A stretch of 64,000 nt of DNA from Blasia pusilla (GCA_050084515.1 CM114271.1:5642001-5706000), one strand, 5' to 3'; shown: positions 1-64,000, counted from the stretch's first letter. A program made the numbers and translations. The notes: a model not told the origin generated them from the letters alone.

Positions 1-3000
1 TAGCCAAAGGAACTAGATATGGCTAAATGTTCAAATTAGATGTTTCTATGCTAGAGATTCAAACAATAATGTATGGTCAAACTCGCCAACTACTTACATA
101 TCTAAATGTGTAGCATAAGAGAATTAGACATATGAATCTTCAAAGATTACAGAGTCTCATCATGTAATCTAGTAATAGGATTTGCTAAATTAGCAAGTCC
201 TGCTACATTAGAGGTATGTCTTGCTTGCTAATTTGAAAAACAAGCTAGATTTCCATTTCGAAAGCAAGGTAGAAGAGCATCCAAGATATTGGAGTTGATT
301 CACAGTAATATATGGACAACATAGCGTTAGTGCTTTACAGTACTTTGTTTTATTTATTGATGACTTCTCTAGGTGTATATGGGTATATTTTTTGAAAGCC
401 AAGTGAAAGGTATTCTCAGGGTTCCAAACATTCAGAGCTCTAGTAGAGAAGCAAAGTGGAGAACACATTATGAAATTGCGTTTTAATGGAGGAGGAGAAT
501 ATTTCTCAATAGAGTTTGATGACTACTTACGTCAGAATGATATCCAACGTCAAGTAACTTGCCGTTATATTCCACAACAAAATAGAGAGGCTGAGAGGAA
601 GAATCGACATATTGCTGAGGCGGCACGAGCTATGCTGAATGAGAAGAACATGCCTAAGGTATATTGGGCAGAGGCTGTAGCGTGTATAGTCTTCTTAATC
701 AATCGAACTCCAACAACATGAATTCATGATAAGACTATATTCAAAGTCTTCACAGGAAGTAAACTTGATTTTTCCTTCCTAAAAGTATTTGATTATATTT
801 GTTATGCTCATGTTCCTTCTGAAAGACGTCAAAAATTAGACCCCGAATCTGAAAGATTTATATTGATTGGCTACGTTGATGGAACTAAGGAATACGAGTA
901 TTACATTCCATCTTCTAGGAAACTTATTATTAGTCGCGATGTTGTCTTTGATGAGCTAAAGTCATGGTATGCTCCATCTGAGCCTACTTCACCTCTAAAC
1001 TCGTCTGTTGAGGGGGATAATAGGACTGTAAACCAACAGACATTGTTTTCAAATTCCCCAAGTACTAATGCAGGATTAGGAGAGGTCCTAGATTCATCAG
1101 TTAAATCTGTGGGTCATGGACAGGAAGAGTATGTATTGAGTATGTTGACACTAGTCACAACTTAAGTCATGTGTCAGAGGCATCTACCTCTCAACAACAA
1201 CTTCGTAGATCAAGTAGAGTCACACATCATGTTGATAGATTCATAAATGAAGGTTTCCTTGCAACACATCATAGTAGTCATCATACATATATGATGACTA
1301 CCCTTTAAGAACATGAGCCAAGTTATTTTGAAGAAGTTACAAATAAAGTCGAATGGATTGAAGCTATGGAGGAAGAGTTTATTCCTTTTAGACATCAACA
1401 AACGTGAGAGTTGGTTGATATATCTTCCAATAAGGAAGCCATTGGTTGCAAATGGATTTACAAAATCAAGCGCAATCAAGATGTTACAACTAACATATAG
1501 AAAGTGAGATTGATGGCTAAGGGCTATGCATAACAATACGGCAACGATTATGAGGAAATATTTAGCCCTCTTGCAAAGATGGCGACTACGAGAACAGTGG
1601 TTCCTGTTGTAGAAAGTAAAAAGTGGGGATTACATTATATGGACGTCAAGAATGCCTTCTTGAATGGAAATCTATATGAGGAGGTATATATGACTTAACC
1701 ACTTGGATATGAGCATCCCAAGTTTCTATTTCGGGTATGTAGGTTTAAGAAAGCCGTATACGGGCTCTAACAAGCTCCAAGAGCTTGGTATGGCAAGATT
1801 ACATACATCCCACAAGAGTTGGGTTTTAGGGTAAGTGATTATGACTCCTCGTTATCTGTCTTTAAAGGACAAGATCATATGGTTATCATTGTGTTGTACT
1901 AAGCCCTCTTGATTATTGGGAGTACTAAGGATATGATACAACAACTCAAGCTAAAATTACATGCTGAATTTGATATAAAGGACATAGGAGAACTAAAGTA
2001 ATTCCTTGGTGTTGAGTTTATCAAAGTTGGAGAGAGCATGTGGTTATTACAACGATAATATGCTCTTCACATGCTTTGAAAATATGGTATGATGGCTTGT
2101 AAACCAATCTCTACACCGTTGGATCTAAGTGTGAAGCTAAGAGTGGATGAAGGAGAGTTGCTTGCAGATTCTAATATGTACAGGTGCATGGTTGGAAGTT
2201 TGATTTATCTAACTATAACCATGCCAGATTAGAGCTATGCAGTCAGCCTAGTAAGCCAATTTATGCAAGCATCTCAAAAATATCACCTTGATGTTGTGAG
2301 GAGGATTATACGGTATGTGAAATTCTCTATTCAATTCGGGCTTCAATTTGAACCTTCTCCGAGTTTACAATTACAAGGATTCATAGATGCTGATTGGGCA
2401 CGAAGCATATCTGATCGAGACTCCACATCTGGTTATTCATTTACTTTAGGAAGCGCAACTATAAGTTGGGCTTTAAAGAAGCAACCTACAATTGCTTTAT
2501 CTTCAACTGAGGCTGAATACAGAGGAGCAACCAATGCTGCATGTGAGGCGGTGTGGCTTCATCGATTACTTGTTTAGATTGGTGTTAGTAACTTAGGACC
2601 TACTGTAATATATGTAGACAATATTAGTAGCATCAAGCTTTCTAATAATCTTGTGTTTCATGCTGGTACAAAGCATGTTGAGATGCACTATCATTTTATC
2701 AGAGAGAAAATGCTTATAAGAGAAATTGATCTTGTGTATATAGGTACAAATCAGAAAATTGATGATATCTTTACAAAGGCATTATCTAGAGATAAGTTTG
2801 AGATGTTTAAAAATGATTTAGCCATTAGAAATATCGATATGAGCTTGAGGGGGAGTATTGAAGACTGAGTTACATTCAAGTTCATCAAACACCTAAAATG
2901 CTAGATTTGGTACTCACATGAAGTAGGGAAGCTTAATCTTGGTTAGTCAATTAAGCGCGATTATCTTAACTAGGGTTAGTTAATCACAATTAGTGTAACT

Positions 3001-3158
3001 CGAGACTTTAGTTAAGATTAGGATTAGGGTTGCTTGTGTATACCCTATATAATTAAGAAGAGTACTAGCCTCCACTCATTCTCCCATTGAAAAATTTTGT
3101 TCTCCATCGGGGTGTGTGAGTGTGAGAGCCATTTTCCACCAATTATGCTTCTTTAACA
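1..3158 (+). mobile_element. Degenerate Ty1/Copia LTR retrotransposon, 3' part (integrase, RT, RNase H, PPT, 3' LTR); 5' part is outside the window
   Basis: Integrase (GGEYFS..F, YIPQQNREAERKNRHIAEAARAML), SRDVVFDE, RT remnants (MDVKNAFLNG; LKKAVYGL*QAPRAW-like), RNase H (GFIDADWA, STSGY.F.LG, LSSTEAEY, TKHVEMHYHFIREK). Order INT-RT-RH is Copia. Many stops and frameshifts. Confidence 0.95.
2856..3158 (+). repeat. 3' LTR of the Copia element (~300 bp)
   Basis: Follows the polypurine tract GAGGGGGAG (2847-2855). Starts TATTGAAG and ends CTTTAACA, an imperfect TG...CA inverted terminus. TATA-like CTATATAA near 3045. Confidence 0.7.
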
Positions 3159-5411
3159 GTTTTCTACACCTTCAAGATGAAAGGTTTTTCGAAGATATCG
3201 AAGAACAAGGGAGCATCCAAGAGGGTCTAAAGTGAGGGTGAGTAGGACTAAGGAGAGTCCTTCACCCCGGTAGCAAAATAAGTGGAGGCCAAGTTTAAAA
3301 TTTTCTTGTAAATTTTAAAGTGTAGTAAGGTGCTCGTGCCATGCGGATGCAAGATATCAAAAACTACTTACTTCCCTATAACTCTGATATCATGTTCTTA
3401 AACCCTACCCCCTCTCTGCTCTCATTTGTCACTTTGCATCGTTCTCCCACTTTTCACTCTTATGTAGTTGTTGCTCGAGTCGTGAGTACTTTATGTAGCT
3501 TCTTGATTCAGGAAGCTATTTATGAATGTCCCCCAAGTACGGTGAAAACTCTTCGGCTAAGATGAAAAATTGGTTGTTTGACCCTCATTCTTCCTACCTT
3601 TCTTTGATCTACTAAAGATGCACGACTGCCTCTTCCACGAGCATCGACAACTTTTGTTCTCTTATTTTGCACTCTCGTGCTACTGCTGCTCAATTCCACA
3701 GTATAGGAGGATATAATTCTAAAAGAGCCAGAAAGAAACATAGTCTTCAAGCCAAGTCAAGGAAGATTTTAAAAGCTACAACATTATGAAGCAAATATAA
3801 AGTAACATTGGGTAGCAACATTGCAACAAGTGAGCAACAATATGAAGTTGTGAACATGATAGTTATACCTTCAAACCTCGGCATGGATTTATGCTTGCGC
3901 TCCTCACTCTTGTTTGGAAACATATGGTTTAAATACTAAGAAACAATCTATTTTCTTATATGCAACCCTAGTACTCCCCAATACACCGCCAAAATGGTTG
4001 CAGATCTTATACTCAGTCGATGATGCACATAAAATCGTGAAAACCAAAATCATAAAATTTGAATACAAAACACGTATCTAAGCTAGATATGCCCAAAATG
4101 ACACGTGCCAAGCAACGGGCTATTTGAAACCTGAGGAGGGCTTCTCCAACCTAAGTAAATATTTTGGCATTAGTTGATATGCAATGCTAGAATTGCTCAA
4201 AATTTACCAATTCAAGTCGTTAACGAGCCATCCTTCCACATAGTAGTGGCACATACATATAATGAACAATTTTAGGGAGGGTGGGATATGAAGTTAGAAG
4301 TAGGCTAGATATTTATGGCCCCAAATATTTTGGAATTTTTTAAATGAAAATTTGTAATTGTGCCATAATACCCTTTTAATCCGAGTATGCTCTCACACAT
4401 CCAACGTTCCTATAAATTTCTAGAGATAGATTTTTTTAAAAAAAATTTAAAAAATATTTTTAGATACAAATGCTTTATTGCCGGGAGAGGTGGGGAAAAG
4501 GACCGCACATGGTTAAGTCCACTTCCAACCCATCTCCTTTAGAATGGCCTTAAGAAAAACATGCTTTCCCATACAAGAACTCACGTGGATAAGTCCTTAA
4601 CCTAAAAAGCTAAGGACGCACGATGATGAAATAAAAGACAAATGTCAATCAATGCTCCTTATCAACCCAAAAAAATAGGGACTCGATCGAACCCATGTTA
4701 GAGACGTGTTAGACAATTATATGAAAATATGAAATGAAATTATATCCACCACGATAATGGAACCTTCAAACGTAAGCTCATTTGTGAATGCCACGCGTAA
4801 AACGTGTTGACAGAAAAAAAATTTCCCTCTGTTCACAATACACACGTGAGAAAGCCATACAAATAAATCATAATTAATACACGAAATCCCCTTATTCCAA
4901 CTCCTCTTCCACTAGAAATAAAACTTTCGAACTTGTTCTAAAAGGGCTCTACTAGAAGAACTACCACAAATCTATGGAAGTGAGTGCGATCTTCCATAGA
5001 ATTTATTAAAACTATGACCCCAAGCATCCCAAGTGTAAGAGAAACAAAATAAAAGGTTATTTCACTTTAGCACTATTCTCCACGAATATTCTCGACGGAG
5101 CTGTGAGGAAGAGATAAAGAGGCACTGCCATTTAATCTATTGAATTATGGCTCTTGCTTGAAGGTAACAAATTGTTGTGGGGTTCTTGCTGAATCTAGCG
5201 TTTTCAAGTTGGTTAGTTATCATCAAGTCACATCACTTTTCCCATGAGGTCACCATATTTAGTCCCCCCACAAAGTCTACTCCTTAGTAGCTTTTAGGGA
5301 AAAAAACATTTAGCACACAAACGTGGGTTGTTCAAGTGTTGACCGTTGAACTTTATATGATTAGGCGTCCTAGTTGATTTTCTCTATATCCATCGGGGCA
5401 AGCAGTCATCA

Positions 5412-5699
<288 letters not shown>

Positions 5700-8449
5700 C
5701 TAAAAACAATATTGTAGCAAAGTTCGGAATGACCTTCAACACACCCAGCTGCCAAACCGCGGGTGGTTCGTAATGGATCTACCAAGCATCTTTCACCTTC
5801 GGTCGCGAAAAATCCTGGGCGCACGCCCCAAAGGGCACGAGCTGATGGAGGACATAGTTTACGATCCTCGGCTTTAATCATGCCACTACGCATTTGATTA
5901 AGACATTGCATTCAATTTCAATTGGTTACGCTCGTCCACCAATTTACCAATGAAATTTTCTAAAGGAAGTCCGACCCATTACACTAATTTGAAAAATAAA
6001 ATAAATTTTTTTTTCCAATTACTATTATATTTCTAAAGTTTGTGATTTAATTTTTATTTTAAATTTATCAATAATATTTAAATAAGATTTAGTTTTAAGG
6101 GGGGAAGAAAAAGAAGGAAAGTGATTGATTTTCAAAAGGGGAAAATTTCTTATAAGGTTTCCTTCTTTTTTTTTAATCTCAAATTTTCACTAGGAGATGG
6201 AAAGAAAATTAAGGATAAATTTCCCATTTTAGTGGGCAAGACAGATTCATGACTTTCCGAAAAAAGGGACTTGCCTATGAGAATTTTATTGTAAATGTTT
6301 AATTTTTAATATGAGAGGGGAGGATAAATAAGGAATAAATTTTCAATAGTGTGTTCGAGGAGGTGAAGACAGAAAGAGATAAATTCAACGAAAGATGGGC
6401 CATGTAATATTTTTTAATATTACAAATTTAATTAGAAAGGGTGAAAAAGATGAAAATTTTTCAACAAGAGAGGATTTCTTAAAAAGGAGAGTAAAAAGTT
6501 AAGTTTTCAATAGCCTAAGGGAATAAGGGAGATAGGATGTTTGGATAGGAGTAACAAGTGGCCTTACTCCCATTTTTGTGCATATTCATCTTGTTGTTCA
6601 AATTCACACAACAATCACAAAGGAAGATTTGCACACACATAAGAAAAGAAAACTTTTGCACGCCTATACCAAGACCAGATACCAATAAAATAAAAGTGAA
6701 AAATTTCCACACATGCAACCATATTCTTGAAAGTAAACATGATCATCAAGTCACATCCATCCTTCATAAAAGAATACAAAATCTAACATTGTTACAATGT
6801 ACCTTCTGCCAAATTGAGGAAATCCTAAAGCAAGACGTGTTGCAAAGGCTTAACATGAGCCATCTCCTCAACTGCGCACACAACTTACATATAAGAATTG
6901 ATTAGGTCAATATGTCATAGTGTCACTTGACCCATAATAGAAAAATATAAAGTTTGTTGGAAATGTCAATCTTGATGCAACAGAGTTATAATCCTACAAT
7001 TAATCTTATCCGATGATTCAAGACAAAGATATAGCCAAACATCCCGCTAATCTCCTACATGGTTAGATTAGAAATCTAATCATTGACTAACTATGATATC
7101 AATATCACTAATATGACATGACCCCCTCCATTCCTTGGGAAAGTGAATGATCGACCCTCTCCATCTCTCTTTGAAGGAATGAGGAATAGAAAGAAATAGA
7201 AGCTATCTCTATCCTCCCATCTCCATTCCTACCCTTTTCGAAGGGATTGAGATAGATAATAGGGAAGGAGACTTAGAAGACACAAAGAGGATAGAGACTT
7301 AGAAGAAGTCCTCCTTTGCCAACTCCTTCCCTCTTTCCCAAAGGATGAAGATGGATGAGCCCTCTTCATAAGAAAGGATCCATGCAACGTGCATTGTACA
7401 AGAAAAAAAGTATTAGTTACCTAGGATGAATCAAATGCAATTGTATCCTTTTTTGACTCTCTAGATATTTTGAGTTGTTAGTTCGACTACATTCACCATT
7501 GTATAACGCTATGACTCATTGGTAAGAATTTGCATTTACCTTACATCCATCCACCTCGGATTAATGGCTCCTAGTGGTGAAACATTGAAGCATCTATGGG
7601 TTAGAGAGATAAAGCTCTTTAGTGGCATGCACTAGTCATTCCTTTAAAGCACCCACATGTACCTCTGGCTATTTGAACTAAACCTCCTTTCCCCTCCTCA
7701 ATAATCAGGTTTCCCACCACTACCCACACTAGACTTCAAGGGTGGTCAAAAACTTTTACTAGAACCATAATTGGACCGTCCTATAAGAATCTATTGTGGA
7801 TGGAGTATTGTAAGTAAGGCGTCACTAAAGCAAGAAAATTAAGGAGAGGGATGGTCTAGCAAGGAAGCCTTAAGGAGGGGGCCACTTAAGCAAATACCTG
7901 TAAATTGCGGCATGGCGGTTCTTAATCTTCTCAAATATGGAGTGGAACCCGGTGGCCCTCCTTACCAATAACAAGTGATAACAATGGACCCGCTCAAGAT
8001 TAAGTACTTATTTATTTGTCCATCAAATGGGGTGATTATTTTATTTGAATCAAAATCTTTTCCAAGTTTCAAAACTTCTAATATGATAAGAACTGCAAAT
8101 TTTCCACTTGTGTTAGCACATTTTGCAGAATTTGAAGGGGACGAGTATAGAAAGGTGAAATGTAAATATAAAAAAACACTTCCGGACAAGCTTTTGCTCT
8201 ATGGAAGTGGGTTGATGGAAGGAAGGCCATTGTAAAAGCAATAGTAAAGTATATATGTGATACAAAAATTAACTAATGGGTTAATTCACGATGGGCAATT
8301 TGAATTACCCGTCAATTACCTTACTAACCTCCAAAGTTGACTAACCCCCATAATCGACTCGACTTAAAGGCATTAAGTAATGTGAGGAACACTCATGTAA
8401 ACAAAATGAGTGTGAAGAACTTATAGGCTGAAATTTCTAGATGTGAATG

Positions 8450-8695
8450 AATAATAATATTAGAAAGGGGGTCTCATAAACAAACATCTCGATTCGACTT
8501 TTGTCTAGTTTGTCTCTCCGTCTTGACACTTGTCCCCTCTACTAGTTTAGTTTCATATAACTAAATCAGATGAGAAGGAAAGTTTCTTTCTCTACTCGAC
8601 TTCTGTCTAGTTGGTCTCTCAATCTTTACACTTGTCCCCTCTCCAAGTTCAGTTCCATATAACTACATTAGATGAGAAGGAAAGCTTCTTTCCCT
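8450..8695. repeat. Dispersed repeat with an internal ~100-bp tandem duplication; an inverted copy lies at ~32920-33060
   Basis: TCGACTT.TGTCTAGTT.GTCTCTC...ACACTTGTCCCCTCT...ATATAACTA...GATGAGAAGGAAAG occurs twice (8493-8592, 8595-8693). Its reverse complement is at 32920-33060. Confidence 0.75.
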
Positions 8696-9091
8696 CGTGC
8701 CCGGACTGATCAGAGAAGTGTTTGGAAATGAACGTTTTGTAATATTATAGATACCATAAGAATCCACCTCAAATCATGTACTTCTCGATCAGGAAATTCA
8801 TGTCGTGAATTTCCTCATCGAGAAAATTCACGACATGAATCTTCCGGATAAATGGGTTTGTGTACTTCTCGATAAGTGGTGGACTAGCAAGTACAATTTC
8901 TGAATGGGAGGCGATTGCGTTGCAGATTCTGAAGCGTGTTTTGGAAGGAGGGGCAATTGAGTCGAACTTTGTTGACAAGTTAGTTCCACAAGTCTGAGCA
9001 AGAGGTCGAGAGACCTATTCGGCCACACCCTGCGGACTTTCATGATGAGCTTCCTTTTCATCTCTATCCCTTGGCAGCCACGAAGATCATG

Positions 9092-11347
9092 TCATCTCGC
9101 AGGGTTTAAAGTACTGAGCTCCATGCAAGGGGCTTCGATGTCATGAATGCGAGCCCGAAGAGTCTGCACTTCTTCCTGCACACTCTGCCAAAACCGCATC
9201 TTCCGTTCAAAGGCCCCACAAGTCTTGTGAATCTCACAAAACGTTCCTTTGCCTCGACCCCCAACTCGTGCTGTCGCACTATAGCCATTCCTGTAGATTC
9301 CATCGAGAAAGTAATCGTTCGTGAACTGTCGGGATTCGGAAATGTTTTTGAAGGGGCCCTTGTAAGTGAAGGTTTCAATGGGGCCCCTGAGAAAGGCTTC
9401 CACTTCAGGGTGATCAGGAAATTGAGCTGCAGGCTGACACCAACAGAACAGGGGCTTCGATTGCATTTCAAGTGTGCAGATCCTGAAAATGGCCAGAGCT
9501 CTCATTGTTTTCTTCCCTGCTCTCGTTGCCATGGCCTCCTTCCAGAGGAGTATATCATCCATGACCACTTTTACGAGCACACTTTGTTTGGGCTGCTGCA
9601 GCATTGTTTGCACAAAAGCTTCCAATGGTGAGTCGTCTGGCAGTCGAAGCAAGATCGTCATGACTTTCGCAACAATATTGATGGAGTATTGGACTGATAG
9701 CGTCTGGAAAAAGTCCAGCAGTTCCTGCAGATTCTCGACAGCCTCGGGAGTTCTCCTTTCGAGTTGTACTGCCACCATATCCAGTGCCTTGGAATAGTTC
9801 CCCAGACATGCCATGTGCACTTTTCTGCTTTTTGGCCAGACCACAATCAATGCTCGATGATACCAATACTCCACTGTGGCCGCCTCCTCCCCATCGGGGA
9901 CTCGGTAGTCTTCTTCATCAGGACCTTGTAACATGTTGAAGATATCTTCGTCTTCTCTCTTCATCACTTCGGTCTTCAAGTTGATGTGAATGTCGTAATC
10001 CACCGATTCATCTTCATCATTCACCCAGTTATCGGCCTCGATGATCTGCTCCAGGACTTCTCCCATCTCGTGATGTTCATACCCATCTTTCCAAGCTGGA
10101 TGAGAACGAACCCCAGCTGTCTCCTGGTGGCGGCTTGATTGAGCGGTAGAGCCAGCAGCTTCTTCACCCTTGTGATACTTGGTCAAGATGCACAGATGGA
10201 GCTCCAGAGAGTAGTGCTTGCCATTGAGACTCCCGCTGTTGCAGTTTCTCAGAAGGTCTGCGACGATTCTGTCATTCCCCTTTAATGCAGAGAACGAAAG
10301 TCTGTCAGGTGCATAGCTGTGCTCAAGCGGAAACGCCAGCTTCGTTGGCGCTCCAGCACTGCCTCTCTTGAGATCATCGAGCCAAGGTCGGAGCTTCTCT
10401 TCCAGTTTTGGCAACGTTGCAGAGAAGCTGTCGATGTTTTGAATTGTTACAGGAACGATCCAACTTTCGAGATTGCGAACCAGATCGAATACCAGACATA
10501 GTCTGGTGCCTTGAGTAATGTCCTTCATCTTGTGCTCACAATCTCCGAAGAATGCTGCGTAGTAAAAGCTCTGAGAGCTCTGTTCGCTGAGGTGGATCGT
10601 CCTTGTTTTCCCACGATGACGAAACACGAGAGCTCCCCCTACAAAACCTGATTGGGTTGGCAGTTGTAACACCAAGGTGGCGAAAACCCCAGGCTCCTTC
10701 ACCCTGTTTCGATGGAACTTCAAATGTGCCTCAGCCTCAAAAAGAAGCAACTTCTGTAGCTTCGCCTGCAACTTTAAAACCACTGGATATTGACCCAACT
10801 TATAAGCAGCACGATTGGCAATCTGCAGAACAGTCTTGGTCAGAAACTCTGGATTCTCAGGAAATGTGACTTTAGACCCATCCACCTCCCAAGCTCTGCA
10901 GATGCCAGTGCTGTCGCCAGTCTCAACACCATTATCATAGCAGGCTCGTGCTGAAATGCGACGAAGCTTGCGCACACCATCCCCTGGAAGAGGTAAGGAC
11001 ACCTCCATACCTTGGACGTTCATGGAGGCTGGGAGCTGAGCAATGGTTGTTGGGTTTGTGATCTTCCTGCCATACGCATGAGAGTTATGTGCTTCCATAT
11101 TGCACTTTTCATCGTCTTCACTCGAGACGTTCTCGTCCAAATGTGCACCAGTGCTGGCTTGAATGTTACTTACTGCAGAGTACTCAGAGTCTCCACTGGA
11201 CATTTCAGAGTCGCTTGACTGATTCCCAGAAGCACTTGAATTCTCTTCGGAATCTATTGCTTCCAAGTCACTCCACTCATCTTCGGACAGTATAATGCCA
11301 TGATTCCACAATGGCTCCAACAATTCCTTAGCACCTTTGAACCCCAT
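9092..11347 (-). CDS. Intronless 751-aa protein with a 2OG-Fe(II) oxygenase-like (prolyl-hydroxylase-fold) domain, acidic low-complexity N-terminus and conserved C-terminal domain
   Basis: Long ORF with LQKLLLFE..AHLKFHRN..KEPGVFATLVLQLP..FVGGALVFRH, YAAFFGDCEH...ITQGTRLCLVFDL, LEHSY...LSFSALKGND, YHRALIVVWP and WCQP.A.FPDHPEVEAFLRGP. These match my recollection of an uncharacterised oxygenase family seen in bacteria, fungi and oomycetes. Confidence 0.85.
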   Translation of the reverse strand: MGFKGAKELLEPLWNHGIILSEDEWSDLEAIDSEENSSASGNQSSDSEMSSGDSEYSAVSNIQASTGAHLDENVSSEDDEKCNMEAHNSHAYGRKITNPTTIAQLPASMNVQGMEVSLPLPGDGVRKLRRISARACYDNGVETGDSTGICRAWEVDGSKVTFPENPEFLTKTVLQIANRAAYKLGQYPVVLKLQAKLQKLLLFEAEAHLKFHRNRVKEPGVFATLVLQLPTQSGFVGGALVFRHRGKTRTIHLSEQSSQSFYYAAFFGDCEHKMKDITQGTRLCLVFDLVRNLESWIVPVTIQNIDSFSATLPKLEEKLRPWLDDLKRGSAGAPTKLAFPLEHSYAPDRLSFSALKGNDRIVADLLRNCNSGSLNGKHYSLELHLCILTKYHKGEEAAGSTAQSSRHQETAGVRSHPAWKDGYEHHEMGEVLEQIIEADNWVNDEDESVDYDIHINLKTEVMKREDEDIFNMLQGPDEEDYRVPDGEEAATVEYWYHRALIVVWPKSRKVHMACLGNYSKALDMVAVQLERRTPEAVENLQELLDFFQTLSVQYSINIVAKVMTILLRLPDDSPLEAFVQTMLQQPKQSVLVKVVMDDILLWKEAMATRAGKKTMRALAIFRICTLEMQSKPLFCWCQPAAQFPDHPEVEAFLRGPIETFTYKGPFKNISESRQFTNDYFLDGIYRNGYSATARVGGRGKGTFCEIHKTCGAFERKMRFWQSVQEEVQTLRARIHDIEAPCMELSTLNPAR

Positions 11348-11849
11348 CTTTCTTCACGACGTCAACTCAATGACTCCGGGTCCGTCTGACACGATTTCAC
11401 TCTCAGTAACTCGAAAACCCAACAACCTCATAACCACCAAACACTTTCCAGAGACGAACTCTGCCCAAAATGTCGTCTCTCTCCATCATCCTCCTGCCAC
11501 TCAAATTCGATCACAATGAGAAACCCAAAACCTGGTCAGCTCCATCAATTCACCTCATGATCCTCTGAGTGCTTTCCAGCTCCACTCTGAAGCTTCGAAA
11601 GAGTGCGACCCAGAGTCAGCTCTGTTGACAGATGGGGACAAGCAAAAACGTGCAAGTTCCATGACGTTTTGAAGCATCACAGGGAAACGATAAACACTGG
11701 GTAAATCGGAGGAGGATCTTGTACCCAGCACATTTGCGCGTCGAATTCTTAGAAACACCATTTACTAGATCCCTCAAAAGGACTCAACCTTCTACGAGAT
11801 TGGTTGGATCGAAGTCATCCACTTCGGAGGAAAAAGGAAATAATTAACT

Positions 11850-12720
11850 CCTCAAGAATTGGAGGAATGACTTCATTTGAGAGGTCTTACACCCCTACTC
11901 CACACGGCAGACTTCACTGCGGTCTCAAGCTCTTGACTTCACTTGATCCAAAAGAAAGCGACTCATGAACCTCGAGAATCGAGGATACAATCTCTTTTGA
12001 AAGGGCTGAAGCTCCAACTAGACTGTAGCCTTCGCTACAGTCCCAACCTCCTGACTGCATTGGATACAGATTCTACTCCAGAGGACTAAGGATGACAATA
12101 CTCAAACCTATCAAGGATCGGGAACATGAAGTCATTTGAAAGGTCTCAAACTTGGACTCCAGAGAGTAGTCATTCACTGCAGTCAGAAGCTCCTGATGAC
12201 ACTGGATGCAGATCCGTCTACTCCAGGGGACACATGATGACAATTCCGACCTCTCAAGAATCGAGAACATGAACTCATTTGAAAGCTCTGAAACACCTAC
12301 TCCAGACAATAGTATTCACTCCAGTCTCAAACAGTCTCACTGCACTGGATACAATTCCGTCCAAACCAAAAGACAAAGGAAAACAATTGCCACCTTTCAA
12401 GAACCGAGTACATAAATCTCATTTGAAAGCTCTAAAACTCCTACTCCAGACTTTAGCCTACGCTTCAGTCTCTGAATTTCGACTGTACCAAAATCCGTCC
12501 GCTCAAGACTGCCGGCAAAGGAACACACTTACACCTCTCAAGAATCGACCACACTCTCCCAAGCCCAAAGTCTAACACCTCCTCCACAGTTCCACTCCAG
12601 TCTCAAGACTCTCACTGGATCCAAATCCTCCACACTCCACAGCAGAATGATGGGAAAACAGTTCTCACCTCTCAAGAATCCAAATCCTCTCATTCCAGAG
12701 CTCCCACACTCCTTCACAAA
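11850..12720. repeat. Degenerate tandem array of ~7 units of ~120-145 bp, upstream of the oxygenase gene
   Basis: Recurring CTCAAGAATCGA...CATTTGAAAG.TCT...CTACTCCAGA...TTCACT.CAGTCTCAA...CACTGGATAC/CC, with units starting near 11851, 11971, 12111, 12253, 12397, 12537 and 12671. Confidence 0.8.
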
Positions 12721-15700
12721 GTCTGAGAAATCCCACCGCATCGAATCAGAATCCGAATCCTTTCAGAGATTGGGAGACGGAATGACATTTCTCGCCTCTG
12801 AACTGGAACATTTCCAAGTGGAGAAGCTGCGAAAAAGCACTTGAAAATTCTTTGATCCGAAACTCGTGCAAATACAGATGGAACAGTCAGAATTCAGTCG
12901 TGACAATCCTTCCAAGTCGCTTTCCAGTAGAGCACATAAGCAATACTTACTCGCGTGGGCTTAGCATACTTCCCCAATTACTTACCATTAAATGTGTCAG
13001 AGAATGTAGCGAATGCAGACGGAATAGTCGGAATGACTCGGATTCGGTCGTGAGAATCCATCCAAGTCGCTTTCTTCTAAATGTGGTTTTATGACTATTA
13101 CTCTTTTTTAATTCACAAATACTGTAGCACGATTCTTTTCTCTATTCAATGTCAAATGATTTTTTCTATTTTTTGAATGTTCTTCTAGTGAGTTTCTTCC
13201 TTAATCTTGCTGTACCGTAAAGAAACTTAATTTGAAATTGGAAGTCTCAAGGAAACAATGAAATAAAAAAATATATAATTTTAAGAGTTCAAATTCGTAG
13301 AAATAATTGCTTCAAAAAATTAATCATATACGAGTATAATCTGAAATAAGACGTCTCAATATATTATTAAATCCCTAAAACGCAGCTTTTAACACCATGT
13401 CATTACTTTTCGAGTTTTTCTAAAAATTAAAAATAAAACAAGCATAACCGACAAAAATAATTTTAGTCGGCTTTGCCCTGAAATCTGTGAAAGAGTAATT
13501 GTTGGAATATTAATTATTACTTAGTTAACGATTCACATAGGACAATTAACTTAGTTATTAACTTATTACGCATTCAAAGGTCAATGGATATAATGTCTCC
13601 TATTAAGTGTTCACCTGGTGGCTTTGCGGAATTTCTCTAAACTAACGCTGAGTTAATTACCACGAGTCCAACACGGACTACTTAATCGGCAAGAATGATT
13701 CCTAATTAGCCTTGTTAGGCGTCTTTAGGCATCTATTTGAACTGTAATCATTAGCCGTCCAATTGGGATTATAGGATTATAAACGCGCGATCGAATGAAA
13801 AGTAGAAGTCGTATTAAAAAAATCTTATTATTTTTGGAAGTAATAATAAAGACCATAACTCACATTAAATAGAAAATAACAAGATGGACTAGTGCATACG
13901 TGAATGTATGTTTGAGAAATTTTCTTAACGCTTTGTTCCAAAAAAGGACTAGTAAGGTGCCGTGATGCCCGGGTATAAAATATTAATAAAAAGAAATTTA
14001 TTTCAGGAAAATAGTTTTTTTATATCACATTTCATGTTTTTTCATTTGAAAATGTATCATTTTTTATTGTTATATTAATTATTTTTTTGTCTACTTTTGA
14101 CAATGCTTCATATAATTGATCATGATAAAGTATTGGTGGAGGTAGGTAAATTTCTATATTTTTTAAGATTTATCTTGAGATTTATTGATAGTCATGGAAA
14201 AAGTAAGACGAATAAGAAATTGAAATCTACGAAAATCAAAAGATAAACCCGAGTCTGATGCAATCTATGGAATTCGTGGAATAAATACTCGATCAGGAAT
14301 AAGATCCACTAGTGCATACGTGAATGTAAGTTTGTAAATTTTTTTGAATGGTTTTGTTCCATAAGGACTAGTAAGATGCCCGTACGATGCACGGATATAA
14401 AAGATCAATAAGAAGAAATTTATTTCACTAAATTATTTCTTTATGCACCAAATTTCGTGTGAAGTGTCATTTTTCATCTGAAAGTGCATCATTTCCTATT
14501 GTTGTATTAATTTCCTTTTTTTGTCCTACTCTTGACAATGCTATATATAATTAAGCATGAGAAAATATTGATATAGGTAGGTAAATTCTTATATTTTTCA
14601 AGGTTTGACCTTGAGATTTATTGATAGTCATGGCAAAAGCAAGACGAATAGGAAATTGAAATCTACATAAATCAAAAGGTAAACCCGAGTCTGATGCAAT
14701 CAATGGAATTCGTGGGATAAATATTCGATCTCCAATGTTCTTGCCTGTGATAATTTTGGTATCAATAACATGTTGCATGAATCCATATCGCCCTAACCCG
14801 ATCAAGTAAGCTAAGAAAACAAGAAAATAATAGCCCGTGAAAACAAAGCGACACGACATCCCTCCTATGCGACCACATGGCCTGGCTTTCGTAAAAAAAC
14901 TAAGAGCAAAGGCATAGGGCTCCGAGCTCCGAACGAGCAAAAATAGCAAGGTAAAATGCAGGGATCCGAGAGAGCACGCAAATGAAGGAGAGTGAGCAGA
15001 GAAATCGATAGCTGGGAGAGTAGGCCGAAAGTCGGGCAAAGAGTCGGGGAAGAGCAGGTAAGTCCACAAATGGTTGCTGGAATGGAGAATTGTGCACTTC
15101 GTGATATTACAAATATACCTCCTAACTTGCCGCATGTAGAAGTACCTCCCACTCCTTTGATTCTAATATCCCCAACGTATAGTAACCAAGTTCATGTAAT
15201 CTCTTTTTATAGTCAGCTTTTGTGAGGGTTTTGCATTGCATTTTTACCCATGTATTTAACAATATGAATGCCTTATTGTACAGACTTGCTCTTCTAAAAA
15301 ATCCTTCAGATTTACGTGATTATGAAAAGGTATTGCGTGCTGAGGCCCAAAAACAAAATCGAGCAATTTGGGATCAAAAGTTAGGAGATCGGAGAAAATA
15401 ACAACCACCGAAAGGCCTCATTCAATCATCTCCCACGTATGTTTTGCCTATGGCCCTACACAAGAAAATTTGTGGTGTCTCAAACTAACTTTGTTCCATG
15501 CTAATTGGTTGACAGACTTATTATTCCATCAAATCAAACTTCTTTTCGTGACTTTCAAAAGGTGTTGCGTGGGGAGGCCCAGAAACGAAAATGACTTCCC
15601 CGTGTAGAGAGTTTAGCACTGAAGAAACAAAAAAAAATGCAATCTATCATAGAGATTACAAAAGATGAAGGGAAGTTCAAGTAGGAGGCCGTCACAACCT

Positions 15701-16112
15701 CTGTGAAGATGGAACTACCATGCTAGAGCTAAGTTCTTCCTCCATGATTAATGATAAAACATGGTATGTACTTTCTCACGGTTTCTATATCACAAATATA
15801 ACGCATATTCCAATGAAATTTTTATGATGCTATTCTAACTTTTTGTTTGTAGGCCCGTGACTCATGAGGGGATTACAGATATTCCCAATCTAACATGTCA
15901 CATTCCTATTATGGAGGATATCTGTATACCTCAAGACATACAACCTATTAATAATTCTACGACCATTATGGAGGATATATCTATTCAACAAGATAATGAC
16001 GTTATAGTCGTCGAGCAAGTATCTTCTGCATGTCATCGATTAACTCTCCCAATTGAAAGAGCTCAATAACCGAGTCATACATGTGTACATGAAGATGGTC
16101 AACCTATGAATA

Positions 16113-19100
16113 ATGCTCCAACTATTATGGAGGACATGTCTATTCAACAAGATGAGGAGGTTATCAACAATATCTCCACACTTAATACATTCGAGGTGTG
16201 AAAGGGTGAAGAGTACAATGTATCGAAACTTGCCTTTTGGAATGTGTTGTAATCATGGAAAAGTACAACTCCCATTCTTAAGGTGTTCTCCTCCTTTCTT
16301 GAAATCTTTGATTTCTGGTGTTGGAGCTCAAAGTCTACATTTTCTTTCACACATTTGAGCTTATAATTGTGCTCTTTAGTTAGCATCTACTGGAGCTCAC
16401 GTGAAGGAGCAAGTTGTTGGCACCGGACACTTTCGTATTCAAGGTGGAATTTATCACAAGATCAGCCCATTGCATCCAAACAAGGGAAGTAATCCCCAAT
16501 TTGCTCAACTATACATCTACGATATTGAAAATGAACTAGAAAATCGAGGAAGAGTTATGTCTGATGATCTTCGACCAGATATCTTAAGAGGGTTGCAAGA
16601 TATGTTACATGAACATAATCCCTATCCGAGGATATTTCAACACATTGCAAATGAGGCAAGTGGACCTAATCTTCATATCATTCTAATGGCGCATAATCAA
16701 GGAATGGACTCCAAACGTTATACCTTACCAACTGCATCTGAGGTTACTGCCATCTTACCTCGTGATGGTAGTGAACATATTAACCCACGTGATATTATTG
16801 TTCAATTATATGGTAGAGGAGTTCGTCGTATTTTAGATCTAAATTAAACATATATTCCATTGCATTTTGTTCTATTGTTTGTCTTTGGTAAGCAGGATGG
16901 CATCCAAGTATACCTCTTGGGAGATTTGAAGAAACCACAACTCAAATATTCCTACTACCGTTGTCGTGTTAAGAGCCTTTCTTCGAGTAAGGATGGACCT
17001 TCTAGCTACGGCAGATGTGGTCGATTCAAGGTAAACTCTCTAAGAAGTTCTATTTTTTCAATACAAAATTATTATGTATAATCTCTATTCTCTCATGACA
17101 GGTATCACAAATGGAAGTGCCGAGGCGATCACTTCTTTGTAACATCAGACCCCGAAATTCCTAACTATAAAATCCTTATAAACTACTTTACGCTTGTACA
17201 CGAGGAAGATAGCACAACTAGTGTTAAACCCTACTTGTGCAGGCGTATTGACGTCCATGGATCATTATATAAGAACATACAAAGTATAATCCCATATCCT
17301 TCCATATATGACGATAGGAAGAATCGCCGGAGTTGGAGATTGTATGACCTGGTTCATGAACGCCTCCCCTAAGTGATAAACTAAATAACGAGTGAAACAG
17401 TGTCTATCTACAAAAAGTACCTTGACATGGTAAGGATTGAGGAAAGGAAAGTCGGGCACAACTCGTACTCCACCCCTATCCATGCTTGACAAACATTCTC
17501 TACTCTCTTTAAGAGGGGTAATCCACTCTCATTGGGAAAATAACAAGCCAAAACATTCATTATTTTAGTATGACTAAACTTCTCTAAGATGACAAGCCTC
17601 TCATCTCCACACACACACACCACACTCTAGAAACCTCTCGACGAATAGACCATGATCAAGTTACTTTCCCAAGAGGGGTGATCCACTCTCATTGGAAGAG
17701 CAAGAAATCCCAAAGCCATACACTCAAGAGTGACATGTGAGACTCAAGATTTGAAATAGAAGATGATGAAACCTTGAAGGTCCCTCCGCTTTATATACTC
17801 ACAAGGGATCCACTAGAGTACGAAATAGAGCTAATATTATCTTATGCCACATGGCTACCTCTCAAGGCTTAGCCAATCACATTTTGACACAAGTAGATTT
17901 CCTCTTATCTCTTCCAAAACATCCTCTTTTACCCACTTGATATTTTCCAAATTACCCTAGCCTAGCCACCAACCAAGACTACTTTTGTTTTTATAAAGTC
18001 ATCTTTTATTTATTACCTCTTTTCCTAAAGTTGGGCCCACATAAAAGAGGCACCATAAAGAAGTTTAAACATTGGAATTTCCTTTTCCTAGACTAATTTA
18101 CATAATACTAATAAAACTCTATCTAACACTTAATGAGGAAGGAGTTTACACACTTGCTGATTTTACTATACGACACCGTGGATGGAGATATGGAAGAATT
18201 GGATGATTATGTAGAGGAAGAAAGAATTGATTATGAGATTCCTCATAAAGGAAGGATAAAAACTATTACAACGCTGCAATTTGCATCTTTTCAACTTGAA
18301 ACCCGTGTCGGTACCGAAGACGATAATCGTTTGCTTCGATTGTGTCGTCTTACTCAAGAGTACATGGTTGATATGTATGCTATAATATAGATGCAAAAAA
18401 TATCTTGGGTTTGATTAAATCAAAAGGAGTTAGGAGTTGAATTATATCAAGGTCTAAAGGATGTCCTGTATCAAAGTGACAGAGATGGTGCAAGGTTTGG
18501 GAGGCATATTGTATTGCCTTCTTCTTTTAGTGGAGGTCCACGCCATATGCATCAACTTTATCAAGATCCAATGGCCATTATGAGGCACCATAGAAAACCG
18601 GATTTCTTTCTAACAATGACATGCAATCCTAAATGGGAGGAGATGACATCAGCACTAACTTGGTCAACAACCTACTGATAGATCAAATTTGATTTTATGA
18701 GTTTTTGAGAAAAAAAAAGACTAATTAAGGCTTATTCTCAAGAAGCACATCTTGGGAAGGGTTGTTGGTTGCATTCATGTGGTTGAATTCCAAAAAAGAG
18801 GATTATCACATATGCATATTTTGATTATTCTGGATCATGAGGATAAGCCACGCTCAATATCCCATTATGATGATATAATATCTGCTGAGATCCCTAATCT
18901 AAACACTCATCCCAAACTTCATACTACGGTAGCTAATTGCATGGTTCATGCCCCATGTGGACAACTCAATCCAAATGCTCCATGCATAGATAAGGAAACC
19001 AAGAAGTGTAACAGAGGCTATCCTAAGCCTTTTGCAAGCATAACTACAGAGAGTGAGGATGGATATCCAATTTATCGAAGGTATGCAATCTATCACTAAA

Positions 19101-21912
19101 TTTTGCATCTTTTGGATCTGCAAAACTTCCAGACCTCATGATTTATTATAAGGTGTATCTATATTAATTTATTCCCTCATTCTTATGATACATGTTGGAT
19201 AATGGAATAAAGGTAATAAAGCGCACTCAAAGTTTGGACAACCGTTGGGTTTTTCCTTACAAGCCTTTGTTATGTACATTCTTTGATTGTCATATCAATT
19301 TGGAAATGACGAATAACATTTCAACTGTGAAATACATATATAAATATGTATATAAGGGATCTGATGCGATATCATTTAAGGTTTCAAATGATGCAACCAT
19401 TGAAACGACAAGGGAGACAATCGATGAAACATCATATTATCTTGATGCGAGGTAAGTGACTCTTTTGTAACTTTTTTTTTCATTGCTTCAATATGTCTAT
19501 AGATTCAAGAACATATGAGACCTTACTAATTTTGTTTTATTAATATTATTGTGTATCACATATAGATATGTTTCTTCCTCCAAATCATGTTGGAGATTGT
19601 TCAAGTTTAGCTTACAAGCCGAACATCCAAGTACTGTAAGGTTGGCGGTTCATCTACTGGAGTTACAAACCATTTTCTTCATTGATCACAACAATGTTGA
19701 GGAGATACTACAAAGGAATAGGAAGAGAACTCTTACACAATGGTTTGCAACTAATCACTTAGATTTGGAGGCTCAAAAATATCTATACATCGAGTTTCCT
19801 TCCTCTTATCGTTGGAGCCATAAAGAATGGATTCGAAGAATTCAAAGGAGAAATGGTTGTGGTCATCCCATTGGTCGTTTATATCTTACTCACCTAGATA
19901 AATATGTTTACAATTTCTACAATGTACTTACAAATTACGTAAAATTTCAAGCATCATTTAATAATTTTTATGTGTGGTATATTAAGTGATTACATTCAAG
20001 TTTTCATAGGTGAAGGAGAATGACATTGGTTGCGATTTGCTGCTTCATCATGTTCGAGGCGCAACTACGTATGAATACTTGAGAATTGTGCAAGGAGTGC
20101 TATATCCAACATTTAAGGAGGCAGTTATTCAAATGGGTCTTCTTGATGATGATAGGGAAGTGTTCTCATGCTTTCAAGAAGCATAAGAAATCCGCAGAGG
20201 TCGAAGCCTTCGTCAACTGTTTGCTATTATTCTCGTTTACAACAAACCAACTCGACCTGCTCAACTATGGAGTCAATTTTTTATCTCACTCATAGAGGAT
20301 ATTTTACATAAATGACGCCATATAATTCTCATTCCTACTTCCATGATAACAATTATTATTTTCTCCTTTTCTTTTGGACTTATCTCCCAAATTGTGGCCT
20401 TTATGCAGAAAACAGGGATTTTGGATCTTCCTCCAAACGCTTTAATTATTAACACCACATTATTGGAGCTCCACTACCATTTGCAAGATCAAGGAAAACG
20501 ATTATCTCATTTCCCATATATGTCTCAAGCGGATTTCCAAGCTTCATCTTTATATTTGTATTTGGAAGCAGAAGAGCTCGCATATGATTGAGATTACTTA
20601 CATGAATAAGCTACGTAAGGAGAGCAAAATTTGAATGATGGACAATGGTTGATTTGGGATGCTATACACGATAAACTTGATAGTATTATTTCTGGTGATA
20701 TTTCTTCTGGTTCAAGATTATTCTTCATTGACGGGCCTAGCGGAACTGGAAAAACCTTTTTATACAATCTTCTTCTTGCAAGTGTAAGAGTTGCTGGAGG
20801 CATAGCTTTAGTAGTCGCTTCATTGGGAATAGCTGCTTTGTTGTTAAATGGAGGACGCATTGCGCATTCATGTTTCAAGATTCCAATTAATGTAGATGAA
20901 AATCCACTTGCAAGTAAGTATATATTCATTTCATGACTTTGTATTTCTTTTAATGTGGTAAAGAGAACACTTTCCCAACATACTAATATCATTTGGTTTG
21001 TTATTTTATAGTTTACCTGTTAATAGCGAAGCTATGCGCTTGATTCAAAAGGCTTGGCTTATAATATGGGATGAGGCACCAATGACTCATCGCCATGCAT
21101 TTGAGGCTGTAAATAAAACTTTTCAAGATATCATGGGAGTGGTATCACAAGACTTGAGGAATGTTCTGTTTGGTGGCAAATTAATGATCTTTGGATGGGA
21201 TTTTTGCCAAGACATACCCGTTGTTCCTCATGGAGACCGGCCAAAATTTATTCAAGCTTCATTAAAGAGGTCATATTTATGGTCTCATGTGAGGGTAATG
21301 AAGCTTACAACAAATATGAGAGTTCAAAATTTGGAAGTGAAAATGCGTGTACATCAACAAGCTTTTGCAGATTGGTTTATTGGAGGTTGGAGAGGGTCGT
21401 GTGCCTTTGGAATCTCATTTGGGAGAGGATTTTATACGATTGCCAAATCGTATGGTGACCAAGAGTAAGAAGATAAGTGATCTTATTAACATCATCTATG
21501 GAAATGATTATGAAAAGTTTCGTGACATTAACTTTTTAAGAGATACAACAATTCTTACACCGAAAAATCGAGATATTAATGACATCAATGCAGAAGTGAT
21601 GTCTCAATTCTATGGATATTGGTTTCCAAATAATTTTCATGTTATTTTCTTCACAAGTACTTGAATCATATTATGCATCAAAAACTAAAAGCATCTTCTA
21701 AGATATGATTGTTCTATGCAGGAACGTATTTATCTTAGTGTTGATTCTGGGATGAGTTATATCTATCTGACATAATTTTTAAATACGTGCTTACCGTCAG
21801 GTTTACCACCACATCATTTAAGCTTGAAAAATTGGTGCACCTATAATGCTCTTACGAAACTTGAATGGTTCAAAGGGACAAGCCAATGGAACTCGATTGG
21901 TGATCCGTGGAT
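16113..21912 (+). pseudogene. Helitron RepHel pseudogene (Zn-finger/N-terminal region, HUH Rep, Pif1 helicase), with introns
   Basis: CCNHGKVQLP, FRIQGGIYH, PQFAQLYIYD, EFQKRGLSHMHILI (HUH), DNRWVFPY, KYIYKYVYKG (Y2), FIDGPSGTGKTFLY (Walker A), IIWDEAPM (Walker B), ILTPKN, NGTRL. Many stops and frameshifts. Confidence 0.95.
17138..18150 (-). mobile_element. Probable solo LTR (~1.0 kb) inserted in Helitron A
   Basis: Interrupts RepHel. Termini TGTAAC...TTTACA. Minus-strand TATATAAAG near 17790, a CA microsatellite and an internal short duplication (17511/17671). TSD is imperfect (CACTT[CTT] / CACTT). Confidence 0.65.
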
Positions 21913-23641
21913 AGCACTTGTCTTCCTGGTCGATTTTAGGTAACCATGTGGGCTACTAGGATTTTACAGATCTCTTGAGAGAGCGATTAATTCTCTCCAG
22001 AGACAACTATTTGCATTGTAGACATGAAGGAGTACATGCAAAGAGATGGTGAATAGATAGCATTACATGATACAGCTGAATAGCTTACACGTTAACATTG
22101 AAGGAAACACACACTTGCATTAATTTCCTTCTTTTCCTAGCTAGCTTGGGACGCAACATCTGTTGTCTACTCCTACTCAAACTGCTAGTAGAATCCTCCT
22201 GATTTTTCCGCTCAGAATAAACTTCCATATGTTCAAGGCTTCTCATTGGTTCTGGCATATACTCTTCTGAGCTAACGCTTTACTGTTTTTTGCTCGGCTG
22301 AGCATCCTCTTTTGGAGGACGTCTCGATTTTGACTTAACTTGAAACTCAATAGATTGGACAGGTTTCTTGGAGCTGCTATCTAGCTCAATTATCGGATGG
22401 CAATGTGATTCTGTGGAGGGCATAGAATCGCTCTTAGCATCACCAAAACCTGGCTTGCTTTCATAACCCAACCTAGTACCCCATTGTGGTTCGAGATGGA
22501 TTCTTTCAACCATCCGACTCGATTGCAACTTGACTAATCTTTTGGTGAGATCGGAGACCATGCTGGTCTTTTAGAAGGTATAATATCCATAGGCTTAACT
22601 CCATAGTGTTTCTTCAATATGGACGGGTGAGCTTCTTTTTTCACTGTGGCTTTTCCCTTGGCTTGTGTCGACTTCATAGCAGTGCGTCTTTGAGTCATAC
22701 CTGAACGTTCTTCCGTTCTGTACAATCAGGTAAATTGTCAGTTGTCTTACCTTGTGTTGTTTAACTTTGGCGGGTTTCAAAGAAAGCATTGAAGGAGACT
22801 TGCAAGATTGAAGACAAAGGGCATTTGTTGTAGATCCGAACTTACTTGGTGATGATGAAGGAGTCCTATATGTTTCTCCTTGTGTATTCCTGCAAACAAA
22901 TGTAAACTCAATGAGCAGATTGGTTGTGTAACCTTGCTCCGAGTGTAAATTGATTTGACATATATTTATAATAGCACTGTACCACTATGAATAGTATGAA
23001 GCGCACCTGTGTATACTTTCTGAAACTCTTATAGAAAAAACTCAAATTTCAGCTGCTAACTTTTTCTCCTTGTGTGCATTCCTATCAATAGATGTAAGTG
23101 TAGACCATCATTAGAAACGTAGCGATAGGAGTAAATGATAAGGTTGTAGCAATAGCATTATGAAAAGTATAAAGCACCATTATATACCTGTGTAAAACTT
23201 TGGAAGTCTAATAAAAAAATGCAAATTTTAAGTGAGTTGCTAATTCAGCTGGTTCTGTGACTTGTTGAACAACGCGACATCCTAGTGCTTCTGGCAGATG
23301 TTTCAATACTTGCCTGTATGCATTCCCGAAGTGGCAAAGAACTCAAATTTCAAATAAGATTAGGCGGAGATTAGGATTCTAGCTACCACCTAACCCTAAA
23401 TTAGATTTGATTAGAATCCTAACTATCATTGATTTGATCCGGTTTGGTGAAAATGGCTATACAAAATACTAATGGTAAAATGGGAGTTCCTTGTACTCTC
23501 AGGTTTTATGCGTAAAAAATCAGAATAGAAAAGGGAAAATTTTAAAGCGACACATGGCACACGGAGAACTATCCTTGAGAGACATGTGGCAAGCACAGGC
23601 CGCTCCATACCAAAATGTTCATCCTCTTTTAATAGTATAGA

Positions 23642-26627
23642 TTTATTTTTCGTGCGACTATCTTCCTTGTTATTGAATGCTTTTCGGTTTAATAGCAATA
23701 TGAGTGTGATTTTTCTTCCCTTATAAATAACGTTATGTACAATTGATCATAAATAAAAATAAGGATAATTAAGTATATTTTAGTGGCTTCCAAAACTTGG
23801 AAAATTCATTAATAGTTATAAAAAAGTTCAACAAATAGGGAATTTAAATCTACGTAGATAAAATGAAAAAAAATATAATTAATAGGATATATGATTATCA
23901 TCTATAAAATATTTTAAGAATCAATGAATCACCAATCTAGTCTTGTTTGCTTGTCTTTGTGATCCATTCATGAAATGAAAAATCAAATATAATTAATGGG
24001 ATATATGAAATAAAAATTTGATTCTCGATATTTTTCGCTTTGACGATTTTATCATCTATACAATATTTTATGAATCAATGAATCACCAATCTAGTCTTGT
24101 TTGCTTGTCTTTATGATCCATTCATGTTTCATAAGGACATGATTGGTGCACCAATCTTCAGCCACAAATATTGTGGTTGTAGTCTAAAAAGCAAGCATAT
24201 GTTTAAAAATTCTATGGGATATATATGAATCATCCTCTTCGTTTGGAATAAAATCAACGTTGAGGTATATATGCTTCTGTAAACAATAATAGAGAACGTG
24301 ATAAGAAGAGTAACAAGAAAACTTTATTAAATGATTAATGAAATAATGTGGAAATTAGAAAGAATAAGAGCGAAATGATTATTACCTCTCCACAATTTGA
24401 GATATGACATATGCATTTATATTGTCAACATCTCTATTTCCCAATGTTATAATAGCCATATCTGTTACGAAGTCAATATTATGGAATTGGCTATAGAAAT
24501 CTCCATATATGGTATTAATAAGATCATATATCTTATTGTTGATGGTAATAATATAAAGTCGTCTCCCAAATGAGGGTATAGAGGTACACGATCGTCTCCC
24601 ACCTGCCATAACCAATTAACAAAAGTCTGTTGGTCATCATGCAAATGAACTTCTAAACTTTGTACTTGCATGTTTGTAGTTAACTTCATCACATTCAGAA
24701 AAAGTCATAGATATAACCTCTTTATAGTGTCCTGGATGATTTTTGGACGATCCCTATTACAAGCAATACACAAGACTTGAAGAAAGTCACCACCAAATAT
24801 CATGAGTTAATTTGCCATCAAATGATACATGTCACAATTCAAGAGAGACTACTAATCTCTTGTTAAGCACAATTCACTACCTCAAATGTATAGCAATGAC
24901 TTATAGGTGCCTCATCCCATATAATAAGCATTGCAACCCATATTAAGCATGCTCTTGGGCTATTGACTGATAACTACAAATGACACGTCATTAGAAGTAA
25001 ATTATAACTTGCTATTTATAGAAGAATTACATTAATTTATTGAGAAAATTGGGTTTTAAGTGTATAGGTTGCTTACTTGCATGTAGAGCTCTCACAAAGA
25101 TTGATCAGAATCTTCAAGCATGAATGTGCAAAACATCATTTGTCTAACAATAGCGCAACTATTTTGGATGATTCCATAGTCAAAACTATAACCCTTGCAT
25201 TCCGTACACTTGCAAGGAGGAGATTGTATAAAAATATCATCCCTATTCCATTTGGATTGTCTATGAAAAATATTTTTGGAGGTGATAGAGCATTGAAGCA
25301 TATATTTGATCAAGCTCATCATATATAACATCTTGAATAACATATTTTCCATCATTCAAACATACTTCTCCCATTCGTACTTGTTGAAATAATTCATTAG
25401 TATCGTATGATAGCTCTTGTTCCTCTAAATATAAATATGCATGAAGGTTTTCAAAGTTAGTTTGTTGTATGTCTAGAAAATTGAACAATCTCTCCCCTTG
25501 ACCTTGCAAATATTAATGGACTTCCAATAACAAAATATTAATAATAGAATCATGAGCATGATTATTAGTAATTCTTATTTTCTACAATGGAAGAGTCCTA
25601 TAATTAATATATATATATATATAGCTCACAATTAGTTTGTTTGACGATGAATAGAAGATACTATAAGCAATCTAGGATTGATCACGTTGTTTGAAGTGGT
25701 ACAAATAGATTGTTACATGTCATTGTTCATATAACTTATAAGAGATCCTTATTCATTGGATCTAAATATGAACTCCATAGTGTGGCTACTTGAGCAGGTA
25801 TGTTGTAAGCTAAAATAATTACAAATAGACGTAGAAATGAACATCTTAAACGGATCATAAAAGCTTCAATTTAAGTTGTCAGAAAGATAGTCATAGCACA
25901 AGTGCAATGGATATTATTGATGAGATATTGTCATATCTCAATGCGAGATAAGATCTTCCTAACTGAATTTGCTCTCCCATTATATTTTCTTTCTAAATTT
26001 CAATTCGAAAGTTATATGTAATTACTTTGAATTCTTATTATAGATATTTATCCGCATCGGAGGCATGTTAGCATGGCAAATCTTCAAGTTTAGTTTGTAT
26101 GCAAAACATCTTAGGATTGTAAAATTAGCAATTTGATCATCTTCTAGAGCTATAGAAAATTTACTTCAATGATATTGATGTTCCTCAAAATATTTTGCGA
26201 TAAAATAGAGAGACGATTCTAACACAATGGTTTGCAACAAATCTATCGGACTCTACTACTCGACCATGTCTATGTGTTGATTTTCCATCGTATTATCATT
26301 GGAGTAATAAGAGAAGCTTAAATAATATTGTATCTAAACCCTTATATACATATTTATATAACTTTATTTAACCGCAGAAACACTACTCAAGATCTCCAAA
26401 TTAATATCTTAATCAAAAGGGATACATAATAATGGGTTGTACGGCACCACCCAATGATTATCCAACGAATGTTCGCATTTCATTATCGCTTTCCCCTCCT
26501 CCAATGTGAAAAAAAAGATTAATGAATAAACCATCTCATGTGCCACGAAATAAATAGAGAGAGGTAAAGATAGAGTGATAAGAATCGCGATAGATTAGAA
26601 AGGATAATCATCTTCCATCTCTATAGT
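23642..26627 (-). mobile_element. Highly degenerate Helitron (B) remnant (Rep tail and Pif1 helicase)
   Basis: Minus-strand remnants: EMEDDYPF, DNHWVVPYNPLL, YLYLEEQELSYD, IWDEAP, MKLTTNMQVQ, LPSTI, QLYITL. Collinear with Helitron A. Includes a local ~75-bp duplication (~23917/~24050). Confidence 0.8.
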
Positions 26628-28730
26628 GTTGGGTGACGTCGATTGGCAAAAACTCCCCACCCAAGGCTCTTAAGCTTGGCAACTTGTTAGACAAACTAGA
26701 CCTCGAGAGGGTGAAATACCCAAAAGGGTGAACCCAAGGAGTCAATTCCGGTGAAGAGGAAGGTAAGAAAAGACGCTCGGAGGAAGGTCATGGGGATTCA
26801 ACCGCCCATGAGTTTCAATAAGGTTCAGCGAGCCATCTTCAAGTCATTGAAAGACCAACCGTAAGTCTAGATGGACTATATAGTTGGGGAGACCATAAAG
26901 GTATGTAGTTCAAATTTGGTTGGATCCTCAAGGTATCAATTTGGAGATGTAAGGAAGGAGTTACTCGTGTATAGGACGAGCTAGATATCAAGCATCTCAA
27001 TCAATAGGCGACAAAGGTAGAGCATTTTTTGGGTCTTACCAAGTTCTAAGATCTATGTGGGAAGTCACGGCTCTTTGAAATTAGAGGAATATTCACTCAC
27101 ATAGTATCAAGAACTTTTGAAGGACCAAAACACCAAGGAGCTGGATTGGGGGTGCTCACCTAAGAAATGAGGTTGTGTTTGGTACCCAAGCCAGAAGTAG
27201 ATTGCAACAAAAGTAGTTAGGAGGCTTGATGGCAATTTCATTACTTGGTTCCAAGAGACATTGGTAGTGATTGAAAATATGTAAAAAATTGATCAAATCG
27301 TCAACTTTGTAGAGGCAATGCCACCCAAGTTGCAATAGAAACTGAGGGAGAAAAGTGCTATATCGGCAACCAAGTTTGGGAAACTAAAGATGGTCATTGA
27401 CATGGGAGTGCTAATAATCGACATAGAGCAATTGCAAGTTGTGATCTATGCAGAAGGATATCCGGGAACCACCTCAACTCATAGGGTTGAACATTAAGTT
27501 GGTGATCCCAAGAGTGGAAGCCCAATTTAGCACTAGGAAAAATTTTCTAGTATGTAGCTTATGCAAGTAGATATGAGTTTATCACTAAGGTTTTTGCGTA
27601 GACATGCCTTAGTGATTAGATCAGCCAAAGGCATATAAGAGGTTCCTCTTGGTGATGGAAATGCTATGTGGATTCTTGAGGTTCAAAGCCCAAAAATTGT
27701 GTCCTCAAATTTTGAGGATTAATCAAGTAAAGCACATTCTTGAATTGATTTCGGCCAAGAAATATGAAAAGGATGTCAAAGGGGGTTTCCAATTTTCGGG
27801 AATCACGTTGAAAATTGAGGAGTCTGAATTGGATAACGCACCACTAAAGGAGGAACTAAATGGAAACCTTATGCCTAGAGTGTAGAAAATCGTGGAAGGG
27901 TTTGGAGATGTCTTAACTAGGGAACTTTTGAAAGGGTTTCCACCTAGGTGAGATGTGGATTATAAGATTTAACTCAAATCTAGAATGGCCTCATTCGTTA
28001 GGAAACTATGGAGGAAAGTGGGATCATTCACCCGAGTAAGTCAGTGTTTGGAGCCCCTTCTCTTTTCATCTTGAAGAAAGATGGATCCATGTGCTTGTGC
28101 GTGGATTACAAGGCGTTGAACAAGAAGACCATCAAGAACAAGTATCTTTTTTCCTTTTCCAAATGACTTGCTTGATGCGGTGTCGGGATCCAAGTATTCC
28201 ATTTGTATGTCACCTTCTCTGATTCTTTGTGTCAACATGAGGATCGCTATGCAATCATCTGTTGGTTGATCATGGGGGTCGCCATAATTCTTACCTTTCA
28301 CATTTTCCATCGAGAGTTTTGGCGTTGGGATTCAAAACTCGAACCAAGTCCAATAGAGTGGATTTTGGAGGTCCCTATTGGATTCCAACCTATGACTCAT
28401 ATTAATGTTGGGTCTTGATATGGGAGCTCATGCGAGATCCATAGGACATTTGGGACCGCTAGGAGCCAAACGCCTTTTTAGGTGCATTAACTAACCAGAA
28501 AGTCTATCCCAAGTCTTGGAAGACTTGCCCGCGTTGGGAAGCTAGGAATGAGGGAAGGTTGAGCTTGATAAGGTTTCGAGTTGAGAACTCAGTGGGTTGG
28601 ATGGCCGGTTGACCTAGACCAAACTAACGTGAATGTGTTTGGGTGCAAATCGATGATGAGAGTGTGTCCTACTGAACGTACATTTCCGCAACACTAGAGA
28701 TTGACCTTTGAGGGGAATAGGCACATGACA
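26628..28730 (+). mobile_element. Deleted and degenerate Ty3/Gypsy remnant ending in a partial LTR
   Basis: RT N-terminus at 28021-28200 ([38 protein letters not shown]). 28310-28730 aligns by eye with the 3' part of the solo LTR at 50340-50701 and ends ...CACATGACA. Confidence 0.8.
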
Positions 28731-29989
28731 CTTGTGCCACCATTTTTGCTTGAGCAAACTCTCATATACGATCTGTACCTATAACATCGGCTACCACCAT
28801 CTCAACCTCTAATGTCATATAAAGATCAATATAAATGAGGGAATCCGACATGGAGTAACGCCATTCTCTCTACACGTGAAACTTGCTCTTGCGTGCAATA
28901 CAAATAATGATATTCCACACAACATCGTAAGTTGCAATCCTCTCACCCCCAACTAGATAATATCTCAAATGCATAGTGAAAGAATGTAGGCTTCAGTGAC
29001 ACTCACAATGTATCAAATCAACCATAGATGATTGGGAAAGGCGTAGATAAAACCGCATCATTGTAGTCAAACAAGGCATCTTGAATAGGTGCAACTTGGC
29101 CCTCATTAGGAACCAAAATATATGTTGTGGTGGTGATAAACCCGGCCTATTGGGGGATGTCAGAGATCACCTCAGATAGAATCGCCCGGATGAAGGAGTC
29201 ATACTCGAGACTAGCCTTGATTTGCTTCGAGAAATTTTGCAAAGAGTCGCATTTGAAGAGTCCGAAAATACTTCCTCGCATTGGAGATCCTCGCATATAT
29301 GACAAAAAAAATTAGAGGAAAAAATACCAGAGAGTTGCCCGTTTCTTAATCTTCAAAATCCCTATTGTAACAATTCCGAGTGCCCCAAAATTCCATGATC
29401 TTTGATATCTTCACTCTATGTCTAATGTTTCCGAGCTTAGCAATGATTTTTGTTGTTACGGAGAAACTTCAATATTTACTTTTAACAATCTATATAGTTA
29501 AAAGAAGATGATATTTTAATAAATTCTTTTTTACTTACCATTTCGAAATCGCTCTCAAGTCATAATACAAATTGCGTGCCAGTTTAAGAATATAATAAAT
29601 ATAATAAATTCATACAATCGGTTATTTCCGCGTGTCGGCATTCGGTCCTAATACTGGCTAGCTATGGTTTTAGCGTAAAGAACTTGACATCTACCCCAGC
29701 CTGTTCGTCAGATTACTGGCCAGCCTAATAATCAGCCCGGTCAGGTTCCGGCGAGGTACTTGCTCTCCGGTCCATTCTGCAAGATCAGTTTAAACTTCTA
29801 CTCTCGGAAGCAACCGGCTAGCGTTACCTGAAACGCCGGTTGTCTGCAGGCATCCGGGGGGGTTCTGGCACGAGTCTCGCGACGTCGCGGCCAGAACTGG
29901 CGCAGAATCTTCAGGAATTCAAGGCCTCTCAGCCTCTCAGGAAGAGATGTGACGAGGACGACGAAGATCGAGGAAGAGTACGAGGAGAG

Positions 29990-30570
29990 TGTTGGGCTGA
30001 TCTGAAGAGGACGAGTCGAACAGGAGGAGAAGAAGAAAGCCTCAACGGGAAGAAAAGAGAATGTCGAGCTGATCTGAGGAGGACGAAGGGGATGGGCGAG
30101 GAGAAGGAGGAAAGGTGCGACTGATCGGAGTAGGACGACGGACAGGGAGGAAGAGGAGCAGAAGATGAAAATGTCCGATTGATCTGAGGAGGACGAAGGA
30201 GATTGAGGAAGAGAGGAAGAAGAAGAGGTCATATTTACCTGACGAGGACGAAGGAAGAGGAGGGAAGTGCGTACTGATCTGAGGGGGAGGAAAAGGACAA
30301 AGTCGGAGCGACTGGTACGAGAAGAAGAACAGGTCCGATTGATCCGAGAGGTCGAAGAATCGACGACGAGGAGAGAAGAGAACTAAGCAGCACCTGCTCG
30401 ACGACGGAGGTACGGGCGGGCGAAGGAAGAGGAGGGAAGCGCGTACTGATCTGAAGGGGAGAAAAAGGACCGAGTCCGAGCGACTGGTGCGAGGAGGTCG
30501 AAGAAAAGACGACGAGGAGAGAAGAGATCTAAGCATCACCTGCTCGACGACGGAGGCACGGGCGGGCGAT
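29990..30570 (+). repeat. GA-rich degenerate tandem repeats in the LOLITA 5' region
   Basis: Repeated (C/T)TGATCTGAGGAGGACGAAGG motif, plus a ~150-170-bp duplication (30250-30423 vs 30422-30569) ending just before the ATG. Confidence 0.8.
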
Positions 30571-30577
30571 CGCAGAC

Positions 30578-31021
30578 ATGTTACTGGTGGTCTTGATCGC
30601 GACGCGATCCGGGACCGTCCTATTGGAGCGCTACCACGGGCTTCCCACCGACGAGAGGCAGCAATGGCGCTCGTTTCTGCTCAAGCTCACAGCAGAAAAC
30701 CTGAAATCCGCCCGCGATGATGAGCATTTTGTGGCCTCGCATAAGGCCGTGTTCGCCGTATACGCTGCCCTCGGTGAAATATGTCTCTTCACCGTCGGTA
30801 AGGACGAGTACGACGAGCTGGCCCTTGTGGAGGTTCTGTCTGCCATCAGCTCGTCTATCAGAGACGTGTGCAAGCGGCCCCCGAGCGAGCGGCTCTTTCT
30901 GGAGAAGTACGGGAAGGTGTGTCTGTGTGTGGATGAGATTGTGGTGCAGGGGAGACTGGAGCAGACGGACAAGGATCGCGTGCGGAGGCTCGCGAGGTTG
31001 AAGCCTCTGGCAGAAGCGTGA
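30578..31021 (+). CDS. LOLITA: TPLATE/TSET complex longin/sigma-like small subunit (LOLITA/TSPOON), 147 aa, intronless
   Basis: ERYHGLP.DERQQWRSFLLKL.AENLK, VGKDEYDELAL.E, PPSERLFLEKYGKVCLCVDEIV.QG.LEQTDKDRVRRL.RLKP. Sequence and length match my recollection of plant LOLITA. Confidence 0.9.
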   Translation: MLLVVLIATRSGTVLLERYHGLPTDERQQWRSFLLKLTAENLKSARDDEHFVASHKAVFAVYAALGEICLFTVGKDEYDELALVEVLSAISSSIRDVCKRPPSERLFLEKYGKVCLCVDEIVVQGRLEQTDKDRVRRLARLKPLAEA

Positions 31022-32099
31022 TTCTGCAGGTGATTAAGTAGTTGCATTTGTAGATGGAGTCCAAAGGGATCGAGCTTCCAGGGCTTGGAATTTTGAATAA
31101 TGGCAGTTTGGACTATGAAATGATTGAGAGGCGGACTGCAATTTTTTTAATTTTAGAAAGCAGAAGTGAGATTCTGCACCTTGAATCTTCTGTGGACGGA
31201 CGGCCAGCACGGGACAGAGAACTGTGATCTCTGCCTGGATGAGATCGTGGTGCAGGGAAGGCTGGAGCAGACAAGACGTATAAGTACGAGACGGACTTTG
31301 AATCCTCTCTGCAAGGACGACCAATTTGGGACATGGCGTTTTGGGATCATGGGCTGCTTGCTCGGACAACTGCAAGTGTTGTGGGCAGAAGGAGGGCCGA
31401 GCCAGAACTGAGTTTCTGGACCTTGAATCCTCTGTGGACGGACGGACGGCCAGCATGAGACTCGAGCTGTGATGGATAGTAACCGCAAGTTATGCTCGAC
31501 CTCTCCAGTGGATAGGATGAACTGAATTTCCCTCTGCCCAGTCGGAGGCTGACTTGGCTGAAGTGGGTGAGCTCCTCCCCATCACGGTGAAGTCTACATC
31601 TGCAATCCCGTTCCTCCACTATGCAACAATGAGATCACACCCATGAGGCCTAAGGGTTCATGTGGACTCAGCACTGTAGAAGAGTTAGAAGCAGGAGCGC
31701 GTCAGAAACGAGACTTCAGATATTTCTGCACTGCCATCTAGAGTAGTCAATACGAGATGAAATACGATGCAATGCAGTTCGAACATTGAGAGTGGTGACA
31801 GGCTCGCCCTTTGGAGGAGTTTTGCCCAAGCAAATGCAAAGATGGTTTGCTCTCTCATTGCAACCAGAGAGCCTGGCCTCTTGTAGTTGTATGAGGACTC
31901 TTCTTTACGGCCAATGGTGGGTTTGTATGGCTTATAACTGAGAAATCCTTTTCCAGTGCTGTCAAAGCTCACTCCCCACCAGCTGTGTACTACAAATTGG
32001 GTGTCTTGACGGGTGAAGAGTTTTTTTAGAGCTCGGAGTAAATTTCCCGAAAGCAAATCTTCTCTCTCTCTCCCTCATTCTGAAAATATGAGAACTGTA

Positions 32100-32378
32100 C
32101 CCTTTGCTAATCTTTTCGTTTCAAATTTCCATCTCGTCTCCTTTCTGCATGTGGAAAACTCTCTATCCCAACGCCTAATTTGGGTAGGATAAATGTGTTC
32201 TATTCCTCCCTTGTTTTAGGAGACCAAAGTCTTCCACTTCGAAATGGACATCAGTCATTCTCAATTGTCCATGAAAGCGCACTTCCACCAGTCTTTACAA
32301 AGCCAGACTGTCTTGCGGAGTTTGTGGAGAAAGGAGACTAGATGGAAATTTGTAATGAAAAGATCCGGAGAAGAACAT
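32100..32378. mobile_element. MITE-like element with ~40-bp imperfect terminal inverted repeats
   Basis: TCTTTTCGTTTCAAATTTCCATCTCGTCTCCTTTCT (32111-32146) is nearly the reverse complement of AGAAAGGAGACTAGATGGAAATTTGTAATGAAAAGA (32328-32363). Confidence 0.6.
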
Positions 32379-32604
32379 AGGCTAGAATTCCTCTAAAGGA
32401 CAAAATATTGATTAGGGATCAAATGTAGGTGGTATAATTTTTGGATTGAATTTACTTGACATTTATATTATTATTGGAGAGTGCCTTCTTGATTTGTAAA
32501 CATTTTTTATTTGACACGTGGCAATTGGGGCAACAAGAAAAATGATTCAAATGTTACGGGCGGCCCAAAATTTTTTAATTTATGTGGATTATCATCGATC
32601 TCTT

Positions 32605-32676
32605 TTCTGCACGGGCTTCACACTAGTTCTTCAAACACTTTTTATTTCCCATACATCACATGGGCACTTTACTAGT
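32605..32676 (+). mobile_element. Two adjacent Helitron-like 3' termini
   Basis: GCACGGGCTTCACACTAG|T and CCCATACATCACATGGG-CACTTTACTAG|T (hairpin or hairpin remnant followed by CTAG and T). Confidence 0.45.
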
Positions 32677-33516
32677 ATCTTTTTATGATATAGAAATCAA
32701 TGACAACACTATTCGGATTTGAAAATCTAAATGTCACCATTTCGGAGTGTGCTCTCATTTGCTAGTTCTACAAATCTCTTTTTGCCACTAGGCACCATAC
32801 CAGGTGGTCTTTTAGATTGGTAAATAGGAATTTTGGAATTTTAGATACCTCATTGGATTATTAAGTTTTACAAAACTAGATGGGAAGGAAGATTTCTTTC
32901 ACCCACCACCGATGTTAAAAGCCTTCCTCCTCATCTAGATTAGTTGGATGAAACTAAACTATTAGAGGGGACATGTGTCAAAACCAGGGACAACCCAAAG
33001 GGCAGGTGTCGAGGAGAGAGACGTTTGCTCTTGAGACTCCTACCACCAATAATATTATAAATTCTTTTTTCCTTGAGTCACCGTAATTATTATTTCCCTA
33101 TGGCTAATGGAAAACTAGCATGCATTGGAACAATTCTAACCTCTCCAAATTCAATTGTGATTTAAAGTTATCCTGCTTGGTTAAGTCCCAAACACAGCAT
33201 TGCTGTAAATTATTTTCTGTAATCATTTTCAGTTGTCATTTTAAATAATTTACTGGGTAAGAAGGTGAAAAATATTATTGATTGAATACACCAAATGTAT
33301 AAGAAGAATTTGTAAAATGAAAGTGCATTCTCAAATGACAATATAAATTGTTCACATATTATTGTTTGGTATCCTTAAATTTCAAATATGACCTAATGAA
33401 TATTGTTGTCATATATCCATCATTTCTTCTTTTATTTCCCCTAAATTTGGATCAAAAAACTGCTAACATCCGAGAAGTGAGATTAAGAAAGTCTTTGAAC
33501 TTTCTCCGGACGCTGA

Positions 33517-33968
33517 CATGCAAGAAAATGCCCATATTCCATCATCAATCTATCATTTCCACATGACTGCACACAAACAATCTATCCTTTGTGTGCAATT
33601 ACGTGGAAATGATAGATCGATGATGTTTGAGAATGCAACTTGGAGACATTACAATGTGCAAAAGCCGAAATAATTTAGGGTTATTCATTTGTTCACTTTA
33701 GTTTCATCAACCATTAGTGGTCTATGACTCAAATTATATGAATTGAATTATATGAATTAGTTGACCACTAATGGTTGATGAAATTAAAATGAACAAATGA
33801 ATAACCCCAAACTATTTCGGCTTCTGCACATTGCAATGTCTCCTAGTTGCATTCCCAAACATCATCGATCTATCATTTCCACATAACTGCACACAAAGGA
33901 TAGATTGTTTGTGTGCAGTTATGTGGAAATGATAGATTGATGATGCGATAGGGACATTTTCTTGCATG
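33517..33968. repeat. Long nested inverted repeat (foldback)
   Basis: Arms 33517-33722 and 33763-33968 are near-perfect reverse complements around a ~40-bp spacer. Each arm contains its own ~85-bp hairpin. Confidence 0.95.
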
Positions 33969-34808
33969 CTGATGAGAAAGAAACAGATGTGGTTGCAATT
34001 AAAGCACAAGCCGTTCAAGAAAATCGAATTCAAGCTGTATGGTGTGCAAACACTTCGATGTCTTAAGTACATCCATCAACAATGAGAGGGCAATGCACAG
34101 ATTTACATAGAAGACAGTTTTATTATTTAGAGTCCCTTCCATTACCGTAGAGCCAGGGACAAAATTCTTCTAACTTTTGCACTCACCTGATCCTCCCATC
34201 CTGACCTACTGCCGATATTACTGCCATCCACGCCCCACATACCTGTCTGAAAGAAGTTTCCTGAGCCATATGTGGAATGTTCACCTCAATTGATTGGAGT
34301 GAATTGCTGTCAGGCAGAGAATCCAGGAACATATGGGACTATCACCAGACCTGATCCTGATCTTTGTTAGTTGTGGCTGGTGTTCCATATATGAGGAAGA
34401 CAAAGTATCAAGCTTAGAGTTACGAATTATGTGTTATCATGAGAACAGGAATATAGAAACGAAATCACTGAGGAACTCTAGGGGAGTGCCAGTTAACAGA
34501 TGCACTTCCTCAGACGGTTTCAGGGAATTGTTACAAATCTGAAGAAAAATAACAATCCAATACACATCCGACCTTCACAGAGAGAGTCAAGAAGTGATTT
34601 TTCAGTGTCCTCTTTCGGCCAGAATTTGCAGATAAGACTTTCTGGGATGCTGAGATGGTGTCCAAGGGACTAGCACTAGCCTTCAGATCTTTACTCAACC
34701 ATGTCCAGCTCCCAGGGCTCTTGGAATGCTTCACCTTCCTAATTTTCACGGGTTAAGGAAACCCTTCCTATAAGACTTCTGTTGGCTGCTCCAACATGCA
34801 AAAATGTT

Positions 34809-37800
34809 TTAATGTTCCTTCACAACTGCTACTGGAAAACAAGGATGTTGGGAAAACTCAAAGGACACCCGGCGGTTGTCACCAGGTCCTGCCTGGTGTG
34901 CTGTGAGCAAAGCCTTGCAATTTTCATTGGCCACCTGCTCCATTAAGTGGATATCTACTCCTCTCTGTCCCCTGCTTACAGACTCCATTTTACTGGTTCG
35001 GGCAACTGCTTTAGATAATTCTTGAACATGCTGCTGCACTGCCATAAAATGGTCATACGATGCTTCATAAAGTTCTTTTATCTGCAGCAGCCACAAACAT
35101 GACCATCAGTAACAGTGGCTTACCGGAAACAGTAAGCATGACCATCAGTAACAAACTTCCTCAGGTTCTCCACTTTGAAGTTCTCTGAGATTGTACATCT
35201 CAATCAATCCTAGAGATAGCAGCATCCACAGCACATCATTACCGATTGAAATTTGTGCCGGATGGCTTCCCTGAAGTCGAAATATGTCATTGGTTCTGGT
35301 ACAACAATCTTGTGAAGAAGCTCAAATCTTTGAGTAAATCTCTGCAGGGGAAAAAAGATACAAGTCCCACACAAGAGGATATGTCAGGCACTTCTGCAGT
35401 CCCCATCTGACATGACTGAGCAGTCATCCCAGTTCATAAGGAGACACTGTCCACCTGCCCAGTTAGAAACAGTAACAAAGGAAATTACCGGATTTCTTAG
35501 AAAGTATAAAATACAAAGAAGTACTGTCAAAGCCCTCATACCTCCAGCTCAGAATTGAAAATTGTTTCACGATACACAATTTTGTGATCAGCAGTAAATG
35601 CTGCAAGCATCTGCATACACATAATGTCAGTACAGAATAAGTTCTTGCTTTCTAAGAAGTGGTTGAAAACTTTTATGAAAAATCATTAGAAGAGCTTGGA
35701 GCATGCAAAAAATCTATCTGTGTATTTACATAAACCACTGATAATGAAATTAAGTGTAAATTAAGATTTTTGCACCCAAACACAGAAGATATACAATTTG
35801 ATGGTCAGAACTTCTGGTGATTGTGAGCAATCCAAGAAAACATTGCATCTCCTGGAGGCTCAGGACAAGTGGCATTGGCTATACAAGCAAAGGTAGTGAA
35901 GTTACCCAAATGAAGCCTTTGCAGAGGTCAATGTAGCATTGAAGTAGCAGAACTCCAGCCGTGAAGCGTATCTCCTTATTCACAGCAGTCTTTACAGGTC
36001 CCCCTTTCTTCTTCTTCCCCTTCTTTTTGGCTGATGATGATAACAACAGAGAAAGCGATGCCTTCCGTGTGAGCCTATGGAGGCAACGAAAAGGGTCATG
36101 ATGTGATTCTGAATGCATTCTAACCCTGCTCTACACCCCTTTCTAGGTTCTTCGAGATTGATGATAGAATTATGGGCTTCTCTTTTCCATGGCACCTAAA
36201 TATCCTGGATTTAGCTACTACATACCAATATTTCCAACGCCCTCATATCCAGTAATTTAAAAACATGCTTCTTTTTCTTTAGAATCCAGCAAGGAAACAT
36301 CACTTCTATTCCTTCCTCAATGATTCTGCTCAGTACCTTTAAGACCCTGCTTGCACTTATCCAAGTTCATTAAATTTCAAACAAAAAAAGTTGGAAGCCT
36401 AAATCTGGCCATGCTCTTTCAAAAACTATAAAGAAATCCTAACCAAATGTTCAGAGGTATATTTAAGCTGTTCCAGGATGGCATAGGAAATCCACACAAG
36501 CTCTAGTGAGATATTTTCTTCTCACCTGATTCCGGGGAAGTATCAATTGATTTTACAAGCTCCAGCTCGGACAAGCGTCTCTCTTTAGCTAGCTTGTAAT
36601 GTAACAGTGTCAGCAACGCATGATCCAAATACCTGATGTAATCATCAAGAATGGATTTTAAGACATTTCAAAAAACTCAACAGAACAACTACTAATAACA
36701 TCATCGAGTAGATGTCTGAGATTATGTAGCAACTTATCTTGCTTGGCTCTTGCTGCTTCTCCATATAAGACTATACCAATCAGAGGAAAAGGATGTACAA
36801 ATGAAGTAACACTATCTTATTTTCACTTACTAGCTGCATAAAAAGGCAAAAACGTGGGTCGTCTTCCTAGAGGATTAGAATAATCACTCCACTTAACCAA
36901 AGATGTGGATACAGAACTCTGTGAAGATACCAGTCTTACCAGTACACCATGCAGTACTCATTTGGAGAGTACAGCTCAAGCTCAAAACCTAGCAACAGAA
37001 AGTGTGTGACCACCCAGCACAACTGCTCGGCTGCCCAACCCAACACAATATCATCTGTCCACCCACTCTGCACAGGTGATTGACCAGACGATCGTATTAA
37101 ACTTCTGTGAAAGAGATCTAGTCCTCACACCTACAGAGCGTTTGATGCACAAATCTACTGAGATCTTCCAGCACTTTAAAATACGAAAGGGCCAGTGGAC
37201 ACCCGTGCAATCCACAGGTTCAAGATAGAGAATTTTAAATTACCCGTTATTACTGTAAAAATGTGACTACTGACTTAACCGACCACCCGAACTGTTAACC
37301 TACTTCTTGAATCAACCTTGTTGGCTGAGAGGGCCAGGTGTCAAGAGGCGAGGTGGTCAAAAATCAAGAGGGCACTCTCACATAATAATATAAATAGATG
37401 TCACATAAATAGGTAGCAACATACACAACAGCTCGAGTTTAAAATTTTGGGTGGAGACAGGCACACTGTCCATCTCATAGTTGTAGCCCTTAAAGTAAGA
37501 GAATATTTTTGGGTAGTTACATAACAAACAACCTCACAATACACATAAACATGTTTCTGACATGTGATGAACCTCTGGGCCTACTTCCTATCAGCCAGAC
37601 AGTCTAATTCAGGGAATAGGTTTCATAAGATCATCAGATTGCAATAACACTGTCGCACCTTTTCAGACTGAACACCTAGGCTGCTTCTTCGCAAGGAGCT
37701 TTCTCGGCTGAATTCTGCCTGTCAACGCATAAAAGACTGTTCAGAATGACTATCGCTGAAATACATGAAAATATTTGTGTGTTGTAACTGTAACACTACT

Positions 37801-40800
37801 GCTCACCACGTCCCTCATGAAAAAGGGCCCCAATGTGTCCAAATTTAATTGATGGACAATGACAAACTAACACAACAATTTGTGTCTACATTGAAGCAAT
37901 AGTGACCTTATACTTGCCAAGAGAACTACACATATAGCTAATACAAATATTGAAAAGCTGCCTGGATTTCATTTCTACGTTTTGCATACCTGCTCTAGAA
38001 GCATTCCCCATTCCTGGATAACCCTTCCTAACTTGCGCCGCTGCCAAGCTGGATTGGTGCACATCGTTCTGATCAATTGCAGTGTTAACTGGAATGAAGT
38101 AGCACAGGCCCATGGACAACAGTCAGAGACAATGCTAACTGTGATAACAATTTTAACAACCACTGCTGACAACAGTGAAATCTCTGGATGGCACGACAAA
38201 CCTAAAGTTTACCACCACACATCAGACAATTAATTGGTGTGCGCGTGTATGCCAACCAACAAGAGATCTGATTACTTAAAACTAGAGCCCACAAGAACTC
38301 CACAGGATACATGAGACCTTGATGAGTGAATAATTTCCTCAATGCCCATCTCAGGTGAGACCACTATTGGAGATGGACTACACAACAACATGAAACTAGT
38401 TCTGTATGTGATGATCTAGTGCTATAGAAGTGCTCGGCATGTAGTCCTCCACAACCTTATTTTTATGGCACGAGACCCAACAATAATTATTTATGGCATC
38501 AAATTGGAAAAGTGAAGATCAAATGCCTAATACACTTTACGTTAGATCCGAACGGCAAAAAGCAGGGATGACCAACACCTGACGAAGTCAAAGGTGTTGA
38601 TCATTTCAGGTAACAAAAGATGGTGAGATGGTCACACTACCCAGCCCAAGGAAAAACTTACTCTTCCTGTCTGAGTGAGAAAATTGAAAGTCTCTGTATC
38701 CTTTCCCGGACCTTCATTCTGCAACTTGATTGCTCTATACAGAGCATCCGTCACCGTCTCTCGGCCAAGAAGTTTACCATCTTGGAGGAGGAGCAACTGC
38801 ATTACAACACCAAATAGAGACCTTGTCATGAAAGAGGTTGTCGAAGCAAAACTTACACAGATTATAATAACCACAGTTTAGTTTAATTCCCATCTTTTTA
38901 AACTGAAGGAAGGTTGGCAGAAACGGAAACAAGTAACCATGTAATAGAAGCTGGCAGCTAAAAGAGACGGATGTCACATTAGCAAGCATCTTATAGGAGA
39001 GGCCCATGTATACCTGTAGCCTGGCTCGAGCAACCAGATCAGGATGAGATTTTTGAATGTCAATTATATACTGAAATAAATCTTCGAGTTCCAGGTTGGG
39101 TGACAAGGAGCATATGCGATTCAAGTCTTGTAGTAGCTGCTCAAAGTAGCTCAGCGTCTGGCAGGAAATTTTTATTTTAGATCACAATAAACAGCAGCCG
39201 TTTAGTTATAAGTTTCAGAACATATCCTGTCCGTCTTAACTGGAAGTTATACAAGGCAGTGAGACAACGGATCCAACCTCATATGAACTGACCAATTCAA
39301 GATTGAGGCAAAGTGACATCCTCTACTCCTATTGCATCTAAATTTCAAAATGACCCCATTCTAGCCTCTGATAAGAATACTAACCTCAGTCCAGCTAAGA
39401 ATTTTGATTGATCGTGGAGGAGTAGGGGCCAAAAGTCTCCTGTTCACGCTCTCATCAAAACCTACAGCAGGCTGCCCGGATGCTGTAGATCCAGTATTCA
39501 ATGATTCTTTCTGAGGCCACTGAGATGAGAGGAATTCAGAGGAGGCTCTTATGGCAGCCAGCTCTCCAAGGGCTTTTGCAATATGTTTCTGAGCCATCTC
39601 AGAGCCTCTCCCCAAAGGCTTATCCATGTATATAAATGTATGGTACAAAGCCTGCTCATCCAAACATTTGGAGCATAAGCTTCCATATGGAGCACACTAG
39701 TGTTTGTATCCCTAATTCGGTAATCACGCTTGTCACACTTCAACTTCAAAGTGGCTCTGGAAATCTTACTAAGTTGACATGTAAACAAATGCAACCGTTT
39801 GATAGGTGTGAAACTGAAATTCTCACTTTTTTAAAACCTTCTTTTAGTAAGAGTTGGTGTTCAGAATCAAGATTATGCACTTGAAGTTTACATGTGACAT
39901 GTAACTTCAGAATCAAACATTTGAGACTGTCAAAAGCACCGATACAGATAGGTAAGTTGGTCGGACCTTTCGGAATCGAAGTCGACACAATACAGCATCA
40001 CAGAATCCCTCCTCCAAAGCAGGATCATCCTGCAGAGGTTCAACTTCTGCAAAATACCAAGAGGCAGAAACAGCATTACTGAGGAAAAGGAGATCATTCA
40101 CCAGTAAGAACAACCCTACATGGGCGCCATCTCCATTGTGTACACCGCACTCTGACAAGCAAGAGTTATCTGATAAAACAAAAATAACGCTCCTCTTGTC
40201 TACAAGGAATTCTACCTGTTTAGGTCACTGTTTTTATAAGGTTAGTCTTACTAGGGTTTTCAGACTCAAAACTACATCAAACACCAAATTAGTCTGGAAG
40301 AAAACATTTTGATAGACCTGGAAAACCTGAGACAGGTAGACTTTCAGAAAGATAAACTTCAGCGAAACTATACCATCTTACTAAAGATTAAGTTGACATC
40401 GTTTGTCTCATTCAAGTCTAGCCATCAAGTGAATTGTAAGTAGCATACCTTCTAAAGTTTTCTTCTTCCCAGGCCCGAGGCCTTTAGAACCCCGGAGTTG
40501 TCGAGCAAGTACCTCTTCCACCGCATTCAATGTTGCCAAACACTTGCTGTCACCTTCGGCATCCAGAGGAAGACCAAAGCCAAAAGTGACAAAATCTTCT
40601 TCCTGCAGATTGTAGCAAGTATCAGCACTCACACCAACATATCCACAAGCCAACGTATTTCAAGTGCCAAGCTATTTCTCAGTCACATGACCTCATTCAT
40701 TTCAGAGTAGATTCTCCCTCATTCAAGCTTACATACCAATCCTTTGGGGCAGAAAAACATTTGTATCCATAGACACGTACCTCATGAATGTCAGACTGAA

Positions 40801-43206
40801 CAATGGCGGTTCGCACCAAGCTGCAAGTGGCGCGTGTAGTTTTGCAGTAGGCATGCAATAAGGCATTTGGGGCAATACGATCCAGCTTCAACATATATAA
40901 GCATGAAAATACTGTTTGCGCTAATGAATGTCCCTTGTGCCATGTTGCCTATCAAGTAAAAAAATAAAACCGTAATAAGGCACTTCATAGGAAACTGTTG
41001 GAACATTCAGGTACCAACCATGATTGAGGAACTGGTTAGTATAATCCATTTGTAATTTGCCATTTCTCAAGTTAATAAGCAAGTAGATAATACCTAACTG
41101 GTACTAATACTACCTGATAGTATTACCACATAGTTTACTATCACCCCTCGGTGGTTACTGCAAAAACAAAGTAGCATTTTTGTTAACCCAATGTCCACAA
41201 CAAGCCGACAGAATCAGGTAGGTGTGACACATCCATCTCACATTAATACAACCAACTGCAATAGTATTGTAGTGAAAGGTGTTAATACCTCACACGCTAA
41301 TAGATGATCCATGACATCAAGTATTTGAGGAATAGTCAGAATTATAGGTGCAGCACTATCCTCTATCGCTTCTTCCACCGTCTTGTATCCAGTTGTTGTC
41401 ATCCCAGCATCCATTTTGGGATCCATAATCTAACAACCAAAGCCATAATAAAGATCATCAGATTACTCCTCCAATACACATGTTCCTTCCTCAATCTTCC
41501 CAAGTTCTTCATCAACTGCTCTTGAACTTTGAAAGTTAACTTTGCCTTGGTGGATAAGTAGGGCACAACTATCTCTCACAACTGTCTCGCCAGAAAACTG
41601 TGCAGTACAGTAAATGACTGTACTTTTCCCCCAATTATCCTCCACCAAAACTGGAAACAAGTGGCTTGGATGTACAGAGGATGGGATAACTCTTGGGATG
41701 GGTAGTTATTGGGATTGTGAACCCATACTAATAGAATGACCACTGAATAGTCACTAAGCTTTTCCGTGAAGTGAATCTAATCAATAAAATTTGTGATCCC
41801 ATCAAACAAACATGAGAAGCCAAGCGAGGGGAAAGGAGCCAAAATAAAATCAATGCAACGGGTGCAATCTACACTTTAAAATCATCTCATATTCACTACT
41901 TATAACGAGGTTGGAGGTGTGCATAAATAGCGAATAGTCAGGAGGATCATCAACTCTAAGGATTCAATGCTAAGGAGGATGAGCTTGGACAAGATTATCA
42001 AGCAAATGCTTCGCAGCTCAAAGAGATGCAGCAAAACCAAGGGGTGTGTTCATGACAAAAGATAGAAAAAAGAGGATTGTCCCCACACAGGGAAGTAAGA
42101 CTAACCCTCAAAAGAAGGTGTACACAAAACTTGGCTCTATAGATGGTAAATTGTAGAGACCTAATACAAGGTCCAGGACCATATACAATGAAAGGGCTTG
42201 CCCTAACCGAGTGCAGACACCCCTCTCAATGGACCCTGAACTTGAGAAGTCAGACTTTGGCTACATGAGCTAATGCACGGTTTCTAGCTCATGCCTCAAT
42301 TTCTTTAGTTGGAGACACATTTTGGACTTAACACTAAGCCATGATACACTTTAGCACTTATAAATCTTGAAGAAGAGATGAATGTGAGAGTTAAACTTCG
42401 GCAGCTGAAACGATCCTAGCGAACAATTCAGTAGCTGGAACACCCAGCCTGATGAACCCGAAAGCATACCTCAAGCGCTGACATTGCTTCGAACAAACTA
42501 AAATTCTCCCCATGGATGAGCTCTCCAACTCCCAGCTCTACAGTACATGGATGTTTTCAAGAGTCAATAAAACCCTAATCATAGGCCAACCTTTGTACCA
42601 GAGCAGATTTGCTGAAAAATCTGCATTCTATTCTGCACACGAACACTCCTTGTGACCCTGCCAAACCAACTACTCAATTGCAGGTATCTCATTCACTATA
42701 CAGCTAACTTCTTCAACTCAGGAACTCCACTTGCGAGGTTAGTTAAATTCCTATTCGATCCTCCACAAGGCTTCCCAAATTTAGGTTAAAGTCATCCAAA
42801 TCCAACCACTACCTCCAAGCAGTGTGCTAGCAGACTCTGTCACGACCCTCAATTATCCATTCCCGCCTAGACTACAGCACCACTTGAAAAAAATCTATGC
42901 TTTCAGCAAATTGCACACCCGAACCCAGACATTCTTTTTAATAGTACAACACACTGACATGACTTCGCTGCGGTCGCCCCAACGCGTCTAACGGGACCGG
43001 CTTAAAGAGGAATCAGTCCAAGACACAAGCCAAGTCAAAGATGGGAGAAGAGAGACTCAAGCACCATCACAAGCGGCCTGGAGGAATCCCGTGGCGTCAG
43101 CCCAGATAGTTTGGTCCCCGGCAGCAAAAGGAGCCGCTGCTGATTGCTGCGCCATGGGAGAGGTCTGTAAGGCCCCATCCGCTGCAAGAGCCAGCGCTGG
43201 ATCCAT
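34809..43206 (-). CDS. NAA35: N-alpha-acetyltransferase 35, NatC auxiliary subunit (MAK10), multi-exon
   Basis: GT-AG exons include 43065-43206 (..IWADATGFLQAACD), 42470-42537 (ELGVGELIHGENFSLFEAMSALE) and 41289-41429 (IMDPKMDAG..MDHLLACE). Further exons encode ATWHKGHSLAQTVFSCLY, EEDF, RLRFRK, GFDESVNRRLLAPTPPR, PDLVARARLQ, NPAWQRRKL, GFELELYSPNEYCMVYWYL and RFTQRFELL. Last exon ends VSFEFSQHPCFPVAVVKEH* at 34809. Not all internal exon borders were resolved. Confidence 0.93.
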
Positions 43207-45234
43207 GCAGGCCCTTACCTACCACCAGCTCCCCATGGACATCCGCAGATCTCCGGGCACAGAATTCTTCCCTCGTCCACTCCCTTCACAATCTCGTCCG
43301 CCCTTCCCTCATCACAACCACAAACACTACACGACGCCTCGCCTCCGCCCCAATCTCAGCTCTCCTCCTCCCCCTCCTCCTCCTTTCAATCTTCCCAGGA
43401 TAATTCCTTTCTCCGCCCGTTTAGCAGATTTCACGCTCTGCTCTTCCTCTTCCTCTTCCTCCTCGCCTTCCTTCGGCCTCGATCTCACCCCTGCAATCGC
43501 AGCTCCACGCCCTGCGACGATGGCGAGCAAAATAGTTCCTTTCTTCCTCCTGCTCCTCCTCCCCCCACTTCCCCCCAGGAAAACTACTTTAAGCCAAGGT
43601 CGATATTGAAAAAAAAAACCCAATCGCTGCCAAAGACGCCTTTTATATACTCTCGGGAAAGTCTTAATAATTCGACCTTAAGTTCCAGGGGGCATTTATG
43701 AACGCATGAAATATACTGACGTGGCATAATTCTAGAAGAAATTATATTTATCTCCGGTCCGTCTACCGACTCTACCCATATCGGTCCCGCGGTCCCGTAC
43801 GTCCGTTACTGACAAGGATGTCGGGACCGTCATTGCCGGCCAGTTGTGAGACTCCGTCCATGTCAACTTGCAATCCTACATGGCGCTCATGGATTGGTTT
43901 CTGTACTTTGATCTACGGTAAGCATCGGCGGGTCTGCTGGAACCTGATCAGACGCCGTCGATCTCTCACGATCCTGCGGCCTCCGTCGCCTGCAAGCCTT
44001 ATACGGCACTGACATGATCGACCACAGTCATATTCACATAACAATGTTGTTGAAGTCCGTCCGCTTCTTCCATCATTGTCCATGTCAGCAGTGGGATCCA
44101 CATGGCGCTTGGTGACTCGCGATTCCTTTCGCCACCAAAGCAAACCTGGAAATACGAATGATGTCGTGCCACTTCATCGACTAAGGAGGCACCACTGGCT
44201 ACATATGCGCTTCGGCCGAAATGCGAACTTCCAATGCATGGAGGAAAGGTTTCGCCGTAGGGGGGGAGAAAGGGAGATTCGCTTGCATTTGAAACGAGCA
44301 GTCGTCTGATGCGCAGATTAGTGGGAGGAGAGGAATTGGAAGGCGGTTAAAGCGAATCGGGAGGCTTATTTTGAGCTACTTTAGGAAGGAAGAGGAGCGA
44401 GATTCGAATGAGGAAGGAGGGGAATTTCTGCGCTGCTCTGTGCCGTTTCTGGGAATCGATTGGACTTGAAATTCGTTGAGGATCGGCCGGGCTTTTGCGG
44501 AAATAATTGTGGTTGAATGCTTGGGTTGGATCTGAGCTATGCATCGGTGCTTGTCATTAGGTTTTTTATGAAGGAACATCAGTACGACTGATGCAAGAAA
44601 CTTTACCTGTATTTTTATTTGGTTTATAAATTTGTGAGGTTAGAAGATGGTTTATTGGACATGTTGAAGTTCAGTCACATTTTTTCGGGAGTTTGTTCTT
44701 CTTTCTCTCGAGGTTTCTTGAATCCCATCCCTTCCCTTCCCTTCCCTTCCTGCGCCTCGATCCGGTTCTCTTTTTTGGGCTGAACCAGGCGGGAGTGGAG
44801 CCCCTGCACGAGGACTTACGTCCCTGTTTTGCGCATACCCCCCGGTCCATGCAGGGCATCCACGATCCACTCAAGAAAATTTATTGCTCTTGTTGCGCTT
44901 GTTCACGCTTTTTGCATCCAGATTTAAGTCAGTATTTGCTGTGGATGCACCAGTGATTTGCACCGCCGCTCCTGCTCCGTCCATTCCCTTCCCTTCTCTC
45001 ACCACACTGCTCTCTTCCTGTGCGTGGCTCGACTGGCGAGTGAGCTGTCTTGTCATAACATCAGGCCATTAAGAGGACTGTCACTTAGAAATCTTGTAGA
45101 AGAAATCAGGTGAACTGGCTTCCTTCCTGGACGATTCTTACAAGCACCTTGTGAAGGTCCCATTGATTTCTCCTGTTTGTAGGAGCACGGAGGTTGAATT
45201 TTTTGCTTGAAGTTTCTGAATACGCTGGGCCACG

Positions 45235-47594
45235 ATGGCTCTTCGAAGGAAAGCGCGTGAAGGGATCAAAGATCCCTTCATGTACACTAGTTCTATAAAT
45301 CACGGGCTTCTGACTGAACGAGCACTTCGAGATGTCTTCGACATCACCTCGTACATCAACTTCGGTACAGCTGAGGAGCCCCTGCCTTATCCCGTCAAAG
45401 TCAGTAAGTATTAACACTCTCCTGTCTCCAATCAGGAACTAAGAAAGGCCCATTATAAAATCATGTCAAGTTTATTATGAGCCCTTTGATTGTTCAACAA
45501 GATAAGAAGCGTTCAGGCCTCTATTCAACTTGCTGGACCTTGCTTAACAATAAGAACTGATGATTGCCAACCTCATGGAAAATCAGGGGACAGAGACAGC
45601 TACTTTGGTAAACAGATAATGACTATGACGCCGAAATGGGGCTTTCAGACCAACGATGTATTCTTCCAGAAGGAACATCCCTGGGTTTCTGATGTACGAT
45701 CTCAAAATCTTCTCCTCGAGCGTATTCCTCGTTGTATATTCAATACGTAAACCTAATGAACTTTGACATGTAATCAAGTGACGATGCAAAAGAATCTCCT
45801 ACAGTGGCTCTTTGGGCGTTCTGGATTTGGTGGATATAGTAGTGACATGCCTTCAACTGGTGAAATCCATAAACAGGGAAGGTCTGTTCGAATATCGAAG
45901 TCGATGTTGCGAACACTGACTCGGGGAAAAATTGCTTGCAGGGTGACCTGTTTATTGACAGAAACATGTACGTTAATACCCAACCAGATAGATACAAGGG
46001 CTTTTGGACTTCCGACTTCTCTAAGAGGGACGAATTCTCTAATGTCATGCGTACTGAGCAATATCGAGAACAGCTGAAGGTCTCGTCTTTTCCCACCTTA
46101 TTCATTTGCCGTCCTCATCCCAATGTGGCTTCAAATGCGTTACATTCGTCAGCAAGTGAATATGGTTACCATTGCGGTAGAATACAATATCATTCATTGA
46201 CTGTACTGCGTAGGAACTGCTTTCCCTGTGACCTCCATTGCAGACCCTTACAGAATTGTATGAAAATAGCATAACTGCTCCGGGTACATCTCCTACAGAT
46301 ATAACGACATGTTGAACATCTTTACTACAACTCCAACGAACCAGTGGCACTAGTCATTGTATTGGGTGGGATCAGCTGAGTTAGGACAGTGACATATAGT
46401 TCAAATCCTGTACAGAGGGGAATCGTTTCTGTAGAAAGTAAGATGTTAACCAGCTCATGAGCATTACTGTCGATCATTTCTGAGGTATACAAAACCGTAT
46501 CAGGAGTTTTGATGGTCAAGGTTATGGATGTGCTTCCGGTGAGAGCCTTATGTGTAACAGATGGAGAACAGACATTCTAAGAAGTCTGTTGAACAATCTG
46601 AAGCACGTATTGCCGAAATCAAGGCGAAGTACCCTGACATCGACACGCCTCATCGTACTAGGGTGATGTACCGATGGATCCTTTCCTTCCAGAGTACATC
46701 CTGTAGCTTCTGTATGAGTTATCTTTGTCTTGCATCCATGCATTGGTTATGCTAGGAACGCATGAAGCCATTCCATCCAAACTTAACTGAGATCAGTTTA
46801 CCCACATGCATGATTGCCACCACACTTCTAATTTCCTACAAGTAACATCATTGAACACGACACGAGCCTGCCATTTCCATTTTGACTGATGATGTTAGCG
46901 TCCCTCGTGTGGGACAGTTTGATGGACCGAAGTACTTGTACGATGTCGGAAGAGCTGGTCTGGCTACCACCAAGCATTGTACACGATGCCACAAGCAAAC
47001 ATATTACTGTCCGCACAATGCTGCGTATAGTACCAACAACCCCCATCTTGAGAAGGTGCCAAAAGTTATTCGACCCATGCCTGTTGTTGTTATGTGTGCG
47101 CCTTGCTTCACATACCTTTTAGAGGAAATGGCCGGATTTCATGTTCTTTTTCTCCATACACTGGGAATGGGAGTAGCGGTTTCCTACCATCAGCAGAAGA
47201 AGTCCTTTCGCTTCAAAGTGGAGCGAAAGGAAATGGGTTTTAATCTGAAATTCATCGGAAATCAGTATCATAACACACCTCTAAGATGAAAGGGGAGCGT
47301 GTCACTTACACTCACGATGGCTACCTTTGTGATAAGGAGTACTAAAATAAGAGAATGTGATTCAAATTTGTGAAAGTATTTCGGTTTAGGAGGAGAAAGA
47401 GACTAATTGCTCGGAGGAGATACTCGCAGGATATGGGATCCTACAGAACAGCGTCTCAGGAGTATGGCAGAGCCGCTAAGTCAGCTAGCTACGCCAAGCC
47501 TCAGCATGGCAACAAGCCTGTGATAAAGGAGCAGATGTACAGGAGAACCAAGATTTTCTTCCCATCAAAGACATTGCTTGGGTTTCCAGCTTAG
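45235..47594 (+). CDS. Six-exon ~272-aa conserved protein, probable flagellar/axonemal protein (CFAP96/C4orf47-like motifs)
   Basis: Phase-compatible GT-AG exons 45235-45403, 45587-45693, 45942-46079, 46561-46662, 46918-47055 and 47430-47594 (819 nt). They give GKQIMTMTPKWG..DVFFQKEHPWVSDGDLFIDR..KGFWTSDFSKRDEFSNVMRTEQYREQLK, YLYDVGR, CTRCHKQTYYCPH and GSYRTASQEYG. The family assignment is from memory. Confidence 0.7.
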
Positions 47595-49299
47595 GAAAAT
47601 CTGTGAGTTTGTATGATTCAAAACACGAATACTTCAAACGACTGTCCAGTAAGTATACCAGTATCCACGATTTTCTTCAAGACTGGGATATCTTCGTCAT
47701 GTACAATACCATGAACTTCAAACTTGTCCCATGGTGGGGTAATTGTGGATTGCCATAAAGCCGGCTCTCGTAACCACGGTTAGCCACCTAATGAGAACTT
47801 AGCGTCTTTAATGGTGTGTAGAAATTTTCTGATGCGACACCAAAACTCGTGCTTTCCTCTTCTATGTTCTTCTATCCACTTCTACACTCATTTTTTTGAG
47901 GCCGTTATGTAAGCACAAATCTTGAGAAATCAGGCTTCTACTCTCAACGGAAACTCTTGGATACGTATCCTATGCATACTTTACCTGAATCACGTGAATC
48001 GACTGGACTCAACTTGATCCAGAATCCACCTCTTTATCCCCTTGCGACGGTTCTACGGAATGCACAAGGATTAGTGGGCTGGTAGAAATTGAATGAAAGC
48101 TGTACTGCAGATTCCATCGTACAGGCCTATGAGCTGTGAGGTTTGAATATTTAGATTCAGAAAAGCCCAATTGTTTTGTCATTCGGGATTTGAATTTCGT
48201 AACTATGCGGAAATTACACTCGGGACGGCGCGGTAGAGACGCACAATCTGTACCTGTGCAATGAGTAGTCAGTCATTGATCACCACCCCGAGATCCCTGA
48301 ACCTTGTTCTATGCACCCCTAGACAGTCCCATATTCCAGTGTCCTGAATTTGCTAGCTTGTACCTGGTTCCCTCGAGGTAGTCTCGACTTGGAGGTCTCA
48401 GATTGACATGATTGAAGCTCACGCGAAAGCTCACTCACCTCAAGTCCATAGAGAAAGTCTCGTTGTGCAGGGACTTCGGAGTCCGATGCTGCGAACAGTG
48501 CGAAGGATTGCCACGCGTACCAGGTAACAAGGGATTAATTCCAGGGAAGGAATAAAGTGTGGAAAACGACAACTCTCGATTCACATACGGTCTTGCTTCA
48601 AAAGTAAGTATGGTGTGGGTGTGACAATGGCACAGTCCGGTTGCCCCAGGTCTCATGCGTCAGTAGGTCATGGAGGTTCAGATTTCAAATGCGCACGATA
48701 CTTGATAAGTTCCATGACTCATCGGTCGCAGGTGATCCCATGAGACGTGATGTGGAAGTCGCGTTTCACTTGACTAACGACGCGAGAAAGTTAAGATTTC
48801 CCATCCCTGAGATGATTCAAAAAAGTAGATTTTGTGGGAATTGATTTCATCCCTCGTCAGACCTGTCACCTGATGAGAAAGCCCAAGTTCCCTCGGCAAA
48901 ACGAGACACAAAGTGTAGCCTCTCCTGGAGGCTGGAGCTGGGCTATATATCCAGCACCCGGAGCATGGAATGCAACCCACCTTTGAGCGGGTGGGTTGTG
49001 AATACCGCGCGCGGCCGACTGGTCGGAAGAGAGGAAAAGCGTGTAAACTACCGTCGGGGAGATGAAGCAAACATTATCTACACTAATATTTGCTTCATCT
49101 CTTTCTTAAATTCTAAATAGCCCTCTTCCTGTTTCAATTGGAAAAGAAAAAAAAAATTCCGCTTCTTCAACAAAATTTAAGCACCCACAATTCTTAGCCG
49201 ATGACTACACATTATCGGCACCGGTAACTTAGAAATTTTCTTCATTAATGATTTTTCTTTGTTATGAAATCTTTCTATACACTACATTACGGGTGGAAT

Positions 49300-51538
49300 T
49301 CAACTTTTTATTTCCAAGTGTAATATGTATTCCTTTTTTATTCCTCTAGATAATGCTACGTACAATTGATCATGCGAAGAAACGGGAGTATGTAAGTAAA
49401 TCTCATTTTTTTCAAAACTCGACCTTGAGAATTATTTATGGTCATGGAGTTAAGGAATTTAACTCTAAGAAGAATAGGTAAACCAGAATTTGATGCAATT
49501 AATGGAATACAGGGAATAAAAATGCGTTCTCCAAGGTTCTTCCCTCTTATAATTTCCGCATCAATCACATGTTGTACAAATCCTTCAATTACCAATCGTG
49601 TACCATTTGTTTGTCCATTAGAGCCATCCATGTTTTGTAAGAGCATAATTTGTCATCACCCTCATAACCAAACGAGCACCATGTAGAACATTCAAACTCT
49701 AACGGGCTCACGCTAGGTTGTTTTGGCGTTGGAGTGGTCTCTTGGAAGAGACATAAGAGACACAAGAGATGAGACGCGAACAAGGTTGAGTGTTTCATGC
49801 GTTTATGGTCCCGAGTAGGAAACCTGGACCAAACATGATCCAAGACTTGAGAGGAGTCGAGTCTAGGGAAGTTGGTTGCCAAAGAGGTGGGAACCAGATT
49901 TGGAACGTGACTAGTATTTGGAGTTTTGATTGTATTTTGGACCATAAATTTTAGTCCCAAGATGCTTTTGAGACAAGTAAGGTGGAATTGGAACTTCTGA
50001 TAATTTTACAAAAATAGGATTTTATGGTATAATTTTTATATTTTTTAAAAACTTTGAGAATTTAAACGATGATTGAAGCTTTTCAGTTAAGCTTAGGCAA
50101 AGCCATTCCCAACGCACCAAAGATATCAACAAACGCATAAGGAGAGGGTGAGATATTGGCCAAAAACAGTTGTGCAAGGAGTCGGGTTGAGGGCCAAAAA
50201 CACGGGCTCGAGTGTCTCTTCCCTAAAGGAAGGAGGAGGGCAGCGATCCCCGGAAGGACTAGTAAGGGGGAAGATCCCAAGAGTGTTTGGGACTCAAACC
50301 CCACTTTGGGACGTCGCGGGACGACCCAAGGGCACAAAATGGATCGGGAGTTTTGGCGTTGGGATTCGACACCCAAACCAAGTCCAAAAGATTGGATTTC
50401 GAAGGTCCCTATTTGATAGTAGGGACCGCTAGGTGCATGAACGCAATTTTAGGTGCTTGGACCATCTAGAAAGTCTGTCCCAAGTCTCGAAAGACTTGCC
50501 CATGTTGGGAAGCTGGGAATTAAGAAAGGTTGAGCTTGATGAGGTGTTGAGTTCAGAACTCAATAGGTTGGAAGATCGATTGACCGAGACCAAACTAAGA
50601 TGAGTGTGTTTGGGTGTAGTTCGACAATGAGAGCGTGACATATTAAAGGTACGCTTCAACAACAGTGAAGACTGATGTTCAAAAGGAATAGACACACGAT
50701 ATAATTGGTGAGTCTATTTTCAAACACAAATAATGTGGAGGTAGGCCACAAGGCAGGCATGTACTTGAGAATTTCTTCGCCTAGATATGACTTATACTCT
50801 CATTCGGGACTAAGTTAACATTGAGGTAAGTACGCTCTTATACATAACCTTCATAATATTATGGATTAGATGTACTCATGAACATATATGATATGGATAA
50901 CTTACTTATATGAATGGAAAATCATTATTACTTATCCATGGAATCGAGAGATGACTTCATCGTCTATCTCATTGACATCTCTATTTCGTGGTGTCAAAAT
51001 AGTTGTATCTCTCGAAAGGTTGATGTCATACAAGAGTTGAGGATCATTTCCATAAATAGTATCAATAAGATCACTTATTTTCTTACTTTTGGTAACCATA
51101 TCAGGTGGCAATTGTATAAAATCATCTCCCAAGTGTAATTGCAACGGTACGCAACCTTCTTCCACTTCCAATAACCAATCAGCAAAAGCTTGTTGGTGAA
51201 TGTGCATATGACCTTTCAACCTTTGAACTCTCATATTTTTACTTAACTTCATCACCCTTACCTGAGACTATAACATTGATCTCTTTAAATTGGCTTGCAT
51301 AATTTTTGGACAATCCCCATGACGAATAATTGGTAAGACTTGGAGGAAATCACCACTAAATATTATCAACTTCCCCCCAAAGGATTCATGCCTCAATTCC
51401 TTGCAGACCACTCCCATAAAATATTATAAGGTACAAATTTATGCCTCAAATGCATGACGATGAGTCATGGGTACTTCATCCCATATAATAAAGTGAAGCT
51501 CATCAGATTAGGTGTGTTGCACAACTATTGACTAGCAA
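49300..51538 (-). mobile_element. Degenerate Helitron (C), Pif1 helicase remnant
   Basis: IWDEVPMTHRHAFEA, FSGDFLQVLP, MKLSKNMRVQ, ILTPRN, NGTRLVIEGFVQHVIDAEII, MTINNSQG. Collinear with Helitron A. Confidence 0.88.
49651..50701. mobile_element. Solo LTR (1051 bp) inserted in the Helitron C helicase, with 5-bp TSD TAATT
   Basis: Starts TGTCAT and ends CACGATA (degenerate CATGACA). TAATT on both flanks (49646-49650, 50702-50706). Removing it rejoins LKIDSPIMLL. Same family as 28310-28730. Confidence 0.88.
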
Positions 51539-53210
51539 TCTATATACTACGTAAAAATGAAATAAACTTGAACTTGTGAAATATATTAGAACTTGGAAAT
51601 TCAAGGTAGAGGCTTCACTCTTCTCTTCTTGAAAAGAGAAGGCCACTAGCCCGTCGTGCGGGCCTTGTGCGGGCTTGAGCCCGCCCAATGGGGGCCAAGC
51701 CCGCCCTACGGGCCTAGTTGCGGCCACACAACGGGGTGCACGCTTCGTTAGCCCGGGTCTATGTGGCAGGCTCTAAGCGGGCTCCGGGCGGGCTCGGATG
51801 CGGGCTCGAGTAACGGATGTACATGGAGGGTGTGGGGTTGCCGGAGGAGGAGGAAATTATTCAAGTACACTCACTAAACCAGTTTTCAAGAGGTTCCAAT
51901 GCTAAGGCATCATGATACCTATTTTCGTTTTCACTTGCATTATACTTAGTTTCATGATGTACTTTCATGTGTTCTCTTTATAGAGTTTCTTAGGTTCATG
52001 TCAAGGACTCTTTTCATGTGGGAGTGTGCAAGGTGGACTGTCAAATCATTGACTCTTTGGACAAGGATGGTGCGTGCCCAACAAGAAAATAGTCCCAAAC
52101 TTGCCGAAACAAGGCAAGAGTCAGTCCCACCAACACAAAGATTTCAGAGTCTTCCTAGTTGGGGGATGACAAGAACTCATTTAGAACTCCAACCTCCAAG
52201 CTAAAGAGGTCTGACAGTTGTGCCGCAAGTGTCAATAGAAGGGTCTCCCCAAGGTTGTCTAGGAAACAAGTGCAAGAGGCCTCTGAATACGTTGAAGACC
52301 AAGGAGGTGATGAATCGCCAAGCCCTGACCATGTCAAGAGCAAGCACACTAGACTTGCTCCTAAAGCGAGGCCATATGTTCCACCATGTCGCATCAAAGT
52401 CACCTCCAAGATTATGCAACCAGCAAAGAGATCAATTACTGTGACAAAGGCATGTAATGAAACTCCCGCTGATTACTAGGTATATTGTTGCACCCCCAAT
52501 TCACTTAATCTCAACATGATGAAAGTGTTGAATGAGACACATCTGATGACTTCAACCATAGAATTTTGTTCCGCACTTCATAATACAATAGATGTGAGGT
52601 TCAACAAGTTGAACACATGTACATTGAATTGTAGTGTGTCACCTTGTTTGAGAGCTACTAATTTTGTTTCATGACATTTCTTAGGTCTTTGTCAATGCAC
52701 AAGACGGTAGGAGAAATGACAATGGGTCGGTTGGTGAACAAGGAGTACATGTAAGATTTGTCCACTCATGATTTTTTCTTCTTTGAGTCCTTTTATATTT
52801 GTACACCTTTGGCTTGATTAAGGGTCTTCTTCAAGGGGTGACAGTGACAGTGAGGGGTTGAGCTCAATGGCTACTATTACTTCCTTAGGTCCACACCACT
52901 TTAGAGGAGGACATAAGTTTCCTAACTGCAAAGAATCGAGACAACCACTAGTATCCATGATCAGGTAACAAAGGCATGCTCATTCGGTTATACATGTTGT
53001 ACATGGGTATTTTTTTGGTAAATAGTACTTGAATCACTCACTAATTTTTCTGTTTAGGTTGTTGTGCCAATACATAAAAAGACTCCGACCCAACTGCGCG
53101 TGCAGACTCGTTGGCTACTCTTGCAACAAAACATGTCTTACATGCCTTGTTTTCCAGTTGCTATACTAACATTCTTGTGGCCAACTACACTAGTAGTTGG
53201 CCACTTGAGC
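51539..53210 (+). mobile_element. Possible non-autonomous Helitron carrying a GC-rich motif cluster and spliced-looking fragments
   Basis: A|TCTATATACTACGTAAAA at 51539 resembles a Helitron 5' end and abruptly ends the Helitron C homology. GCCCG/CGGGC cluster at 51640-51810 and an ORF at 52159-52479. The 3' end was not identified. Confidence 0.35.
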
Positions 53211-56200
53211 TTTCATGTATGACAAAGTAAATTTCCACCTATTATCTATTAAACCATATTGGTTTTCTTGTCAAGTTGTACGAAAGATTTTTTATGGCCC
53301 TGAAATACTTAAGTCAAGACCTAAGAAACATACTAGCTCGCAGGAGATAAACTCAAGTAAGGGAATACCGAGGGGAATACTAGAAAACTTGTTTTAAAAG
53401 CAAATAGGGTTTTTTTGCTACTACCATACCCACATGTGTTGGTGATCTATATTCAATGGCTACTTCTATTGTTAGCCTCTAATAGGTAGACCTGGATTTG
53501 ATGGGTTGTTTTGCATAAGTGAGCCACAACATCTGCGCCACTCAACCCTTTCAGATCCACATGGGCTGAATAGGAGGCTAGCTTCAACTCCACACCTATT
53601 CCAGACTTGGGGATGCCTTGGATGCAACCCCTGCCTTATTGAATCTTGTGGACAGTGTGAACTCAAGGTAAGCATGTAGATCTCATCTACCGCATCGTCA
53701 TGTAAAGATGGCAAGTAGTGGGTTCTTGTTGCCTAGTAAGTGATGAGCTTTGTGACTTGTATGATTTCTATCTCCTATAGGATAAGCTCTGTGTTTTTTT
53801 GTTATGGCAAATACATACATATAACAACGGAGGAAATTTTGAATATCTTCCAATTTTGAGCCGAGGTAGCCTTCAATCTCCATTGTGGAAAATAGTTTGG
53901 ACTTTTGATGCGATCTCCATTATAGCATTGCCAATTTTATAAACTTTACATGTTGTATAGGTTCTGTGCGGATTGCATAAAAAAATACGTCGAGAGGAAC
54001 TTGGATAGGAGTTCAATGACATTTCCAATTTTGTATATATTCCTCTTTCATGATGTGTCGAAACACATTAACAAGTATGCGGCCTATGCAATTAGTAATA
54101 CTAAAAGAAGTTAAAAAGTAAATATTATTTTAAATATAATTGTATGAATTTAAAGTACTGTAGGGAAAAGTAAGTTTTGTAGCTTTAGGTAGGTGTTGCA
54201 TAAATTTGGCTAAGAAAGAATTTGTATGAATGGGAAAGAAAATAATTTATTGGTGACCATTTATCAATGTTATGGGGATAATGTAATAATTTTTACGTTG
54301 GCTTTGAATATCAAAACATGAAAGAATTTATCGAGAGTATTGGTGACAGTAGTTAATTCATTAAGGAATGTTTGATATGATTTTTTTTGGTGCAGTTAAG
54401 GAATGTGAAAGAAATGTGTGCCGAAAATAAGTCTTAGAAAGAAATCAAACGATAAACATAGTATTCCACCCAGAGGGTAGGACATGCAAGAAAGTAAAAG
54501 TAAAAGTGGATATTCATTCTGTAAGGAAAAGTAATTTAGTCCATATTTATCCAAAATCTTTATAAAAGGCGTTGGTGTGAGTGAACTAGCAAACCACTCA
54601 TAAATGCATAAAAGTACAATTGAAGTAGCATGTTCCAAAAACCATGATCTAAAGTGCACACGGGATATGAGAGCACTTCAGCTGAAGATTTGAACAACAA
54701 GTTTAATCTAAACCATATTGTATAGGATGTCATCTATCCTCTATAGTCTCTCAACATGGACTGAATTATACTAAGTGGTGGACTATCTTCTATACGGGGA
54801 CCAAAAAGCCTTGCAAAATCAAAAACTTGATTTCTGATTTCCTACAACTGACTTTTGAGAGCTTAAATCTCAACAACGTCTTGTTGGTTTTGTTGAAGTA
54901 AAGAAAAGAGTGCTTCATTGAGGTCGTTCATCAGTGTAGGCAAGTGCAGGCTGTTGTACTCTACTACACGGATGGAATATGTATAATCATCATCGGATGA
55001 TTGTACTCTCATTTCATCACTACTAATGCCTTGATGGTAGTGAATGTTGACATCTCTCTCCCTGGAGTGAATTTTGTTGGCTTGTCAAGCAGCATGCAAT
55101 GATGATACAACTTGATGCATGGGTCCGCGATGAACTAGTTGGCCTACACGCAAACCTGATCTCTAAGAAATAGAAGCAAACAAATTTATGAACATTAGAA
55201 TTTATCATTGGTGTAGAATTTAAAATGAAGACAATGAGGAAAGGAAAGTGGAACAAATAAATAGTGTAGTGCACTCTATCACAATTGAGAAGAGAATTAT
55301 GCAATAAAGATATCACAGGATTGTAATCTAGAAGTACGGTTAGAACAAATATGGACATAAATATACAGATGAGAAAAAGTCAGAATAGAAATGAAAGAAA
55401 ATTCACAACTGGTATGAGAGGTATTCATAAATCCAGCAAACATAATTTAATGAAAACTTGTACTTTTATATTAGATATATAGTAGAAGAAAGCTCCGAAC
55501 AGTTACAAAATGTATGCAAAAGCATAGATAAAGATTGTGTGTAAGGTAGCACCGATAGCTTTCTAAGTAGCAGAAATGCAAAGCAATAAAAAATCAGCAG
55601 TATGAAATCAAAATGTATGCTAATGGAGAGTGGTGTTTATCATTGCAGTTGTGACCTGCAAAACTAGAACACATGGTACGAGTACAATTCATTGAAGCAA
55701 ATTGAGCAAGAATGGAAAAAGAAACAAAGCAATAGCCTTATATCTTGCCAAGGGTTGGTTTGTACTTCAGGCACATTTGCGCTTGTTAGCTTATGTAACA
55801 AGAAGGTTTGTATCATAAGTGACATTTGCTAGGTTTGGTAAAGAAAGATTGGTCACGGACATTGGGTTGGCATGTGGCAAAGTTGAAGATGATGCCTGGG
55901 ATGGAACAACGGCAGGTGTAGAGGAAACAAGGATGACATCCTCAAACTCAGGAAATAGCTGCATATGCGGAGGATTATAAAGGTCAATAGGTAGGGGGGC
56001 AAACTGTGGGAGCTTGCCATCATCATGTGCAGTTTTCATGCCACGAATTAATTAAGGTGCTTTTACAGAGGAGGAATCTAGTAATATTGTAAGTGGTAGA
56101 TGCATCTAATGTATGAGTGTTATGAGTTGTTTAAATGGATGTCACCATTGATGTTCCCAAAATGATGGCTGACGCCTAGATTGTCTAAATACTTCATTTG

Positions 56201-56581
56201 ATTCTCAGTAGGCGATGTATAGCGTGGCCTCACATCCTCTTGCTCAGTGTTAATGTCGTTTAAAATCATGGTGGAAAAAATGAAATAGTTCATAGGAACT
56301 TGAGAAGTGAGTGTTAGCAAATGAGGTTTGTTACTTTACAAAGTCAATTCCTCCAAAGTATCGCCCCAAGTGAATGACTGCTGAACTGCATTGGCCAATC
56401 TGAGGAATTTGAACAATAGGATGAGGCTTGCCCGCTGATCTTGCAACTCGTTCACGTATGGAGCTACCTTGGGATGCCATCCTTCTTAAAATGATAACAA
56501 AGAAAATTAATCTTGCAAATGATGATTATCTTGTCCAAATTCTTGGAAATCTGTAGGATGTAGTTCCCCAAAAATCCCTAG

Positions 56582-57733
56582 CTAGTTTATAGCCTTTACT
56601 TGAGATAGCATGACATAAGCAAGGTCTATAGCAAATACAGACTTGATAACCAAAAGACAAGGACCATAAATTGTTGAACCGTGACTCTTGTGACCCGTCA
56701 TTGCGTATCTGAGAGTTAGTGGGAATGGCCTTTTAAAATACTTCTGTTGGGATGCATACGTGAGAGTTGCAAATTTTGATCTACTAATGATCAAATATTT
56801 GTTGCTTCATAATATGCTGATCATAATACCTACCAAGCCCTCACCATTGTAAATTAAGTATATCACCTTTGCTAAGGAGCCATTGGCACCTTGCAGCCTC
56901 AAATTGATATTTGAAGTAAGCATAACAACAAAATGCAAGGAAACATATGGTAACCGGTGGAGTGTGGTGTCTTCTAACCAAGCACTAAATTCAGGTGTGA
57001 GTGGAGCATCTGATGTAACAAGCACTTTCATAATAGATGCATCCCCAAACAATCGTCTTAAAGCAAGTACATTGAACACTGACACATCTTCACAGTGTGT
57101 GCATATAATTGTTGTGTCATGGTGAATGAAATCAATAGCTTCATTTTCTAAGACAAAATAATCGGACAACCAACTATTAAGCTCAAATTATGTAGGTGGT
57201 GTGTTTCTAATAGAAGTAAGAAATTTAAGGTACTCTGGGTCATGTGAATGCCTCACTGGAGTTGACAATTGAAAGGTCATGATATTGTGGAAGAATATCT
57301 CAACATTGAACACTCGTCTATAACAACCACTTGAGCAGACTTCAACCTTCAAAAAGTATCAGAACTAGGGTGCATTCTTGGGAGATCACCTTTTATGGGT
57401 GTAGCAAAGGCAGAATGAACACTTGTGACCTCATTGTGAAGCCTAATAGCAACAATTCCTATAGTTTTTGTTAGCAATGGGCTCATTGTTGCCCGAGTCC
57501 ATATTTTGTGCATGAATGTTATGAAATGTGTCTTGCCACAACTAGGTGGACCTTTTAGAAGTACAAGACTTGACGCAAGGCTGTGGAGAGTATTAAAAAG
57601 AGTTAATTTCTCATCATTAAGACTAGAGAGATCAATGTTCCGGGAATGGACCTCATGTAGTGGTGATGAACAAGAATTATGGCATGAAGAGGTCAAGAGC
57701 ATGTCACTAATGTTTATATCTAGTTCAGGTGAA
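56582..57733 (-). pseudogene. Degenerate, intronless Pif1-like helicase distinct from the canonical Helitron helicases in this window
   Basis: LLKGPPSCGKT (Walker A), IGIVAIRL..VTSVHSAF, VVVIDECSML (Walker B), VRHSHDPEYLKFL.SIR, ICTHCED, VMLTSNIN...GANG, FPLTLRYAMTGHKSHGSTI, AYVMLSQV. The motif III region appears deleted, and the 5' end is cut by the Gypsy LTR. Confidence 0.85.
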
Positions 57734-59668
57734 TCTTTTAGGATAGATCGATGAGATCTAGTAGAGCAAGTTTGGGAGTAGTGGAGGACAGGCTCATGAG
57801 ATCGAGGATAACCTATTGAGGCCCCAAGAAACCTGAGGGAGCTGGTTTCCCCTTCGTTTCGGCTCATTTTGGAGCCATATTGAAGAACTTACTATTTTGG
57901 GCGATTACCATTTTGAGTATATGATCAAATTTTTTTTTTTGAAAGTGTCCCTTGACCTCCTACATCAGTTCAAGAGCCAAGGAGATGACTTGGGAGCATA
58001 TGTTACCATGGAGAGAGCTTGGGAGAGGGGAGGGGTATACCTCAAGGAGAGAGAGCTTGACAACTCATTCTCTCTTTGTTGAATCTCTTGGCATGAGGGG
58101 GCGGAGTTATGGTCTTGCTTGCCTTGTGTGTGTAGCCCAAGCCTCTCATTAGGAGACTGGGTTTGATTTGACATTGAAAGAGATACGTGAGAGTGCACAT
58201 ATGTGAGAGTTATGGTGTTATGAGAGAGATTTGACCTTATTTTACAAAGAGAGAATTAAGAGAGTGAGAGAGCTTCAATGGAGGAGTTGGCTAATCACTC
58301 ATTGATGTGCCAGTTGGGGATCGTGTTCCCCATTCATCGACTCATGGGAGTGCTCACCGGAGCAAGCGCTACTTATTTTATTGTTTTCCATTTCAAATTT
58401 GTTTTTGTGGAAGAGTGGCGCGTGGAAGCGCTGCCCAAATGATTCTTTAGAGATGAAGTTTGGGGCGGTGTTCCAATGCTCTCAAGAGCACCAAGTAGCT
58501 TGCTGATTTGAAGCAGATTTAAAGGGCTTCATGACAGTTCCCTTCAATTTTTCTGGGAAAGTCAAGTGAAGAAAAAAAAAGATGCTGCTGTAGATCTCAA
58601 AGCTCTACACGTTGTGGAAGAAATAGTGCGCGATTATGAGTTGTGAGAAAAATGTTATGGTTGATCTTGCAAAACTGCCATTGCTAGGCGATTTTTAGGG
58701 TAAAATTGTTCAAACCCTAAACTAGCTTCCGCGCCCGCGGCGATTGTCGCGATCATAGTCACCATCAAGGATCCGCAATTAACGATCAATCGTCACCATC
58801 GGCCGCCGCTGCCGCCTAGCGCCGCTTAGAGCCGCGTTCGGCCGTTGTCCACCGTTGGTTGCCATTGCCGCCATTACGAAATGGACGGTCACCTTCCACG
58901 ACGACCATTGATTCTTTGACTTGAGCCGCCACCACGTACTCTGTTGTGGCCGCCGCCGTCATCGTAGTTTTTTCATCAACCAATGATGGCATGTGATATC
59001 GGGTTGATGGTGTTTGAGTTAACATTTCATTCTGCTATGTTGTGATTGGTAGCCGTTTGACAATGGTCGAGTTTCGTTCAGTGACGCCCATAACCGCAAT
59101 GCGCCGCCGATTGTCACGTTGTGCCGCTTGTGGCCATACCGCACCATCTCGATCGCGGAGCCACTCCTTCACTAAGGTGTAGAGTGTGTGTATTGATGAT
59201 TGAGAAGGGTATGCCATGGAATGCCGCATCCCGTTATCGAGTGTCGTGCCATTTTTTAGCTGTTTCGTCTCGCGAGTGCTGCACCATACCATTGGATCCG
59301 CACCGCATAAGAAGGAGGTTTTAGCATCGTTAGTACTAGAGGGGGTAAAACTTGCTGATTATAGGATTTTGTTGTCATGATCGAATTGGGTTCGAGGTTT
59401 GCAGTTGCTAAGGAGCGATCGACATTTATTCAAGTTTTCCATTATGGTCTTTTGCATGGACGTGTTAGGGAATTCCGAGTATTGGGTGGTTATTTGGGAT
59501 ATTGGGTTTTGTGCAGATACTAAGAGCATCATTGATGTATGGGTTTAGGGGACATAGACTTGTGTGGGATGTCTAGAGTTAAGGGTATGTGTTGTTCATG
59601 AGATGATAGGACAGTAGTTGATTTGCCGCACCATGCCGCTTGTTGCCGCACAACACACTTCTCAGTGA

Positions 59669-59960
59669 GATAGACCATCATTGACTGTGGTCAACATGAT
59701 TGGCATGCCACAAGAAGCCTTTCCCACATTGGTAAGTTTTCCCGCTTCCTATGCATTCAAGGAGGCCGGGATTGGCTTTGTTTGGGATTACCAGGTACGG
59801 GGGTGGTGGAGCCCAACATCGATGAGCGAGAGCGAGTGATGGGATTCCCCACAGGAGTGACGGCAATACCGCCACTATCAGAGGCATCACGACGTCATGT
59901 CTTGGGTCAAGCAATCAACATGAACTGCTTGATATGGATTTTCAGCTTAGGAGTAGCTGA
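59669..59960 (+). pseudogene. C-terminal fragment of a C5-cytosine DNA methyltransferase (TRD plus motif IX/X-like) inside the Gypsy element
   Basis: Reads DRPSLTVVNMIGMPQEAFPTLVSFPASYAFKEAGIGFVWD, then after a frameshift VEPNIDERERVMGFPTGVTAIPPLSEASRRHVLGQAINMNCLIW. E.ER.MGFP..T and R..LGQA resemble motifs IX and X. Confidence 0.75.
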
Positions 59961-62900
59961 GCAGATTCGTTTGAGGATGCAATTGATCATAGTTGTTGCG
60001 TTGGTGAGCCCCATGCCTACCGAGACGATCGAGGAAGTGGCTGGGGATGAGACCCGAGGAGATCAACACACCGGGGGTGATCGAGAGAGACACCCTTGGA
60101 CTTCTTGGGATGTTTTGCACGTACACCGGGAGATGATAGCCACAACATCGAGCGTGGTTTTGGGTACTATACATGGAGGAGATCCGATTTTGCAGTTGGC
60201 TGCATGAGAGGAGTCGAGTTCTGTTGTCCGAGTTGGGATTACACCATAGCAAGCACTAGCACCCACGCCGGAGAGTCCTATGGTAGTCACAATGGAGACT
60301 TGGAAGGCAGATATGGGCCTTGAGTTGACAAGCGGAGAGCGGCGCCAGATACACCAATTCCTTAGGAGTTATAGGAGTTGTTTTGCATTTAGTATGCAAG
60401 ATTTGGGTACGATGAATGGTCCAAGGATCTACATAGAGTTGTCGAGTGACACGCCAATCTTCCGACGACCTTAGAGGTATAGTGACATGGAGAGGGCTCT
60501 GATTCAAAGTAGGAGCTAGGACTTAGTTGGAGCAAGATTAGTGAAGATGTCGCATGGAGAGTATGCATGTGCCATAGTCATGCCCGCCAAGAAGGATGTG
60601 CATGGCAATCGAGATGGCAATTGGACGGTTAGGCGGATGTATGGAGATTACCAACCTATCAATCGATAGAAAAAGTCCGATAGGTAGATGCCATTCCCAC
60701 CCCTGAGGAGATCTTTGATGCTTTTGGACATGCAAAGGTCTTCAATTCGTTAGATCTTCGAGATGGATACCATCAGCTGCCTATTAGATTGGAGAACATG
60801 CAGAAGACGATATTTTGGAGCATCGAGCCTCATGGGAAGGATTATTTGTATAAGTGGAGGTTCTTACCATTTGGGTTAAAGAACGCCCCGGTTGAGTTTT
60901 AGAGGGTCATGGATAGGATCTTGGCAGGTCTGAATTTTGCTAGGTGTTACATTGATGACATCGTAGTCTTGAGCGCCACGATTGAGGAGCATGAGCGACA
61001 TCTAGAGGAGGTGTTTTGAAGATTTCAATTACATGGGCTGAAGCTACATCCAAGCAAGTGCAAGTTCTTCGAAGACCATATTGAGTACCTGGGTCATACG
61101 ATATATCCATGGAGTCTTGGTGTGCAGCAGACAAAGATAGAGGCTATTTCATGCATTCCATGCCCTACTGATGTGAGTCGAGTTCGTGCATTCATGGGAT
61201 TAGCAAACTTCTATCAACGATACGTCAAGGGGTTCAGTTTGATTGTGAAGCCGTTGACCTTATTGACCAAGGTGGATCAAGAGTGGCTCTAAGGGATGAG
61301 CAGGAGAGAGCATTTCAGCTGCTCAAGGATAGATTGACGTCCGCGCCCATGTTGAGGAGACCGATCAGGGGGCGTCCTTTCCAGTTGCATACCCATTTGA
61401 GCATGTTGGGGCTTGAGTCGTGCTCACCCATCATGACGATGATGGTAGAGATTTCGTTGTGGCTTACGCTAGTCGCTCGGACAACGCTGCAGAGGCAAAG
61501 TATTGCTCGTATGAGAGTGAGTGCTTGGCTGCGGTATGGGTTGTCGCACATTTTAAGTGTTACCTATTCGAAAACCCCTTTACCATGATTACTGATCATC
61601 AGCCACTTAAATGGTTGATGGAGTCCGGAAAGCTTACATGGAAGTTTGCGAGGTGGGCTCTTTTGTTGTAGGAGTATGACTTTCTGGTGGTGCATAGGCC
61701 TAGGACGCTCAACCAGGATGCAAAGGTTTGAGCCGTAACCCATGCCTGAGATAGCGAGATGCAATTGGAGCTTGTCAGCATGGTGAGAATGATGAGGAGT
61801 TGGTGCCAAGATGGCACGCGTCAGCCTATTTGGGCTTGTTGGCTATGGAGAGCCAGATTGCTTAAGCTTCGATGGCGAGGTTTGATGGAAAGTTCTTAGA
61901 TCTTGAGGCCGGTGAGGAGACGATAGGTGGTCGAGACATTCACGACGGTGGAGTAGTCTTGGAGTACATGCGTAATGGCAGTGTTGCGAGCACAGTGGGT
62001 GCTAGAGAGCGGGATTGGATTCTACAGCGAGCTAGACGGTTCCGGTGGGAGGTCACACATATGTTGCAAGTGTGGGAGGATGGTAGAGTACGTGTAGTGC
62101 CTCATCCTTCATAGAGAGCACGTTTGGTGGGTCATGCCCACAAAGAGTTGGATCATTTTGGAGTGAAGCGGACGTACAACTTGCTCTAAATATAGTATTG
62201 GTGGTAAGGCCAGTAGCTTGACGTTCAACAGTTTGTTGCCATGTGCGGGCATCGTTCAATGCTCGAATCCACAATTGCATCCACTTCCGATCATGGGTTT
62301 AGGTTATAGATGGAGTTTGGATTTTGCAAGACCTTTACCTTTGACGGAGCGCCATAGTCGTTATGTGTTGGTGATGGTCGAGCACTTCTCGAAGTGGATA
62401 GAGTTGGTTGCATTGTTTGACAAAATGAGTAAGGGAGTAGCATATGCCTTCCTAGATTGAGTGTTGAGTCATTACGGTGCACCATATGAGGTGTTGACAA
62501 ACCAAGATACCGAGTTTTGCGGGGAGTTTCAAGCCTTGTGTGATGAGGCGATGATCGACCAGTGCACCACTTTGCTAGATCATCCTCATGCGGATGGACT
62601 AGCGGAGAGGGTTGTGCATACGGTGAAGAGAGGATAATACAAGTATGGCATGCAGAGAGGTCACATAGGAGATTGGGACCTCCAGTTTTTGTGGTTGGCG
62701 ATGGGATATAGATTCAACAGGCACGCATCCTTAGCATCTTTCTCACCATATTTGCTACTTTATGGGCGAAAGCCTAATTTACCTACGGCCATTTGTCAAG
62801 GTATTGGTGAGGTGTTGAAACTTGATGACCTTGATGTATGGATGCGAGCATGTTCTCATAGGAGTGAGGTTGTTTCGGAGATTGATGCCCATGGGGTTTG

Positions 62901-63199
62901 AGAACTTGGCGATTGCGCAGCATCCGGATACGTTGAGGTATGTGACTACTCGGGAAGGTGGTTATCGACCTACTATCCGGAGGTTTCATCAGGGAGACTA
63001 TGTCTACTTGCATCAGATGGCACCCATGATGTTGGATGTGACTTCACGGCGCACTATCTTGAGAGTGCGTGAGATTTTGCCATGTGTTGTTATCTTATTG
63101 GAGGGATGCAATGGTATGGTTTGGAAGGACCATGTGCGTAATTGTGCGCCATGTCACCTTTCGAACATTGAAAATATAGTAGTTCCTGTAGGCTTACGA

Positions 63200-63334
63200 T
63201 GTATGTTGTGTGGTTATGGTTGTGGTGCAGTCACTATGCTAATCAATGATGGGTGTTCGAGAGGATGGCAAATGGCATGTTTGACGCCACCTCTCACTAG
63301 GGTTCCTCAAGGACGATGAATGTTTCCCAGATTT
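63200..63334 (+). pseudogene. Degenerate PHD finger at the integrase C-terminus
   Basis: CMLCG...TMLINDGCSRGWQMACLTPPLTRVPQGR*MFP matches the PHD consensus C..C...MLLCD.C..GWH..CL.PPL..VP.G.W.CP. The TGA is at the conserved Trp. Confidence 0.85.
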
Positions 63335-64000
63335 ACATATAGTAGGTAGTTCTAGATTCCAACTTGTGTCAGTGACAACGATGAAAAGAAGGCAACTAAC
63401 GATGGGCCATATGAGCACCCGACCTTTTTGCTCTTAGCGTCCTAAAGATGTATGTCATAAAAGGTAGGGATATATGACTATCTGGAGTTAGAGGGACCTA
63501 ACCACCAGCTAGGGGGGCGATTGGAGATATTTTGGTACTTCTCGCCTCTGTGTTTGGATGCCATGATTTAGCATGGGATCGTGCGTGTTTTTGTGTGTGT
63601 GTGTGTGTTCGATGACAGCGATGTATGTTGTGTAGCGATATGTATGAACACGATAAGTGTCATGTCTTTTAGGATATATCGGTGAGATCTAGTAGAGCGC
63701 CTTCGCGAGTAGTGGAGGACATCTGAGGAGGTCGAGGATGACTTGTTGAGGCCCCGGGAAACTTGAGAGAGCAAGTTTCCCCTTCATTTCAGCTCATTTG
63801 GGGCCATATTTAGAAACTTGCTATTTTGGGCAATTATCATTTTAAGAATATGATCAGTTTCTATTCTAGGAAGTATCCCTTACCTCCTACATCAGTTCAA
63901 GAGCCAAGGAGGTGATTTGGGAGCATAGGTTACCATGGAGAGAGCTTGATAGCTCATTCTCTTTTATTATACCTCTTGGCATGAGGTGGCGGAGCTATGG

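What the first reader, a model, noticed from the sequence alone, without database searches (positions are those of the whole stretch)
57734..64000. Land-plant Gypsy retrotransposon carrying both a DNA cytosine methyltransferase and a PHD reader
Seen: between the 5' LTR and RT is a C5-MTase C-terminal remnant (EPNIDERERVMGFP..T..LSEASRRHVLGQA), and integrase ends in a PHD finger rather than a chromodomain. Established: C5-MTases captured by retrotransposons have been reported in dinoflagellates and charophyte algae, and PHD fingers commonly read histone H3 tails. Inference: the ancestral family may methylate its own cDNA or flanks and use the PHD to target integration, a self-contained epigenetic write/read system. 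This copy is dead, because the catalytic N-terminal motifs (I, IV PC) and gag are not recognisable.
Basis: partly seen in the sequence, partly recalled or inferred. Interest (0 to 1): 0.85.

Follow-up and report, generated by a model that had tools for sequence, protein, structure and literature searches.

The report
Dead liverwort Gypsy element with DNA methyltransferase
This is a broken copy of a jumping gene in a liverwort whose family carries its own DNA-methylating enzyme and a histone-reading finger, a kind so far described in print only from an alga.

Summary
Window 59669-60159 encodes the last ~155 residues of a Dnmt3-like C5-MTase (tblastn E 7e-38 to P0001, an intact gag-protease-MTase protein). 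Window 63200-63340 is a decayed PHD finger with 4 of 8 zinc ligands left and a stop codon. The ORF carrying it is 63% identical to an intact integrase-PHD ORF in L032.

The host is a liverwort: a neighbouring gene is 88% identical to Marchantia and 86% to Calypogeia.

The copy is dead. It has no gag, no protease and no MTase motifs I-VIII, about 7 frame changes, and terminal repeats only 85% alike.

The MTase piece is not a one-off chimera. DNA reads of the same species cover it as deeply as RT and integrase, roughly 360-650 times the flank. Stranded RNA reads cover the family in sense.

In 61 of 80 related metagenome loci the MTase is followed by RT. A PHD follows integrase in 22 of 27 loci with enough sequence. 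The repeats are A-coding-B-A-B, not plain LTRs, as printed for KnitGypsy-Dnmt3 of Klebsormidium (2018).

Verdict: a new, land-plant member of the known Gypsy-DNMT3 kind. Self-methylation and PHD-guided integration remain inference.

The parts
57727..58250 (+). Repeat A1, the 5' terminal repeat. Its start is blurred in this copy: homology to A2 is clear from 57734.
   Evidence: alignment to 63658-64000. Read depth is 2700-3800 up to about 58250, then drops to about 550.
58251..59635 (+). Internal stretch with no recognisable coding. It sits where about 4.4 kb of leader, gag, protease and MTase motifs I-VIII lie in full relatives. Only a minority of the family shares it.
   Evidence: No gag/PR/MTase match at E <= 0.2. 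Depth is 550-746 (58251-59250) and 186 (59251-59500), against about 2000-2800 further on. There is no blastn match in the 80 loci. In L021, A1 ends 3.7 kb before the MTase domain.
59636..60159 (+). C-terminal remnant of a Dnmt3-like C5 DNA methyltransferase (the region of motifs IX-X plus a tail). It is broken by a frame change near 59803-59821.
   Evidence: tblastn to P0001 residues 772-928, E 7e-38. Matches to P0007, P0154 and the L063 MTase begin at 59636-59648. Depth is 1886-2090, so the piece is family-wide.
60271..61290 (+). Reverse transcriptase, in two frames (change near 60686).
   Evidence: tblastn to P0007 and P0111, 28-45% identity. RVT_1 is weak in the window piece: E 0.0014, below Pfam's cut-off.
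61298..61770 (+). RNase H, with frame changes near 61292 and 61414.
   Evidence: tblastn, 40-53% identity to the RNase H parts of P0111, P0109 and P0007.
61899..62900 (+). Integrase (H2C2 zinc-binding part and rve core), with frame changes near 62263 and 62868.
   Evidence: tblastn, 31-46% identity. rve scores E 5.9e-5 and 23.7 bits, below the cut-off of 32.6.
62903..63340 (+). Integrase C-terminal extension ending in a decayed PHD finger (about 63200-63340). Four of 8 zinc ligands are kept and there is a stop at the conserved W.
   Evidence: 63% identity and E 1e-67 to the L032 INT-PHD ORF. It aligns to the Pfam-positive PHDs of P0111 and others.
63505..63520 (+). Purine-rich tract just before repeat B1, in the position of a polypurine tract.
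   Evidence: Read directly: the same tract precedes B1 in L021. A priming role is inferred.
63521..63657 (+). Repeat B1, the internal copy of the second repeat. Its partner B2 would lie beyond the window's end.
   Evidence: Read joints lead from the end of A (58174-58244) to 63520 in the DNA run: 187 reads for 58174->63520 and 120 for 58243->63520. The same B1-A2-B2 layout is found in 9 of 21 loci.
63658..64000 (+). Repeat A2, cut off by the end of the window.
   Evidence: 85.4% identical to A1 over 336 nt.

Best explanation
Window 57727-64000 is an old, internally deleted and frame-shifted copy of a Ty3/Gypsy-type retrotransposon of the 'Gypsy-DNMT3' kind, sitting in a liverwort genome.

Shown here, from near-intact relatives. 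The full family plan is A1 - gag (CCHC) - aspartic protease - Dnmt3-like C5 DNA methyltransferase - RT - RNase H - integrase - PHD finger - B1 - A2 - B2, read as one long frame.

Shown here, for this copy. It has lost gag, protease and the catalytic two-thirds of the MTase. It has about seven frame changes and a wrecked PHD, so it can do nothing by itself.

Shown here, for the family. It holds several hundred copies' worth of sequence in this species and is transcribed in sense.

Inferred mechanism for intact members:
- The polyprotein is cut by its protease.
- The Dnmt3-like enzyme travels with RT and methylates the newly made cDNA or the fresh insertion. I put this at about 0.4.
- The PHD at the end of integrase holds the integration complex on histone H3 tails, probably ones without K4 methylation, and so biases where copies land. 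I put this at about 0.4 as well.

The A-coding-B-A-B repeats imply a replication or end-forming route that differs from plain LTR elements. How a DDE integrase uses such ends is open.
For: MTase identity:
- tblastn E 7e-38 to P0001, which carries PF00145.
- The 27 best of 40 PDB sequence matches of P0001 are DNMT3A/3B/3C (E 1.3e-9 to 3.9e-6). HaeIII follows at 4.7e-5 and plant DRM at 0.0022.
- The AlphaFold model of the L063 MTase ORF (pLDDT 82.8, pTM 0.79) matches only DNMT3A/B/C in all 31 listed Foldseek rows. The best is 6w89_A, E 1.8e-20, TM 0.83 on the target.
- Intact relatives keep FGG, PCQ and ENV and the C-terminal motifs.
- dN/dS of the MTase is 0.15-0.17 between distant copies.

Family-wide, not private:
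- DNA read depth over 59751-60250 is 1886-2090, over RT-INT 1937-3452, over the flank 3.6-6.9.
- In 80 metagenome loci, RT follows the MTase in 61. Thirteen have no room after the MTase, 6 are otherwise, and none has integrase next.
- A PHD follows integrase in 22 of 27 loci with at least 800 nt behind it.
- L063 reads gag-PR, MTase and RT-RH-INT in one frame with two in-frame stops.

Host and relatives:
- The tstD/TSPOON-like gene at 30533-31021 is 88% identical to Marchantia polymorpha, 86% to Calypogeia fissa and 67% to Selaginella.
- In the MTase tree the window groups with Marchantia, Calypogeia, P0001 and L-loci sequences: a clade of 10 with SH-like support 1.0.

Repeats and expression:
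- The A-B-A-B layout is seen. It is the layout printed for SymbioDIRS-Dnmt3 and said to hold for KnitGypsy-Dnmt3 (PMC5890265, figure legends read).
- Three stranded RNA runs give depth 45-230 over the interior, about 10-100 to 1 in one orientation, and 0 on the flank.
Against: - No catalytic activity is shown for any Gypsy-DNMT3 enzyme. KnitGypsy-Dnmt3 gave no methylation in yeast; the authors call this inconclusive because human DNMT3B failed too (PMC5890265).
- Whether any copy in this species has an intact MTase is unknown. No genome is held, and the reads that run on upstream of about 59500 were not shown.
- Most RNA reads are under 90% like this copy (4011 of 5253 in X16). They show family transcription, not translation and not transcription of the MTase N-terminal part.
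- dS in the informative pairs is 1.7-2.0, which is saturated. Close copies give dN/dS 0.62-0.89.
- MTase and PHD lie at opposite ends of pol. After protease cleavage they may never act together.
- The PHD's ligand is guessed from the names of its nearest solved relatives only.
- I could not compare sequences with KnitGypsy-Dnmt3 itself: supplements are closed and figures are not held.
Confidence: 0.85

Rival explanations
1. One-off chimera: a fragment of a host DNMT3/DRM pseudogene, or of another element, landed by chance between the repeat and RT of this one Gypsy copy.
For: The window holds only the C-terminal third of the MTase, next to 1.4 kb of unrelated sequence that a minority of the family shares. 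Pfam sees no MTase in the window pieces.
Against: Read depth on the MTase piece equals that on RT-INT, roughly 360-650 times the flank. The same MTase-then-RT order holds in 61 of 80 loci and in P0007/P0154, P0017/P0216 and Closterium P0012. The piece is nearer to element-borne MTases (52% to P0001) than to solved DNMT3 chains (about 20%).
Confidence: 0.02
2. The family's Dnmt3-like domain is kept for something other than methylating the element's DNA, for instance binding or modifying RNA, a structural role in the particle, or interference with the host's methylation machinery. The 'write' half of a write/read system would then not exist.
For: KnitGypsy-Dnmt3 did not methylate DNA in yeast, and the authors themselves raise an RNA role for the LINE-borne DNMT (PMC5890265). 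Purifying selection shows use, not which use.
Against: Motifs I, IV (PCQ), VI (ENV), IX and X are kept in intact relatives, and the fold matches DNA-bound DNMT3A/B best. The related SymbioDIRS-Dnmt3 enzymes do methylate CG de novo in yeast.
Confidence: 0.2
3. The PHD finger does not guide integration. It acts after insertion, for example by recruiting or blocking host chromatin factors, or it helps nuclear import or particle assembly.
For: No integration-site data exist here. The PHD sits about 200 residues behind the integrase core, and nothing ties it to target capture.
Against: It lies at the integrase C-terminus, where chromoviruses carry the chromodomain that directs integration (Gao et al. 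2008, as cited in PMC6673714, passages read). It is kept in 50 of 70 integrase-bearing proteins and in 22 of 27 loci. Its nearest solved relatives are histone-tail readers.
Confidence: 0.2
4. The element is really a DIRS/PAT-like tyrosine-recombinase retrotransposon rather than a Gypsy element, as its A-coding-B-A-B repeats would suggest.
For: The split direct repeats are the hallmark of PAT-like and Ngaro elements (PMC4157794, passages read).
Against: The window and its relatives encode an H2C2 + rve DDE integrase behind RT-RNase H. No Phage_integrase domain appears in the 7 relatives that carry RT and integrase, out of 19 relatives scanned. The integrase matches Ty3 Gag-Pol among solved structures.
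Confidence: 0.03

Closest known systems
KnitGypsy-Dnmt3 of Klebsormidium nitens (de Mendoza et al. 2018, PMC5890265; passages and legends read)
   Same: A Dnmt3-like, non-rearranged MTase lies inside the pol ORF of an element with Gypsy domains. The repeats are arranged as in DIRS elements (A-coding-B-A-B). The MTase shows signs of purifying selection. The host is a streptophyte.
   Different: The host here is a land plant (liverwort), with far more copies: several hundred copies' worth of reads, against 'fewer copies' in K. nitens. A PHD finger follows integrase, and the word PHD does not occur in that paper's main text. I could not see its Fig. 4c or supplements, so the domain order, the presence of a PHD and the sequence relationship are untested.
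SymbioDIRS-Dnmt3 of Symbiodinium (same paper)
   Same: A Dnmt3-like MTase in pol, A-coding-B-A-B repeats, and two coexisting domain orders in one lineage.
   Different: Those elements use a tyrosine recombinase, belong to the DIRS class and live in dinoflagellates. Their enzyme is shown to methylate CG in yeast; no enzyme of the Gypsy kind is.
Chromoviruses (Gypsy elements with a chromodomain at the integrase C-terminus)
   Same: A histone-reader module is fused to the end of integrase.
   Different: No Chromo domain was found in any of the 19 relatives scanned against Pfam. There is also no MTase in chromoviruses.
EpiLTRs of Euglena and Collodictyon (bioRxiv 10.64898/2026.05.21.726589; passages read)
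   Same: LTR elements that combine DNA methyltransferase(s) with a chromatin reader in one unit.
   Different: Those carry a DAM adenine MTase plus a DNMT4-related DNMT plus a chromodomain. Here there is a single Dnmt3-like MTase plus a PHD. That preprint lists 'streptophytes (Gypsy-DNMT3)' as a separate, earlier case.
Animal DNMT3A/3B
   Same: Best sequence and fold match of the MTase domain. From recall: DNMT3 pairs its catalytic domain with a zinc-finger reader of unmethylated H3K4, the ADD domain.
   Different: About 20% identity.

Membership tests
Ty3/Gypsy (Metaviridae) retrotransposon | Domain order RT - RNase H - integrase, with an H2C2 + rve (DDE) integrase | tested here: met
   tblastn places RT, RH and INT in that order at 60271-62956. 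Window pieces score below Pfam's cut-offs (rve 23.7 bits, RVT_1 18.8 bits). Relatives score well above them.
Ty3/Gypsy (Metaviridae) retrotransposon | gag with a CCHC knuckle and an aspartic protease upstream of pol | tested here: not met
   Absent from this copy. Present in relatives P0007/P0154, P0012, P0216 and L063. The copy is therefore deleted; the family is not deviant.
Ty3/Gypsy (Metaviridae) retrotransposon | Two plain long terminal repeats bounding the element | tested here: not met
   The layout is A1 ... B1-A2-B2 in 9 of 21 loci, and in the family's reads. The window ends inside A2, so B2 of this copy cannot be seen.
Gypsy-DNMT3 (as KnitGypsy-Dnmt3) | A Dnmt3-like MTase domain inside the pol reading frame of an element with Gypsy domains | tested here: met
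Gypsy-DNMT3 (as KnitGypsy-Dnmt3) | Repeats arranged A-coding-B-A-B | tested here: met
   compared with the legends read.
Gypsy-DNMT3 (as KnitGypsy-Dnmt3) | Sequence relationship to the K. nitens copies (shared MTase and RT clade) | not testable with these tools
   No K. nitens sequence came to hand. Closterium (a streptophyte alga) falls in the same MTase half of the tree.
C5 DNA methyltransferase (PF00145), Dnmt3 class | Catalytic motifs I (FxGxG), IV (PCQ) and VI (ENV) | tested here: not met
   Missing from the window, where homology starts at P0001 residue 772. Present in P0001, P0003, L002, L010 and L063. L032 has PWQ in place of PCQ.
C5 DNA methyltransferase (PF00145), Dnmt3 class | C-terminal motifs IX-X region homologous to Dnmt3, and a Dnmt3-type fold | tested here: met
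   P0001 residues 823-856, which equal the window remnant, align to DNMT3A 235-268. The model of the relative's domain matches DNMT3A/B/C in all 31 listed rows. Pfam on the window piece alone gives no hit.
PHD finger (PF00628) | Eight zinc ligands in the C4HC3 pattern | tested here: not met
   The window keeps 4 of 8 and has a stop. Relatives P0111, P0079, P0081 and P0109 pass Pfam at E 4e-13 to 8e-10, and L032 is intact.
Chromovirus | A chromodomain at the integrase C-terminus | tested here: not met
   No Chromo family appears in any Pfam list of the relatives.
DIRS/PAT-like retrotransposon | A tyrosine recombinase instead of a DDE integrase | tested here: not met
   No Phage_integrase is listed for any scanned relative; the 7 relatives with RT and integrase have rve + Integrase_H2C2. 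Only the repeat layout is DIRS-like.

The most novel reading that the evidence does not exclude
An old, green-lineage-wide clade of Gypsy elements carries its own Dnmt3-type writer and a PHD reader, and uses DIRS-style A-B-A-B ends with a DDE integrase. It has two fixed positions of the MTase module: before RT in streptophytes, and between RNase H and integrase in the branch that holds a Scenedesmus 'pol'. The clade has survived into land plants. In this liverwort it is still transcribed from several hundred copies. Element-encoded Dnmt3 activity could therefore be a real contributor to de novo methylation, or to escape from it, in a land plant.
Probability: 0.25. Interest if true: 0.8.

Novelty: new member of a known kind. 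Interest (0 to 1): 0.55.

Why it matters
Transposon-borne DNA methyltransferases reverse the usual roles, because here the parasite carries the host's silencing tool. In print they are known from dinoflagellates, one charophyte and, recently, Euglena and Collodictyon.

I found no paper that reports them in land plants. They cover only the held open-access library and bioRxiv.

Liverworts are tractable. Marchantia has genetics and methylomes, and here RNA and DNA runs already exist. An abundant, transcribed Gypsy-DNMT3 family would make several questions testable in a land plant:
- what such an enzyme does;
- whether a PHD on integrase guides insertion;
- how a DDE integrase copes with A-B-A-B ends.

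There is also a practical point. Decayed pieces of the family are annotated as 'hypothetical proteins' in Marchantia and Calypogeia, and they escape Pfam-based DNMT censuses.

Tried and rejected
- Pfam on ten ORF pieces of the window gave no PF00145 or PF00628 hit. The pieces are too short and decayed, and homology searches settled the matter instead.
- The genome search 'own': no genome is held, so no census of copies was possible.
- Rfam on the whole window gave 0 matches.
- Search with the 753-aa ORF at 9092-11353 gave six unnamed relatives, of no use for placing the host.
- The look-up of sequencing runs: no RNA holder was listed among the indexed runs, and all indexed shares were 0.18 or less. 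I used the raw-read runs of the same species label instead.
- Relaxed tblastn (E up to 10) with gag-PR and the MTase N-terminal part of five close relatives, against 58001-60200, found nothing upstream of 59636.
- tblastx of the 5' flank (55001-57733) against the window printed nothing at E 1e-8. Pfam gave no hit for the flank ORFs either. My guess that the flank is Helitron/Pif1-like, from a P-loop-like motif seen, is therefore unconfirmed.
- CpG observed/expected is 0.74 in the element and 0.61 in the whole window. There is no special depletion, so I draw nothing from it.
- My first repeat script missed L021. I reran it without the low-complexity filter.
- The midpoint-rooted MTase tree has no outgroup, so it says nothing about one versus several captures from hosts.

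Full report
WHAT IS THERE

Five co-linear direct-repeat blocks tie 57734-58112 to 63665-64000. Aligned, they are 85.4% identical over 336 positions, with 34 transitions, 15 transversions and K2P 0.165. This is an old insertion.

Between the repeats, tblastn with polyproteins found later places the domains in this order:
- an MTase C-terminal piece at 59636-60159;
- RT at 60271-61290;
- RNase H at 61298-61770;
- integrase at 61899-62900;
- a C-terminal extension at 62903-63340.

The reading frame changes about seven times, near 59803-59821, 60686, 61292, 61414, 61750-61900, 62263 and 62868. There are in-frame stops as well.

THE MTASE REMNANT

Pfam sees nothing in the window's own pieces (0 of 10 pieces). 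The 177-aa ORF 59674-60207 nevertheless found one longer protein among 5.8 billion: P0001, at E 2.2e-24 and 52% identity.

P0001 reads as a CCHC knuckle, an aspartic protease and a complete C5-MTase with FGG, PCQ and ENV. Its PF00145 score is E 2.5e-10. The window matches only its residues 772-928, at E 7e-38.

Nothing of gag, protease or motifs I-VIII is left in 58001-59647, even at E = 10 and with five close relatives as queries. In a full relative (L021) about 3.7 kb separate the end of repeat A1 from the MTase domain. The window has about 1.4 kb of unrelated sequence there.

WHICH KIND OF MTASE

- Of the 40 PDB sequences that P0001 matches at E <= 0.01, the best 27 are DNMT3A, 3B or 3C (1.3e-9 to 3.9e-6). 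HaeIII follows at 4.7e-5, tobacco DRM at 0.0022 and HhaI at 0.004.
- The stretch equal to the window remnant aligns to DNMT3A 235-268.
- An AlphaFold model of the natural MTase ORF of L063 was built on a 30-sequence alignment. It has pLDDT 82.8 and pTM 0.79. It matches DNMT3A/B/C in all 31 listed Foldseek rows, the best at E 1.8e-20 and TM 0.83 on the target.

THE PHD REMNANT

Window 62819-63319 is 63% identical (E 1e-67) to the ORF L032:12407-13528, which runs from the integrase core into an intact PHD. Four of five long relatives carry PF00628 after integrase, at E 4.4e-13 to 8.3e-10.

Against these, the window keeps the first, second, fourth and sixth zinc ligands. It has lost the third, the histidine, the seventh and the eighth, and it has a stop at the conserved W.

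Among solved structures the intact finger is nearest to KMT2C/KMT2D, CHD4, KDM5A/B, PHF21A, ATXR5, UHRF1/2 and DPF3 (E 8e-11 to 1e-6). From recall, not from a call: several of these read H3 tails that are unmethylated at K4.

No chromodomain and no tyrosine recombinase appear in any Pfam list of the relatives.

THE HOST

An intronless tstD/TSPOON-like gene at 30533-31021 is 88% identical to Marchantia polymorpha, 86% to Calypogeia fissa and 67% to Selaginella. The window therefore comes from a liverwort that is neither of the two named species. 'Land plant' is right.

NOT A ONE-OFF

No genome is held, so I laid raw reads of the same coded species on 56501-64000 at 80% likeness.

DNA depth, both orientations summed:
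- 3.6-6.9 on the flank;
- 1886-2090 on the MTase piece (59751-60250);
- 1937-3452 on RT-INT;
- only 550-746 on 58251-59250;
- 186 on 59251-59500.

The MTase end is therefore as common as RT, at roughly 360-650 times the flank. The sequence upstream of it in this copy belongs to a minority.

Of 117,711 laid DNA reads, 91,776 are under 90% like this copy. So this copy is an old outlier of a large family.

At most places where this copy changes frame, 34-80% of the family reads differ by an indel. This copy more often has A or T where reads have G or C (248 + 231 places) than the reverse (116 + 105 places). That is the pattern expected from deamination of methylated C.

Three stranded RNA runs give depth 45-230 over the interior, about 10-100 to 1 in one orientation, and 0 on the flank. 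That fits sense transcripts of the family. It does not show that this copy, or the MTase N-terminal part of other copies, is transcribed.

RELATIVES AND ARCHITECTURE

An exhaustive HMMER search with P0001 gave 3942 proteins at E <= 1e-3 and 305 at E <= 1e-30. I classified 168 fetched proteins with domain probes. Two orders appear:
- PR-MTase-RT..., as in the window;
- RT-RNaseH-MTase-INT-PHD (34 complete, many partial).

Fifty of the 70 proteins with an integrase also have the PHD.

A midpoint-rooted MTase tree has 145 sequences, 325 columns and no outgroup. All 22 sequences of the first order fall on one side and all 78 of the second on the other, across a branch with SH-like support 0.93. 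The window sits in a clade of 10 (support 1.0) with Marchantia, Calypogeia, P0001/P0152 and four metagenome loci.

Named members:
- Closterium sp. NIES-68 GJP34393.1 (first order);
- Marchantia OAE22373.1, OAE24016.1 and OAE20926.1;
- Calypogeia CAM6104272.1;
- 'pol' of Scenedesmus sp. PABB004 KAF8056149.1 (second order).

The Marchantia and Calypogeia models are decayed pieces with no Pfam hit. That would explain why DNMT censuses miss them.

A scan of JGI metagenome contigs found 128 confirmed places, of which 80 were kept.
- RT follows the MTase in 61 of the 80. Thirteen have under 900 nt after the MTase, 6 are otherwise, and none has integrase next.
- A PHD follows integrase in 22 of 27 loci with at least 800 nt behind it.
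- L063 reads gag-PR, MTase and RT-RH-INT in one frame broken by two stops.
- These loci align to the window at 68-70% nucleotide identity over 3.1-4.0 kb.
- Stretches of L021 agree almost letter for letter with what the species' own reads continue into where they leave this copy. I compared these by eye.

The loci are thus good stand-ins for the family's intact form.

SELECTION

Between L063 and three others, the MTase has dN/dS of 0.15-0.17, but dS is 1.7-2.0 and saturated. Among the three close copies dN/dS is 0.62-0.89, as expected for decay after insertion.

THE REPEATS ARE NOT PLAIN LTRS

- In L021 a 340-nt repeat A stands at 1679-2017 and again at 10350-10692. A 113-nt repeat B flanks the second A on both sides.
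- A B1/B2 pair lies behind the PHD in 9 of 21 loci with enough tail. A1 was found in all 4 of those that have more than 3.7 kb upstream of the MTase.
- In L021, A starts TGTCATG and B ends CATGACA. The whole unit therefore has inverted TG...CA tips.
- In the window, 307 DNA reads join the end of A (58174 or 58243) to 63520, the start of the stretch that precedes A2. That is the A2-B2 junction of other copies.
- This is the 'A-coding region-B-A-B' layout printed for SymbioDIRS-Dnmt3. The legend for KnitGypsy-Dnmt3 says its repeats are the same as those of a DIRS element (PMC5890265). PMC4157794 defines A1-B1-A2-B2 split direct repeats.

HOW IT LIKELY WORKS

Shown: the domain plan, the Dnmt3 fold, the conserved catalytic motifs in intact relatives, abundance and sense transcription.

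Inferred:
- The enzyme is released from the polyprotein and methylates the cDNA or the new insertion. The 2018 authors proposed this for DIRS elements.
- The PHD tethers integrase to H3 tails, as the chromodomain does in chromoviruses (cited in PMC6673714).

Against: the one Gypsy-DNMT3 enzyme tested in yeast gave no methylation, although the authors call this inconclusive. Also, MTase and PHD lie at opposite ends of pol.

WHAT IS KNOWN AND WHAT IS NEW

Gypsy-DNMT3 is in print for K. nitens only. The term occurs in 2 held papers. A 2026 preprint cites it as 'streptophytes (Gypsy-DNMT3)'. PHD fingers on retrotransposons are called widespread.

My searches for a land-plant case found none (checks). 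The library is open-access papers and bioRxiv only, and supplements were closed.

I therefore file this as a new, land-plant member of a known kind.

Possibly new at the level of detail:
- the PHD partner;
- the two fixed MTase positions;
- the spread from a chlorophyte (Scenedesmus) through a zygnematophyte to liverworts.

The copy in the window is itself a wreck. The interest lies in its family.

Noticed in passing
proteins P0002-P0168; tree: The same Dnmt3-like module sits at two different places in pol. It lies before RT in the branch with Closterium and the liverworts. It lies between RNase H and integrase in the branch with the Scenedesmus sp. PABB004 'pol'. In the MTase tree the two orders separate cleanly (22 versus 78 labelled sequences).
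   Followed up: partly
P0004, P0024, P0083 (Marchantia polymorpha subsp. ruderalis), P0009 (Calypogeia fissa): Public 'hypothetical protein' models of two other liverworts are decayed pieces of this retrotransposon family. P0004 still shows gag knuckles and MTase motif I. None of the four gives any Pfam hit.
   Followed up: partly
L021:1679-10805 and eight other loci: Full relatives have A1...B1-A2-B2 split direct repeats together with a DDE integrase. In L021 the unit has inverted tips, TGTCATG...CATGACA. How an integrase uses such ends is unexplained.
   Followed up: partly
window 58251-59635: About 1.4 kb with no coding signal and no match in the 80 loci, yet covered about 35-140 times deeper than the flank by DNA reads. 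It may be the private leader of a deleted, non-autonomous sub-family.
   Followed up: partly
window 57727-64000 against reads (table 1): This copy has A or T where family reads have G or C at 479 places, against 221 places the other way round. That is the bias expected from decay of methylated cytosines.
   Followed up: no
window 16380-21468 (+), 50932-51267 (-): Helitron remnants. Helitron_like_N scores E 6.9e-9 at 18725-19099, PIF1 helicase E 5.7e-32 at 20962-21468, and there is a weak PIF1 piece near 51 kb.
   Followed up: partly
window 55001-57733 (-), the element's 5' flank: ORFs with a P-loop-like motif abut repeat A1. Pfam and tblastx gave nothing, so what the element inserted into is unknown.
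   Followed up: partly
window 722-2577 (+): A fragment of a Copia-type element. The retroviral SH3-like domain scores E 8.5e-26 at 722-1165.
   Followed up: no
window 9092-11353 (-): An open 753-aa frame with no Pfam hit. It has six unnamed relatives, three of which carry PF13640 (2OG-Fe(II) oxygenase).
   Followed up: no
window 30533-31021 (+): An apparently intronless tstD/TSPOON-like small adaptor subunit (Clat_adaptor_s, E 4.5e-9) in a GC-rich island (0.53-0.54, CpG o/e 1.04). It is 88% identical to the Marchantia protein.
   Followed up: partly
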